DNA from: Sphagnum compactum
Taxonomy: Eukaryota
Reading direction: 5' to 3'
NCBI GenBank assembly: GCA_965153455.1
Contig: OZ234493.1
Span: 34,710,213 to 34,774,212, forward strand
DNA length: 64,000 nt
Position numbers and translations under genes: made by a program. The notes beneath the pieces are model-generated. The model was not told the origin of the DNA and did no database searches. It saw nothing but the letters and a program-made list of their open reading frames with translations. Positions 1 through 64,000 of this stretch are shown here, in pieces (within the stretch, counting starts at the first letter, position 1; the number at the start of each line of letters is the position of its first letter).

Positions 1-387
1 CAAGTCTCACACATGCCCAGCTTTCCACTAGCTTCTTTATTTTCATTTTCCAAAAATTTCTTGCCATGTGCAGAATACCATTTGCCCATGCAAGCCGTGT
101 CTACTTTGTGTAGATTCATTCCACTCCAGATGGTTAAAAACAATTCATTCTCCTTTACCTTCCACTCCAGACGGTTCAAAACAATTCATTCTCTTTTACA
201 TTCAAGTGAACTTTTTTCAAAGAACAAAATTTTGAAAAGGAAAATGAAGAATTTTTTGAAATTGTCTGTTTTTTTTTTTTTCATAATGGAATTTCAAATT
301 TAATTAATTATTCAATAAGCATGTGCTGAAGGTGCCCTTGTACTACCTAGTTCATAGCAATTATCAAAAGAATTAAGACTACTTATC

Positions 388-1341
388 AGTGTTGGGTGGT
401 TAGTTGTGCATGTAGATGGTTTAGGACTTACATTCCAAGTAAGTGTAAATTTCACAAAGAAATTTATTTACAATTCGTGGAAGTGTAAGTGTTTAATATT
501 CATCTATGTTTGTGTAGGTGTAAATGTAAAACATGAAACCTATAAATGTAACTATAAAATTGTGTAAAGTTATTTTATATTGTGTAAAACAATGTAAATG
601 TAAACATAAATACATTTATATGGTTTTACATGATTGTGCAAGTGTAAAACAAATATATTTATATGATTTTACACAATCATGTAAAATAGTGTAAGTATAT
701 AACAATGTAATAAATGTGATTTTTACTTGGGGAGGGGAGGATTTCATAATGTTTTTGACGATGGACCAACCAAATGACCCCAAAGAATATATATATAATC
801 AAAACATTTGTGCTTTGGGATACACCACAACTAATTTAATAAATGAATCACAATAAGTACAATAAATACCTAAGCTCTTATAAAAGCTACAATAAGTAGT
901 ACTAGTAATAAAAGTTATACTCAAGCAATGGTGGGGGAAAATGTTCATTTACAATATTTCTTGGAATAACACAACCATAATCCCATATTGGTAGAAAATG
1001 TGAATGTTTGGGGAGTATCAAAGTATCATTATTTTTGTGAAGGACAAATCAAAATGGTTCATTGTAATAAATAAAAAAAAAGCTTTGAAATGCACCCACA
1101 ACCAACTAATATGGATTTGCAAGAAAGTATTGTCATTAAATGCATATAATATATTCACTTTCATTTACATGCCCCAAAACATTTACACAAGGTTGTGTAA
1201 ATGTATTTGACAAACATTTACATTGCCTTATATAGCCTCGTGTAAATGTAAAAAAATTATGTGGAAATGTAAATGATTTACATTTACATGGGATTTACAT
1301 AATGTATATGTAATTATTGGCACTTACACGCACAACATTAG
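388..1341. mobile_element. Probable non-autonomous DNA transposon/MITE rich in TGTAAA/TTTACA motifs, with an unrelated insert at ~730-1125
   Basis: The left part is dominated by TGTAAA repeats and the right part by TTTACA/TGTAAA. The ends CAGTGTTG...TTGTGCATGT and ACACGCACAACATTAG are loosely inverted. No coding capacity. Confidence 0.4.
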
Positions 1342-2769
1342 TGATTACTTGGTTTTGTCAATTAGAACTTCCAATTTTAATTACCAAGTACATTCACAAT
1401 TGGGGTACACAAAGGGAATGTCTCGTTCCAAAATCACTCTCAAACCACTATTTTGAATGACCACTACACTTATGATATAATTTCTTTGATAGAATTTTTT
1501 TTTTCATTAGATACTCATATACTTCTTGATTAAAATGGTGATGATGTTTTGTGATTTGAATGATTAAAACATGTCCTTGAGTGTCTTGAAAGATGATTCA
1601 AAAACTACATGTCCCAATACGTAATTTTATCAAAAAGGACTCAACAAAACTAACAATATTTATTCAAATTGCTCCATGTTTTGACCACAAATAGAATAAA
1701 ATATGTTCTATATGATGCCACAAATTTTTAGTATGATAAATCACCAAATTTTGTGGAATTGATGTTGGAATCTTGGATTTTTTCATATAACAAATGCATT
1801 GATAAAGACAATCAAATTAATTTTGTTAATTACAAATTTACATTCCAAAGGTTTGGAAAGAAGTATAGGAAATGTGGGTGCAAAAATCAAAACAATATTT
1901 GATGTTTTTAATAGGGTTTTGGCATTTCAAATGAAAGTATATCATTTTGGAATGTCAAAGTAGTCTTGCATTCCTTTTTGGTTTATACTTGAATAGGACA
2001 TTCAAAAAAAAATCAATTGATTTGAATCATTCATATAACATTTGTTGGTTGAAAGTCTAATCATACATATCCCCTTTTCATTGTTTAACATTTCAAAACA
2101 TTCATTTTGCTAAGTCCTTATTTTAAGACTCAAAACATAGGACATGGACTTAAAAGCTTGCTTGGAAGGTCATGTGAAAGTTATCACCATAATCTCTCAC
2201 TATAGAAGTTGACAACAATGTTAGGAACTCTACTTGTTGGTTGTACATGCAACATTGAGTTGCTCACTTAATTATGGTTAAAGATTTTTGTATGCATTTT
2301 AATTGTTTTTCTTCTTTTTCCTTTCTTCTTTGCTCCGTAACCTCTTTCGTAGCCTTCCTTTCCAATGCCTTTTGCCACATAATGTTTAGGTATTCAAATG
2401 AAATAACCATGTATGACTAGTTATAATCTACTAGCGATTAACTACCTTTGATCTTCCTTATTGAGAATTGTGGCAAGACAATAAGTTTGCAAATTCTAAC
2501 CTCTTGTTTCAAGTTTGCATTTAATTAATCATTGTATCTTCCTGCTAGATAAGTGTTTATCTCTAAATTTGAAGAGTCATCAAATTCACCACTAAGGCCT
2601 CATCCATGGGTGTTGTGTAGATGTTTGCATCAATAGGGTTGGGTGACATTTTTACATAGTCCGGGTGTTGTGGTGGTGAAGGTGGACAATGGCCTTCGTG
2701 CTTTTCGTGTTGAAGTGGTCTTGCATCTTGCAATAGTTGCCAACTACCATCCAAGAAAACCTCACCTTT

Positions 2770-2952
2770 CTAAGCTTGCTCGTCATCTTTTTCCAAGTAT
2801 GCATATTTATCTTCCCTTGTCCTAATAGTTGTGAAGACCTCACTTGGGCTTGCATTCTCATCCATAGCCTTTGTGTTTAGTTGCCAAATCCCCATGACCA
2901 TGAATCCTAGCAGAAAGTTCTTTGACAAAGCGTAGTGGGGGTATGTGGGCAT
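2770..2952 (-). pseudogene. Degenerate pogo/Tc1-like (DDE_1) transposase C-terminal fragment
   Basis: The translation ALSKNFLLGFMVMGIWQLNTKAMDENASPSEVF resembles the 'ALT..NI..GF...GIWPLN' motif after the DDE_1 domain. Short and decayed. Confidence 0.45.
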
Positions 2953-3805
2953 GATTAATTTAAGAATGTGAACACATCAAAAATGTGAACACAAAAGAAA
3001 TCATCGCCAAACATAGGAGGGACCCTTGAGGTTCATTTTTTCTTTTTCAATTTTTAGACCCCACACCCATTTCCAGAAGGTGAGGAGGGCCATATGTAAA
3101 CATGCTATTTTGAGAGCGAATAGAAAGAAAAATCCATCACCAAGAGGTACCCATGTCCATCACCAATCATGGGAGAGACATCCATGTTCATTTTCTCTCT
3201 TACTTTTGACACAGCCCAATTCTATTCATCTCTCCTATCAATTAGATGAGGTGCCTTTCAAGTTGTTGTTGTTCTTCTTTTTTGGCAACAAGCCAATTTG
3301 ATTGGCCCATTACTCAAAAAAAGTGAAACTATGGAGGCTCCCCAAAATAGAAGGTTCTATTTTGAAGTATACCCATAACACATGAGGGCTTTTAGTACAC
3401 AATCAAACCCATACAAGGTTGATGATAGTAGCATGGGTTATGTTTTGGTTATGGCTGGTTCTAGTTTTAGAAGAGAACCTACTATACTGGTTTCAGCTTT
3501 TTATTTATTAATTAATTACAAAAACAATTGATACAAGCTCTGGTTGTGGTTCAAGCTTTAAGTAAGATTTTTTTTATTTTTTTTTTTTTTGGGGGGGAGG
3601 GGGTATTGATAAGTTTGGCAACAAGCCTCAAACCCTAACTACTGACTAGGGTAGCTTATTGTCCTCATAGAGCATGAGGAGAAGGGTCCAGTTGGTATTG
3701 AAGGTTTGGTATTTAAGTCTTATTATTGCAAAATTTAAATGGCTCAGGTAGTAAATTACATCATGAACATCAAGTGCTAAACTTAGTATTTATCATAAAT
3801 GTTTT

Positions 3806-3946
3806 AATTGAAATTATGTGTTGATGATGTTTGTGATGCAAATCGAATAGAAGAATTTACCTCAAACTTTGTAAATGTTCTAATTGAAATTATGTTTGAT
3901 GATGTTTGTGATGCAAATCAAATAGAAGCATTTGCCTCAAACTTTG
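3806..3946. repeat. Tandem duplication, ~76-bp unit x2
   Basis: AATTGAAATTATGT(G)TTGATGATGTTTGTGATGCAAATC.AATAGAAG.ATTT.CCTCAAACTTTG occurs twice, downstream of the PGK-like stop codon. Confidence 0.85.
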
Positions 3947-4139
3947 CTTTGGCATTTATTTTGCAAACATCAGAGCAACAGATCGTTGGCATGATGAATG
4001 TGCAAATGAGGCCATCTGGTGTGGGAATTCAGCCAGCACCTCAAGCACATGTAAATGTGAATAATGAAAAACCATGGGATCAATACATATCACTTGGATA
4101 TTGAACAGATCATGCATAAGTCATTTGAAAATGGAGTTG

Positions 4140-7100
4140 CTAGTAATTACTGTAGTTGGATTGATCATGTTGCTGCAGCTTCTTGTTGTTGTTATAAGTT
4201 TTGCCATTTTCAATTAGAGCTTTGACAGTTGGTAGGGCATATGGGTCACCCTCCTCCAGTACTTTGAGCACACTCCCACCTCCTGTGAAGAGGTAATACT
4301 TGGAGCTCTCCAGTGCAGCATGATACAATCCTGGATGCAAACTATTCCCCAATCACAATTGTCACACACCCACAATTCCAATTCATCAGTTCATGGACTC
4401 TCTACATTGTCCTAACAAGCCTTCTCTACTATTCAATGTATTCATGGACTGATTTGAAATCAAAGCCCCTGAAAGGTAGGATTTAGGTGTTATCCTACAG
4501 TTTTCAATTGGGTCACCAGAGTGTCTGAAGTTGTAATAATTGTGTAAAGATAACTTGGGTAGTCTGCTATTTCACAACACTCAAATTATGGACCTTGTTC
4601 AAGGATGTTGATTAATGTTAATTACCTTTTAAACTCCTGTAGAGTATCTCCACCACCAAAGAACTTTAGGGCAGAGCGGTTACGGTCAATGGTGGCATCC
4701 ATTTGGCTGGTGCCATGCCAGAATGTTGGCATGAAACCCATCACAGCATTCACGAATATGGTGCTGGCTGAGTCCAGCGCATCTAAGACTTCTTTTGTTT
4801 CAAATGAAGCCGGGTGTATATCCACAACATACTTATACTGTTGCCCTGCTGCAAAATCCTGCATCACCCCAACTCCAGATTGTTTTGTTTATGATACTAA
4901 ATAGCCAAAGAATTCTTAGATATGCTTAGCCTATCAAACTTCTCAAGGATGGACCCTTGTCTCACCACTACGGACAGCCACATACATGCCAATATTTTAA
5001 CTGGCACTCTGTAATCCATCCCTGATATGCAACCAGCTGCCATGGACTATTCTTTCACTTCCCCAGGCTGATTAATAACCAGAATGGACTGAGTGGGCAG
5101 ATTATAAAATTGTAATGGCTCAACTGTCTGTGTCCGAATCGGAACATTCCAGAACAATCCACACCAGCTAGGTTACTTACTGGTATGGGCCAGGTCTTGA
5201 CCTATTCCAGAGTAGATAACAGTGTAGCTTACAAACGCTTTCATCTTCCAAGTTGCATTGCCATTGATTTCAACTCTGAATGAAGAAAAGAGACGAACCC
5301 TTTGGCCTCCATGAAAATAACTTCAGGCAGGAGTTTGAAAACAACTATTTGGTTCAAAGAAACCATTATCTTAGTTCCCAAATAGAGGACAAGTGAAAAG
5401 AACAAAGTTGATTGACAATTTACCTTTGTGTTTATTGTCCGGAAGCGCCCTTCAAAGCGCCCTTCCAGTGTCTCAGTTTCAACCAGTAAAGGAAGCTCCA
5501 CAATTTTCTGGTCAGTCTTATCCTGCTCAACCAGGCCCCTTGCCAACTCTATATCTGAATCCTGCATCAAAAGAAAACAGCAATCAATATCAATTGTCAA
5601 CAATTTTGGTGATCCTCAGCCAAGTATGACAGCCAAGGTGCTTGCCTGTGCAGAATCAGCCCTACCCACTCTCTAGCATGAAGTGCACTGGCTGAATCAG
5701 CTGGGCCTCACCCACATAGGGCCCACTCTCCTAGGTTAAGAGCTAACATACAAGAATTGGCCAAAGCTTGGTGTATCAATTCTGTAGGGGCAAGTGGTCG
5801 GGCCTATTTAGTGCCCAAAAAAAAAGTCTCTACAAAAGAAGAATAGCACACAAGTGATCTGAAAAGGTTTGGAAATTTAGTACCCATTTGAGAATATAGT
5901 GTTCATGATCAGTCAAAGTTTCCTTGTACACAAGGTTACAGAAAACACTTGGAGAAATTTCCTGAGTGTATTTAGGCAGCTCCTTATATTCCTGAATAAT
6001 CCCCCTTAAAATTTGAAGAGATCTTCCACCTACTCCATAGTTAGTGGGAGTGATCTTATGCCTACAATAGGCGTAAGGTCCCTTCTACTCCTAAACAGTA
6101 AGATAAAATCCTTACCACTCCTCATGATCTTCTTATCTTTAAACTTTAGGCTTCTGATAAGGTTTAGGGTTTAGGTATCAATAAGAACTTGTTCCAACAT
6201 TTATTTTGCAAAAGAAAATTAAGAGTGCACACACACTACGGTACCTCCACACCCCTGATTTTGATGTTGTATTTGGCACAGAGAAACGTGTTGTAAATGA
6301 TTCCACCCAGAAGTAGCTTATCCACTTTCTTGTAAATTTCTGACAGAGGCCCAATTTTGGTGTCATACTTAGCACCCGCCACCACTGCCACGAAAGGTCT
6401 CTTGGGACTCAAGATCTCCTTCACATGGAACAGCTCATCCTGCACCGAAAAAAAAAAAGCAAACCTCAGGCTCTCATGTGATGCCTCCTGAATCATGCCT
6501 GAAATTATATAAAATTTTTCAAACCCTCTCATGTATCCCAAGAAACTCAGAAATTATAGAGCTATGCGATAATTCAATTCAAGAACCTGGAAAGAATCTG
6601 AACATTCCAGCAAAAAGATTGATCATCATGAACCCACAAGAAGAAGGTCTCCTAAAGATCATCATTCAGGAACTCACAACAAGAAGCTCTGCCTAAGATC
6701 ATGATTCATGAACTCACAAGAAGCTCCTCTGCCCAAGATCATGATTTATGAACCCACAAGAAAGCTCTGGTAAAGATTAGCTGCCATGAACCCACAAGAA
6801 GAAGAAGCTCTGAGCTATGTAACATTGTGGTTCAAGAGGACCTGAAGGCAAAGACCGGCATACGACGGCAGATATCTGGTGATGTGGGTAGTGGAAGCAT
6901 GAGCTTGCCATGAGCCGAATGCATCGTTCACAAACACGTCCGCTAAACCTGCCAATTGCACCACAAACCTCTCCATCTTCTCCCCTTTGTCCTCCTCCCC
7001 CTGCACATTCAAAGCTCACTCCAGCACCCATTGATTGCATCAGCTGATGAGTACACAGACAGAGACAGAGAGACAGAGAGACAGAGATTTGTGTGGAGCT

Positions 7101-7909
7101 GCAGGAGATTGGGATCTAGTACTGTACCGCAAACCAACGGGTGTTGGGCAAGTAGATGCCGGCGATTTTGCGGCTGCGCAAGTCTTGGATGAGCCAGTTG
7201 ATGGACGTGTCGATGTCTAAGATCCCTTCCTTCTCCGTTGCATGGAACTGCGGCACCGCGAACTTGATCCGCAGCTTGCGTTGCATGTATGCCACCACCG
7301 CATCCACCGAGTCCTCGTCTTTCTTGATCGTCAGCGTCTTCGTCTTCTTATCGAATGGACGCCCAATATGCGTCATTATGATCGGCCTGCAAGCAACCCA
7401 CCCACCCAACACACAAGGAAAAACTTGTCAGCTGCATTCAGTTCTCAGTACAGCACAAAAGCTTTCTAGAGGATTCTTCTACGACGGACGTGATCGATCA
7501 CATAGCAATCTAATGGAAAGAGACCCTTAGTACGTGTTGTACCTTCCACCGCGCTCAATGATGTTGTACATGGTCGCCAGCGTCACGTCGATCCGGTACT
7601 GGTCCAAAATCTTTCCTGCAAGAACGAAGAAGATCATGCAGAGCTTAAATATATCCTCAGAATGCAAAATTGCATCACAATCCCACAATAGGTAGAGTGA
7701 TCCGATCGACGCGGTCAACGGTCCCTGAAACGAGTGGTACCTTTCTTGACGACGTTATGATCAACTCGGAGAAGAACCACTTTGTCTCGCAGGTCAGCAT
7801 GTTGCAGAAGAGGAAGACGCTCGTCTAGTAGCGCGGGATCCCTGCAACCTTCTTCCACACTGTAGCCCACCTTCATCCCTATCTGATCCCCTGGAATGTA
7901 AGGCGCCAT
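4140..7909 (-). CDS. PGK: Phosphoglycerate kinase-like protein (divergent type), 8 exons, ~475 aa
   Basis: Exons 7909-7741, 7615-7543, 7386-7128, 7000-6842, 6439-6245, 5561-5424, 4858-4626 and 4341-4140 all have GT-AG introns, are phase-consistent and total 1428 nt. PGK motifs in order: RVDHNV, YRID, THIGRP, LPNTRWF, FVNDAFG, AGAKYDTKI, LLGG, GGGDT, FTGGGSVL. No transit peptide. Confidence 0.93.
6620..6812. repeat. Degenerate short tandem repeat in PGK intron 4
   Basis: About five imperfect copies of GATCATGATTCATGAAC(C/T)CACAAGAAG...CTC. Confidence 0.7.
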
Positions 7910-8040
7910 GATTATGATGATGATGATGATGGTCTCCTGCGGATGTTGCACGACGTAGCTGCTACAGTTATGAACTCTTCCTCCTCACAGTGCTCCACTC
8001 CCAAATGCTTGTTCTCTCACACCACCACAATAGACTCAGA

Positions 8041-8282
8041 GCTCTCTCTCTCTCTCTCTCTCTCCTACACTCTCTCCCTCTCCTACACTCTCTCTTACTC
8101 AAATCTCTCACAAGACTTCTCCTCTCACACACACACACACACACACACACAAAAACTGACGATTGCAGCAAAAGCACAAAACACAGTTAAACCTGAAACC
8201 TGACAAAAATTCCCCTTGAATGCTAAAGATTTCTCAGACAACCCATCTTCTTCTTCTTCTTCGTCTTGTGTGTGTGTGTGTG
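8041..8282. repeat. Microsatellites (CT)n, (CA)n and (TG)n in the PGK 5' region
   Basis: (CT)n at ~8042-8064, (CA)n at ~8126-8151 and (TG)n at ~8268-8282. There is also an (ATC)n run on the coding strand immediately upstream of the ATG. Confidence 0.9.
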
Positions 8283-9222
8283 CTTTTTGTCTGTGTGAGA
8301 AGAGCTGCAGCAAGTCTAGTGCTATGAGCTGCTAGCAACTGTAGAAACTATGCACAAGGAGATTTTTGCGCTCTGAAAATGAGAATTGAACATGTGAGAT
8401 CTTGTAGTAGCACCGTTTTTGTATTCCAAATTTGGGCATGCTCAACAACATCCAGTGTGCTAATCCAATCAAAATCCTGACCCAAATCCAGCACACTCTC
8501 AACAGTGACATGTGCAGTGCTAAATTCCAATTCATAAATTTCTTGATCCAAAATGTTCAGCACTTCCAACTTGGTGTGACACCTAACCCAATTCAAATTG
8601 TCACCCAAATTCAGCCCTCCTTGAGCAGTTACATTTGTGTACTAATCCCAAATTCTGACCCAAATTCACAGTGCACTCTTCTCAACATTTGTGTGCTAAT
8701 CCCAATTTCTGACCCAATTCATAGTGCACTCTCAGCATGGTGTGTAGCTACTCCAAATTTTGACCAAAACTCTTCTTGTTTAAAGGGAAATTCCCAGTCA
8801 AATCCTTCACTAGGTAGGTACTTTCACTAATGTCTAGTAAGCCTCCCTGCCACCCCAAACCCACCCCCCACAATTAATTTAATTTAATTTAATTAAAATT
8901 AATTTTTTTTAATTTAAAAAATCACAGGTTGATACCTAGTGACCATAGAAAGAAACTTCCAAATCCAAGTATAAGCGTTACCTTACTAAAAAAATCCTTG
9001 AAGGACTAAGAGTGTCATATCTCAAATGTTCCCAATTTTGAGTGAATTTGATGTGGTACTTTTTTCAAGGACCAAAAATGAGAAATTATGGCTTTGAGGT
9101 GAATATTTCTTGGATTTCATTAATTTTTTAATGGTGACAAAATTGGTTAAGTTGCCCTATTTAATGTCCAAGCTTGAGAATCAGCTTGGAAACAAAAAAA
9201 TTTAGAAGAATTTGAGAGACCC

Positions 9223-9418
9223 AAAGAAAAAGCTTGGAAAATTTATTAGAGAACTTTTTAAGATGGTGAAATTATAAACAAAAGAGCTTGCAATATTAAG
9301 CCATGAGGGGAGTAGGAGAAGAAAAAGCTTGGAAATTTTTATTAGAGAACTTTTTAAGATGGTGAAATTATAAACAAAAGAGCTTGCAATATTAAGCCAT
9401 GAGTGGATTAGGAGAAGA
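9223..9418. repeat. Tandem duplication, ~96-bp unit x2
   Basis: AAGAAAAAGCTTGGAAA...GAGCTTGCAATATTAAGCCATGAG...AGGAGAAG occurs twice. Confidence 0.9.
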
Positions 9419-9434
9419 ATTGGACAATTTGGAG

Positions 9435-9560
9435 TAAATCCAATCACCAGCTCACCAAAAGGAGTTGCACCATCTAATTTTGGATGTTGAACTGAAGTTC
9501 AGTTCAACATCCAAAATTAGATGGTGCAACTCCCTTTTGGTGAGCTGGTGATTGGATTTA
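9435..9560. repeat. Near-perfect palindrome, 62/63-bp arms with a 1-nt centre
   Basis: 9435-9496 is the reverse complement of 9498-9560 except for a single 1-nt indel. Confidence 0.97.
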
Positions 9561-10984
9561 AAGTTGTTTAGCACCCCAGAACTAACTAGGGAGAAGGTGG
9601 AGATGTGGCACTAGAAGAGAGGTGGGAGCTATGGTTAATAACTTTGTAATAAGAACAAGTTATTAGTCCACCAATGGGTTTAGGGTTGGGGGGGGCAGCA
9701 AAGAAAGTTTTTCACATTAATATTTTACCAATCTATTAACCTCTAGGAGATGAAAGTGTTGTTTTTGGTATTAAAAGAGCCTTGGGTGAACCAGCACCTA
9801 CATTGGTACCTTGGTAAAAACCTAAAAACCCTAATGTTTTTCAGGTTGGTACTAAACTCAACCCAACTTTTGAACTTTTAGACCTTTCTAACACTCCACT
9901 TTCTAAAAAGCATTACTTCTTTTTTTGGGTGAAAATGGAGGCACCCAAGTAGCGAAAACTATTGATAATATTCACTGTTCAATATTTTCAACTCAATATT
10001 TTACCACCCAAAAGTATGGAGTAAGCTAAGTAGTCAAATATGTCCTACAAGATTCCAAAAACACATGATATAGGAATTCACCATTTTGTGAGAGACACGG
10101 TCAAGAAAAACTGCTTCCATTTCTATGCACTTTCTTCTGGTCATGGAACTTGTTGTGAACCTTCCAAGTTTCAACCATTATTCGGCTGGCACTCATGTAC
10201 ACGACTCCTCTATGCATCTAGTCTTAAAAGGTGGGTGAGAGATGTTTAGTTTGTTTAGTTGGTTGGATGAGTACCTAGTATGCTGTGGATGGAAGGATTT
10301 TGGAACCAAAATCTCATAACAATTCATGTTGAATTTGCACTTGTTGAGTGCACGGAAGGACAACCATTTTCCTTGCGTCCTTACACAAGTTTATCATGCT
10401 TTTCAGATCTACTTACGCCGGTCCCTGTTTCTTGATTTCTTTTGTATTTGGGAATAGGAGATGATGCTTACACCAAAGCATGACATTAGTCCCATGTGAT
10501 TCCCATGTGATTCCGAGTTTCGTTTCTTAATGGGGAAGAGAGGCAAGGTTTTGAAACACAGATTCTTTTTAATTAACATGGACACCCTAACTAAGTAGGG
10601 TGGGTTATAGGGTTTTTAATTTTTAATTCTTCTCTGCTTTAAATCATAAAACATGTTTAGGGATTTAGGATTCATAACCTACCTGAATGAAATTCCAATC
10701 ATCTGGGTAGGTTATTAAAATTTCACCTAAGTTGGAACTAGTTAGGTAATGTGAATGCAAATTTCACCATTTTATCAAAGAAGCCACTTAGAGAAAAGGA
10801 CTATGGCTAATAAAGTTTATTCTTCAAGTAAGATTTCACAAGTTTGTGAAATTTTAATGGATAATAATGAGAGAGAAAAATGCAGCTTTGGCGAGGTCAC
10901 GTCCAGGTACAAGCCAGAATCAACCAAACCTTGCCTGCTCTCGCCCCCTTCAGATCAGCCTTTGTTGGCCTTGCATACCAAGGC

Positions 10985-11192
10985 AAGGATATTGTGTTTA
11001 GATTCATTATGGAGTGTAGTAGCATAAGGGATTTTGGCCCCCTCTAAGGAGTATATCTATTTTGATTCGAGGATTTTTGAAAGACGATATTTTGGCTTGT
11101 GTTGAAACTTGAGATTAGTTATAGAGTTATAATAATATCTTGAAGGATTTTGGTTTCTTCTAGAGTATTGTTTCGAAGATTACATTTTTGCA
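10985..11192 (+). repeat. Dispersed ~220-bp repeat, copy 1 (others at ~12094-12315 and ~36287-36509)
   Basis: AAGGATATTGTGTTTAGATT...GGCTTGTGTTGAAACTTGAGATTA...TCTTGAAG..TTTTGGTTT is shared by all three copies, in the same orientation. Confidence 0.9.
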
Positions 11193-11506
11193 AAAGTTAT
11201 CTGACAGCTGAGCTTCTGCTCCGATCATAGGCTGAAGTGCAAGTCAGTTTGCTGCATATCCCCTCCGCTCACCAAGTCCACTCAGCTCTATCAAGAACTA
11301 TTGGTAAACAAGCTGTTGGAGGATGAAAATTAGATGGCTGAATGGTGAAGGAACAAGGGCAAGCTTGCGTGCCAGCCCTGTCACTCAACCTCCATATCGG
11401 TCACTAGCTGGTGAGCTTTGCGGCGGGGGTCTGGCTAACTTGTGTGCATCTGAATCAACAACCCCTCTTTGGAAGAATCAACCAAACCCTCCCCCACTCT
11501 CTAGTG

Positions 11507-12028
11507 CCTTACCCTAAGGTCAGCAGTTTCGTCATTAAATCATCCTCAAAATAGTGAAATGAAATTTTGTGAAAATATGAAGTTAACATGTTGAAAATCA
11601 TCATAAGCTACAACTCTGAATAATTTCACTACTCATATCACAATATTATAGTAGATGATGGAAAATATATATAATTTCAAAATTAGAAACCAAATTCATT
11701 TTTGGAAAAATAATTATTATTATCTGTTTTTTTTTCAATGTGGAAACTGACCCTAGGCTAGGGTACGGTACCTCAAGACCACCGTAGTAGGCTAGGGTCA
11801 GTTTCCATCATGTTGACAAAACGAATAATTATTATTTTTCAAAAAAAAATTCTAATTTTGAAATTATATATATACTATAATATTGTGATATGAGATAGTG
11901 AAATTATTCAGAGTGTAGCCTATGATAATTATGATGATGATGTTCAACATATCAAAATCATATTTTCACAAATTTTCATCTCACTGTTTTTAGGATTATT
12001 TAATGAAGGAACTGACCTTAGGGTAAGG
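11507..12028. mobile_element. ~520-bp foldback made of two inverted ~240-bp MITE-like units
   Basis: Outer ends CCTTACCCTAAGGTCAG / CTGACCTTAGGGTAAGG. Each half has its own GGTCAG..TTTC ... GAAACTGACC termini flanked by TA, and the halves are reverse complements along their length. Confidence 0.85.
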
Positions 12029-12093
12029 TAGTCAACTTACTTGGTAAAGCTTGGGGAAAACTGATTTGTTGGTCTTGCCTTGGTAGGCAAGGA

Positions 12094-12315
12094 AAGGATA
12101 TTGTGTTTAGATTCATTATAGAGTATAGTAGCTTGAGAGATTTCGGCTCCTAAGTAATAGGTCTATTTTTATATGAGGATTATTGAAAGATGGTATTTTG
12201 GCTTGTGTTGAAACTTGAGATTAATTAAATAGTTATAATATCTTGAAGGATTTTGGTTTCTTTTAGAGAATTTTTGGAAGATTATATTTTTGCCTGGTGA
12301 AATATTTGAGTTTCC
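12094..12315 (+). repeat. Dispersed ~220-bp repeat, copy 2
   Basis: Direct similarity to 10985-11192 and 36287-36509. Confidence 0.9.
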
Positions 12316-12393
12316 ATAATGGCAAGGCCCTTGTTGTTGGGGGATTTGGCTGTTAGAGATTTTGCTTCAGGCAAAAGGCTGTAAGAAACTGTG

Positions 12394-12723
12394 AAACCCT
12401 AGGGGTGAACCCAAAGCCCTAAACTCTAAACCCTAGGGGCAACCCCCAAGCTCTGAACTCTAAACCCTAGGGGCAATCCCCAAGCTTTAAACTCTAAACC
12501 CTAGGGGCAAACCTAAAGCCCTAAACTCTAAACCCCAGGGGCAAACCCAAAGCTCTGAACTCTAAACCCTAGGAGTGAACCCAAAGCCCTAAACTCTAAA
12601 ACCCTAGGGGCAAACCCAAAGCTCTGAACTCTAAACCCTAGGAGTAAACCCAAAGCCCTAAACTCTAAAACCCTAGGAACCCAAAGCTCTGAACTCTAAC
12701 CCTAGGGGCGAACCCCAAGCTCT
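12394..12723. repeat. 34-bp minisatellite (~10 copies) built from telomere-like AAACCCTA motifs
   Basis: Unit AAACCCTAGGGG(C/T)(A/G)AACCCAAAGC(C/T)CT(A/G)AACTCT. It ends ~80 bp upstream of the DUF1995 ATG. Confidence 0.92.
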
Positions 12724-12804
12724 CATCGTCTATCAAGCTTCACTTTGGGTTGTGGGTGTCCGTGTGTTGTATTTATTCTGAATCCCAGAAAGGATTTGGA
12801 TACT

Positions 12805-14022
12805 ATGGCAATGTCTGTAGGCAACTTCAGCTTGCTACCAGCAAGCTCGCCCATATCGCTCACTAGATTTGCCAATCCGTTGTCTTTACGTGTTGCATCT
12901 TGTTGTGTGTGGCATCAAAAGCACCCGCCTCTGGGAACAACAAGAATTTGGTGCTCAAAAATTGATAGAGCTTCATGGCATCAGAGCAGCTTGCGTCTTG
13001 TGGTAGTTTGGAGCTCCTCAAATGGAGCTTCATTGTGCCACCAAAAGTTGCACAATGGGTCATCAGTTTGGAGCCTAGAAGAAGCTCAATTCCATGGTTG
13101 GGGATCGCCCCCAGCAGTTTCTTCAACAAATAGAGGTGGCTCCAGAAGGTTCAGTGATTGCAGAGCATTGAGGAAAGAGGGAGGTGACGAAGAACTACCT
13201 CCAAGGAGCAGGGAGGAGGCAGTGGAACAAGCAGGAGCATCAGTATCAGCTCTCCTTGAGAAGGCACTGAAGAGACAAGGCCCCTCCACTGTGAAGCAAA
13301 GGAAGGAACAGAAACAGGTGAGGCTGAGAGTTGAGATTCCTGTGCTGGATGATTCCCCTGCCACTCTGGTCTCTCTTACTATTGACCTTCTAGCTTCTTC
13401 TTTCATCAACCAGAAGAAAACAGCACCCATCAAAAAGCTTGTGTTTCTCTCAGATACATCCTTGTTGAACCTAGCTCTTGAAAGGCAATCTGTGGGGGGA
13501 CAAGCTCCAGAGAGCCTTACAGGAATTGAGTTCAAGCTTTTGGCGCCAGAGAATGCTGCAGCAGCAAAAGTCACTTCAGAGGAGTCTCAGGTTTTATTCA
13601 TTGTGACTCCCAAATTGGAACAAGCTGCAATTGTTGCAAAAGTGTTGGAGGCTTTCAATCCTCGCCCAGTTGTGGTGCTGAATCCAGACTGGAGTTCTGA
13701 GGATGAAGCAGCAGACAAAGACGTGGCATGGGGAACCCTAATTTCATCTTTTGAGGTAACATACTCATATGTTCCTCTTGCTGTCCAAGGAATTTTTTCC
13801 AAGACTGAAGGAGCAGTCCTCAAGCATGTCAAGAGTGGAGCACCAGCAGGACGACCATGGCTCATCTTTGTGAAACAAAATGACCAATTCATTTGTGTAA
13901 GTAGTTTGCGACGACGACCTCAAGCTGCAGATTTAGAATCAGCTTTGTACAATTCCATGGCTGCTAACTCTCCAGTTACAAAGTCAATCCGGTTTCTTCG
14001 AGGGCTTGTTTCAAAGCAATGA
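12805..14022 (+). CDS. Intronless DUF1995-family protein, probably plastid-targeted (~405 aa)
   Basis: Single long ORF; first ATG at 12805. Ser/Arg-rich N-terminus resembling a transit peptide. PRSREEAVEQA...RLRVEIP...RPVVVLNPDW...SFEVTYSY match recalled motifs of plant DUF1995 proteins. Confidence 0.82.
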   Translation: MAMSVGNFSLLPASSPISLTRFANPLSLRVASCCVWHQKHPPLGTTRIWCSKIDRASWHQSSLRLVVVWSSSNGASLCHQKLHNGSSVWSLEEAQFHGWGSPPAVSSTNRGGSRRFSDCRALRKEGGDEELPPRSREEAVEQAGASVSALLEKALKRQGPSTVKQRKEQKQVRLRVEIPVLDDSPATLVSLTIDLLASSFINQKKTAPIKKLVFLSDTSLLNLALERQSVGGQAPESLTGIEFKLLAPENAAAAKVTSEESQVLFIVTPKLEQAAIVAKVLEAFNPRPVVVLNPDWSSEDEAADKDVAWGTLISSFEVTYSYVPLAVQGIFSKTEGAVLKHVKSGAPAGRPWLIFVKQNDQFICVSSLRRRPQAADLESALYNSMAANSPVTKSIRFLRGLVSKQ

Positions 14023-15219
14023 TGTGAATAATTTTTTCATGTACAAGTTTTACCACCCCATCTTCCTCAACTTAACAAGTCTATTGGTGCATTACTCACT
14101 ATTCTCATCTTCCCCAGTCAAGCATGCAATGTACTATGGAATGGTCAAGCCCCTGCCCATTATGTCAGGTAAGGCACCTTGGAGGCAAGCCTATTAGGAC
14201 AAGCTAGGCAGCCTACCCAACATAAAATGGGCAAGTGCAAGTCTATTCCATGACAATTAGGGTGTGGGGTGGCACATTCAACAAGTTTAAACAAATTTCA
14301 TGTTCAACAGAGATTTTGGTCACTACCATGGGTGTATGATCATCACCAGAAGATGATGTCATATAATGTCAAGAAAATGACATAATCTGCCAACCCCCCA
14401 GACCTTAATGTTTAAACTGGAAAACTTCAGACCAAAAGCAGATATCTATTGTTGATGTATCTGCTCTGTTTTTTATATAATAGCAATTGGTTGTCACAGA
14501 TAACTCTGCTTCTAGTAACCATATGTAGCAACCACAAGAGTTGTTGTGCAGCAGCTGGGAATTTTATTAGTGTCAGTAACTTGTGCCTTGTTGGATTTTT
14601 GTGGAAATTAAGAACCCCAAAACTCATTGAGGGCTATCAACCAAGCACTACCTTCTATATGGGCTTGCAATAACTTTGGCACCAGGTGTTGTGGTTTGCA
14701 AAACACCTTCATGCAAGGCAGGCCACTGCAGTGAAGAGCAGAAGTGCCCACTGCACTGACCTGCCTTAGTCACTACACTGGGTAATGCCATGGCAGCAGG
14801 ACCTTACAGCCCAGTCCTCGGGCTCCACCCTCACTTCACAAGTGTAATGCCCTGCTGCCAGGGCATTACTCTACACCTTATTTCCATTTACGAGCAATGC
14901 ATTACCCAACATAATGGGCTAGGCAACTACTTTACCCTACACTTACTGTCAGGAAGTGAAAAAAATCATTATGGGTGTTGCTGTATTGACTTGAGCTTTA
15001 TCCTCATGCTGGACCTGGCAGTGTTAGACAAAGTGGAGGTTGTACAATATGAAATAACAGTGCAAAGAGCCTATACATTGGCCTACATTGCTGTAGCTGA
15101 GCAAGCCCATCAATCATATTGTTGTGCATTGCTCTTCTATTAGCATTTCCTAAATTTAAGGTGGCAGTCATGAGGCTGGCATGCCAAGTGCTGCTGCTGA
15201 AGAAATGCGCACATTTTAT

Positions 15220-15575
15220 CAGGACACCTACAAAATTGTAAGGTCCTGTCAAACAGTACCTTACGATGTCATAAGCATCCTGCATGAGGCCTAAGGTCCT
15301 GTCAACAGGACTCTATGATTTCGCAAGCATCCTGCATGAGGTTGCACCAGAGGAGCAACAAAAAAATACACACAAGAAAACATGCCAGTTCTGTACAGGT
15401 GCAAAATCAGGACACTTACAAAATTGTAAGGTCCTGTCAAACAGTACCTTATGATTTCATAAGCATCCTGCATGAGGCATAAGGTCCTGTCAACAGGACT
15501 CTAGTAAGCATCCTGCGTGAGGTTGCACCAGAGGAGCAACAAAACAATACACAAGAAAACATGTTAGTTCTTTAC
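15220..15575. repeat. Tandem duplication, ~188-bp unit x2, with an internal ~54-bp sub-repeat
   Basis: CAGGACAC.TACAAAATTGTAAGGTCCTGTCAAACAGTACCTTA... starts at both 15220 and 15408. Confidence 0.9.
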
Positions 15576-16331
15576 GGGCAAAGTGCAAACCAATAGGATC
15601 AACAAGGACCAAAGGGCAAAGTGGTCACAGTGAAAACACATCTAGAAGCGCAGGGTTGCTCATTTTTCATTGCTCATGTTTTCAAGCATGATTTGTGGGT
15701 CAATTAAGCTAGCTCTTTCTTTCTATGCTAAGTTGGAAAATGCACAACAACAGAGTTTCCATCCATCCATGCACTATTGCTCATTGTGGCAATTTGATAA
15801 ACCATATTCTTGAAGGCAATCATCACAAGAAAAGAAGGTCATGTTATCAATCCCAGGAAAGAAATGCAAAGGATTCTGGTTGCGATTGGGCCTATTGTTA
15901 TTATTGGCATCCATTAGAGAAATGACTGGAACTGGCAATCTTTTGTAACTAGCTGTCCAAAGTTGTAGTAGTTGTTGCGGTTTTGGAAGAGACAAATACT
16001 ATGGCCAGATGAACTTGATAGAGGTGGTATCATTTGTTAATAGCACTCCAAATCATAGCTATGGAAAAACCCCAAAAACAGGTCCTTCCTTTGCAGCAAA
16101 GCAAAATTGCAACTCTCGATGTTGCAAGCAAGAGACAGCACCAGCACCAACAGCGCCATGAGGGAGAGAGAAGCTCCCAAGTCTGACGTGATTAGGTCAA
16201 AGAGAAGCACGTCCCCATAGTCTTTCATTTCGCAGAAACAGAAAACAAGGAAAGAGAGACACAGACAGACACACAGAGTGAGAGAGGACAAGAGCTTCTG
16301 GCTTCGACCTTTTCTTTCTCCGGCAGCCGCA

Positions 16332-18712
16332 ATGAGGTCTGCCGTTGCTGCTGCCGCTGCTGCTACAAGATGTCTACTAGCCTCGCGTGGTGCGTTGCGC
16401 AGAATCGAGCCAAGTGTTGGTCTCTCTGCCTCTTTCTTGTCCCCCTTGTCATCCGCAGTTAATGTTGAAAATGATGTGAGAGGAGGAAGGATGCAGCAGC
16501 AGCGACCGCTTTGGCTGCACGTACACGGGATGATGGATGCTGACAATATGGCGCTGAGCAAGGGAGGCGGAAGCCTGATGCAGCACAATGCTAACCAAAG
16601 ATCTTCTTCTTCTGGATATGTACCTGCAGAAGCGCTAATGATTCTCAGAAAGCAGCAGGTAAAAGGAACATATTGCATTTCTCCTCACTGCGGTCTGCGA
16701 TTTTTTCTTCTTGTAGAGCTTTGCATTCAAACCCCGGATCCACAGCTTTTACGGCAGTTTTCTTTGTTGTTGATTGTTGATGCATCCTCTGAAAGAACGC
16801 AATTTTTTGTTTGTGACAAACAGCAGATGATGGTTTATCGAAGTTTTGCGACTGGATCATCGGCATCTTCTTCTTCTTCTTCTTCTTCTTCAGTAATTTT
16901 CCAGTTATCTCTTTGATGAAGCTCGAGCTGTTTTTCCAAGTTTCAGATAGAAAATAGAAGCAACAGTGAAGTTATGCCAAAGAATTTTGTATGTGGATTG
17001 AGGCAGAGATGAAGCAATTGGTATTGAGAAAGCACAATTGGAATGTTGCAGGGCAAAGCTTCTGCAGAAAAATCAGGAGCAAGCAGCTCAGGGATGCAGG
17101 TGCTGAAGAAATCCGTGGTAAACTTGAAGGAGGTTCCAGTCCCTGCACTTGTCCTTGGATTTGCAGGCCTGATTCCTTTTGTAGCATTGGTGCCACCTAT
17201 TGTCTCCATGCTTCCATTGCCGGTATGCACCTCTGCTAGCATGATGATACTCAAGTAGATTGGCAGATTCCAAAATGTGTATCCCTTGCTCTTGGATTTC
17301 TACTGTTAGCAATAACGCAGAGGATGTACCTGAAAAAGAAGGAAGGATTCTGCCTTGCAGCAGCATGACTCCCATGTGCCACATTTTTGTGAAGTTATTG
17401 AGGTTTCTTGATGCATTACTTATGAAGTGTGCTGCAAAGAAGCTAATGTAAAAGGGGAAGGAGGTACCAGGAGGCGTTGTTTGCAGTGCATGCTGAGGCA
17501 CAGGCGGCATATGCTGCAGTCATTGTCACATTTCTTGGTGCCGTACATTGGGGCCTTGCTATGGCCAACTATTCAGGTTTGCATCACCTCCAGCACCTCC
17601 TTGTTGCCATGGTCTTTGGGACATCTTTTTGCCATAGTGTCAATTGTTTAGCATTTGGTGCAAAACTTGGGTGTTCTGTGCACAATTGTCAGGAGGGGAA
17701 GCCAGTTATGTCTGCACATACACCCAACTTCTGGGTTTTCCTGCTTGGAATTTGTTTTCATAGAAGAAGCATATTGTTGAGCATGCTGCAGACACATACC
17801 TTTTGACCAAGTTTTGTTGTTTCTTATTGCTGCAGCTAAGGACAAAGCTAATAAAATCACCTTTACAACGCTACGGTGAGGGGTAGGCAGTTCAAATGGT
17901 AGAATATGGCATGTGGCATTTGTCCATATCTTATGTTCTTTTTCTCTTCACATGTAGTAGATTTTCAAGAACTCTACATAAGCTTAATTGCAAAAGCTTT
18001 TTTTACGGTTGTGTGCGATTTTGAACATTTCTCACTTACACTTATTGTACACTTTGTTTGAAGGTATGTATGGAGTGTCGTGCCATCACTGGTTGCATGG
18101 CCTGCGCTACTTCTGCCTCCTGCCCCAAAGTTTGCAGTTCTAATCTTCTCTCTTGGCTTGGTACACATTCCCCATCACCTTCCTGCACATACTGCTGTTC
18201 CTTTGCAATCTTTTTTGCTAATCACATGCACTGCACTGCAAAGTTGATACAACTATTAACTGTTTCAATTGCATTGACAGCATTGGTAGAATGATATGTA
18301 AGGAAGGCGACAGGCTGTAATTTGAAGAGTTTTGCTTTGTAATGTAAAACTGAAGAGCCATGCAACATTGTGGGGGATACAAATCATGTATGTTAAAATT
18401 GAGGTTTTCTGGTGTGGATTCTTGTTCTGCTGTGAAGATTCTAGGTGTGGATGTCATCTTCACCAGAATGAAATTGGTACCATCTTGGTATGTACCTCTC
18501 TGCAACTTCTAGCTGCCCCTCACCTGTCTTCTTCCTGCAGATTTTTTTGCCAAGTAGGTTGGACATATTGCTCCCCTTTCCTGAAAAGAAAGATCCTATT
18601 TGGTTGGGCTTGTTTGGGCAGGTTTCTTTACCTGAGAACTCCTCTTACAACAATTGCTGCTCTGAGCTTGATCCCTTCACTTATTGTAGCCACAGCTTTG
18701 GATCAGGTGTAG
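16332..18712 (+). CDS. DUF3429/TMEM69-like membrane protein, probably mitochondrial, 8 exons, ~315 aa
   Basis: Exons 16332-16658, 16827-16892, 17052-17222, 17471-17576, 17836-17875, 18064-18160, 18438-18487 and 18622-18712 are phase-consistent and total 948 nt. Motifs LGFAGLIPF, QAAYAAVIVTFLGAVHWG, WSVVPSLVAW and PSWFLYLRTPLT. Arg/Ala/Ser-rich N-terminus resembling a presequence. Confidence 0.85.
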
Positions 18713-19329
18713 ACCCAATCGCCATTCTCCTCTCTTGTGCATTCATGTATCTGAACACTGTGCTAAATCCTGAATGAATAATTGTTCTCTCGGCTTGTAT
18801 CATCAACACAGTAGTTATGTCAAGTAGATATCTAGATCAGGTTCACAGTTCAGTTTAAGTCCTTCGGGACATAGGATTCAAGCTCTTGATGGGGCTATTC
18901 TAAAGGGAGAGGATACGAAGCTAATTCATTGTTGTGGATGTTCTTCAACTCTAGTTTCTCAGTATATTTAGTGTATATTAATCCTTCTAGATGGTCCACA
19001 GATTGGAAGAAATGTGCTTTTGCCACATTCACATTGTCACAATTGTGGATCTGATAGAATCCAATCTCTGGAATTTTTTCTATTTTCATACTTAAAAACA
19101 ATAGTGATATTGTATATGGGAAGTTCATGAGTTGAGAAAGCATTTGTAATGCGGAATCTATATATTGTTTGGGCGCATAAATGGGAGAATCTTTGATATA
19201 TTTTATGTGGTAGTTTTAATTTTAAGCTAACTTAATAACATAATGTAATTGTGAAATCAGGTTTGTTCCCTAAACTATAGGCTTTTAAAAACATATGGTT
19301 TTTTGTATGGTACCAGTTCAGTAAATAGG

Positions 19330-19590
19330 TTGATTGCAAAATCTTACTGTGAACAAGTGGGTTGGTTCTATGAACCCTAATCCCTATTCACATTTAAGTA
19401 CTTGTTTGCATTTAGAAATAGTTCTACAATGCAGTAGAAATGGGTGGGATTAAATAGTGAGTAGATGATTGCAAAATCCTACTGTGAACTTGGGTTGGTT
19501 CTTTGAACCCTAATCCCTTCATCATATTTGAGTACTTGTTTGCAATTTAGAAATAGTTCCACAACATATTATAGAAGTAGAAAAGGGGGG
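19330..19590. repeat. Tandem duplication, ~135-bp unit x2
   Basis: GATTGCAAAATC.TACTGTGAAC...GGGTTGGTTCT.TGAACCCTAATCC...AGTACTTGTTTGCA occurs twice. Confidence 0.8.
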
Positions 19591-20099
19591 AATTAAAGCT
19601 TGAAGCAAAGCTCAAGCCAAGAAATGAAAAATCCAATAATATTTTAGGTTGCAAATTTAGGGGTAATATGTAGTTTTAAGACCTAGTTTCATGCTTTCAT
19701 GCAATATTAGTACTAACTCTAAACCAATATTTATTTTACATTAATGCTTTCTAGTGCTTTCAATCCATTGAGTCAAATTTTATATTGTTGCTGGTTTGTA
19801 AAAGCAAAAGGACCCGCCTTTTAGCAACAATAAATAGAGGAAAATAGTTAGATATATTTTAGGGTATTTAAATAAATGGATGTTTTGAGATGCATGAATT
19901 TCAGAAATGTTTTGTGTCATGTTAGCAGAGCCAAAATATTATCAAAGGTAATTGCTGATGACTTCTATATGTGCCTTGCCAATTTTAATTTTGTATTATC
20001 TTCATCTGAATACCTAAATAGTTAAGTCGTGTTACCAAGTGCTTACTGCATGCAGATATTATTCGAGAATGAGAGTTTGTTGATTATAATCTATTTGGG

Positions 20100-21560
20100 T
20101 TAAGTGTTGATGATTTTGTTGGTTTTTCAAATGTGGAGCCCCTTTTAATGTTTACGGTTAATGCAACTCAATAAATAAATACTAACTCATTTCGATGCAG
20201 TGTGTTTGAGTTTCATGGAAGTCAGGGCTAGCATGTCATTGTTACATGTAAATTTGTTTATGAATTCTTTTGTTTCTTTATTAGTTTGAGAGCCATAGAT
20301 TGGTGCATTAGAAATCAATAAGAGTTCATGATCATGCTTGCTTCCATGGTTTTGGAATTCTATGATGAAAAAATAGTCAAGTACACATTTGAAAATGGTA
20401 TCTTTCAATAATAGTTTTGCAAAAGATTGCATACGATGATCATAGTAGTGTGAACAAGTTACAAGCTCACATTGTATGATGTGTTTAGGTTCCAACCTAT
20501 AAAATGGAATGTTGGCTTTTTGTTTTTTATGATTCAAATCATACAAAGAATGGAATAAAAGCAACCATTTAGTTTCCACACTCATGAAGGTGATGAAAAA
20601 AGTCGGAGGACATAATTGATGAAATCAATGGGAATAATTCTCTTTGCAATCGAACGAAGTTCAAAAGTTTGAAAAATCCATGCATTCAAGATCAGATCAT
20701 AATAGTCCAAATAATCATAATAACAATTCAAATTTGGCTTAACTATAATGTCATGTGCTTGAAGTTGACATCCAAGAAGTTTTGTTTTTTGAATCCAACA
20801 TGCCAAAGTGACAAAATTAATCAAAACTTTGATAGCTTTGAAAAAACAAAGTTTGGAATGTGTGTAGCAAAATGATGTTTTAGGTGTAGAAACTCCTATT
20901 GGCCATTTTCTTTTTCAAACACATTGTTATTGTTGTTCTCATATGTGTCATGCACATCATCATCATGAATATTGAAAGATTGAGTTTGTTGGGACAACCT
21001 AAATATATAATACCATTGTGGATGAAGTGAAATTTCAACATTTCCATATAATGAAGCACATTTCCAATCAAATTTGATGATTTATATTCCATACATTGTT
21101 TATATGATAATCCTATGGTTGCTTTGTCATGCAAAAGTCAAGGTAATATTGATTGGGTTAATTTATGTTTGATGGAACATTTATTAGATTCCTTTTGTCC
21201 ATTACTTTCAAGTTACCAAATTTGTGTGAAAGTTAAATAAAGGGAAACTAATTGTTCTTATAATTCATTTAACTTGTGAACAAATTTTATGGTATCATTT
21301 AGTTTGATGTTTGCAGGCACCAAAAATTTGGGGATTTTGTCCTTTTTAATGAAAGAATACCAATTCTTACACAAGAATATTGTCATGTTCATAATGTTTT
21401 CAAGGCTCATATATGTTTTTTCATCATATTATTTACTTATTTATTTTGGAAAAACATGTTTCCTAAACCATAGCCTATGACAACATATGCATGGATGGAT
21501 GACTGTTAAAAAGTTGTCTGGTATATTTGGTTGTATGTTGTGATGGATTTTGGTATGCTC
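20100..21560 (-). pseudogene. Helitron Rep/helicase relic
   Basis: VLDYFFIIEFQNHGSKHDHELLLISNAP matches Helitron Rep motif II (EFQ.RG.PH.H.L.W...AP). Upstream fragments such as INVPSN..TQSILP and DKATIGLSYKQCMEYKS resemble the region before Rep. Many stops and frameshifts; boundaries approximate. Confidence 0.75.
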
Positions 21561-22335
21561 CAAAGGGTGAATTGGTATATGTTATATGTAGAATACATTA
21601 TTTATTGTTTCATGTGTTTGAAATTGGTTGCATATCATTTATTGACTGTAAAAAGAACATCACATAAATCAACATCAATTGAGGGGATTCAAAAATATTG
21701 ATCATTAAATGGTTATGATGTTGATTATAAATAATTTGGGATCTACTAAAAAACAAAAATTATTTTTCAAAATGGATGCATATTGTATTTACTAAAAAAA
21801 AATTTAAAAAATCATGATATTTTTAAATTCATGTGGCATAAATGCAAGTAAATTTGAATGGATTTTTATTGATAATTACAAATGTATATGCTATGTATTT
21901 TCATGTGATAAATGGAAATGTACATCATTATTCAAAATTGTTCATTGTAGATTGGTAACCAATGAAAATGTTTACATTTTTAATAATGTTTTCATCTAGC
22001 ATATGATGATTTAGCCAAATTTGGCTATGTACTATTTATGAAAATAGAAAAAAACAAAAATCCTTCTATATTCTTGGCTACCTACTAGAACTTATCATAA
22101 AAATTTGTCAAATTTGGATCATTTTTTTCATGAAAAATCCTTTATGTAGGTCGAAATCATATTTTTCAAGTTGAAATTTGGTGAAATTTCACACCAAAAA
22201 AAAAGAAACGCTGGTCACCATGGAGGTCTCCACATGTTTTGGGCCCACCTTGCACAACCAGTTTATGACCATCACTTGAAGAAAATCATAAACCCCAAAC
22301 AAGTTGATCAATCAATCAATTTCACATAATCAAGA

Positions 22336-23949
22336 ACTTAGCTTTCATCATGGCCCCCATCACGAAACTCTTACACAAAACAAAGGTGTTTGCATGGATT
22401 GCTGAATGTCAAGATGATTGGGAGGCCATTAAACAAAGGTATCTAAATGCACCAATTTTAATTGCACCCAAATGGGACATGGAGTTTCACATTCACACAG
22501 ACACATCAAATCTAGTAGTCGGGGCAATGCTAGCTCAAAATCCTACCGGAAAATGTGATCAGCCAATTCCATATGCCTCCAAACTTTTGAACAATGTAGA
22601 GAAAAACTACACCACCACTAAAAAAAAAACACTCACCATGGTTTATGTTTTGCATAAATTCAAACACTATATATTAGGAAACAAGTTTGTTTTCTACATT
22701 AACCACATGGCATTATTATACCTTGTCAGAAAACCTCAACTATCAAGACGAATTGCGAGGTGGCTGTTGTTATTCCTGGAATACGATTTTTTAGTGGTGT
22801 ACAAACTAGGGTGTTTTCATTCAGTGGCAGATGCTCTCTCACAACTTCCTGATGCTACCAAAAACCCAAGGGTACCTGACAGGACTATTAATGCATCGTT
22901 GTTTATACTTCAACCAAAATGGCTATAGGAAGTGCATACGTACATCTCTACCGAAAATGTTCCAAACAGATATTCCACGGAATAACAAAAGAAATTGGTG
23001 GTGCTAAAGGCAGTGTTTTTTACCATCATCAATGGAAAATTGTACAAATAAGGGCAAGATCAAATTTTGCACTGATGTTTGAATGATGAGGAGATTTTTG
23101 TAATCCTATAAGAAATGCACGAAGGAGTGGGTGGCGGACATATTTCAATGGACATCATAGTTCAAAAGGTGTTGGATGCCAAGTATTGGTCGCCAACTCT
23201 GCACAAGGATGCATAATAACATTGTCAATCCTATGATGTTTGCCACCTAACCAAAAATCTCTTACATACCCCATGGCAAAGTTGATCACCATGGTCCTAA
23301 CTGAACCATTCATGAAATGGGGTTTGGACTTCATTGGCCCCATTAAGCTTGTGAGTCACTCACACGGCAATAAATACATTTTGGATGTTACCGATTATGC
23401 AACCAAATGGGTGGAAGCAAAGGCATTAAGAACCAACATAGTTGTAGTCACAACTCAATTCATTTACGAGTTCATTTTGACCAAGTTCAGTTGCCCCTTC
23501 ACTTTGGTTAGCGACCAAGGTACCCATTTTATCAATGAGGCCATCGAGATCCTTACCACTCATTTTTTATTTCAGCACACTAGTTTTACAACTTACTATC
23601 CTCAGGGACATAATCAAGTAAAATCTACCAATTAGGTTATTGGGCTACTATTGACCAAGTTAGTCAACAAAAATCGCACAGATTGGGACAAACATCTCCA
23701 CACTGTTTTGTTTGCCAACAGAACAACTTTCAAGGTGGGCACAAATCATATTCCTTTCTAGTTGGTGTATGGATTACATGCTCTAATGCATATCAAATAC
23801 TTGTTATTTACGACCAATTCTACAACATCTTAGGATTTCGCCATGACACGACTACTTAATACCCAACTAATGGATTTAGAAAAGTTAGAGGAATCCCGGA
23901 CACTTGCAGCAAAAACCATAGGTAGGCAACAATGGAATCATGCACTATG
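22336..23949 (+). mobile_element. Decayed Ty3/Gypsy pol fragment (RT end, RNase H, integrase), non-chromovirus-like
   Basis: RNase H motifs HTDTSNLVVGAML...YASKLL..EKNYTTT. Integrase motifs [22 protein letters not shown] and SDQGTHF. Stops and frameshifts; cut off at 23949 by another element's LTR. Confidence 0.9.
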
Positions 23950-24771
23950 TGTCGTAACCCTACTTTAAAGAGAATGTGAGGATGAGACTCACACTCCCAA
24001 AATGGGGACTTGGGAGTCCTCCGTGACTCCCAAAACTTCAGAGTTCGATTGCAAGGGTCAAAACACCTTGCATTGATGAGTTATTTATATCATTGAAAAG
24101 ATATTGAAGTGTAGATGTCGAAAATGGGCTTGCATGAGCCATTTGGACATCTACAGCACAAGTTATGGTCAAAAGAAGGGTCGGAGGTCAAATTGACAAT
24201 TTGACTCCTGGCCACTAAAAGTCGAGAATTGACCCGACCCCGGTGCGTGCAGGTAAAATGCGACATACCATTGGAAAGCTCTCAACAAGAGCTACAACTT
24301 TGCTTCAGACCTTGTCCCAATCAGAGGTCTGAGCAAAGAGTTATACTCTTGCAAAGTTGCGGGAGTCCAAACCGGGACAGTTTCAGGACTCCTCCTTGGG
24401 AGTCCCGGGATAAAAAGCCATTCGGATTTAGGCTCCGCGAAAAGACGCAGAGAATACTATATGGGAAAAGGTGGTGGCTTCCCCCGAGTCCGGGCCGTGG
24501 TGAGTCTTGTGAGTCTAGAGTTGCCCGTGGCTTGTCCTAACACTAAAGGTGATCCAGAAAGTGAACTAACCAACTTGTTGGTTGGTTTGATGCAGATTCG
24601 AATGAGTAACTAAAGCTTGTCACTGTTCCTAGTCCCATCTCGGAGCCTCAGCACGCCCCGTTGCCCCTTTTAGTGCTGAGAGCTGGGAGCGTGCCCCGAG
24701 TTCCTCACAATTCCGTTGTTTAAATAACTTGGACCCATCTTGGGTCTAATTAGGAACTTGGGAGCGCATCA
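23950..24771 (+). mobile_element. 5' LTR (~822 bp) of the second Ty3/Gypsy element
   Basis: Begins TG(TCG) and ends (GCAT)CA. It is followed by the tRNA-iMet-type primer binding site and then gag. Confidence 0.8.
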
Positions 24772-24774
24772 TGC

Positions 24775-24785
24775 GGTATCAGAGC
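24775..24785 (+). promoter_or_regulatory. Primer binding site (tRNA-iMet type)
   Basis: GGTATCAGAGC, the canonical plant (T)GGTATCAGAGC PBS, a few nt after the LTR end. Confidence 0.8.
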
Positions 24786-24821
24786 TCCGGTAGGGCTCGA
24801 TTCACCTCTTGGGAGTTTTAG

Positions 24822-27800
24822 ATGGCACCCAAAAAGAACCGTAAGCAAGCACAAGAGGCCATGTTAAAAGAACCCGCCAAAGACTGAGTAGTCCCACCGG
24901 AATCTATTTGGGAGGAAGAACCAAGAACCCGGGAGGACCAAGATGAGCCCGAAAGTGAAGAGGAGCAACGGAGCTCGGTCCTATTCACCCCGAAGCAATT
25001 GGAAGTCCTCCTCAAAATGAATAGGCTCGACTTCAGTGAGTTGGTTGCGGCCCTCAAAGGGGGGTCATCCAAAGATGCAAGATTTCAACCGGCCAAACCT
25101 GGGAACTTTGATGGTGCCCGAGATTGAAAGGTTGTGGATGTTTGGCTTGCCGAAATGGAAGATTACTTACATGCCGCCAAGTTGGACGGCACCCGGCCGT
25201 GGAGCTTGCCCAATCCTACTTGAAAGGCTATGCTGCCACATGGTGGAGGATGGTGAGACAAGAGGAAGGGAAACATCATGGTTACACTTGGGAATTCTTT
25301 AAGGAATGCGTCGAAACCAAATTTGTCCCAAGGAATTTCGATTACATCTCGAGGTGCAAACTCCGCGACCTTGTGAATGCCACAAATGACAACTTGCGGC
25401 AATATGTGAGGGCATGTTCCGAACTCATGCTTGAGATCCGGCATATGCATGAGCTGGATCGCGTGTGCCAATTTGTGATGGGGCTTCCAACTTGGGCCAA
25501 GCGTAAGCTTGAAGAGAATCGGCCCACTTTACTATCCGAGGCCATCATGAAAGTGGAAGGCTTCTCGGATGTGGGACGACGCGAAAAATTCGGGTTCAAG
25601 AAGGACAACAAGTTCCTTCACAAAAAGCCACGCCATGAGGGAGAATGGACCGAGGGCAAGAAAGCTCAAGAAAGGAAAAGCCCAAACAGTTCCAAGGCTC
25701 GGGGTTCAAGCCCAAGGGAAATTTTGTGAAGAAGGGGGCTCCTTTCAAAGCAAGCCAACCTAAGGGAAATGTTGGTGGGAAGCCCAAGGGAGCATGCTTC
25801 AATTACAATGAAGTGGGACATTACTCCAAATATTGTCCCAAGCCCAAAGCGGGGAATGGGGGCTCTAAGGTAATTGCCCTCAACGCCAACCTAGCCCAAG
25901 TTGAATGCAATCGACTTATTTTCTTGAAGGGGAAGATTGCTAAGCGGGATGTGTTATGTCTTTTGGACACAGGGGCTTCTCACAACTTCATAACCCGAGA
26001 AAACGCAAAAAGAATGGAGCTTCAATTGGAGGAGCTCAAGGCACCCATCGAGGTGCACTTCGCAGATGGGGTTCCCCATCCCACTACGTTACAAGCAAAG
26101 GAAATGCCTCTTCAACTAGGGAATTGGAGAAGAAAGGTGGACTTGCTAGTTTTCACCTTGGGTGGAATGGATTGCATTTTGGGAATGGAGTTCATCACCC
26201 AAAACAATGTGCTCATAGAAGGGCACAATAGACTAGTTAGAATTTCGTCTAAAAGCGGGATCATGAAGGTGAAAGCACACGAAATGCCTTGTGTGAGTGG
26301 ATCAACCATCCACTTTATGTTAGGAAAAACCTGGGAAAGAGAATGCATGGGAGGTTATGGCATGATGTGTGTGATGTGGGTGTTGGACGAGTTTGAGCCA
26401 AAGGAAGCTACCAACTTGGTGACTCCCTTCAAGTGCATAAAGCAAGTTTTGGAAGAGTTCCCGGATGTGATGCTCGAATAGTTGCCCGAGGACCTGCCCC
26501 CAAGAATATGAGTTGATCATGCGATCGAGGTGATGCCGAGAGTGGCACCTCCCGCCAAGGCCCCATATAGAATGAGCCATGAGGAGTTGAAAGAGCTTAA
26601 GGTTCAACTTGAAGAACTCCTCGCAAAGGGTTATATTAAACCTAACAAATCACCATATGGGGCACCCGTCCTTTTTGTTCACAAGAAGGATGGGACGTTG
26701 AAGATGTGCGTGGATTATAAATCCCTCAACAACGCAACGGTGAAGAACCGGTATCCATTGCCTCAGATTGATGATCTTTTTTATTGACTCTCGGAAGCTA
26801 AGGTGTTTAATAGGATTGACTTACGTTTGGGATATTACCAAATTCGGATTGCAAAAGGGGACGAAGAAAATACTGTTTGTCGCACAAGGTATGGCTCATA
26901 CGAATTCTTGGTGATGCTTTTTGGGCTCACCAATGCACCCGCCACATTCTGCACTCTCATAAATGACATTTTCCAGGAATGGCTTGATGATTTTATCGTC
27001 GTCTACATAGACAACATTTTAATCTATAGTGGCTCTTTGGAGGAGCATGCGGAGCACCTTTGGAAGGTGTTCCAAAAGCTAAGGGAAAATAAGTTATATG
27101 CCAAGCTCGAGAAGTGCGAATTCAAAATGACGGAAGTGGACTTCCTTGGACATAGGATCACTCAAGAGGGTTTAAAGATGGACGATCACAAGGTGAAGGC
27201 AACTTTGGATTGGGAACCGCCTAACTCGATTCCGGCCTTGAGATCCTTTTTAGGATTTGCCTCCTATTATCGCAAGTTTATCAAGAACTTTGCGAAGATA
27301 GCCGCACCCTTGACAAACCTCTTGAAAAAGTCCGCCGGAACTTACAAATGGGATGGAGCATGCGATGAGGCCTTTCAGACCTTGAAAAACATTTTGGTGA
27401 AAACGCCAGTGTTGAAGTTACCTGACTTTGACAAGGATTTCGAGATTCACTCCGATGCCTCCGACTTTGCAATTGGAGGAGTCCTAGTGCAAGAAGGAAG
27501 ACCGGTGGCAATTGAGAGCAAGAAGTTGAGTGAGACGGAGCGAAAATGGCCTACACATGAGAAGGAAATGTGGGCCGTCATACATTGTTTCAAAACTTGG
27601 GGCCATTACATAGGTTCCAAGGATGTGGTGGTGTGGACCGACAATGTGACCTTGAAGTACTTTGCCACTCAACCCAAGTTGTCATCAAAACAAGCGAGAT
27701 GGCAAGACACATTGGCCTTGTTCAATGTGGACATTCGACACAAGCCCGGGAAGGAGAACATAATGCCCAATGCGCTAAATCGGAAACACCAACTTAAAGT

Positions 27801-28603
27801 GGTGTTTGTGGGAGAAACAAAACTTCAAAAGGAAGTTCGATTAGCGGGCTGCCATGACAAGTTTGCCAAGGAAGTGAGGCAAAACATTCAAAATGGAGTC
27901 AAGTCACACTTCCACTTGCAAAATGGACTATTGTGGTACAAGCAAAATCGACTTTATGTGCCGGAAGGGAAGATGAGGGATATCATCTTGAATGAATGTC
28001 ATGATGGGCCGCTTGCGGACCATGGTGGTGCAAAACGCACCACAACATTCCTCAATAAGTCCTACTATTGGCCCAACTTGAAAGATATTGCGGAGGAGTA
28101 TGTGAAGACTTACTTGACTTGCCAACAAAACTGGACACTTAACAAGAAGCAAGCAGGTTTGTTGCAACCTTTGCCAATTCCTGAAGGGCCGTGGGAAAGT
28201 GTGTCCATGGATTTCATGGTAAGCTTGTCGTCATCAAAGGGTTTTGATACCATCATGGTGATGGTGGATTGGTTTAGCAAAATGGCACACTTCATTCCCA
28301 CCAAGGATAATGCCACGGCCCAGGAAACAGGTAGGTTGTTCTTCACACACGTTTTCAAACATCATGGCCTCCCAAAGGACATAGTCTCGGGTCAAGACCC
28401 AAAGTTCACGGGCAAGTTTTGGCGAGCCTTATGGAAGTGCATGGGATTGGAATTCAAGATGAGCACTTCCGTCCCCAAACCGATGGACAAACCGAGAGAG
28501 TGAACTTGGTTATCCAACAATTCCTAAGGAATTATGTGGCGACAAATCAACAAGATTGGGTGGACCATTTGGAGTTAGTCGAGTTTTGTTACAACAACTC
28601 GGA
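24822..28603 (+). mobile_element. Ty3/Gypsy gag-pol pseudogene (gag-PR-RT-RH-INT), chromovirus-like, 3'-truncated
   Basis: Gag LKGYAATWW, decayed CCHC knuckle CFNYNEVGHYSKYC, protease LLDTGASHNF, RT VYIDNI (YIDD mutated), RNase H SDASDFAIGGVL, integrase PWESVSMDF and HFRPQTDGQTERVN. Several stops and frameshifts; no 3' LTR found. Confidence 0.95.
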
Positions 28604-30369
28604 GGACTATCAACTACATGTAGATGAGAATCAAAAAGATTTTCAACAAAAATTGAATCAAAAATTTTAATCCTTGTGTCATTTTAAAAAAAATAGTGAT
28701 ACAAATGAAGTTGGTAGGAGGTTACATGGAGACATGGCACTCAGAAGCCACAAAATGTAATCAAACCTTGCTTGTGAACCTTGAGTGCACATATGCACAA
28801 CAAAAGCCTTAAATGAAATGCTCAACAAAACCATTAAAAGTTGAAAATTCAAATGCAACATTAAAAAACACACCATGATGGAAAGCCAAAACATGATGGG
28901 GGCCTTCAAAATTGTAAAAACCCTATGTGTTAATCCATGAAATGAAAGCAAGGAACTTGATGCAAACAAAAACAAACCACAAATTCAAAAGGAGTTAGAA
29001 AAGTGAAGATTAGACATGAAATGTCATGTGAGATTACAATGCAAGAATTGTTCATGTTGTGTGGATATGATTTCTTATTTTTAAATGAAATTTCTACCCA
29101 ATGCAAATTGAAATTTTGACATAAACTTGTTTTTCCCTCTTGCCTCCAAGATTATGAACATTGTTCCATGGCCCTTTTCATTTGTTGGAATGGTGGCACA
29201 CAACAACTACAAAACCCTTTTCATGAATGAGATTTGAAAACAAGAACTTTTTTTCTTCACCTTCTAAACCCCAAACCTAAACAACATTGAAGAATGATAA
29301 ATGATTAATGCATGCTAATGAATGTTCAATGTGATGGAACTTTCTTGTTTGAAGGTACTGGAAGTGGTGACACATGAAGATGATGAAGCTTGCAAGGTGG
29401 TGACAGATGTTGAGATTGAATGGTAGAAGAGTGACCTATTGACAAGGATGGTTATTTTATAACAACCTCTTTGTCAATCTCATTGGTGATGCATCTTCAC
29501 CCTTGTTAAAGTGAAGGTGGCTCGACCCCCATTTCACTTGGTGATGACACTATTTAAATTTGCTCGTTCATTTTACAATGGCCCATTTGCAACCCGTAAA
29601 AATATTTCAATGTGATGTGAAATAATTTTGCTTAGACGCAAAAAGATAAAACTTAAAGTCAATACACTTCTTTTAATCCAAAATGATTGAAAAAGGGACA
29701 AGAAGAAGATGATAATTGAATTTCCAAGGAACTTGATAGAAAATGAAACAATTCAAATGAAAACCCACAAGATTTTGTTACTTGAAACAATTTTGGATGA
29801 AAGGTAAACTCTATTGGAAAAAGAAACTGCACATAATGTTATTATTGCAACATCACCTTTATTATACATTTCTTCTTCCTAATTCCCAGATTTGGGTCCT
29901 AAAAATAAGAATTAAATGGCACCTGACATGTACATACAAATGAGAATTTCAATAGGAAATGAAATCTTCCCAAAGTGGGTGGCTTAATCTTGCTATTTTT
30001 TTAGGGAAATCTACTTGAGACCAGATTAGGATGCTCAAACTTCTGCTTCTGAGATTGCTAGACCTTGCAAGCAACCTAACCATGCAAGGAAGAGAGAGGG
30101 AGGGAGAGAAACACACACCTCTACACACACAAGTACTTATTACTATGAGAATTGTGGAAAACAATTGCTAGCAACCAATATTCTGTATGTGAAGAAAATG
30201 TACTTGGAATCAAATCCAATTGAGGTTAACTGAGTCGTTTTTCACTTAAAATGTTGTGAACTTTTGTGCAGTTTTTTAGCCTCTTTTGTTCACAAAATGG
30301 AGTAAAATAACTGTGCCCATCATCCATTCAAGCTGAGGAGAACAGATTCTTGGGAGAAGAAAGTGAAGC

Positions 30370-33300
30370 TTAGAAGACTGGACAGCCATCAACAGCAATC
30401 CCTGGGGCAGTTGGACACGTTGCTAATGGGCAATTGTCGAGATTTACACCCCACCAATTGATAGCCTTGTTTTCATATTGGAGGCAAAAGTAGAGAGTAA
30501 CACCCATAAACGCAAGCCCGGCATCCAGAGCTGCTGACAACACGTAATTGTAACGCTGCCACCAAGCTTTGCGGTACTTGAAAAGCACATAATTGAAAAT
30601 AAAGCCAACCAGGAACCAGGCTGTGTAATTTATTGACGTTGCGGGTGGCATACCTCCAGTTGCCCCAATCAAGATTGGCATATTGATGTAGAAGAGCCAT
30701 TTTTGGTTTGGAAATACTTTTGTCAATAACCAAACAGGCACGGGTGCCAGCAATCCTATTAAGAAAAACCAGTTTATAGCTTTGTAGAGTCCAAGGGCAC
30801 CAAACATGCGCTTGGGCCCAATCAAACCCCAGATCACTGAAGCATCATAAAAGACTCTGTCCCCTGGACATGTCCAGGGGCTATTTGGAGGCAGCAGTTC
30901 AGGTTGGCAAATATATGCTATAGTTGAGATTTGCCACCATGCCGTGGATAAAGTCACCAATGCTGCTATGACTGTCCCAACTATCTGCAAAACAAAAATC
31001 TCAAAAACAATGACCATCAGCAAATCTGAAGCTTAAGACACATATGTGTTGAATATAATATGAAGGTTTTGTTCTCAAAACAGTACTTCTGCACAACATC
31101 AAGCTGCATAAATTGAACTTAATGCCTCAAAAAATGCATATGGTTGGTGTCCATGAGTTACTTGGGTTTTGCAAACTGAACTTGAAATTCAAGCAAGCAA
31201 TAACAAAGTGTGTACCTGAGCATGGAACATGGACCGAGGAGGGATTTTCATATAGTGACCTGCATTAAGTACCCGCAAGCTGTGTAGCATTAGCATGAGT
31301 ACTAGACAATTTGATACTTCATACTAGGGAGAGGGAGATACATGCAATTCTTCATGAAAGCCACACAAACCAAGAGTATGAAAGTATGACCTAATTTGAA
31401 GTCCGCTAGGAAGGAGACAGCCTGTGTCATACTTATGTAACCATACGTCTTGAAACACACATTGGCAACAGGTCTGCCTGGATAGAGATACCCAATAATA
31501 AGCTCTGTGATTATATTGAGGCCTGGAAGCTGTAGCCAAAATGACATCAAAAACACATTCAGCATCAAGGAGTGATCTCAAGGCAAGGTGTAAGACAATG
31601 TGGGTTTTTCTGAATTACCACCCAAATTGGGGCTCTACAAAGTATAGTAGTAACGTATAGGTTTTTCCTGGTAAAGTAGAAAATTGCATACAATGGGTTC
31701 ACAATTTCTATGAATGTGACCATACTTGAAGAGCCACATGATGCATTGAAGAAAGTACTCTACATGAATAAAGGACTTCGAAAAGGAAGGTGAAATATCA
31801 GCAAGTGATCGATTAATCATGGGGATGGGCTGAAGACTCCCGGAGACAAATTGAGCAAAACCAAAATGAACTTAGATTAATGTGAAAATGACTAACCTGA
31901 TTTGTTGTGGCGCAAATGACCCCAAGGGGAAGAGTAAAGAAAAAGGCAATGCCACACGCAAGTAATACACCCCACCATCGCAGTTGAAGTTGGTCAATGA
32001 ATATCTCACAACCCAGAATGGAGATGATTATCATACTGATTAGCAGGCCAACAAAGTAAGCTTGTGGCACCTCCTTATATGCCCTCATGAGACGAGTGTG
32101 CACATCATCTTTCTCACTTAAAGTGTTCTTATAGCGTTGCCATATTTCCCTGCAACAGATTGAAAGATGTACCACCATTTGTTCAGTAGTGATCAGGTAG
32201 AGATCTCACCAGTTAGGAGCCACAACTTTGAAATTTTTCCCAGAATGATAGTGAGAGCTAAAATGGGCACAAGTCTCCAACATTACCGGCCATGGAAGAG
32301 TGCAACATGTGAGATGGTTGCAGCAAGGGCAGCAAACCCAACTCCATAAGTTACAGCAAAAAAAGTGCTCAGGTGCAAGCGGCCATATGCATTGTAAGCC
32401 GGTTCATCCAGCTGAAAATTCTCAGTAATCACCGCACTGACGTTATATGTTTGGCCAGTTGAGGTGAAAAACTGGCTTGAAAATATAGGGAATGTTCTAG
32501 CATTGTAGACGTTGCCCCAATAGAAAGCAGGTGTAAGCACATATGTGATAAGTGCAAAACCCACAAATACATTCAGAATGGCAAAGAAAGGTGTCCCCAT
32601 TGGACTTCCCAGGAAGGAGCTAACAGTTGACCAGTCCAAGGCAATGGCACCTATACCAAGGCCATACAAACCTGAGCCCAACTGTTGGGCTGTCACTGAA
32701 TTTGGCCATGCCCAGCAAACCCAGGAGAGAGATGTCAACATGTTAAACAGGTAGCCAGGCATCACATAGTAGCAATAGCTGCATGTGAGAGCTATGAGAA
32801 AAAATTGAAATCGGGTTAAGCCACCTTTTACCCGTACATCTTTCTCATGCATAGTTCTGCACACACACGCACACACAACATACACCATACAGTTCATGAA
32901 GCAACCTAGTTGCATAACATGAATCCCACTGAGAATTTGAGCTTCCCCCTCCCCACCCCTTCAGACCTGCCTTTCTTCCTAGAATTCATGTTGATGTTGC
33001 TAAGATTTGCAGTCTGGGGCTTGTAATAACCAATTGGTACCTGAAAAGAGAAACTTGGACAAGGTTTGCAGGCCACCACATATGTGCAGGCTTGACCAGA
33101 TAGCCTTGGAAAATTCCTGCCCATCCATATCCAATCATCTGTGAACACAAAAAAGTCTCTCACAATATCAAATGTCGGTGATATACTTAGGCACCCCAAA
33201 GTACACACATACACACATATATATACATCACTCTTTGAGTTCCATCAACAATCCTTAAAAAAGCAGTAGATGATCTCAATTGGGCACAAATAAAACCCAA

Positions 33301-34756
33301 TTTTCTTCCTCCTCCCAGGCATGACTGTCATCTTATAAGGCAGTAGTAACTGGGATCAACTTTTCTTATCAGTGCAGTATAGCATAGATTACCCTAATAG
33401 TCAAAGGCACGGCATGGGTGGTTAGGTGATCAAAGGCCTTGATGATTTTGTGAGCGGGGTTTGTAGCACCTGAAAAGAATTTAAGCACATGAGGTTAGAA
33501 ATCCCTACTTGGGTAGTGATGGTGATAAGTAAGCCAACAAAGAAGGTCATCCGCCTCTTGTAGAATACTTTGACAATGGTGACGATATTGATGGCATATG
33601 CACCTCCAGCTCCCGCATTAGCAAAGATGGTAATCAAAACATGTTCTTTCATGTTGAAGGGCCCAGGGTTGAGAGACCCACGCCAATTGGTGAATGGAAC
33701 CTTCCACACAGTAGTGGGCAAAAATGTAGCCATGAGGCGGCCTAATGGCAAGGTTGCAATCTGAGCGGAGAGTGCAGTCACCTGCAATGGCTCAATGCGG
33801 TACCCGAAGAATTGATTGATAAATGCCAACAGGACACATGAAATAATTCCTAAAGTCCACATGCGGAATGTGTACACAGGCATTGTTGTATCATCTGTTG
33901 TTGCCACCGTAAGTGCAACTTCTTCAATTGGTGACTGATCATCAGGCTCTTGGATATCTTTATCTTTTTGCCCATGAGAATTATTCCCAATATCATAACC
34001 CAAAGCTGTGGCATCCAAATCTTCTGTGTCTCCCTTTTCCATTCCTGTTACAAGAAAACCATTCAAGACACAACTCCATAAGCTTGGATTGTGTGAGCAG
34101 AGCAGGCTGTGTTTTGTTGCAGTTTTGTCACAGAAATTATGGTTTGGACAGAGACACTCAATCATAGCCCGTAAGCAGAGATTGATTTGTTCCATGGAAG
34201 AATTAAGAGTCAAATGAAACTCCTGCAGAATTCTTGCTTGCATGAAAAAAACAGGGAAGATTTCAAGGAATTGAACATCTTAAACAACAACAACAACAAC
34301 AAGAGAAAAATCTTGGCAAGGGAATAAGCAAAAGACCACAGGAACATGTGGGGATTCACAGAACAGAGATGATGTTGGCAAGCTCACCACAAGACCTTCA
34401 GGGAAATGCAAAAGACAAGAACATGAACATGTGGGATTCAAAACAAAGATGTTGGCAAGCTCCACAAGCTCTTCAGGGAAATGTAGAAGACAAGAACATG
34501 GACATGTGGGGATTCACACAACAGAGATGATGTTGGCAAGCTCACCACAACATCTTCAGGGAAATGCAAAAGACAAGATGTCGTGGGGATTTGCAACAGA
34601 GATGTTGTTGGCAAGCTCCACAAGTGGATCCTCAGCAGGGAAGTACAAAAGAGAGACATGTTTCTTTCTTGGGGAAAAACAAAGAAACAACACTGAGAAG
34701 AAACAACAACCCATTGAAGTTATACCTTTCATTTCAATGTGATCGGAAGCAGCCAT
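30370..34756 (-). CDS. OPT: Oligopeptide transporter (OPT family, PT clade), 8 coding exons, ~761 aa
   Basis: Exons 34756-34726, 34044-33509, 33138-33041, 32856-32287, 32149-31897, 31529-31391, 31259-31216 and 30984-30370 are GT-AG, in phase and total 2286 nt. Signature motifs [39 protein letters not shown] and CPLATCPT. Confidence 0.95.
34310..34625. repeat. Tandem repeat in OPT intron 1
   Basis: Several imperfect copies of ATGTGGG(G)ATTCA...AGATG(ATG)TTGGCAAGCTC(A)CCACAA...TTCAGGGAAATG. Confidence 0.8.
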
Positions 34757-35279
34757 TGAGGTTGATATCTTCACCAGCACAAGAGCGCACAATATCAGCA
34801 CGTGGGGTCTTGGGTGGTGTTCTCTTCTAGATAGGGAAGAAGCTTTTTCTCAAGTCTTTGTTGTCCACTTCTCACAGTAGCTCCATTGGAAGATGAGCAA
34901 CTTCTCTGTCCATCTGTCTGTGGAAAAACATTGAAAGAGCAAGGATCATGGAGGGAGTTGGCGGACACAATTGCAGCTGCTCAGAATTCCTTCTTCTGTC
35001 GACTTCCCACAGATGAGAATCCTTCAGGATCAGCAAGAACTTCCAAGGAGAGCTCTATGGGTCTTGAGTCCGAGCCAGAGCTGAGCAGCTTGGAAGCTCA
35101 CTAACCAATCGTTTCACATGCAGATCAGTCAAGGAAAGCTTCCAGAAAACAAACCCAAAAAAAAGTTCTACCCCCACATTGCCATCGTCATCATCATCAT
35201 CATTATCACATCACCATCGTCACGTCCAATGTTCTTCTTTACAACAACACAAAAATCCACGCCACCTTTCTTCTTCGTC

Positions 35280-35475
35280 TTCTTCTTCTTCTCCCCAATT
35301 CTCTCACAGGACAAAAAGAATGCCTAGTTCTTCCTCTTCTTCTCCCCAATTCTCTCACAGGACAAAAAGAATGCCTAGTTCTTCCTCTTCCTGTTGTTGT
35401 TGTTCTTCTTCCTCTTGTTCTTGTTCTTCTCCTAGTTCTCTCACAGGACAAAAGGAATGCCCAGTTCTTTCTTCT
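35280..35475. repeat. Short tandem repeat x3 upstream of the OPT CDS
   Basis: TTCTCTCACAGGACAAAA(A/G)GAATGCC.AGTTCTT occurs three times amid CTT/GTT microsatellite. Confidence 0.8.
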
Positions 35476-36100
35476 AAAGCTGGCAGTTGAATAGAACGCT
35501 CATCTTCCTTTCTTGCTTTTTTCCTTCACAAGAATCAGCAACAAGCAGCAAAAGAAAAAAGAAAACACCACCACCACCACCACAAACAAACAAACCAACA
35601 AACCAAACAACAACAACAACAATCCCTTTATGAAAGTTCCCAAATTGTTGGTTGGTGGCAGGTGGGTGGGTGGTAGGATTCAGGGGAGATCTAAATTTCC
35701 TGCAAAAGACTTCAGAAGCAAGCAACAACAACAACATCAACCCAATAACAACAACAACAAGAGGAGGAGGATTGTGAGAGAGAGACAATGGGAGAAAGAG
35801 AGACAAAGAGAGGAAGTGTTGGTGGTAATGGGAAAAGGCTTGAAGACTTAATACATTGCAAAATGGAGAGTAAGTAGAAGAGCTTTCAAAAGAGTTGGTG
35901 TTGTTGATAAATGACAGCAGCAGCAGTCAGGGCAGCATACTCCTCCCTACTCCTCCTCCTGCTGCTACGTGCAATAATAATCATAATAAAATCTGGGTAT
36001 GAAATGCTGAAACTCAGTATTTACCTTCCTTTCTAATCATAACAGTGACCACTACCACTGACAACCTCCTCTCTGCAAGCCTTTGTAGTATGTACCATTC

Positions 36101-36109
36101 ATTATATAG
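36101..36109 (-). promoter_or_regulatory. Candidate TATA box for OPT
   Basis: CTATATAAT on the minus strand, upstream of a CT-rich, 5'UTR-like tract. Position-based inference only. Confidence 0.25.
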
Positions 36110-36286
36110 TCTGTAATGTACCTCTATTTGTACTTAAACCACCCCCCCCCCCCTTCCCCCCCCCCCCCCTTAACCATCCTTCTATAGAGGGGCCACAAAA
36201 AGAAGAATCCTGAAGGGCCTTTAGACCCACCCCAAATTGGGGTCACCAACTTTGTTTGTTTGTTTGCCTTTCCTACCAAGGCCCTT

Positions 36287-36509
36287 AAGGATATTGTGTT
36301 TAGATTTGTTATAGAGTATAGTAGCTTAAGGGATTTTGGCCCCTAGGCAATAGGTCTATATTCATATGAGGATTTTTTAAATATGATATTTTGGCTTGTG
36401 TTGAAACTTGAGATTAGTTATAGAGTTATTATATCTTGAAGCGTTTTGGTTTGTTTTAGAGGATTTCTTTGAAGATTATATTTGTGCATGGTGAAATATT
36501 TGAGTTTCC
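36287..36509 (+). repeat. Dispersed ~220-bp repeat, copy 3
   Basis: Direct similarity to the copies at 10985 and 12094. Confidence 0.9.
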
Positions 36510-38379
36510 GGTAATTCTTCTTTTCCATTAAGATCCTTTTTAATGTAAATGGCAAGGCCACAGTGTGACACACCCCTTGTTTTTTTAGCTTTCTTTCTTT
36601 CTTTCTGTGTTCACGAGACTGAGAACATGAGGTAGGGTGTTCTTAGGAAGGGCTATTAGTCCAGGCCAAAAATAGTGGCAGCCACTTAATTTTAGGAATA
36701 GAATTTGCATGCAACCAATGAGAAAGTTGCGTCATGGAGTGAAGGGTCCTGTCTTCTTCTTGTTGGGGGGAGGGGGCGGGGGGGGTGTTAGGTAACCATC
36801 ATAGTTTTTTTCTTTCTTTCTTTCTCAATGAGACTCACCTTTGTCATTTGGGCAATAATTAAATTATTTTCAGTAAATGATTTTTTATTTTATTTTTTTC
36901 CAAAACTGATTTTTTATTTTATTTTTCCATAGTGTTGGAAGTATCTTTACCATGTGGGCAATAATTAAATTATTTTCAGTAAATGCTGTTTTTTTTTCTT
37001 TTTTCAAAATTTGCTGTCAGAAGCTGTAGATTTTCTAGTGCTATCTATTGTACATGATTATTTTGTTTTATTCTAGATCTATACTAGTGTTGGCCGGTTC
37101 TTTACTTTTGTGATAACCTTCGGTTTTGGGTACTCTTTTTTTTTTTTTTTTTTGGGAGGAACCTCCTCCGTATACAGATCTTTCTTTTTTTTGGAACATG
37201 TAAGAACCTCTGGGTACGAGTTTAAGTTTAATTTCAGAAGTAGGGCAGTTCTTGGGTATAGAACTTTTCATTTCCTTTCAATGAGGCGGTTCCAGTTTCG
37301 ATCAGGGTTTAGGGTTTTAGTTAGGGTGACTCAAAATGTTTCAAAACAATTGTAGATTTTTATTAGTTTTTAAATGCAAACATATGTGACTTACATTGTA
37401 AGTTGCAAAAGATTGTAACTAAATTGTTTACTAATAAATCTAAAATACACATTGCACATTACTTTGTCAAAATTTAGCATGGCAAGCATTTGAGCATTCA
37501 AACATGCCAACATGACAGGCATTTGGGCATTTGACAAACTTACAACTCTAATCCCATATAATGTGTTAAGCATTGATAACAAATGATATGACACATGACT
37601 AAGTGGTTTCAAACTTCAAACAAAATCACAAATATTGTTGACTCAAGAACTTCAAACAAAAGAATGCAACAAACTAACTGACTGACTTCAAGCACATCAC
37701 AAAACTATACACATTTCAAACAAAATCAATTGATTTCACTTGACACATCAAAAGACAAATGTTGGATTCACTTGCCAATAACCAGCACCATATATACAAT
37801 TGCTTATACCAACAACCAATAACTAACAATATACAATTGACCATCAAAGTAATAAAATCACAAGCACTTCAAAACCCCCATAATGTAACATAATTGACAT
37901 AACTTCAAATACATGACAATCTCAAACCAAAAAGTTCATGTTACAACAACATTAACCAACAACAAAATTATAACATACATGTTAGATTTCAAAATACAAA
38001 TTTTGTTCTAACTATCAACATACAATGGATTTCAAAAACATACAATAACCTTCAAGAACATATGATAGAATCATAGATCGCATATGACACAATCGAAGAA
38101 CATATGACATCAATTGTAGATTCAGACCTACCATGAACAACAATGACTTGAAAACACACCTTCACAACAAAATGACCAACAACAATAAACAACATACATA
38201 GCTCAACCCTAATTGAAAACAAAATGAAGTCTTATGTTTTTCCATCGTTGGAAAAGGGTAGAACCTACACTAGATCTACACATCTACACCCCAATTCCAT
38301 GTTGGCAATTAGCATCTCCTGAATCTCATCATAATCATCTTCAAATAGTCTCTTCTCCTCAATCAATTTCTTGTCTCCT

Positions 38380-40660
38380 CAATCAAAGTACCATCTCAAG
38401 ACAAAAAATCTTGCATATTTTGAGGTTTACCTTCAAGGCATCCAACATGAACATCATTAAACCAATATTTTTTACAATCAAAATGAGATGATCCAAGTTT
38501 TCAATCCCCAATCTATTAAAGTGCCAAAGATTAATGATGATTGTAACAACGTTAAAAATATGTGAACCCACAATCCCAAGCATTTGACGAACCAAGAAAG
38601 CCACACATGGAAATTAAATTGTGTGTTGACCCCACCAAGCTAAAGGGTTTTCAATTTTTGATTGTCACACACATAATTGACGAAACAATTGTAGTTCATT
38701 TTTTAAGGTAGATTTGATTACATCATCACTTGATATAATCACCCAAAGAAAAAATCGTCATCTTCAATTGGTGTTGCCTCAGATGACATTTTTATAGGGT
38801 TTAGATAGAAATAAACATGTAATAGAAATGGATACATAACCTTTGCATCGTATCTACAACAATCTCATTAGCACCAAAATTTCCCAAATAATTTCGAGTA
38901 ACTTTCATGTTTTTGAAACAAAGGTCAAACATTATGGCCAACATATTATATGCCTCACCTTGAATGAAAGATTCAAAAAATGTCAAGAACGGCCCAAGTA
39001 CATCAAAATTTGTGCCATCATCCTCAACTTAAATTCTTGTAATTCTGAATCAAAATCACCACACATGTAGGCTAATTTAGAGCATGAATTCTACCTACCT
39101 CAATTCTCATATTAATGCATAAGATGATAATAGAAACCAACACATCTAACAATAACCAAAAGCCTTGGCTCTAGTTTAAATTAACACATTGTTTGACCAC
39201 TAATATGAAAGTATCACAAATGGCTTGAATGACAGCCCATGTCTAACCAATTGGCATTCTAGATTACAAATGCAATTCATGTTGTCACCCATAATAAATA
39301 GAAATAGTTTTTTGATACTTTAAAGTCTCTTGGAACACGAAGACCTGTGATGTAAACCTTTGTTTTGACAAGAGTTCTCAACATTGTAAATGGCAACCTA
39401 GCAATAATGTAAGAATCCTTCCACTTCTACTGCCATTTCCTAGATTTTTTAGTCCATGTTATTGTCTTTTGTAGTGATGCTTATGACCCCTTCAAGTTGA
39501 CCTCTATAAATCCAAAACACATTTTCACATCATCAATGGCATATTGTGCAGCTTTTGACATGGCATGCCCCAAACAAAAACCAACAAATGGACATGGTAA
39601 TTGAAGTGGAAAACAAAATAGCACAAATGCCAAAACAAAGGTTAGACCCCTCATCTTTCACATATGTGATAACCTTATTAAACAAGCCAAATGAGTTCAA
39701 TAACACTTTAACTTGAACTACCATGGCTACACCTACAATGTTTTGCACTTCAAGAATGTCCATAATGATGTGAACAAGTTCCACTCGTCATTGATAAAAT
39801 TAACCACCATGGCAAAAGTGTCATGCCCAACACAAAATATTCACAATACAATACAAGTAATCCATGAAGCAAAAGAGGGTATGACATATTTATCCATGGT
39901 TTTGTTTACAACACTTGGGAATATTTCATTCACCAGTTGGTGTTTAGAAGGAAACATAACATGCCCACATTGTTTTAAAATCATGCACCTTAACTAAGGA
40001 TTTTCAACAAAAGACAAGGGACAATATCCCTTTGTTATATGTACAAAACCAAATCTTCAAGAAATGCAAGTTGTGCAAGATCTGACTTGTTGTAAGGTTT
40101 GTGATTACCAAAAACTTTAGTGATTTGTGAGGGGGCAATGGTCTTCCTTTTTTGTTGTTTTTTTATGATCTCCTACAACATTATCATCTGCACCAACAAC
40201 CCCCACTTTGTATATATTGTTGAATGTAACTTTAAAACATGTTTTTTCAGAAAATTAATACTTTGGTCTTTGTTATAGCTCACAAGCCCCTTCAAACTTT
40301 TCATGTGGGCCGAATTCTGAATGCCAACATTCACTATAGCTAAATGGCATAACGCACAACTCATAATTTGCGGGTTACAAAAACTAATAAAGGCAACATC
40401 ATTCACAACAAAAAAACTTTAATAATCAACAAAACAATGAAAGGGTTACCACGTAGCTCGATTTGCCAACAATTGTTGAGTGAGAAGTTCCCAAGAAGCA
40501 TCTACTTGAAGATTAGATGCCTCTTGCGAACCATTATTAATTTGAGTTTGAAATGTAGATTCATTGTTTTCTTCAATATTGAACAAAGAATTTAGGTTGA
40601 TGAGAAGGGGAATGCTAGTGGTTGATTCCATTGCGTTAATTGTTGTAGACACACACAATT
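38380..40660 (-). pseudogene. hAT-superfamily transposase relic (element may span ~37322-41072)
   Basis: BED-finger-like IMSCALCH...LKKHVLKLH, ITYVKDEGSNL, YNMLAIMFDLCFK, and a dimerisation-like AFLVRQMLGI...RLGIENLD. Many stops. TAGGGTG at 37322 and CACTCTA at 41066-41072 are possible ends. Confidence 0.75.
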
Positions 40661-42369
40661 AACAAACAACAACTAAGATGCATGAACAAATAAACAAAAT
40701 TGCGCACAAATGGGAAGCAACAAGTAACACTTTCAAACCTACACCTCAATTCAAGGAGATCAATACTTTGCAATGACAAATATTGATATAAGAGATTAAC
40801 CTAACTAAACTTTGGTCCAAAATCATGTCATTTGAAAACAATAAGTCCTTTGCTAAAAACTTCAAACCTCAAAATCGTATGGCATGTGACAAAAAAATAT
40901 GAAACAATGGTGAACAAAAACTTTGTTGAACTCATTCAAAGGTTGCAACAAATAATCAAATATCACAAAGGTAAAAATGCAATGATGGACCAAAAAATTT
41001 CATGACACAATTTGCAATTTGTCTAAATGCAACCAAGGTAGCCCACAAACATTTGTGGGTGTATGCACTCTAAAGTGGCTCATTTTCGGCAGATGCTCCA
41101 CTCCTCAAAAGTCCATATGGTAGTGTTAAAATGACAATTTATTTTGATATCATTAATTTAGTGGGGAATTACATGGTGGTTAATGAACTAAAAAGCCCAT
41201 ATGAAAATAACCCATTCTAAACAATTCTTTAATGTACATGTTAAAAAAATAAAATTGAAATCCACCCAAAAATGATTATGATATGGACTTATGAAAATAT
41301 GGCTCATTTTAGGCCATTCAAAAGTCCATAACTTTTTTTTGGTTTTTTATTTTCTAGCAATTGTTTTGCACATATGTTTTTTTAATTTTAACATATCATA
41401 TATTGAATCCTTATAATACATTTCAAATAAAATTGATACCCAAAAATGCATGTATATAAAGGCACAAATAACAAACCAGTCCATATTTTTCAACTTCAAA
41501 AGTTTACTACTACATATTTGGTGTATATATGTTCCAATATATTTTCTAGATGTCTTTTCTTCAAGTTAACAATCTGAATTTAGCCACAAATTTGAAAAAA
41601 TATTATTTTTATGTCATGTTATAGCATGTAAATGCATGCCACTCTACAAAAGACTAAATTGCAACACAAAAAGTGAACCACCCTACCTTGCAACCACCCT
41701 TGTCGAGAGATGAAAGATTGTGGCGACTACCAACCTTGGGAACTTGTTTGGGATGTTTCTAGTTCCAAGTAGCAACCTTAAACATCATGTTCTTAATCTT
41801 TAGCTCTCATACAAATTTGTTGCAACTAAAAAATGGCTTCAAGCATAAAGGAAATAAAAATATCAGTGCATTGCTTCAAGCATAAAATAACCAAAAAAAA
41901 ACTGAAAAGAAAAGAAAGGGAGAAACAGAAAAAATAAAATTTAAGAAAGTAACTATGACAAACAAAAGAGTGAGAAAGCTTGATAGAAAGAGGTTGTGAC
42001 AAAAAGAATTTTACATTTCAAACTAGATATCTGGCCAACACAAGTCTATACCGCCAAGTGTTTGAAAGTGTCAAAAAAAAAATTTATTTTTATTGCTACT
42101 TATATTAGGGTGAAAATTTTGAAAAATAAATAAATATTGGCATGGGCAAGAAGATGAATAAATGGTAAAGGCAATATTTTGGGCACCCTTATTATTATTA
42201 TGAAATAGAAATTTTGCTCATTTTTGTAAGAGCAAAACATTAGCATTTGGATAGGGTTACGATTTAAGGCGCTAGAAATACAAAAATGTTTGTTAAGGTT
42301 TAGTGGTCACTTCAAACTTTAGATGACGAGGAACACTTTTTAACTCAATAAACTCGATTGTTGTCCGAC

Positions 42370-43308
42370 TATCTTGTAGACCTCTTCTTCCCCTGGTTTG
42401 GTTTTTTTGCGTAGGTCGATGGTGTGGTGTTGGCATGGTGCACAACAACATTATCGTAATCTTTTCATGTTGGTGATCAATTGTTGGAACCTTCGTTAGG
42501 TCTTTTATATTTTATTTCTACTCTTCTGTAACATTTAACAGTACATGTAAAAGTTCTTCCAACCATTGTGCTCATCCATTTTGCAATGTGTTCTTGAGTT
42601 TTTCATTTGCCTCCTTATGCATGTATCCTACTTGTCCTAAACTTAGTTTAGTCATTCAACTCCTTAGCTATAACACAATAACAAATGATATCTTGTAGAC
42701 CTCTTCTTCCCCTAGTTTGGTATTTTTGCATAAATCAATGGTGCGCTGCATAATAACATTATCGTAATTTTCTCATGCTAGTGATCAATTGCACTAAAAC
42801 CTTCATTAAGTCTTTTTTCTTTCTTTCTACTCCTTTGTAACGTTTAACATAACAAGTAAGAGTTCGTCTAGCCGTTGTGCTCATCCATTTTGCATTTGTT
42901 GCATTTTATAGTGTGTTTTTGAGTTTTCCATTTGCTTCCTTTTACATGTATCTTACATGTCTTGAAGTTGTAGTCATTTAATTCCTTTTCAATGTTACAA
43001 CAAAAACGTAACAAGCGATATCTTATAGACCTCTTCTTCCCCTATTTTGGTTTTTTTCTGCAGGTCGATGGTGTGGTGTGGTGTGGTGCACAACAACTTT
43101 TTTATAGTCTTCTCATGTTGCTGATCCATTGTTAAAACCTAGGTTAACTGTTTTATTTTTTCTTTATGTTCCTCTACAACGTTTAATAGAATAGGTAAAA
43201 ATTCTTCTAACCATTGTGTTCATCTGTTTTGCATTTGCTGCATCCTACTGCATTTTGCAATGTGTTCTTGAGTTTTCCATTTGTTTTTTTACACATGTAT
43301 CATACCTA
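42370..43308. repeat. Tandem array, ~320-330-bp unit x3
   Basis: TATCTT(G/A)TAGACCTCTTCTTCCCC... starts at 42370, 42689 and 43019, with colinear downstream similarity. Confidence 0.88.
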
Positions 43309-43810
43309 TTGTCACAAAGGCCAGTGCCATGGAGTTCATTCATTTGGATGTTCATCCATAACTTGTAATAAACTTGTACGTAACTTTTAGTTTAGTTTCA
43401 ATTCATTCTTAATTAACTTCTAGTTAAGTTTTAGTTCATTTCAACTTGACTGATAGGTCACTTTTAGTTAACTTTTTAAAAAGTTCTAATTAAATCTGAG
43501 TTAACTCTCAATTAGCTCTTAGTTAATTCTCAATCAAGTTCTAATTAATTTTTAATTAACTCTTAGTTAAGTCCTAGTTAATTCTTAATTTTAACTTTTA
43601 GTTAAGTCATAGATTCTCAATCAACTCCTAATTTAGTCTCATATAACGTTTAATTAAATTTTAATTAACTCATAATTGACTTTTAGTTATGAAGGTTGTC
43701 AAAAAAACTTCTTTACTCATAGAAGCTTCCTTGGAAGTTTATTTGAACTAGGTCCCCAAAAGGGTATAAATAGGAGTACGACTTTTCATTTCCTTTAGTA
43801 TATTCAACAC

Positions 43811-46800
43811 ATATCACAGGGCCAGGCGCGACGCACCGCCCTCGTTCAAATCTCCTTAGCCATAAACCCGGTGTGTCATCGAAGCGCACTGCCCGGAGAC
43901 CGTTCGATCCCCGGTCAACGCCCCTCACTCCGCTGCACCAAGTTCGCCCTTTACATTGGCACGTACAACGTCACAACCTTGAATAGCGACAACATCAGTA
44001 GGGAGTTGGTGGCAACGGACTTCGCGCAAGCGGTGTTGGCGCGGCAGCAGCTGCTCCTGTGCGGCGTGCAGGAGACCCACTGGCTGGATAGCGGGGAGCT
44101 GGATGCAATAGGATATCACTTCCTGTGCTCGGGCCATCCGGCGGGCCACAAGCGCAAGCATGGCGTGGCGCTAGTGCTGGCACCGCAGGCAGTAGTGGCG
44201 TTGTTAGTCTAGGAGCCGCTCAGCCCGCGCCTCCTGTACGCCAAGCTGCAGCTGGAGAAGGGCCTCAAGCTCTGGGTGCTGGTGGCCTATGCTCCCACCG
44301 AAACTGGCAGCAACGTCGCCAAGGATGAGTTCTACCAGTAGCTTGACGACATGACCAGCACTATGCCAGCACGTGATGTGCTGTTGTTGGGCGATTTCAA
44401 CGCGTAACTTGGCTCAGATTGGCGCGCTTGGGGCGGCACCCTGGGTCGCCACAGTACACCGTGCGGCAGCCAGCCAGGGGGCGACAATCAAAAAATGGCT
44501 TGCGCCTACTCAACTATAGTCGCCACCATAGCCTCGTGGTTGCTTCCACGCTCCATTAGCGCCCACACCGGCTGAAGATGACGTGGCGCCACCCCAGCAG
44601 CCGGGCCAGCGACACCGCCATTGACCACATCCTGGTCTCGGGGCGGCATCGTAGCAACATCAGCCAAGTTCGCGTTTCGCACTTTGCGCTACAACCGGCT
44701 GCATGACAGTAGCAGCAACAACAGCAGCAGCGTCGATGGCACCCCCCACAACCTCGTTGGCGCGGAACTGCGCCTGCGTCTTAGCACAGCACCACGCACT
44801 AGTCGCACCCCCGCCACCAAGCGCTTTGGCACACAGTGACTGCGTCACCTGGCAGTGGCTATAGCCTTCAGCCTACAGTGCAGCAACCGCATCGCAGCCC
44901 TGGCAGAGAGCAACCTGCCGACTACACTACAGGATGCAACGTGCTACTGGCCACCGCCGAGGAGGTGCTTGGCTGCGCGCCCTGCCGCCGCAGCGGACCA
45001 ACCTGCCAACTTGACGAACCAGCACAGTGGCTGGCCGACGCCAAGATCGTCGCATTCGTGGCACTTGCGGTCGCTAGCATGCCAGAGGAATAGCAGCTTG
45101 CGCGACAGCAACTCAAGCAGTCCACCCGTCGCCTAAGCAAGTCACTCAGACGGTTGGACGAGGAGGCACTGGCGGCGCAAGGGAGGCGACTGGAGCAACT
45201 CATGGCGGAGGGCAAGACTCACAAGGCGCACCAGTAGCTGCGCAAAATTGTGGGTGGGGGCCATCTACGGGCTATAGACGTTGTTTTGGAAATTTGGGGT
45301 GAACGAGTTTCAGACCCCACCACTAAGGTGGAGGCCTACGCTGCTCACTTTGAGAGGCTACTCAACTGTGCGCGGGATGTGGAGCTGCTGCTTGCGCACC
45401 CACCCGCTCATCGCCCGCCTCCAGAACCGCCGCCCTCAACCCCCAACCTGCCCGCGACCTTCTCGGCAGCCCAGGCTGCCGCACTCCCCCTCCCCCCTGG
45501 TGGTCCCCCTTGCCCAATTTCTACTGAACCGCCCACGCGCAAGGAGACTACCACGGCCATCCGGAGTCTGGCAAATAATAAATCTCCTAGGGTTGATGGG
45601 GTCACAGCCGAACTGCTGAAAAATGGCAGCGAAGCTGTCCTCTCCTGGTTGCACACATTTTGCGCCATCGCCTGCGTCTCCGGGGCTACCCTTGTTAAGT
45701 GGAAGCGCGCTCGCATGATTTTGTTGCATAAAAAGGGCAGTCGCGCCCTACTTTCCAACTACCGCGGCATCGGCCTACTGGACGTCTGTGGCAAGGTCTA
45801 GACAAAGATCCTGCAGCTGCGACTCCAGCATGGGCGAATGGCAGATGGGCTTCCGCCCTCAGTGCTCTTGCACAGATCCCACCTGGGTGGCAACACACCT
45901 CATCATCTGGTCCAAGGAGCACCATCGGCCGTTGTTCATCTGCTTTGTGGACCTTACGAAGGCTTATGATAGCATCAATGGTGCTGCCCTATGGTTTGTG
46001 CTGCAACGTCAAGGGGTGCCGGACAAGTTTGTTGACGTTCTGGCTGACCTACACAAAAGCTCGGTGGCCACCGTCAAGGCTTTCAGCGCCGAGTCCAGGC
46101 CCTTCGGCATACGGGGCGAGGTGCGGCAGGGATGCAACATAGCGCCAACATTGTTCAATCTGTTTTTGGACTTTATCACATTTTAGTCTACATGTGAGTT
46201 CAGGCCGTCCTCGGGGGTCAAGATTGCATTCTCCTACCAAGACCACCCCTTCCAGCTGGACGTTGGCAGCCTACCGGATGAGGTCTGGATAGCCATGCTC
46301 TTCTATGCAGACGACATGGCTTTGCTTGCCGACACCGCCAGAGAGCTAGAGCGCCTGGTTTGCATCTTGGAGGTCGTCACCCAGCGATGGGGCCTCGCTA
46401 TCAGCACCAGCAAGATCAAACTGCTCTGCTTGAACGTTGAGACCTGCCCCAACATCAACATCCGGGGGGAGCAGCTTGAGCAGGTGCATGATTTCACCTA
46501 CCTGGGCACCGCATTATTAGACTCGGGCACTTTCGATCGAGAATATCACACACGTGTCGCCAGGGCACAGAGCAAGTTTGCACAGCTCAAAATGATATTG
46601 ACTAACCAGGTGTTGCATCTCGGCACCAAAATCATTTTGTACCGTGCCTTTGTGCTACCCACTCTGCTGTATGGTTGCGAGTCTTGGGCACTTCGGCCGT
46701 AGCAGTGGAAACGGCTAGATGTCATGCACAATTACTTCCTACGGTGCATTTTAGGCATAAGCCTGCTGGACAAAGTGCCTGTTGCCAACATCCTCTGGCG

Positions 46801-47152
46801 GTGCAAAATCCCCAGCGTGGCTACGCTACTGAGCCGCATTCGCATGCGCTTGGCCGGGCACATCGCACGCATGGACGACCAACGTCTGCCCAAACAGGTG
46901 CTATTTGGCCGCCTGCCGGAGGGCCGCAAGCGTCTCGACAAGCAAAAGGCCCGCATCCAGGATGCATATAGCCTAGACATTGCTAGTTTGAACAAGCACT
47001 TTCATTGGCGGCGACACGATGAACAACAGTGGTGGGACACGGGGCAAGCTGGGGACCGGGCCAGATGGGCGGCGTGCTTGGATGCGCTCTGGCCGCATAA
47101 GCCACTCTCGACAGTGGCGGAGCTCATACCTCCACGTGTAATTGATTGATTG
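43811..47152 (+). mobile_element. GC-rich non-LTR retrotransposon (RTE-like LINE), APE endonuclease plus RT, inactivated
   Basis: APE motifs IGTYNVTTL, GVQETHW, AYAPT and LGDFNA. RT motifs QMGFRP, FVDLTKAYDS, VRQGCNIAPTLF, LFYADD and FTYLG, then RTE-type LPTLLYGCESW, AGHIARM and RLPKQVL. (ATTG)n 3' tail. 11-bp TSD ATATTCAACAC at 43800-43810 and 47153-47163. Confidence 0.95.
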
Positions 47153-47439
47153 ATATTCAACACGTCTTAAGCACTATCTTACACCATAGCTTTGTCATGT
47201 TCATTTCATATTCATGTTTGCATATGTTAACATAATAAATATTCGTTTTCATGTTTGTCTTGCACATCTTGTGTTATTACATTACTACAACAATGGGGTG
47301 TAATTCATTAGCCTAAATCACTGTGGGACCTTAAAAGTGATATAAGTTCATTGCACTTTAATGATTTCACCTTGGCTAAAGTTATTTCATTATAATATCA
47401 CTATGTAAACATCGTGTTTCACTACTACTTGACATAATT

Positions 47440-48130
47440 CACTATTATAATTTATTATGGTAAATAGGTTTATTTTTATGTTGTTGTTTTAAATACCCTA
47501 TGTTATTTTATGATATACCCTATATTATTTTAAGTTACCTTAGTTATTCAAACTTATACCCTAAGTTATTATAAGTTTTTATAAGCTATTATAAATTATT
47601 ATACTTTAAACTATTATACGTTATTCTACTTTAAAGTATATTAGTTAACTTATTACAGGCTTTTTATTTTAAGTTATTTTAATTTAAATTATTCAACTAA
47701 CCCTAGGCTATACCTTAGGTTATTTAATTTTAAGTCAATATATGTTATTTCAAATTATATTTTAAGTTATTCAAGGTCATTATATTTTATGTTATTATAA
47801 GTTATTTTATCCTAAGTATAACAATTAAAAATAATCTAAAATATAATATAATGACCTAAGGTAAAATAACCTAGAATAACCAATAATAGCTTATGAAAAA
47901 TAATTTAAAGTAACCTACAATAAAATAACTACCAATAGCTTATGATAATATAGCCTAAAATATCTAACAGTAACTTATAATATAATAGCCACCAATAATC
48001 ACTAAAATAATAACCATCAATAACCTATGGTAATTTAACCACTAATATCCATTAATATCCATTAATAAAATAGCCACCAATAGCCATTAATAATCAACCT
48101 ATGATAATTTAACCTAAAATGTGTCCATAA
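47440..48130. repeat. AT-rich low-complexity tract with strand inversion
   Basis: The TTAT/GTTATT-rich left half switches to an AATAAC-rich right half near 47820. Confidence 0.55.
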
Positions 48131-48589
48131 GAAATATAAAAAATATCACAAAAGATTTATTATTATTATTTTTAAATGTTTAAAAAGGTTTTTTAAATAA
48201 TTATAGTTTTTGGGATTTTGAAAAGTTCATAACATAATAAATTAAAATCACATTCCATTCATTCAATGAATCTTTAGTTTTTAAAACATAATTCATCTAA
48301 TATCTCAAAGTTTCAAACACATTAGATTAACACATTGTAAAATAAAAGTCCATATCCATGTGTTTTGCAGGTTATGACAAAATTTGTCACCAAGATTCAA
48401 AAGTCCATTACTCATTAAACATTTAAAATTTTGATGTGTTTTTTTGCATTTTTAAAATGCCAACTCTATTAGCATTACATATGTGAGTCCCTTTCTTGAT
48501 ATTTTAACGAAAATATTAACATTTTATATTTAAGTTTCAAAAAGATGCAAGAAAAATTGTAGGTTTGACACTTAAAAAGGGTCTACATA

Positions 48590-50814
48590 GTGTGTTTTCA
48601 CCCAAACATAATCGTGTAGTGATATGTGGTCTTTAGTCGCTACCGTCTTAATGTCTCTGGTCAAAATTATGACTACATGACTATAAATACAACTATAAGT
48701 AGGACTAGAAGTAATTATGATTAAGAATATAATTACATAACTAGTGTATTCAAATTGAAAAAATATTTTGAATTTGAAATAGTATAACCAAATTCAGTTT
48801 AGTTTGAAATGGACAAGCAAATCCTTAAGTAGTTTAGTTTAATTTACCATAACCTAGAATGACCTACTTTAACATAATTTAACTTACTTTAGCTTAATTT
48901 AGCATAAATAACATAGTTTAGTCTAATTTAGCCTATTGTAACCAAATTTAACATAATTTAATATAATTTAAACTAATTTATCTTAGTTCAAATATTATAA
49001 TTTTAACCTAGCAAAATATAAGTAACTTAGTTTAGCTTGGTTTAGCCAATTTTAGATAGTTTAAAAAAGACCACATTAACCAAATTGAAGCAAATTTAAC
49101 CAAAATTAGCCCTAGTGTAGCCATAACCTAAGTAGCCATGTTTAACCAAATTTAGCCAAGTTTAAAGTCAATACCCTATTTTAGCTTAACTTATTTAAGT
49201 TTTGACAAGTGTAACCAAGTTTAATTTTAAAATAATAATTTTTAGCCAATATAGCCTTAATACCCTAATTTAGCTTAATTTTTTCAAGTTTTGCCAAGTC
49301 TAGCCAAATTAAAATTACATAGCCATTTTTAGCCAAGTCTAACATCAATACTTTAATTTAGCCTAATTTATTAAGTTTCGCCAAATCTAGCCAAGTTTAA
49401 CCTAAATGCCATATTTAGTTGTGTTTAACCACCACAATACCCTAATTTAACCTAATTCATCCAAGTTTTGCCAAATCTAGTTAATTAACCTAAGTAACTA
49501 GGTTTAACCAAGTTTTGCCAATTCTAACCAATTTAACATAAATAACCATGTTTAGCTAAATTTAGCCAAGTTTTGTCAAGTTTGCCAAGTTTAGCCATGT
49601 TTGCCAAATTTTGCCACAATACTTCAATTTAACATAATTTATCTATGTTTTGCCAAATTTTGCCAAATTTTACACAAATAACCATGTTTTGCCATGTTTT
49701 GCCAAGTTTAACCTAAATAACCATGTTTTGCCCAATTTTGTCAAGTTTAATGAAATTTAACCTAAATAGCCATGTTTAGCCAAATTTAACCTAAATAGTC
49801 ATGTTTAACCAAGTTTTGTCAAATTTAACCTAAATAGCCATGTTTAGCCAAAATTATCCTAAGTAGCCAACTTTTGCCAAATTTTGCCTCAATATCCTAA
49901 TTTACCTTAATTTATCTAAATTTTGTCAAGTTTTGCTAAGTTTTACCAATTCTAGCCAAGTTTAACCTAAATAACCATGTTTTGCCAAGTTTATCTTCAA
50001 TATTTTAGTTTAGCCGAAATTTATCCAAATTTATCTTCAATATTCTAATTTAGTCGAATTTATCCAAGTTTAGCTTAAACAATTGTGATTAGCTTAATTT
50101 AGTCAATTTTTACCTTAATCTAAGTCTATGTTAGTTTATGGTAAGTAGGCTTACATTTAGGTTAGGAATGTTTAAGTCAGTTTAGGTTAACCTATGTTAA
50201 CCAAGCTAGGCCTATTTTAGCCTAGGTTAGCCTAAGGTGAATTAGGTTAACTTGAGCTAAAAACATTATTATTTATACATTAATGTAAGTAGATTTTACC
50301 ATAAGTAAATAATGTGTGCAATGGTTCAAGACTTGTTCCCCAAAGTGGAGGTGGGGAATTCAAGTCCTCCCACTTACAAACCTTGACACCTAGACACCTA
50401 AACATTTAGATGACTAGATACCTTGGTGGCTTGCCTAGCCTATGAAACTTTTTTAGTGCCTAGGTTAAGTTGCCTAGGGTAGGCTCTATAGGCTAGGTGG
50501 CTAGGCTAGGCTCCCTAGGCTTCCTAGGCTAGGTCCCTTAGGTTAAAAAGCTAGCAATATTTAATTGGAAAGAAAAATAAATAAAATTTAGTTTTTAAAA
50601 AAATTGTAACATGTGACACTTTGTGAAGCTACCACGTGTCTTGCTAGATTTAGGACTATGTGCTTTGTGACTATAGTCATTGCGAACCGTAATCGTTAAT
50701 GTGGTTGCGACTATTGCGACTAATGGGATTTACAACGTGATCATTTGGACTAGGCAGTCATACAATCAACTCTAGTCATAGATGGCACATACGACTAAAT
50801 TTTTGTGAACGTAA
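48590..50814. mobile_element. Putative non-autonomous DNA element with loose TIRs and an internal ~10-bp degenerate repeat
   Basis: The left end GTTTTCACCCAAACATAATCGTGT and right end ACATACGACTAAATTTTTGTGAAC are loosely inverted. The interior consists of TTTAGCCAAG/TTTTGCCAAA/TTTAACCTAA variants. Confidence 0.5.
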
Positions 50815-50945
50815 ATGCCACATTTTGGCATTGTGAATACTAATATATGCCACCATTGCAAGTGCCATTATAAGGCCACCCACTTGTCATTTGACTTGCT
50901 ATCATTGAATTTCCATTCACATTAAGTTTTACTGATGTCTTCTCT

Positions 50946-53900
50946 TAATAACTTGAATCAATTTGATGTGATGTGTCACTTACATGCATTTTTGGAATAA
51001 GGTTAATGATGCTAATTTTTCTTGACCCCTTTGCTTTGAGCCACCTCCTCCTCCCCCTCCCTCTCCTCAATCAATCATGGTTTATATACGCTAGCCTCTG
51101 TAAAATACAACACATTTTGCCCAACGACCTAAGTCATTACGGCCAATTCAATCACTAAGATCTATGCCATTAGGGTTGCGTTAATTAACATTTGTCACTG
51201 GTGGTCTATGTCACTGAACACATGCCACATAATATCACTAGTGGCCTATGTCATTCATGAGGACTTGGGTTTGTCACTACACCCTATGTCCCTAAAGAAT
51301 CATATGTCATTAATCACTATGCCATGAAAACCTAAGGTTTGTTTCAATTTGACCTTTGTGTACTATATCACTAAGACATATGTCACTAAGGACCATGTTA
51401 AGGCCTATGTCACTCAAGTTTATAATATATCACTAAGGTTGTTGTCACTTTGGTTTGATGTAAATGTCATTAAAACTTTTATATATGATTTTAGGGTTTG
51501 TGTGAATTGGGCCTATTTCATTGAGTTTTATGTCATTTAAAATATGTTCCTTGTCGCTAGGACTTGCATCACTGGACTTGGTGTTAATTTATGCCTAAAT
51601 AATCTACAATAGTGATTGTATTCTAAAGTTTTGTTGAAACCATTAAATTAAAACATGCACACGAAGGTTTGAGAGATAGTACCTCTGTTGCTAGGTTTTG
51701 CACATCCCTGTCCTATTCCTCCACCTCATGTGCAACTCTTTCGAGCTCCTATTAATCACAATATAATGATCAATATGTTTCATGATTGCCCACAACAAAA
51801 CAAATCATACCTAGTTATTTGGAACGAAAATTCACCTTTTGTCTTAACAACTATGTAATATTTATGGGAGTGTAATAATAGTATAATAATTTGCAACTCA
51901 TACAACGCCCAAGTTAGATGACACGTGTAGCTCCATGAAGTAGGTTAATGGTATGCATTCCAAATGTTATTGGTTCCCATAATTGGGCATGATCAACCCA
52001 CATACATGTTAACTTTTTCTATTAGCATTTAGAGTAGTCCAATAGTGAACGTTTACATATAGGTCAACCAAGCTACTCGCTACAAAGACACATGAATCCT
52101 ATCCATAATTATCAATGGTTTGTTAACAAGCATACTTGCCTTAATTTTAAACTAATGCATTTAAACGAAGACATGCATTCAGCGCCCGCCCTCATAACAA
52201 CAACGATGTTGGGTTGCATACATTTGTACATGGTGAGAAATCAAACCTAAAAATTACATAAAAATTTAAGGGAGTAAAACTTTTCACCTCAAGAAAGATG
52301 GGAAAACAACAATGTTTAGTCATTTGTAACTTGCAAGAGGTTGAAAACTTTGAAAGATTTCTGTTACATATATCTTTCAAATACACTCTCTCATGTACAC
52401 ATAATGGAATCAAACAATTTATTTCACCTTTGAAATTCAAGCTGAAAACAATGCAACAATGTTGTATTTCCCCATCCAAAGATAAATTTTTGAACCAAAA
52501 ACAATGGGTAATCATTCATTCACTTTTTTTGCTACCACATTTTTCATAGAAGTCAAACAAGCTACATCCAACAAAGAAATTTGAATCTCATCCATTTTAA
52601 ATGGTTTGGAGGGTTGTTCAAACATACCTATCTTAATCTTCAAATGGATCTAAGCTTACACACACATTCAACACCTCCATGGCAACAAGAAAGTTGAATT
52701 TCACACATCTGAATGTGGTGAAAGTCAGACTTAAAAACTACAAAACAACAAGCTTTGAGTACTCAAAAAAAATTACAACATTGAAAAGATACAATATGAA
52801 AAGACAATAGCTTGAAAAAACGATGGAAAAACTTCAAGAAAATAGCACAAGAATATAAGAAAAAAGCTTCAATGAAACACCAAAACTCAATTGTATGGGT
52901 TGTGGCCAAAAGGAGGCACAAAGTTGGAAGGAAGTGTTGGAAAATGAATTTGAACTCACATTATACAATGTATGTTATTTCATGTATATTAGTGTACCTA
53001 GTACCTAATATACAAAATATATTATTTTGTAGATGAGATATTATGTTTCAAGTATACTAATATGCCAAATATATTCAGATCAATACTATTATGTTTGAAA
53101 CATTATAATTATATACGTAATATTTCAAAATTTATAACATGTATATAGGTAAAGGTATTGGTATACTATGTACATATTATATATAATTATTTATACATAT
53201 TTAGTGTTTCAAATATACAAATGTTTGAATCATATTGAATACTAGATATTAATGCACATTTGAATGCTAAACCTAATACATGAGTTCAAATTTACTTTTT
53301 CCATCTAAAGTTTCTTTCCAATTTCGTGTTCCCTCATGGTAGCACCCCATAGAATTGGATTTTGGTGTTTCATTGAAGCTTTTTTAATATATTCTTGTTG
53401 TTATTTTCTTGGAGCTTTTCCATTTGCTTTTTCAAGCTATTGCCTTTTTATATTGTACCTTTTCAATGTTGTAATTTTTTTTGAGTATTCAAAGCTTGTT
53501 GTTTTGAACTTTGATGTAGCTTTTAGGTTTGATTTTTCACCACATATAAATGTGTGAAACCCAACTTTCTTTTTGCCATGGAGGTGTGGAAAGCATGTGT
53601 TGGCTTAGATGCACTTGAAAGATCAAGACATGTATGTTTGAACGGCTCTTCAAACTATTGAAAATGGATGGGATTCATATTTCTTTGTCGGTTGTAGTTT
53701 GTTTGATTTATATGCAAAATGTGGCAATAAACAAACATGGCAAACTAATCACCCATTGCTTTTGGATCAAAAACGTATCTTTGGAGGAGGAAATACAACA
53801 TTATTATGATTATTTTTAGCTCTAATTTTGAAGGTGAAATGAGTTGTTTAGTTCCATAGTGTGTACATGGGAGAAAATGTGCTTAAAAGAAATATGAGTT

Positions 53901-56205
53901 GAATTTTGGTGTTTCATTGAAGCTCTTTTTTTATATTCTTGTTATATTTTCTTCAAGTTTTTCCATTGTTTTTTCAAGCTATTGCCTTTTCATATTGTGC
54001 CTTTTCAATGTTGTAGATGTTTTTGAGTACTCAAAGCTTGTTGTTTTGAACTATATAGTTTTTAAGACTAATTTTTGACCACATACAAATGTGTGAAATC
54101 CAACTTTCTTTCTACCATGGAGGTGTTGAATGCGTGTGTTAGCTTGAATGCACTTGAAGATTAAAATAGGCATGTTTGAACAACTTTCCAAACCATTGAA
54201 AATGGATGGGATTCAGATTTCTTTGTTGGATGTAGCTTGTTTGACTTCTATGCAAAATGCGGTAACAAAAAACATGGAAAAATGATTACCATTGTTTTTG
54301 GTTCAAAAATTTATCTTTGGATGGGGAAATGCAACATTGTTGTCATTGTTTTCAACTCTAATTTTGAAGGTGAAATGAAATTTTTAGTTCCATTATGTGT
54401 ACATGAGAGAGAATGTGCTTGAAAGATATATGAAACAAAAATCTTGCAAAGTTTTCAACCTCTTGCAAGTTACAAATGACTAAACATTGTTGTTTTCCCA
54501 TATTTCTTGAGGTGAAAAAATTTATTCCCTTAAATTTTGATGTAATTTTTAGGTCTAATTTCTCACCATGTACAAATGTATGCAACCCAACATTGTTGCT
54601 ATTATGGGGGTGGGTGCTGAATGCATGTATTCACATAAATGCATTAGTTCAATATCAAGGCAGGTATGCTTGTGAACAAACCATTGATAATTATGGATAG
54701 GATTCATGTGTCTTTGTTGCAAGTAGCTTGGTTGACCTATATGCAAACATTCATTATTGGAAGACTCCAAATGCTAATGGAAAAAGTTAATGTGTATTTG
54801 GGTTGTTCATGTCCAATCATGGGAACCAATAGCTTTGGGATGCACACCATTAACCTACTTCATGGAGCTACAAGTATCATCTGACTTGGGTGTTGTATGC
54901 TACAAATTATTATTTTATTGTTACACTCCCATAAATAATATAAAGTTGTTAAGACAAAAGTTGAATTTACATTCCAAGTAACCAGGTATGACTTGTTTTG
55001 TTGCAGGCAATCATGAAACATATGGATCATTATATTGTGATTAATAGGAGCTCGAAAGAATTGCACATGAGGTGGAGGAATAGGATAAGGATGTGCAAAA
55101 CCTAGCAACACAAGTACCATCTCTCAAACCTTCATGTGCATGTTTTAATTTAATGGTTTCAACAAAACTTTAAAATACAATCACTATGGTAGATGATTTA
55201 GGCATAAATTAACACCAAGCCCGAGTGATGCAAGCCCTAGCGACAAGGAACATGTTTTAAATGACAAAAATCTATGAAATACGCCCAACTCACACAAGCT
55301 TAGTGACATACAAAAGCCCTAATAACATTTACATCAAATAGAAATGACAACAACAATACTTACACTATAAACTTGAGTGACATAAGCTAAATGACACGGG
55401 ACTTCGTGGCATATGTTCTAGTGACATAGTACACCAAGTTCGAATTGAAAGAAAACCATAACGACATAGGCCTTCATGGCATAGTGATTAATGACATATG
55501 ACTTTTTAGTGACATAGGTTGTAGTGACAGACCCAAGTCTTAGTGAGTGACATAGGCCTTCATAGCATAGTGATTAATGACATATGACTCCTTAGTGACA
55601 CAGGTTGTAGTGATAGACCCAAGGCCTAGTGAGTGACATAGGCCTTCATGGCATAGTGATTAGTGACATATGACTCCTTAACACTTGACATAGGTCGTAG
55701 TGGCAAACCCAAGTCCTAGTGAGTGACATAGGCCTTTGTGGCATAGTGATTAATGACATATGATTCCTTAGTGACATAGATTGTAGTGATAGACCCAAGT
55801 CCTAGTGAGTGACATAGGCCTTCATGGCATAAGGATTAATGACATATGACTCCAAGGTGACATAGATTGTAGTGATAGACCCAAGTCCTAGTGAGTGACA
55901 TAGGCCATTAGTGTATTATGTGGCATATGTTGAGTGACATAGGCCACCAATGACATAAATGTCAATGGAACCATCCTTAATGGCATAGATCTTAATGGTT
56001 GAATAGACCTTAATGCCATAGGCCTTTGGGCAAAATGTGTTGTATTTTATAGGGGCTAATGTATACAAACCATGGTTGAATGAAGAGAAGGAGGGGCAGG
56101 AGGAGGCGGCTCAAAGCAAAGGGGCCAAGAAAAATCAACACCATTGCACCTTATTAAAAAAATGCATGTAAGCAACACATTACATCAAATTAACTCAAGT
56201 TATTA
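50946..56205. repeat. ~5.3-kb inverted repeat (foldback): arms ~50946-52958 and ~53281-56205, spacer ~320 bp
   Basis: Colinear reverse-complement similarity along the arms, e.g. 51661-51760 vs 55040-55140, 52300-52500 vs 54290-54490 and 50946-51060 vs 56090-56205. The ORF track also shows mirrored peptides (MGKQQCLVICNLQEVENF on both strands). Confidence 0.93.
55463..55906. repeat. 86-bp tandem array x5 inside the right foldback arm
   Basis: GACATAGGCC starts at 55463, 55549, 55635, 55725, 55811 and 55897. Confidence 0.9.
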
Positions 56206-57198
56206 GGCCTTAATTATGATTTAGAGATACATAGGCCAAGTAGCAATATGAAATCAATGACATATTGGTGACTAGCTAAGGCAGATTGTCAGTTTAGCAT
56301 GAGGGTAGTATATGGACCACCTTGCTATGTGAATGACCATGCTTGAGTGAAAAAGAATAAAGTGACATGTGCCATGATGACCAATCTTGCTTGTGGATTA
56401 GATTTGGACATATGCATGTATGGGGTAATGATTTTAATATTAAGGAACGAATTTTATGACTTAGTGACATGTAAACTTTAACATGATATGAGTGACATTA
56501 TAGTGTTGATGACTAAGGTAGATTATCACACCTTTACCATTGAAGGTAATGTATGGATTACCTAACCATGTGAATGACCAAAACTGTTCATGGAAAAAAT
56601 AAAGTGACATGTGCCAAAATGACACAACTTTTGGGGATTCAAACTTTGTGAATTCCAATGTGACACATAATTATGATTAGACACAAGAAAAATGGTAATT
56701 GGAATATTTGGATTATGGTGAACTTTTATATAAATGACTTCTAAGTCATTAATATATGTAATGACATGGAATATGATGATCAATCCCACCACCCAATTAT
56801 AGTGAGCCTAACCACTAGTATTGCACCCTACAATGATGAATGTTTGTGCAAATTAATGTTTAGAATTAAAGTGTGAAAGTAATATGTTAATCTAGCAAAT
56901 TGGAAAAACCATTAATAGAAGTTGTGATTAGTCATGTGTGTAATATGGTGTGCTACACATTAAAACTTTCTAGACTCACTAACATGGCTAATCACTAGAA
57001 AAGCACTATGGACCCATGACACGAAGATGGGGATTGCTATTTGGTGAGCGTGTGAGTGTGAACATGAGCATGTGAACATGATTGATTTTTTGGGAATATT
57101 TCGTTGACACATGGCATAAAATATTACATGACATGGAGGAATATTTTGCCATGTGTAAGGATGAAAAATGAAAATGGATGAAAAACTAAAACAAATGA

Positions 57199-57739
57199 AA
57201 GGATAAAATGGAGGAAAAATAAAAATAAATGAAAAAAAAGGATGAGCAAAACCTATTCACAACCAAGAGTTATGTGTCAAACATTACCTCTTCACAATTG
57301 AAAGGTGTGTGTCAACCAAAACACCACGTGCTCATCTCCAATAGGTATGTTCCCATTAGGAATTGAAACAATATGAGACTACACATTCTCTATACCATTT
57401 CAACATGTTTTTTATTTGAATTTAGTCTTTCAAACCTCTTATGTCTAGCATTCTTGTTACTTGAAGGATAAAATGGATGAAAAATAAAAATAGATGAACA
57501 AAAAGGATGAACAAAACTTGTTCACAACCAAGAATTATGTGTCAATTCAAACACTACCTTTTCACAACCGAAAGGTACGTGTCAATTGAAACACCACTTG
57601 TTCATCTCCAAGAGGTATGTTCGCATAAGGAATTGAGATAGTATGAGATTGCACATTCTTTATATCATTTCAACATGTTTTTTATTTGAATTCAATTTTT
57701 CAAACCTCTTATGTCTAGGAGCATTCTGATTACTTGAAG
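57199..57739. repeat. Tandem duplication, ~265-bp unit x2
   Basis: AAGGATAAAATGGA.GAAAAATAAAA...CAAACCTCTTATGTCTAG...TTACTTGAAG starts at both 57199 and 57464. Confidence 0.88.
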
Positions 57740-59031
57740 AATCAATTGCATTCTTTCCCCTTCTCTTCACCAGAACTACCTAGCTCCAACTTTTCTACAG
57801 CTACAACTCATTTGCAATTTCTAAACATATATTTTACAATGGCAAAAAGAAAATTCACAGCACAACAAAGGTCACACCAAACACCTTGGAAACTATGATT
57901 GAATACACTTTAATCTCAAGCATACTACATAGAATATGTGAAATAATAAAAACACTTTCGAAATATCCAAGAGATCCCACCTTGCTAGACCCCCTCAAGC
58001 AGTTGCTAGAAATAATAACATGAGGATCAAATTGAAAAAAACAAATTAACAAAACAAATGAATGGGCGGCATGACAATGGGTGAATGCGAAGATTGACAA
58101 AAAAATCTTACATTCGACCCCATGTTCCTCTCCTTCTCTTAAGTCTCGACCCCATTATTGTGTGTTTTTTTTCCGACATTTGCAAACTTTGTATGACTTA
58201 AATCTAGTTCTATTTCAACAACTTGTACTTGTAGTGCCACCTATTACCACTCAAATTTGATGACTTGTCATTACTATGCACTGTGAATAGTTGGAGTTTT
58301 CCAAGAAACCATGATAGTTTGTTGTGGTGTAGTAAATTGATGTTTTTTTCTAGATAGGTTGGTTACTTCGTTATATGCATGCTAATGGGGCAAGTATGTT
58401 TTTTATTGTGGTTTATCTTCATATTTTTCGTGGTTCTTCTATCATGAATTTTAAAAAAAAAAAGTTTTATTGGTATCCAAAGGATATTATGTCTAAAAGC
58501 TGATGACCGGACAACACTGGTTTGTACCCCTTCTGACTAGAATTGTGCTGAACTTACATCCTTTCTTTTTTTCCTCCAATCCACTTCATCCTTTGAAGCT
58601 TGATCTGACCCTAACAACCTTAGAGAGGCTCCATAGGCCACACCTTACACAGTGCAATTTTTCTGCTCCCTCTTGGACTGGGGAGCTTACATTTATGTAG
58701 GGTCACATAACACGATTGGAGCAGTGTTTTTTTCTTTCATTTTTTTCATATTGAAAATTTGGCAAAATCGAACAAAAAACTTAGCTCTTAGTTTGGGATT
58801 GGAGATGCTCTTAATCCCAAACTAGGATTGTGCTCAACTTATGTCCTTTTTTCTTTCTCCATTCCACTTCATCCTTCTTGTTGTTGTAATGTCCTATTGT
58901 AACAAAGTTTGGAGAATTTACATTAAGTGGGCCCCTAGTGAGATTATGCAATTTGAGTACACAAGATTGCATGGGAGTAATTACATCTAAAAACCCATTT
59001 TGGATGAATTGACTAGATTGCAATTTCTTGA

Positions 59032-59472
59032 TATTTATCTATGGAGGAAGATATTTTGTTTGTTTTTGTTTTGTTTTTGTTTTTATTATCTTGAGATCTC
59101 CCAAACCACGGTGCCTCTTGTTGCACTCTTGGTACCATTAGAAAGTTTTTGATGAGTAAGGGTGCATCAAGATGGTTTCATAATGATTTAACTTACAGTG
59201 AAAAGGTAATTGAATATTGATGAAATTTTTTGCTAAAAATTCATTAAAAAAATTACAGGCAAATTAGGTGCATTCTTGGTATTGTTGGAAAGCCCTCAAC
59301 CATTAGGCTTTCTTGAAAAAAAAAAGACTGAAGGAAGGAATAGTAGATATTGAATTTTGAGTAATTTTTGTCATTGAAAATTCAATTAAATTACAAAAGA
59401 TGGTTTTGGAAGGAAAAAATAGTTGGGTAACCTATTCACACTTGGGCCATTGGCACTTGTAGGCTACACTAA
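59032..59472 (+). mobile_element. Non-autonomous Helitron-like element, copy 1
   Basis: Shares the 5' TATCTATG.AGGAAG...TTGTTTTG and 3' TTCACACTTGGGCCA...GGC.ACACT-RR ends with the copy at 60979. Ends CTAA followed by T. Confidence 0.55.
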
Positions 59473-60978
59473 TGTTCATTACACAAACACCAAGTTCCCC
59501 ACCTGCCCTTCCCTCCCTCCCTCCCTCCCTAATGTGAAGGACCATATATAGGTACATGGTGCTTCATCTTTTGAAAGGACCATACCAATTTTGCAAATAG
59601 AGTTGGCCTAGTCCAATTGTCTCACTATGAAAGTGTCTTGAGCTCATTGCAAAATTGGTAGGTATGGTACTTTAGGAATGCATGGAGGACACACATTGGA
59701 TTGTTGAAAATATTGCTCATGGTGGGAAGGTAAAATAGAGGGTACATGATGTGCCTTACATACCTTTGTGAGAACCCCTCAATTGGGGGCAGGGCAGGGG
59801 AGTTGCACATAAAAGACCTACAAGACATTTTCTAGTGAATTTGGAGCTAACCTTACTAAGTGGAATTTTTCCATCTCCACAAGATGGGTTTTTCATTTTG
59901 TATTTTGAAATGGCCACCCTCTTTTTTCTTTTTCTTTTTTCCTTTTTCTCATGATACCAACACATACAAAAATTCTCGCAAATCTAATACACTAGTGAAC
60001 GTCCTTGGAGCAAGGCATTCCCAAAATAATTGCACCTTGGCTCCACCTTCAGTGAGCAAGGATTCCCAAAATAAGTGCCCCCTTGGCTCCACCTCGAGCA
60101 AGTGCTTATTGTGGGAATGACCCACTTGACAAAGTGTATCCATCAACAATGTGTATTGTTGAACAAATAATGGTAAACACTATGTACTAATTCTTAACCC
60201 TCTTAAGTCTTTTTAATCATCCGTTTTGTTTTGTAGGAATAAGGCATTTATCGTATAATGAGATAGATTCTAAATTGGAAACATGATAAAGACTCAAGAC
60301 AATTCAGCTCTTGATGGAAAGAGTGATAAGATTGATGAACTTGGATTTTGTTTTTTTGAAAATGTTGGATCATATTATTGTTTTGACACTTTTCTATGCA
60401 ACCACAAATTCTTTCTAGTTGAAGATTTTTGAAAAAGTGAAAAGAGAAGAAAAGAGAAGACTAAAAAATGTGAGAGCAAAACATACATAGATCAAACAAG
60501 CTAAGTAATCAAATTCAATTTTAATTGGCAATGGAGAATATTCCCCACAAAAAAAAAAATAAAAAAAAATCAAGATACATGTCCGAGACAACATAGACAT
60601 TCCCCCAACAAAATCCTTTCCCAAAACATTATCAAACTTTCCTAAATGTTAAAAAATGATATCCCCAATAATGTGTCTAATTTTTGAAAATTCAATCAAA
60701 ACGTGTCTAATGGCAATATTCTTAAAATAATAATTATAAAATTAAGTAGACGATTGCCTAACCAGTTAGTTATCCACCTCCAATATTTGCCAATTATAAA
60801 AAACCTAACTAAAACACATGATTGAATAGCTTTTCATCCTTTCTAGGGCTTCTGCTCCATTTTAGACTTGATGACTCTATAAACTATAAACTAGCATATT
60901 TAAATTTTTAGACTCCGTCCTTGGCCCATCTCCATGGGCAAGAGTAAACTTGTATACAAACTGCACTTTGATGAAGTA

Positions 60979-61251
60979 TCTATCTATGAAGGAAGGTTGT
61001 TTGTTTTGTTTTGTTTTGTACTTATGAAAGTTAGTTTCGAAGGAATTGGAATGTGCCTTTGGTGTTGTTGGAAAGATCATGATGAGCGCGAAATTCATTT
61101 GGTAAGATTTGGATTCAGACTGTGGGAGATATTTGTTTAAAAGTGATTTCTGCAGTTGAAAATTGAAATAGATTCCAAAAAATCAGGTCGTGGAAGGAAA
61201 AATCAGTCGAGGATGAGTTCACACTTGGGCCAACTGCAAAGGCCACACTAG
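60979..61251 (+). mobile_element. Non-autonomous Helitron-like element, copy 2
   Basis: Starts TC after an A and ends CTAG before a T, with a GGCC...GGCC subterminal hairpin and no TSD. These are Helitron hallmarks. Confidence 0.62.
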
Positions 61252-61620
61252 TAAGTAGACTTTTAAATTAAAATTGTATGAAACTTGGGTTTGGAGGTTA
61301 GGCTTGTAAAAATATGTCCATGATAGAGTGCTTTCCAAAGGCAGGCCTAATTGAAAGAAAATGCCCTACTTTTAGTTGACCTGCTATAATTATGGGGCCC
61401 AAGTACATAGTGGCATTCAATCACTCTCTCGCTTTCTGTTCTCCAAAATGCTCTACGAGTTCAAAATTTCCCAATGGGCATCATCAACTTTCACCAAAAT
61501 TTCTAATGAAAATTTCACATCGTGACCGACCTTCCACTCTCTGAACTAATTTGGTCAATGAAATGGAACTGCATGTACAGCAGGGAGCAAGTTGAAGAGT
61601 ATCTCAAAAGTTAAGTTCTA

Positions 61621-62029
61621 AGAGCATCTCCAGCGGTGCTCAGTATGTGATCGTGCACAGTCAAAAATGGATAAAGAAAATCCAACCTGTTCCGGTTTGA
61701 CTCAGGAAATTGGGTTTGCCTCAGCAGAATTGCGCAGGTTACCGTGGCTGGTACGAGGCGCAGCAGCGCAGTGGCACCTGCAGAAAAAAAGAGTGTAATA
61801 AATATGACCTGACTACTGCTCAGTGTGTTTCTGATTAGCCCATCATATTGATTGGTCCATTTGGTTTGCTATTAGTAGTCTCCCACCTACTTGCTGTCCC
61901 AGTTTCAGTTTTATTGGTGGGGTTGCAAAAGAGTACATAATTAAACTGATATTCATCATATTCATTGGAAATATTTTGCACATGAATATCATCCGAGGTT
62001 TCCATGCTGAGTGTTGGTGGAGATGCTCT
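61621..62029. mobile_element. Tourist-like MITE (~410 bp)
   Basis: TIRs AGAGCATCTCCA / TGGAGATGCTCT with TA(A)/(T)TA flanks. Confidence 0.8.
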
Positions 62030-62157
62030 TACACTTCTTGCACTAATAATGTCAGGGCTAAAAGCCCAACTTGTTCAACAAGTTGGCTTCCATAGTGCAA
62101 ACCTTGTTTTCTTCCTCACCTTAGTACTATGTTTTTTTGCCTTTGGGGTTCTCTTTG

Positions 62158-62181
62158 CCCTAAACCCTAAACCCTAAACCT
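62158..62181 (+). repeat. Interstitial telomeric repeat (CCCTAAA)3
   Basis: CCCTAAACCCTAAACCCTAAACCT. Confidence 0.85.
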
Positions 62182-64000
62182 ATTGTAAAGCACAAGGGGA
62201 ACCTTATCATGAACCTAAACATTCATAGACCACAAGGTGTAGGAGGAAGATAGGTCTTATGCCTATTCCTTAAGAGTGGGAGGAATCTTACACCTATAAT
62301 AAGCATAATTCCCTTCCACTCTTAACGACTAGGTGTAAAATCCGTCCCCTTCTTTAGGAGGGTTGTGTTCTAATATAGGGTGCCCTCCAAATGAACTTTA
62401 TCCATGTGCTATAGCAGCAGCATGAATGTGAGTGTCATGGCATAATGGGCACATGTAATAATGGCAATGGAAATTATAAATGCATTGACATTTGAAGCCT
62501 CCATAAGTCATTTGGGCCATTGACTTTGGGTGTCATTTGGGGCCCCCATAGGTCATTTGGGGGCCTATTGCTTTGTCTAGTCCAAGATGGAAGTCTAGTT
62601 TGCAAGGCAAAAGTTGAAAGACATGATGTTGGGTGAAATATTTGATTGATGCCAATGGAGACATTGATTCCTTAATGGCTTTGTCTCCAAAGCTTAAAGG
62701 CACTCATGACCAAACCCTAAAGGTAGACTAAAAGTTTGCCAAGGAATATGGGGGAGGATTGAAGGCTCATCAAATTGTTTGAAATTTGTGAACATTTTAC
62801 CAACGGACTCAAAAGAACAATGGGTGTTGATGAGAACATTGGTTGTACCTCATATTCTAATGTGAAAAAAAGTTCTGGACCCAATGTTGTGTATGTGATA
62901 TAAACACACAAGGATTCATGAAAAAGGATTGTCCCAAACAAATCATGGTGAAGTGTTCGCCCCATGATGAGGTCAAGTAGGTCATGGCATTTAATCCTTA
63001 GCTTCAAAACCTAAGCATATGACATGCATGTGATTCAGGCACAAAGGTCTAACTAAGGGCTTGACAAGGAACATTGTGGTGAAGGAGAGCTGCTTCACCA
63101 AACCAAAGTCAAATTGGCAAGCATATGGAGACACAACATTCCCAAAGTTATCTTGAGAAATGGGTTCCCTTCATATGTTAGGTTAGGTTTTTGTGCCGGA
63201 TTTTGTAGGCTTTTGAGAGGTTTTCAACAACTTGTCACCATGAATGCTGAATCCTTTTTGGGTTGCGTTCCAATAGTGCTTCTTCATCACCAAAATGGAA
63301 AAAAAAAAAGCTTGTTCCTAAGGAATTATTAGACTTTCCTTCCAAACACATTCTAAAATGGGAGAGGACATTCATTTAAGATTTGTTCCATAAATTTGGG
63401 AAGTTTCCATGAAGACTAAAGTGTGTCAATCTCCTCAAGAGTTGGAACAATACAAGGAGTCAGGACATGGCCATTTGCAATTACACAACACAAAGGATCA
63501 AAACTTGGTGATGCCTGGGTAAGAGTGCCATGTGTCAACTATGTTTCAATTATGAATTAACATCAAGGAATTAACATTGGTAACATTTCATTGACCAAAA
63601 TACAATGTCATTTGGAATTTGTTTTAGGGGGGAAAAAAACACCAAGATGCTTTTGTGAAGCTATTTTCAAAAAGGGGAAAACTAACAAATTTATGACTAG
63701 AAACTCTTGAAAACTTCCTAACCACCATTTAGATGAAACAACTACCATGTTAACATAATCAAATTTTTTATAATTAATTGGTGAAATGTTTTAAAATACA
63801 CAACATAGGTTGAATTATTGAAAATGCCAACTAGGAAGTTCTTTGTTTTTTTGTGTTCGCTGAAATAATCAAATTTTGCAAATGCACAAACTAAGCAGCT
63901 CCAATGTTAAATTAAAATGAAGAGGATTAATGCAACAACTCTCTCTATGGGTTTCGTTTTTTGCCACTAATTTTTTTCTTCACCTTATGCTTCTTATGGA

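Follow-up and report, generated by a model that had tools for sequence, protein, structure and literature searches.

A spliced nuclear gene of the moss Sphagnum compactum encodes a protein which, judged from its sequence, has the phosphoglycerate kinase (PGK) fold and belongs to its non-canonical members of PGK4A type. Taken as a whole, the evidence favours, with a probability of roughly 60%, a gene acquired from bacteria by horizontal transfer, whose product is a PGK-like phosphotransferase with a role outside mainstream glycolysis and the Calvin cycle. The protein would act as a two-domain, hinge-bending phosphotransferase, reversibly passing the terminal phosphate of a nucleotide to the carboxylate of 3-phosphoglycerate (3-PG) or a closely similar 2-hydroxy acid. 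Compared with canonical PGK, three parts appear to have been rewired: the anion or 3-phosphate patch, the latch for domain closure and the ribose pocket.

The gene runs from 7909 to 4140 on the minus strand of the window, the 64-kb stretch of contig OZ234493.1 that was analysed, and consists of eight exons and seven introns, all with GT..AG borders. Scripted translation gives a coding sequence of 1428 nt, 475 codons followed by TAG, running from an ATG at 7909 to a stop codon at 4142-4140, in agreement with the coordinates given in an earlier note on this DNA. That note had described a fully spliceable gene for 475 amino acids, and all seven splice joints are indeed found in RNA contigs, exactly at the predicted GT..AG borders. 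Each of the seven introns is seen as an RNA joint (CT..AC on the plus strand) in run X1 and again in run X3, while run X7 shows two of seven, and raw polyA reads of X24, just 9 in number, also show two of seven. A single X3 contig of 2433 nt covers all eight exons, and in X1 the summed contig depth is ~135–255 in exon bins against ~11–20 in intron-only bins. RNA of the gene is present in runs from several studies. This nuclear gene of Sphagnum is intact and transcribed, and its transcripts are correctly spliced.

All exons lie on the minus strand. Exon 1 (7741..7909; RNA joint 7614/7740) carries the ATG (7907-7909), a land-plant-specific N-terminal extension and the motif RVDHNVVKK; intron 1, which directly follows it, is in phase 1. 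Exon 2 (7543..7615; RNA joints 7385/7542 and 7614/7740) encodes a stretch that includes KILDQYRIDVTLATMYNIIERGG, in which an Arg aligns with canonical Arg38. Exon 3 (7128..7386), supported by RNA joints and alignment, encodes THIGRP, N-domain insertions specific to the subfamily and LPNTRWF. Exon 4 (6842..7000; RNA joints) encodes NDAFGSWQAHAS, where Gln replaces the third canonical 3-phosphate Arg, and exon 5 (6245..6439; RNA joints) encodes AGAKYDTKI, in which both Lys are kept and the Asp is shifted by one position. Exon 6 (5424..5561), again supported by RNA joints and alignment, contributes a segment of the C domain with the five-residue insertion of the subfamily. Exon 7 (4626..4858; RNA joints) encodes FVNAVMGFMP, from which the ribose-binding acid is lost, and GGGDTLQEFK; exon 8 (4140..4341; RNA joint 4341/4626) encodes FTGGGS and the C-terminal helix and ends with the TAG. 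As far as RNA contigs extend, the 5' UTR occupies 7910..8029, with X1 and X3 contig pieces ending at 8027 and 8029, respectively. The 3' UTR covers at least 4000..4139, within X1, X3 and X7 contigs that span 4000-4343. The surroundings of the gene are plant-type genes and retrotransposons, including an OPT transporter and Ty3-type ORFs; an Rfam search of the whole window gave no match. With seven spliceosomal introns and such neighbours, the gene is not bacterial contamination, and this reading and that of a pseudogene were dismissed on the evidence of splicing and genomic context.

The spliced protein matches, in 470 of 475 alignment columns, a database protein of Sphagnum jensenii (P0001; 473 aa). 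When the exons were searched one by one against Pfam, five of the eight gave PGK matches at E <= 1, and three exceeded the 27-bit cut-off (exons 4, 5 and 7, with 48.6, 54.1 and 36.9 bits). At full length the S. jensenii protein matches PF00162 from position 2 to position 377 of the 379 in the profile (267.4 bits), and this is its only Pfam domain. An AF2 model is a confident two-domain structure (pLDDT 89.8, pTM 0.86); together with Foldseek it indicates a hinge between two domains of Rossmann-like build, the arrangement known from solved PGKs. All Foldseek matches listed from the PDB are PGKs, with target-normalised TM scores of 0.73–0.88, 23–28% identity and E down to 6.6e-30, and a search of the ESM Atlas gave solely ‘phosphoglycerate kinase’ clusters, with a score of 0.90. 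No NCBIfam equivalog passed; the sole match, to PRK13962, reached 189–211 bits against a cut-off of 883. The ~34 residues ahead of the PGK core are acidic, not Ser/Thr-rich, and disordered in the model, and the absence of a transit peptide seems plausible.

Residue conservation was read from an alignment of 56 subfamily sequences with a mean column identity of 56%; residues are given in the numbering of human PGK. The protein shares with canonical PGK (EC 2.7.2.3) the two-domain fold and the Pfam family, and it has the same residues to hold the carboxylate and 2-OH, two of the Arg that bind phosphate, the two catalytic Lys and a GGGDT loop for Mg and phosphate. Kept in the alignment are Asp23, Asn25, Arg38, His62, Arg65, Arg122, Lys215, Lys219, Asn336, Asp374 and Thr375, so that most contacts to the 3-PG head group are retained alongside the catalytic residues. 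The residues of phosphoryl transfer (Arg38, Lys215, Lys219, Asn336, Asp374 and Thr375) are invariant across the 56 sequences. The earlier note had held that the catalytic Arg and Lys and the GGGDT and TGGG loops are kept, and that the His-Arg of the basic patch and the ribose-binding acid are missing. Both statements hold: the loops are found in the translation, as are the five altered motifs which it listed (RVDHNVV, LPNTRWF, DAFGSWQAHAS, AGAKYDTKI and VNAVMGFMP), and the alignment bears out the kept and the missing residues alike.

In canonical PGK the basic patch is formed by Arg65, Arg122 and Arg170, which bind the 3-phosphate, and passages of a review (PMC7729029) describe the residues of the patch and of domain closure as essential. 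The same passages report that residue 323 of the Bacillus stearothermophilus enzyme, which is acidic and belongs to the GVFE motif, bonds the ribose hydroxyls. Apart from its low identity to canonical PGKs (~23–38%), the protein differs from them at these very places. The patch is incomplete: Arg65 and Arg122 have their counterparts, and the position of Arg170 is Gln in 56 of 56 subfamily members. Throughout the subfamily, His169 is replaced by Trp with a deletion of one residue, Asp218, the closure partner of Arg170, is displaced (VSDK to YDTK), and the acid of GVFE is lost in a motif that reads VNAVMGF--(M/T)P, with a deletion of two residues. A second new Trp is located in LPNTRWF, and the Val that flanks the adenine, as identified from the alignment and the review passages (PMC7729029), is Phe, Leu or Tyr. 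Relative to canonical PGK, the N domain has three insertions (~7, 9 and 2 residues) and the C domain two (5 and 7). Since, across the subfamily, other residues occupy the places of the third 3-phosphate Arg, its partner Asp and the acid that binds the ribose, an altered specificity for substrate or nucleotide is plausible on the residues.

The subfamily is encoded in at least 585 bacterial species genomes. Its streptophyte copies range from Klebsormidium to gymnosperms, and no angiosperm is among the matches listed. Streptophytes and many bacteria share about 55–65% identity within it, against about 23–38% with canonical PGKs; in the alignment of 56 sequences, plants are 53–63% identical to the bacterial members. 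Among 1.84 billion representatives scanned, that of the subfamily scored 544 bits, whereas canonical PGKs began at ~150 bits, with 31–38% identity. Among the nearest bacteria are records whose titles name Desulfobacterales, Desulfarculus and the like. All five bacterial genomes checked carry a canonical PGK (493–554 bits, PF00162) as well as a protein of this type (262–274 bits), so the subfamily is a paralogue and not the housekeeping PGK.

The suggestion of the earlier note that the protein belongs to a PGK lineage of its own stands: in two trees, both built by a ‘quick’ method, rooted on a very long branch and sampled without the canonical PGKs of plants, it is separated from canonical PGKs by that branch with 100 SH-aLRT, and the NCBIfam search likewise placed it in no equivalog. 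The closest non-plant relatives in homologue searches are, as suggested there, a divergent bacterial subgroup. Streptophytes form one clade with 99 SH-aLRT in both trees, and the Sphagnum protein groups with proteins of K. nitens, Selaginella, Marchantia and Physcomitrium (99 support). The sister of the streptophytes is a clade of marine green-alga-like sequences from metagenome contigs, with a support of 85 only; because of this position the acquisition is suggested to be older than land plants. Both the streptophyte and the marine eukaryote clades are nested among bacterial or metagenomic sequences. In neither tree are the streptophytes nested in one named bacterial group.

The lineage would have begun as a bacterial paralogue of PGK and been transferred horizontally into the green lineage before streptophytes diversified, possibly before the split between prasinophytes and streptophytes. 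Spliceosomal introns would have been gained afterwards, and vertical inheritance would then have carried the gene from algae of the Klebsormidium grade through bryophytes, lycophytes and ferns to gymnosperms. An old horizontal acquisition followed by intron gain, as the earlier note proposed, is the most economical reading, and it is not new. In a table, Yue et al. (2012, Nat Commun; PMC3493653) list a Physcomitrella gene, ‘Phosphoglycerate kinase (PGK) (2)’, among horizontal transfers, with Delta-proteobacteria as the donor. According to that entry the moss gene has no Arabidopsis homologue and its nearest relatives are Delta-proteobacteria, which agrees with the present clade. A Physcomitrium protein (P0024) falls in this clade and is probably the gene of that study (PMC3493653). 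The two analyses differ in the donor: the table names Delta-proteobacteria, whereas the present trees single out no one bacterial group. A third PGK lineage that came from bacteria does exist, yet it is already in the literature.

The clade was named PGK4A by Foflonker & Blaby-Haas (2020, Mol Biol Evol; PMC7826186), who state its function as unknown; a literature search returned no activity data for any member. Rows 361-373 of their supplement list proteins of Bathycoccus, Ostreococcus, Micromonas, K. nitens (two), Marchantia and Selaginella, and four Physcomitrium genes. The two K. nitens proteins, A0A1Y1HW31 (P0045) and A0A1Y1I4I4 (P0044), are found both in this block and in the present clade, and the Marchantia and Selaginella proteins of the block group with the Sphagnum protein. 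The Physcomitrium member P0024 (A9S9Y1) is in the clade as well; A9S9Y1 was not found in the supplement, and P0024 is not matched to any of the Physcomitrium gene ids there. As in the published definition, the present trees bring together prasinophyte-like and early-diverging streptophyte proteins, apart from canonical PGK. The sampling of PMC7826186 was without Sphagnum, hornworts, ferns and gymnosperms, and neither the active-site residues nor the large bacterial membership are discussed there. Its main text gives the PGK4B fusion as the sole non-canonical PGK of land plants, while its own supplement lists PGK4A from bryophytes and a lycophyte.

Other non-canonical PGK-like lineages are known from green organisms. 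PGK4B is a fusion of a PGK-like domain with a methyltransferase domain that is TrmB-like, as in rice LOC_Os10g30550 (PMC7826186). The methyltransferase domain, PF02390, is absent from P0001 and from the 120 relatives listed. Twelve long proteins picked from the best 150 representatives as candidate fusions proved to be canonical PGKs, none with PF02390; in five of them a further Pfam domain is present (TIM in two, flavodoxin, CBS, iPGM or RbfA), and the others have PF00162 only. PGK3 is a separate subfamily, reported to be related to Actinobacteria, Chlamydia and Deinococci (PMC7826186). In Chlamydomonas, PGK3 (Cre07.g354250) adjoins ArsJ and GAPDH3, and an insertion mutant is sensitive to arsenate (PMC7826186).

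In Mamiellophyceae, PGK4A adjoins ArsJ and/or GAPDH3, whereas streptophyte PGK4A does not (PMC7826186). The arrangement was reproduced on marine green-alga-like contigs: an ArsJ-type MFS protein and/or a GAPDH adjoins the gene in 47 of 80 metagenome loci, and both do in 25 of 80. Against the NCBI ArsJ model the MFS proteins scored 391 bits, and 346 for the third, so that all three scanned were under the 400-bit cut-off; the neighbouring GAPDH scored 463 and 502 bits against the model of the ArsJ-associated enzyme (cut-off 450) in the loci scanned. The subfamily sits in an ArsJ/ars-GAPDH cluster for arsenate export in marine green algae, while in mosses this cluster is not adjacent. No ArsJ or ars-GAPDH homologue was found in 80 bacterial loci or in the Sphagnum window, nor any embryophyte among the best 120 of 1297 ArsJ homologues. 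The arsenate link may not be applicable to mosses.

Bacterial neighbourhoods showed no consistent partner, either by Pfam (86 ORFs of nine loci) or by clustering (509 ORFs of 80 loci). The largest cluster of neighbours is that of sensor kinases (18/80 loci), and DUF72, alpha/beta hydrolases, UPF0047 and LpxK occur in clade-limited synteny. A phosphofructokinase (PFK) gene lies downstream in 8 of 80 loci, all from Nitrospirota-type records, and an aldolase-like gene is linked in 2 of 80; this linkage is real, and was set aside as a guide to function for being limited to these loci. At one Nitrospirota-type locus the adjoining PFK fits the model of the pyrophosphate-dependent enzyme (594.8 bits, cut-off 550).

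With Arg170, His169, Asp218 and the ribose-binding acid changed, the substrate or phosphoryl donor could differ from 3-PG and ATP. It is possible, at well below even odds, that another acid (an arseno-, sulfo- or longer phospho-hydroxy acid) or another donor (a different NTP or pyrophosphate) has replaced 3-PG/1,3-bisphosphoglycerate and ATP altogether. The invariant Gln and Trp that take the places of the third 3-phosphate Arg and the adjacent His, the second Trp, the lost ribose acid and the exchanged adenine-flanking Val would fit such a change. So would the canonical PGK alongside it in all five bacterial genomes, the pyrophosphate-dependent PFK next to one gene, and the marine-algal neighbours, which are enzymes that make and export 1-arseno-3-phosphoglycerate. 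Against it, the residues that hold the carboxylate and 2-hydroxyl are kept, as are His62, two of the three Arg that bind phosphate and every contact to the nucleotide phosphates and Mg; the pocket still looks suited to a molecule resembling 3-PG together with a nucleoside di- or triphosphate. The neighbouring PFK, moreover, is limited to just 8 of 80 loci.

That the protein is a divergent yet functionally redundant phosphoglycerate kinase is unlikely. Database annotation of subfamily proteins as phosphoglycerate kinase, the full-length PGK domain and fold, the intact catalytic residues and the glycolytic-type neighbours (an aldolase-like gene, PFK) of some Nitrospirota-type loci would be expected of such an isozyme. 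Every genome checked (5/5) already has a canonical PGK, however, and the best NCBIfam score is far below cut-off (189 against 883 bits). The altered residues of the basic patch and of closure are among those described as essential in PMC7729029. An identity between bacteria and plants of 55–65%, against ~23–38% to canonical PGKs, points instead to constraint on something specific. A non-catalytic PGK-fold protein (a pseudoenzyme or regulator), a pseudogene or an assembly contaminant, to which the loss of several canonical substrate- and nucleotide-site residues might point, is highly improbable given the invariance of Lys215, Lys219, Arg38, Asn336 and the GGGDT residues across 56 sequences, the open frame, the spliced mRNA and the RNA from several studies.

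The favoured reading remains that of a PGK-like phosphotransferase of bacterial origin. The Sphagnum gene adds to a published family, PGK4A, whose origin and lineage are already in print (PMC7826186 and PMC3493653). It belongs to a bacterial PGK paralogue which has been strongly constrained over hundreds of millions of years and persists in algae, bryophytes, ferns and gymnosperms as well as in hundreds of bacterial species. The active-site changes fall at exactly the residues for the substrate phosphate, the domain latch and the ribose, which makes the family a clean target in the search for a new reaction or regulation in central carbon or arsenate metabolism. A more speculative and rather doubtful extension is that PGK4A is a widespread class of acyl-phosphate-forming kinases whose chemistry is anion-insensitive or anion-specific (for example towards arsenate) or independent of ATP (for example using pyrophosphate). 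Were the anion reading true, PGK4A would keep the recycling of 3-PG and G3P running when phosphate analogues poison normal PGK or, alternatively, would handle an arseno- or other non-phosphate hydroxy acid. The rebuilt anion patch, with Arg170 replaced by Gln and two new Trp, and the ribose pocket would confer such properties, and streptophytes would have kept a bacterial tool from algae to gymnosperms that was then lost in flowering plants.

The PGK-like gene was modelled by reading the minus strand from 4100 to 7960, where eight exons were found from the sequence at 7909-7741, 7615-7543, 7386-7128, 7000-6842, 6439-6245, 5561-5424, 4858-4626 and 4341-4140. All of its introns have GT..AG borders, with one in phase 1 after codon 57, two in phase 2 after codons 81 and 409, and four in phase 0 after codons 167, 220, 285 and 331; the script-joined exons amount to 1428 nt, or 475 codons and a TAG stop. 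In contigs of the RNA runs X1 and X3 all seven introns are seen as joints, CT..AC on the plus strand, at the predicted exon ends, and a single X3 contig of 2433 nt carries all eight exons. Two of the seven are also seen in run X7, and two in the raw polyA reads of run X24, from just 9 reads. Summed contig depth in X1 is ~135–255 in exon bins versus ~11–20 in intron-only bins. The joints and the spanning contig settle the gene model; an earlier note had proposed a spliceable 475-residue gene, and its start and stop agree exactly with the exon model, while RNA-seq bears out the exons. Of 475 alignment columns, 470 are identical between the spliced protein and a Sphagnum jensenii database protein (P0001, 473 aa), which places the window in a Sphagnum moss. 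At 4179-4185 (minus strand), near the C-terminus and encoding part of an Asn/Lys-rich tail, RNA contigs of other runs lack 3 or 6 bases; these gaps fit the 2-residue-shorter P0001, and the length difference is thus probably allelic or between-species variation.

The gene is located in ordinary plant chromatin. The window also contains an ORF of 438 aa that matches DUF1995 (12706-14022, plus strand), Ty3/gypsy-type LTR retrotransposon ORFs coding for gag, aspartic protease, reverse transcriptase, RNase H and integrase (22308-28503, plus strand), and an OPT oligopeptide transporter gene of at least three exons (30370-34279, minus strand; Pfam OPT positions 2-127, 143-326 and 468-623). The window's GC maximum (0.61 at 44-46 kb) falls in a GC-rich stretch at 44001-47149 that holds RVT_1 reverse-transcriptase fragments in several adjoining frames and is therefore probably a decayed retroelement. 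Rfam gave no match anywhere in the window. Simple repeats occur around the PGK-like gene: microsatellites of (CT)n, (CA)n and (GT)n occupy 8030-8300, immediately before the 5′ UTR, and intron 3 contains a (GA/CAGA)n run at 7047-7089. A direct duplication of ~70 bp lies at 3800-3935, just past the 3′ UTR covered by RNA contigs.

When translated exon by exon, five of the eight exons match the Pfam PGK model at E ≤ 1 and three exceed the curated 27 bits. The PF00162 profile is matched over its whole length by full-length P0001, though at 267 bits. The sole NCBIfam match is to a PGK/TIM model, at 189 bits versus a cut-off of 883. With the 86 aa of exon 3 as the sole query and longer proteins permitted, 443 of 485 candidate proteins matched at E ≤ 0.001. 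Among the 120 matches listed, ~54 are streptophyte-type (61–99% identity), the named ones coming from bryophytes (Sphagnum, with two paralogues, Ceratodon, Physcomitrium, Marchantia, Riccia and Calypogeia), vascular plants (Selaginella, Diphasiastrum, Adiantum, Ceratopteris, Ginkgo and Taxus) and algae (Klebsormidium, Spirogloea and Mesotaenium); the remainder are bacterial (56–65%), and no angiosperm names occur among them. Cluster look-ups added members from Nothoceros, Psilotum and Pinus. HMMER, run exhaustively against 1.84 billion cluster representatives, gave three tiers of PGK-family matches: one close representative (544 bits); a few intermediates at 38–43% identity, which keep an SWQ/SHQ motif and, in three of four (P0162 has RFF), the RWF motif; and canonical PGKs from ~150 bits down, at 31–38% identity.

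No solved structure of a subfamily member was found, the best PDB sequence match being a canonical PGK (E 2e-38). An AlphaFold model built from a 56-sequence alignment was confident (pLDDT 89.8, pTM 0.86), with residues 1-26 disordered, and every Foldseek match listed against the PDB is a PGK, at 23–28% identity. Residues 1-34 (7909-7810, minus strand) form an N-terminal extension, MAPY...VGYSV-acidic-G, that is common to land-plant copies, missing from Klebsormidium and bacterial copies, and disordered in the model (pLDDT ~40). A role as a regulatory tail is conceivable. In two Spirogloea gene models, P0051 and P0052, the PGK-like domain is followed at the C-terminus by DUF1365 (PF07103; 150.8 bits when P0051 was scanned, from precomputed annotation for P0052); this could reflect either a genuine fusion or an annotation that ran two adjacent genes together.

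Subfamily genes are encoded in at least 585 species genomes, and record titles of carriers include Desulfobacterales and other Thermodesulfobacteriota, Nitrospirota, Rokubacteria and Planctomycetota. Each of five bacterial genomes examined has both a canonical PGK (493–554 bits) and one of the subfamily type (262–274 bits); the subfamily is thus a paralogue and not the odd housekeeping PGK of one lineage. Two quick IQ-TREE trees (LG+C20+F+G4) were made. The first, with 85 rows chosen from the matches listed and five canonical PGKs of the same bacterial genomes as outgroup, separates canonical from subfamily proteins at 100 SH-aLRT by a branch of ~10 changes per site, the root of the trees lying on a very long branch and plant canonical PGKs being absent from both. 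It recovers one streptophyte clade (99) of all 25 named and 10 unnamed rows, in a polytomy with bacteria. The second tree comprised 62 rows: a subset, six marine eukaryote-like, five divergent representatives and four metagenome rows, with locus L133 excluded for its in-frame stop. Here the streptophytes (99) have a marine clade (99) as their sister group with support of 85, the pair is nested among bacterial and metagenomic rows, and branching within streptophytes approximates the species tree.

The earlier note had argued for a lineage apart from canonical PGK, as the split from the bacterial outgroup supports, and had suggested that it may be an old bacterial acquisition. Both interpretations are right but already published. 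A relevant earlier source for the PGK-like gene is a table row of Yue et al. 2012 (PMC3493653), which gives Delta-proteobacteria as donor of a horizontally acquired moss PGK. Foflonker & Blaby-Haas 2020 (PMC7826186) define the PGK-like subfamilies PGK2, PGK3, PGK4A and PGK4B, state the function of PGK4 to be unknown, and place PGK4A in prasinophytes and early-diverging streptophytes; PGK4B proteins, rice LOC_Os10g30550 among them, are fused to a TrmB-like methyltransferase. Rows 361-373 of their supplement run without a break through Bathycoccus, two Ostreococcus, two Micromonas, K. nitens A0A1Y1HW31 and A0A1Y1I4I4, Marchantia, Selaginella and four Physcomitrium genes, and rows 374-386 are the PGK4B set, angiosperms included (PMC7826186). 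The two K. nitens accessions are P0045 and P0044, respectively, of the subfamily, and the window gene is therefore PGK4A. Literature searches found no later paper characterising PGK4.

According to the same paper, PGK4A adjoins ArsJ and/or GAPDH3 in Mamiellophyceae, and a Chlamydomonas mutant with an insertion in pgk3 is sensitive to arsenate (PMC7826186). This PGK4A-ArsJ-GAPDH neighbourhood was independently reproduced in metagenome loci: within the fetched flanks of 80 loci with the PGK-like gene, 47 have an ArsJ-type MFS and/or a GAPDH homologue (MFS 37, GAPDH 35, both 25). Scores of the MFS proteins scanned are 391.6, 391.1 and 346 bits, just below the NCBIfam ArsJ cut-off of 400, and those of the GAPDHs scanned are 463 and 502 bits, above the cut-off of 450 for the ArsJ-associated model. 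On the downstream side of the PGK-like gene, 12 of the 14 loci L091-L104, which are marine contigs of GC 0.44–0.50, carry a PHO4 phosphate transporter two genes away, and 13 a conserved gene of ~500 aa that has no Pfam or NCBIfam match; ArsJ lies upstream in 11 of the 14. Neither type of neighbour was found at 80 bacterial genome loci, nor either homologue within the 64-kb window. Ostreococcus, Bathycoccus, many chlorophytes and Mesostigma are represented among the best 120 of 1297 ArsJ homologues; embryophytes are not. The hemichordates Ptychodera, Glandiceps and Saccoglossus have annotated close ArsJ-type transporters (55–57% identity), an unexpected animal distribution.

No conserved bacterial neighbour was found by Pfam (86 ORFs, nine loci) or clustering (509 ORFs, 80 loci), only clade-limited synteny. 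Of the 80 bacterial loci, eight have a PFK after the PGK-like gene and two a divergent class II aldolase-like gene of 454 aa ahead of it. The second PFK of L048 passes the pyrophosphate-dependent PFK model (594.8 bits, cut-off 550). Two Nitrospirota-titled loci, L048 (6631-11787) and L032 (6482-11954), share the order aldolase-like (454 aa), PGK-like, divergent PFK and second PFK, the last recognised in L032 by similarity only.

Residue positions of the subfamily alignment are given in human PGK1 numbering. Their roles follow a review (PMC7729029). All or nearly all members keep Asp23 and Asn25 (2-hydroxyl); Arg38; His62, Arg65 and Arg122 (3-phosphate); Lys215 and Lys219; Asn336; and Asp374 and Thr375 of GGGDT. 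The translation contains all five altered motifs of the earlier note as well as the GGGDT and TGGG loops that it described as kept, and the note's two proposed losses extend throughout the subfamily: GTAHR becomes GSWQ, shorter by one residue, which puts Trp at His169 and Gln at Arg170, and the ribose-binding acid of GVFE is lost via a two-residue deletion. Throughout, ENLRF is also replaced by PNTRWF and VSDK by YDTK, displacing Asp218, which according to the review forms closing salt bridges with Arg65 and Arg170 (PMC7729029); five insertions are specific to the subfamily. In our reading of these residues, the phosphotransfer chemistry and glycerate head-group site are preserved, and the anion patch, closure latch and ribose pocket are rebuilt. 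Such a pattern fits a 3-PG kinase that differs in its regulation or anion sensitivity, or alternatively an enzyme with a shifted substrate or donor.
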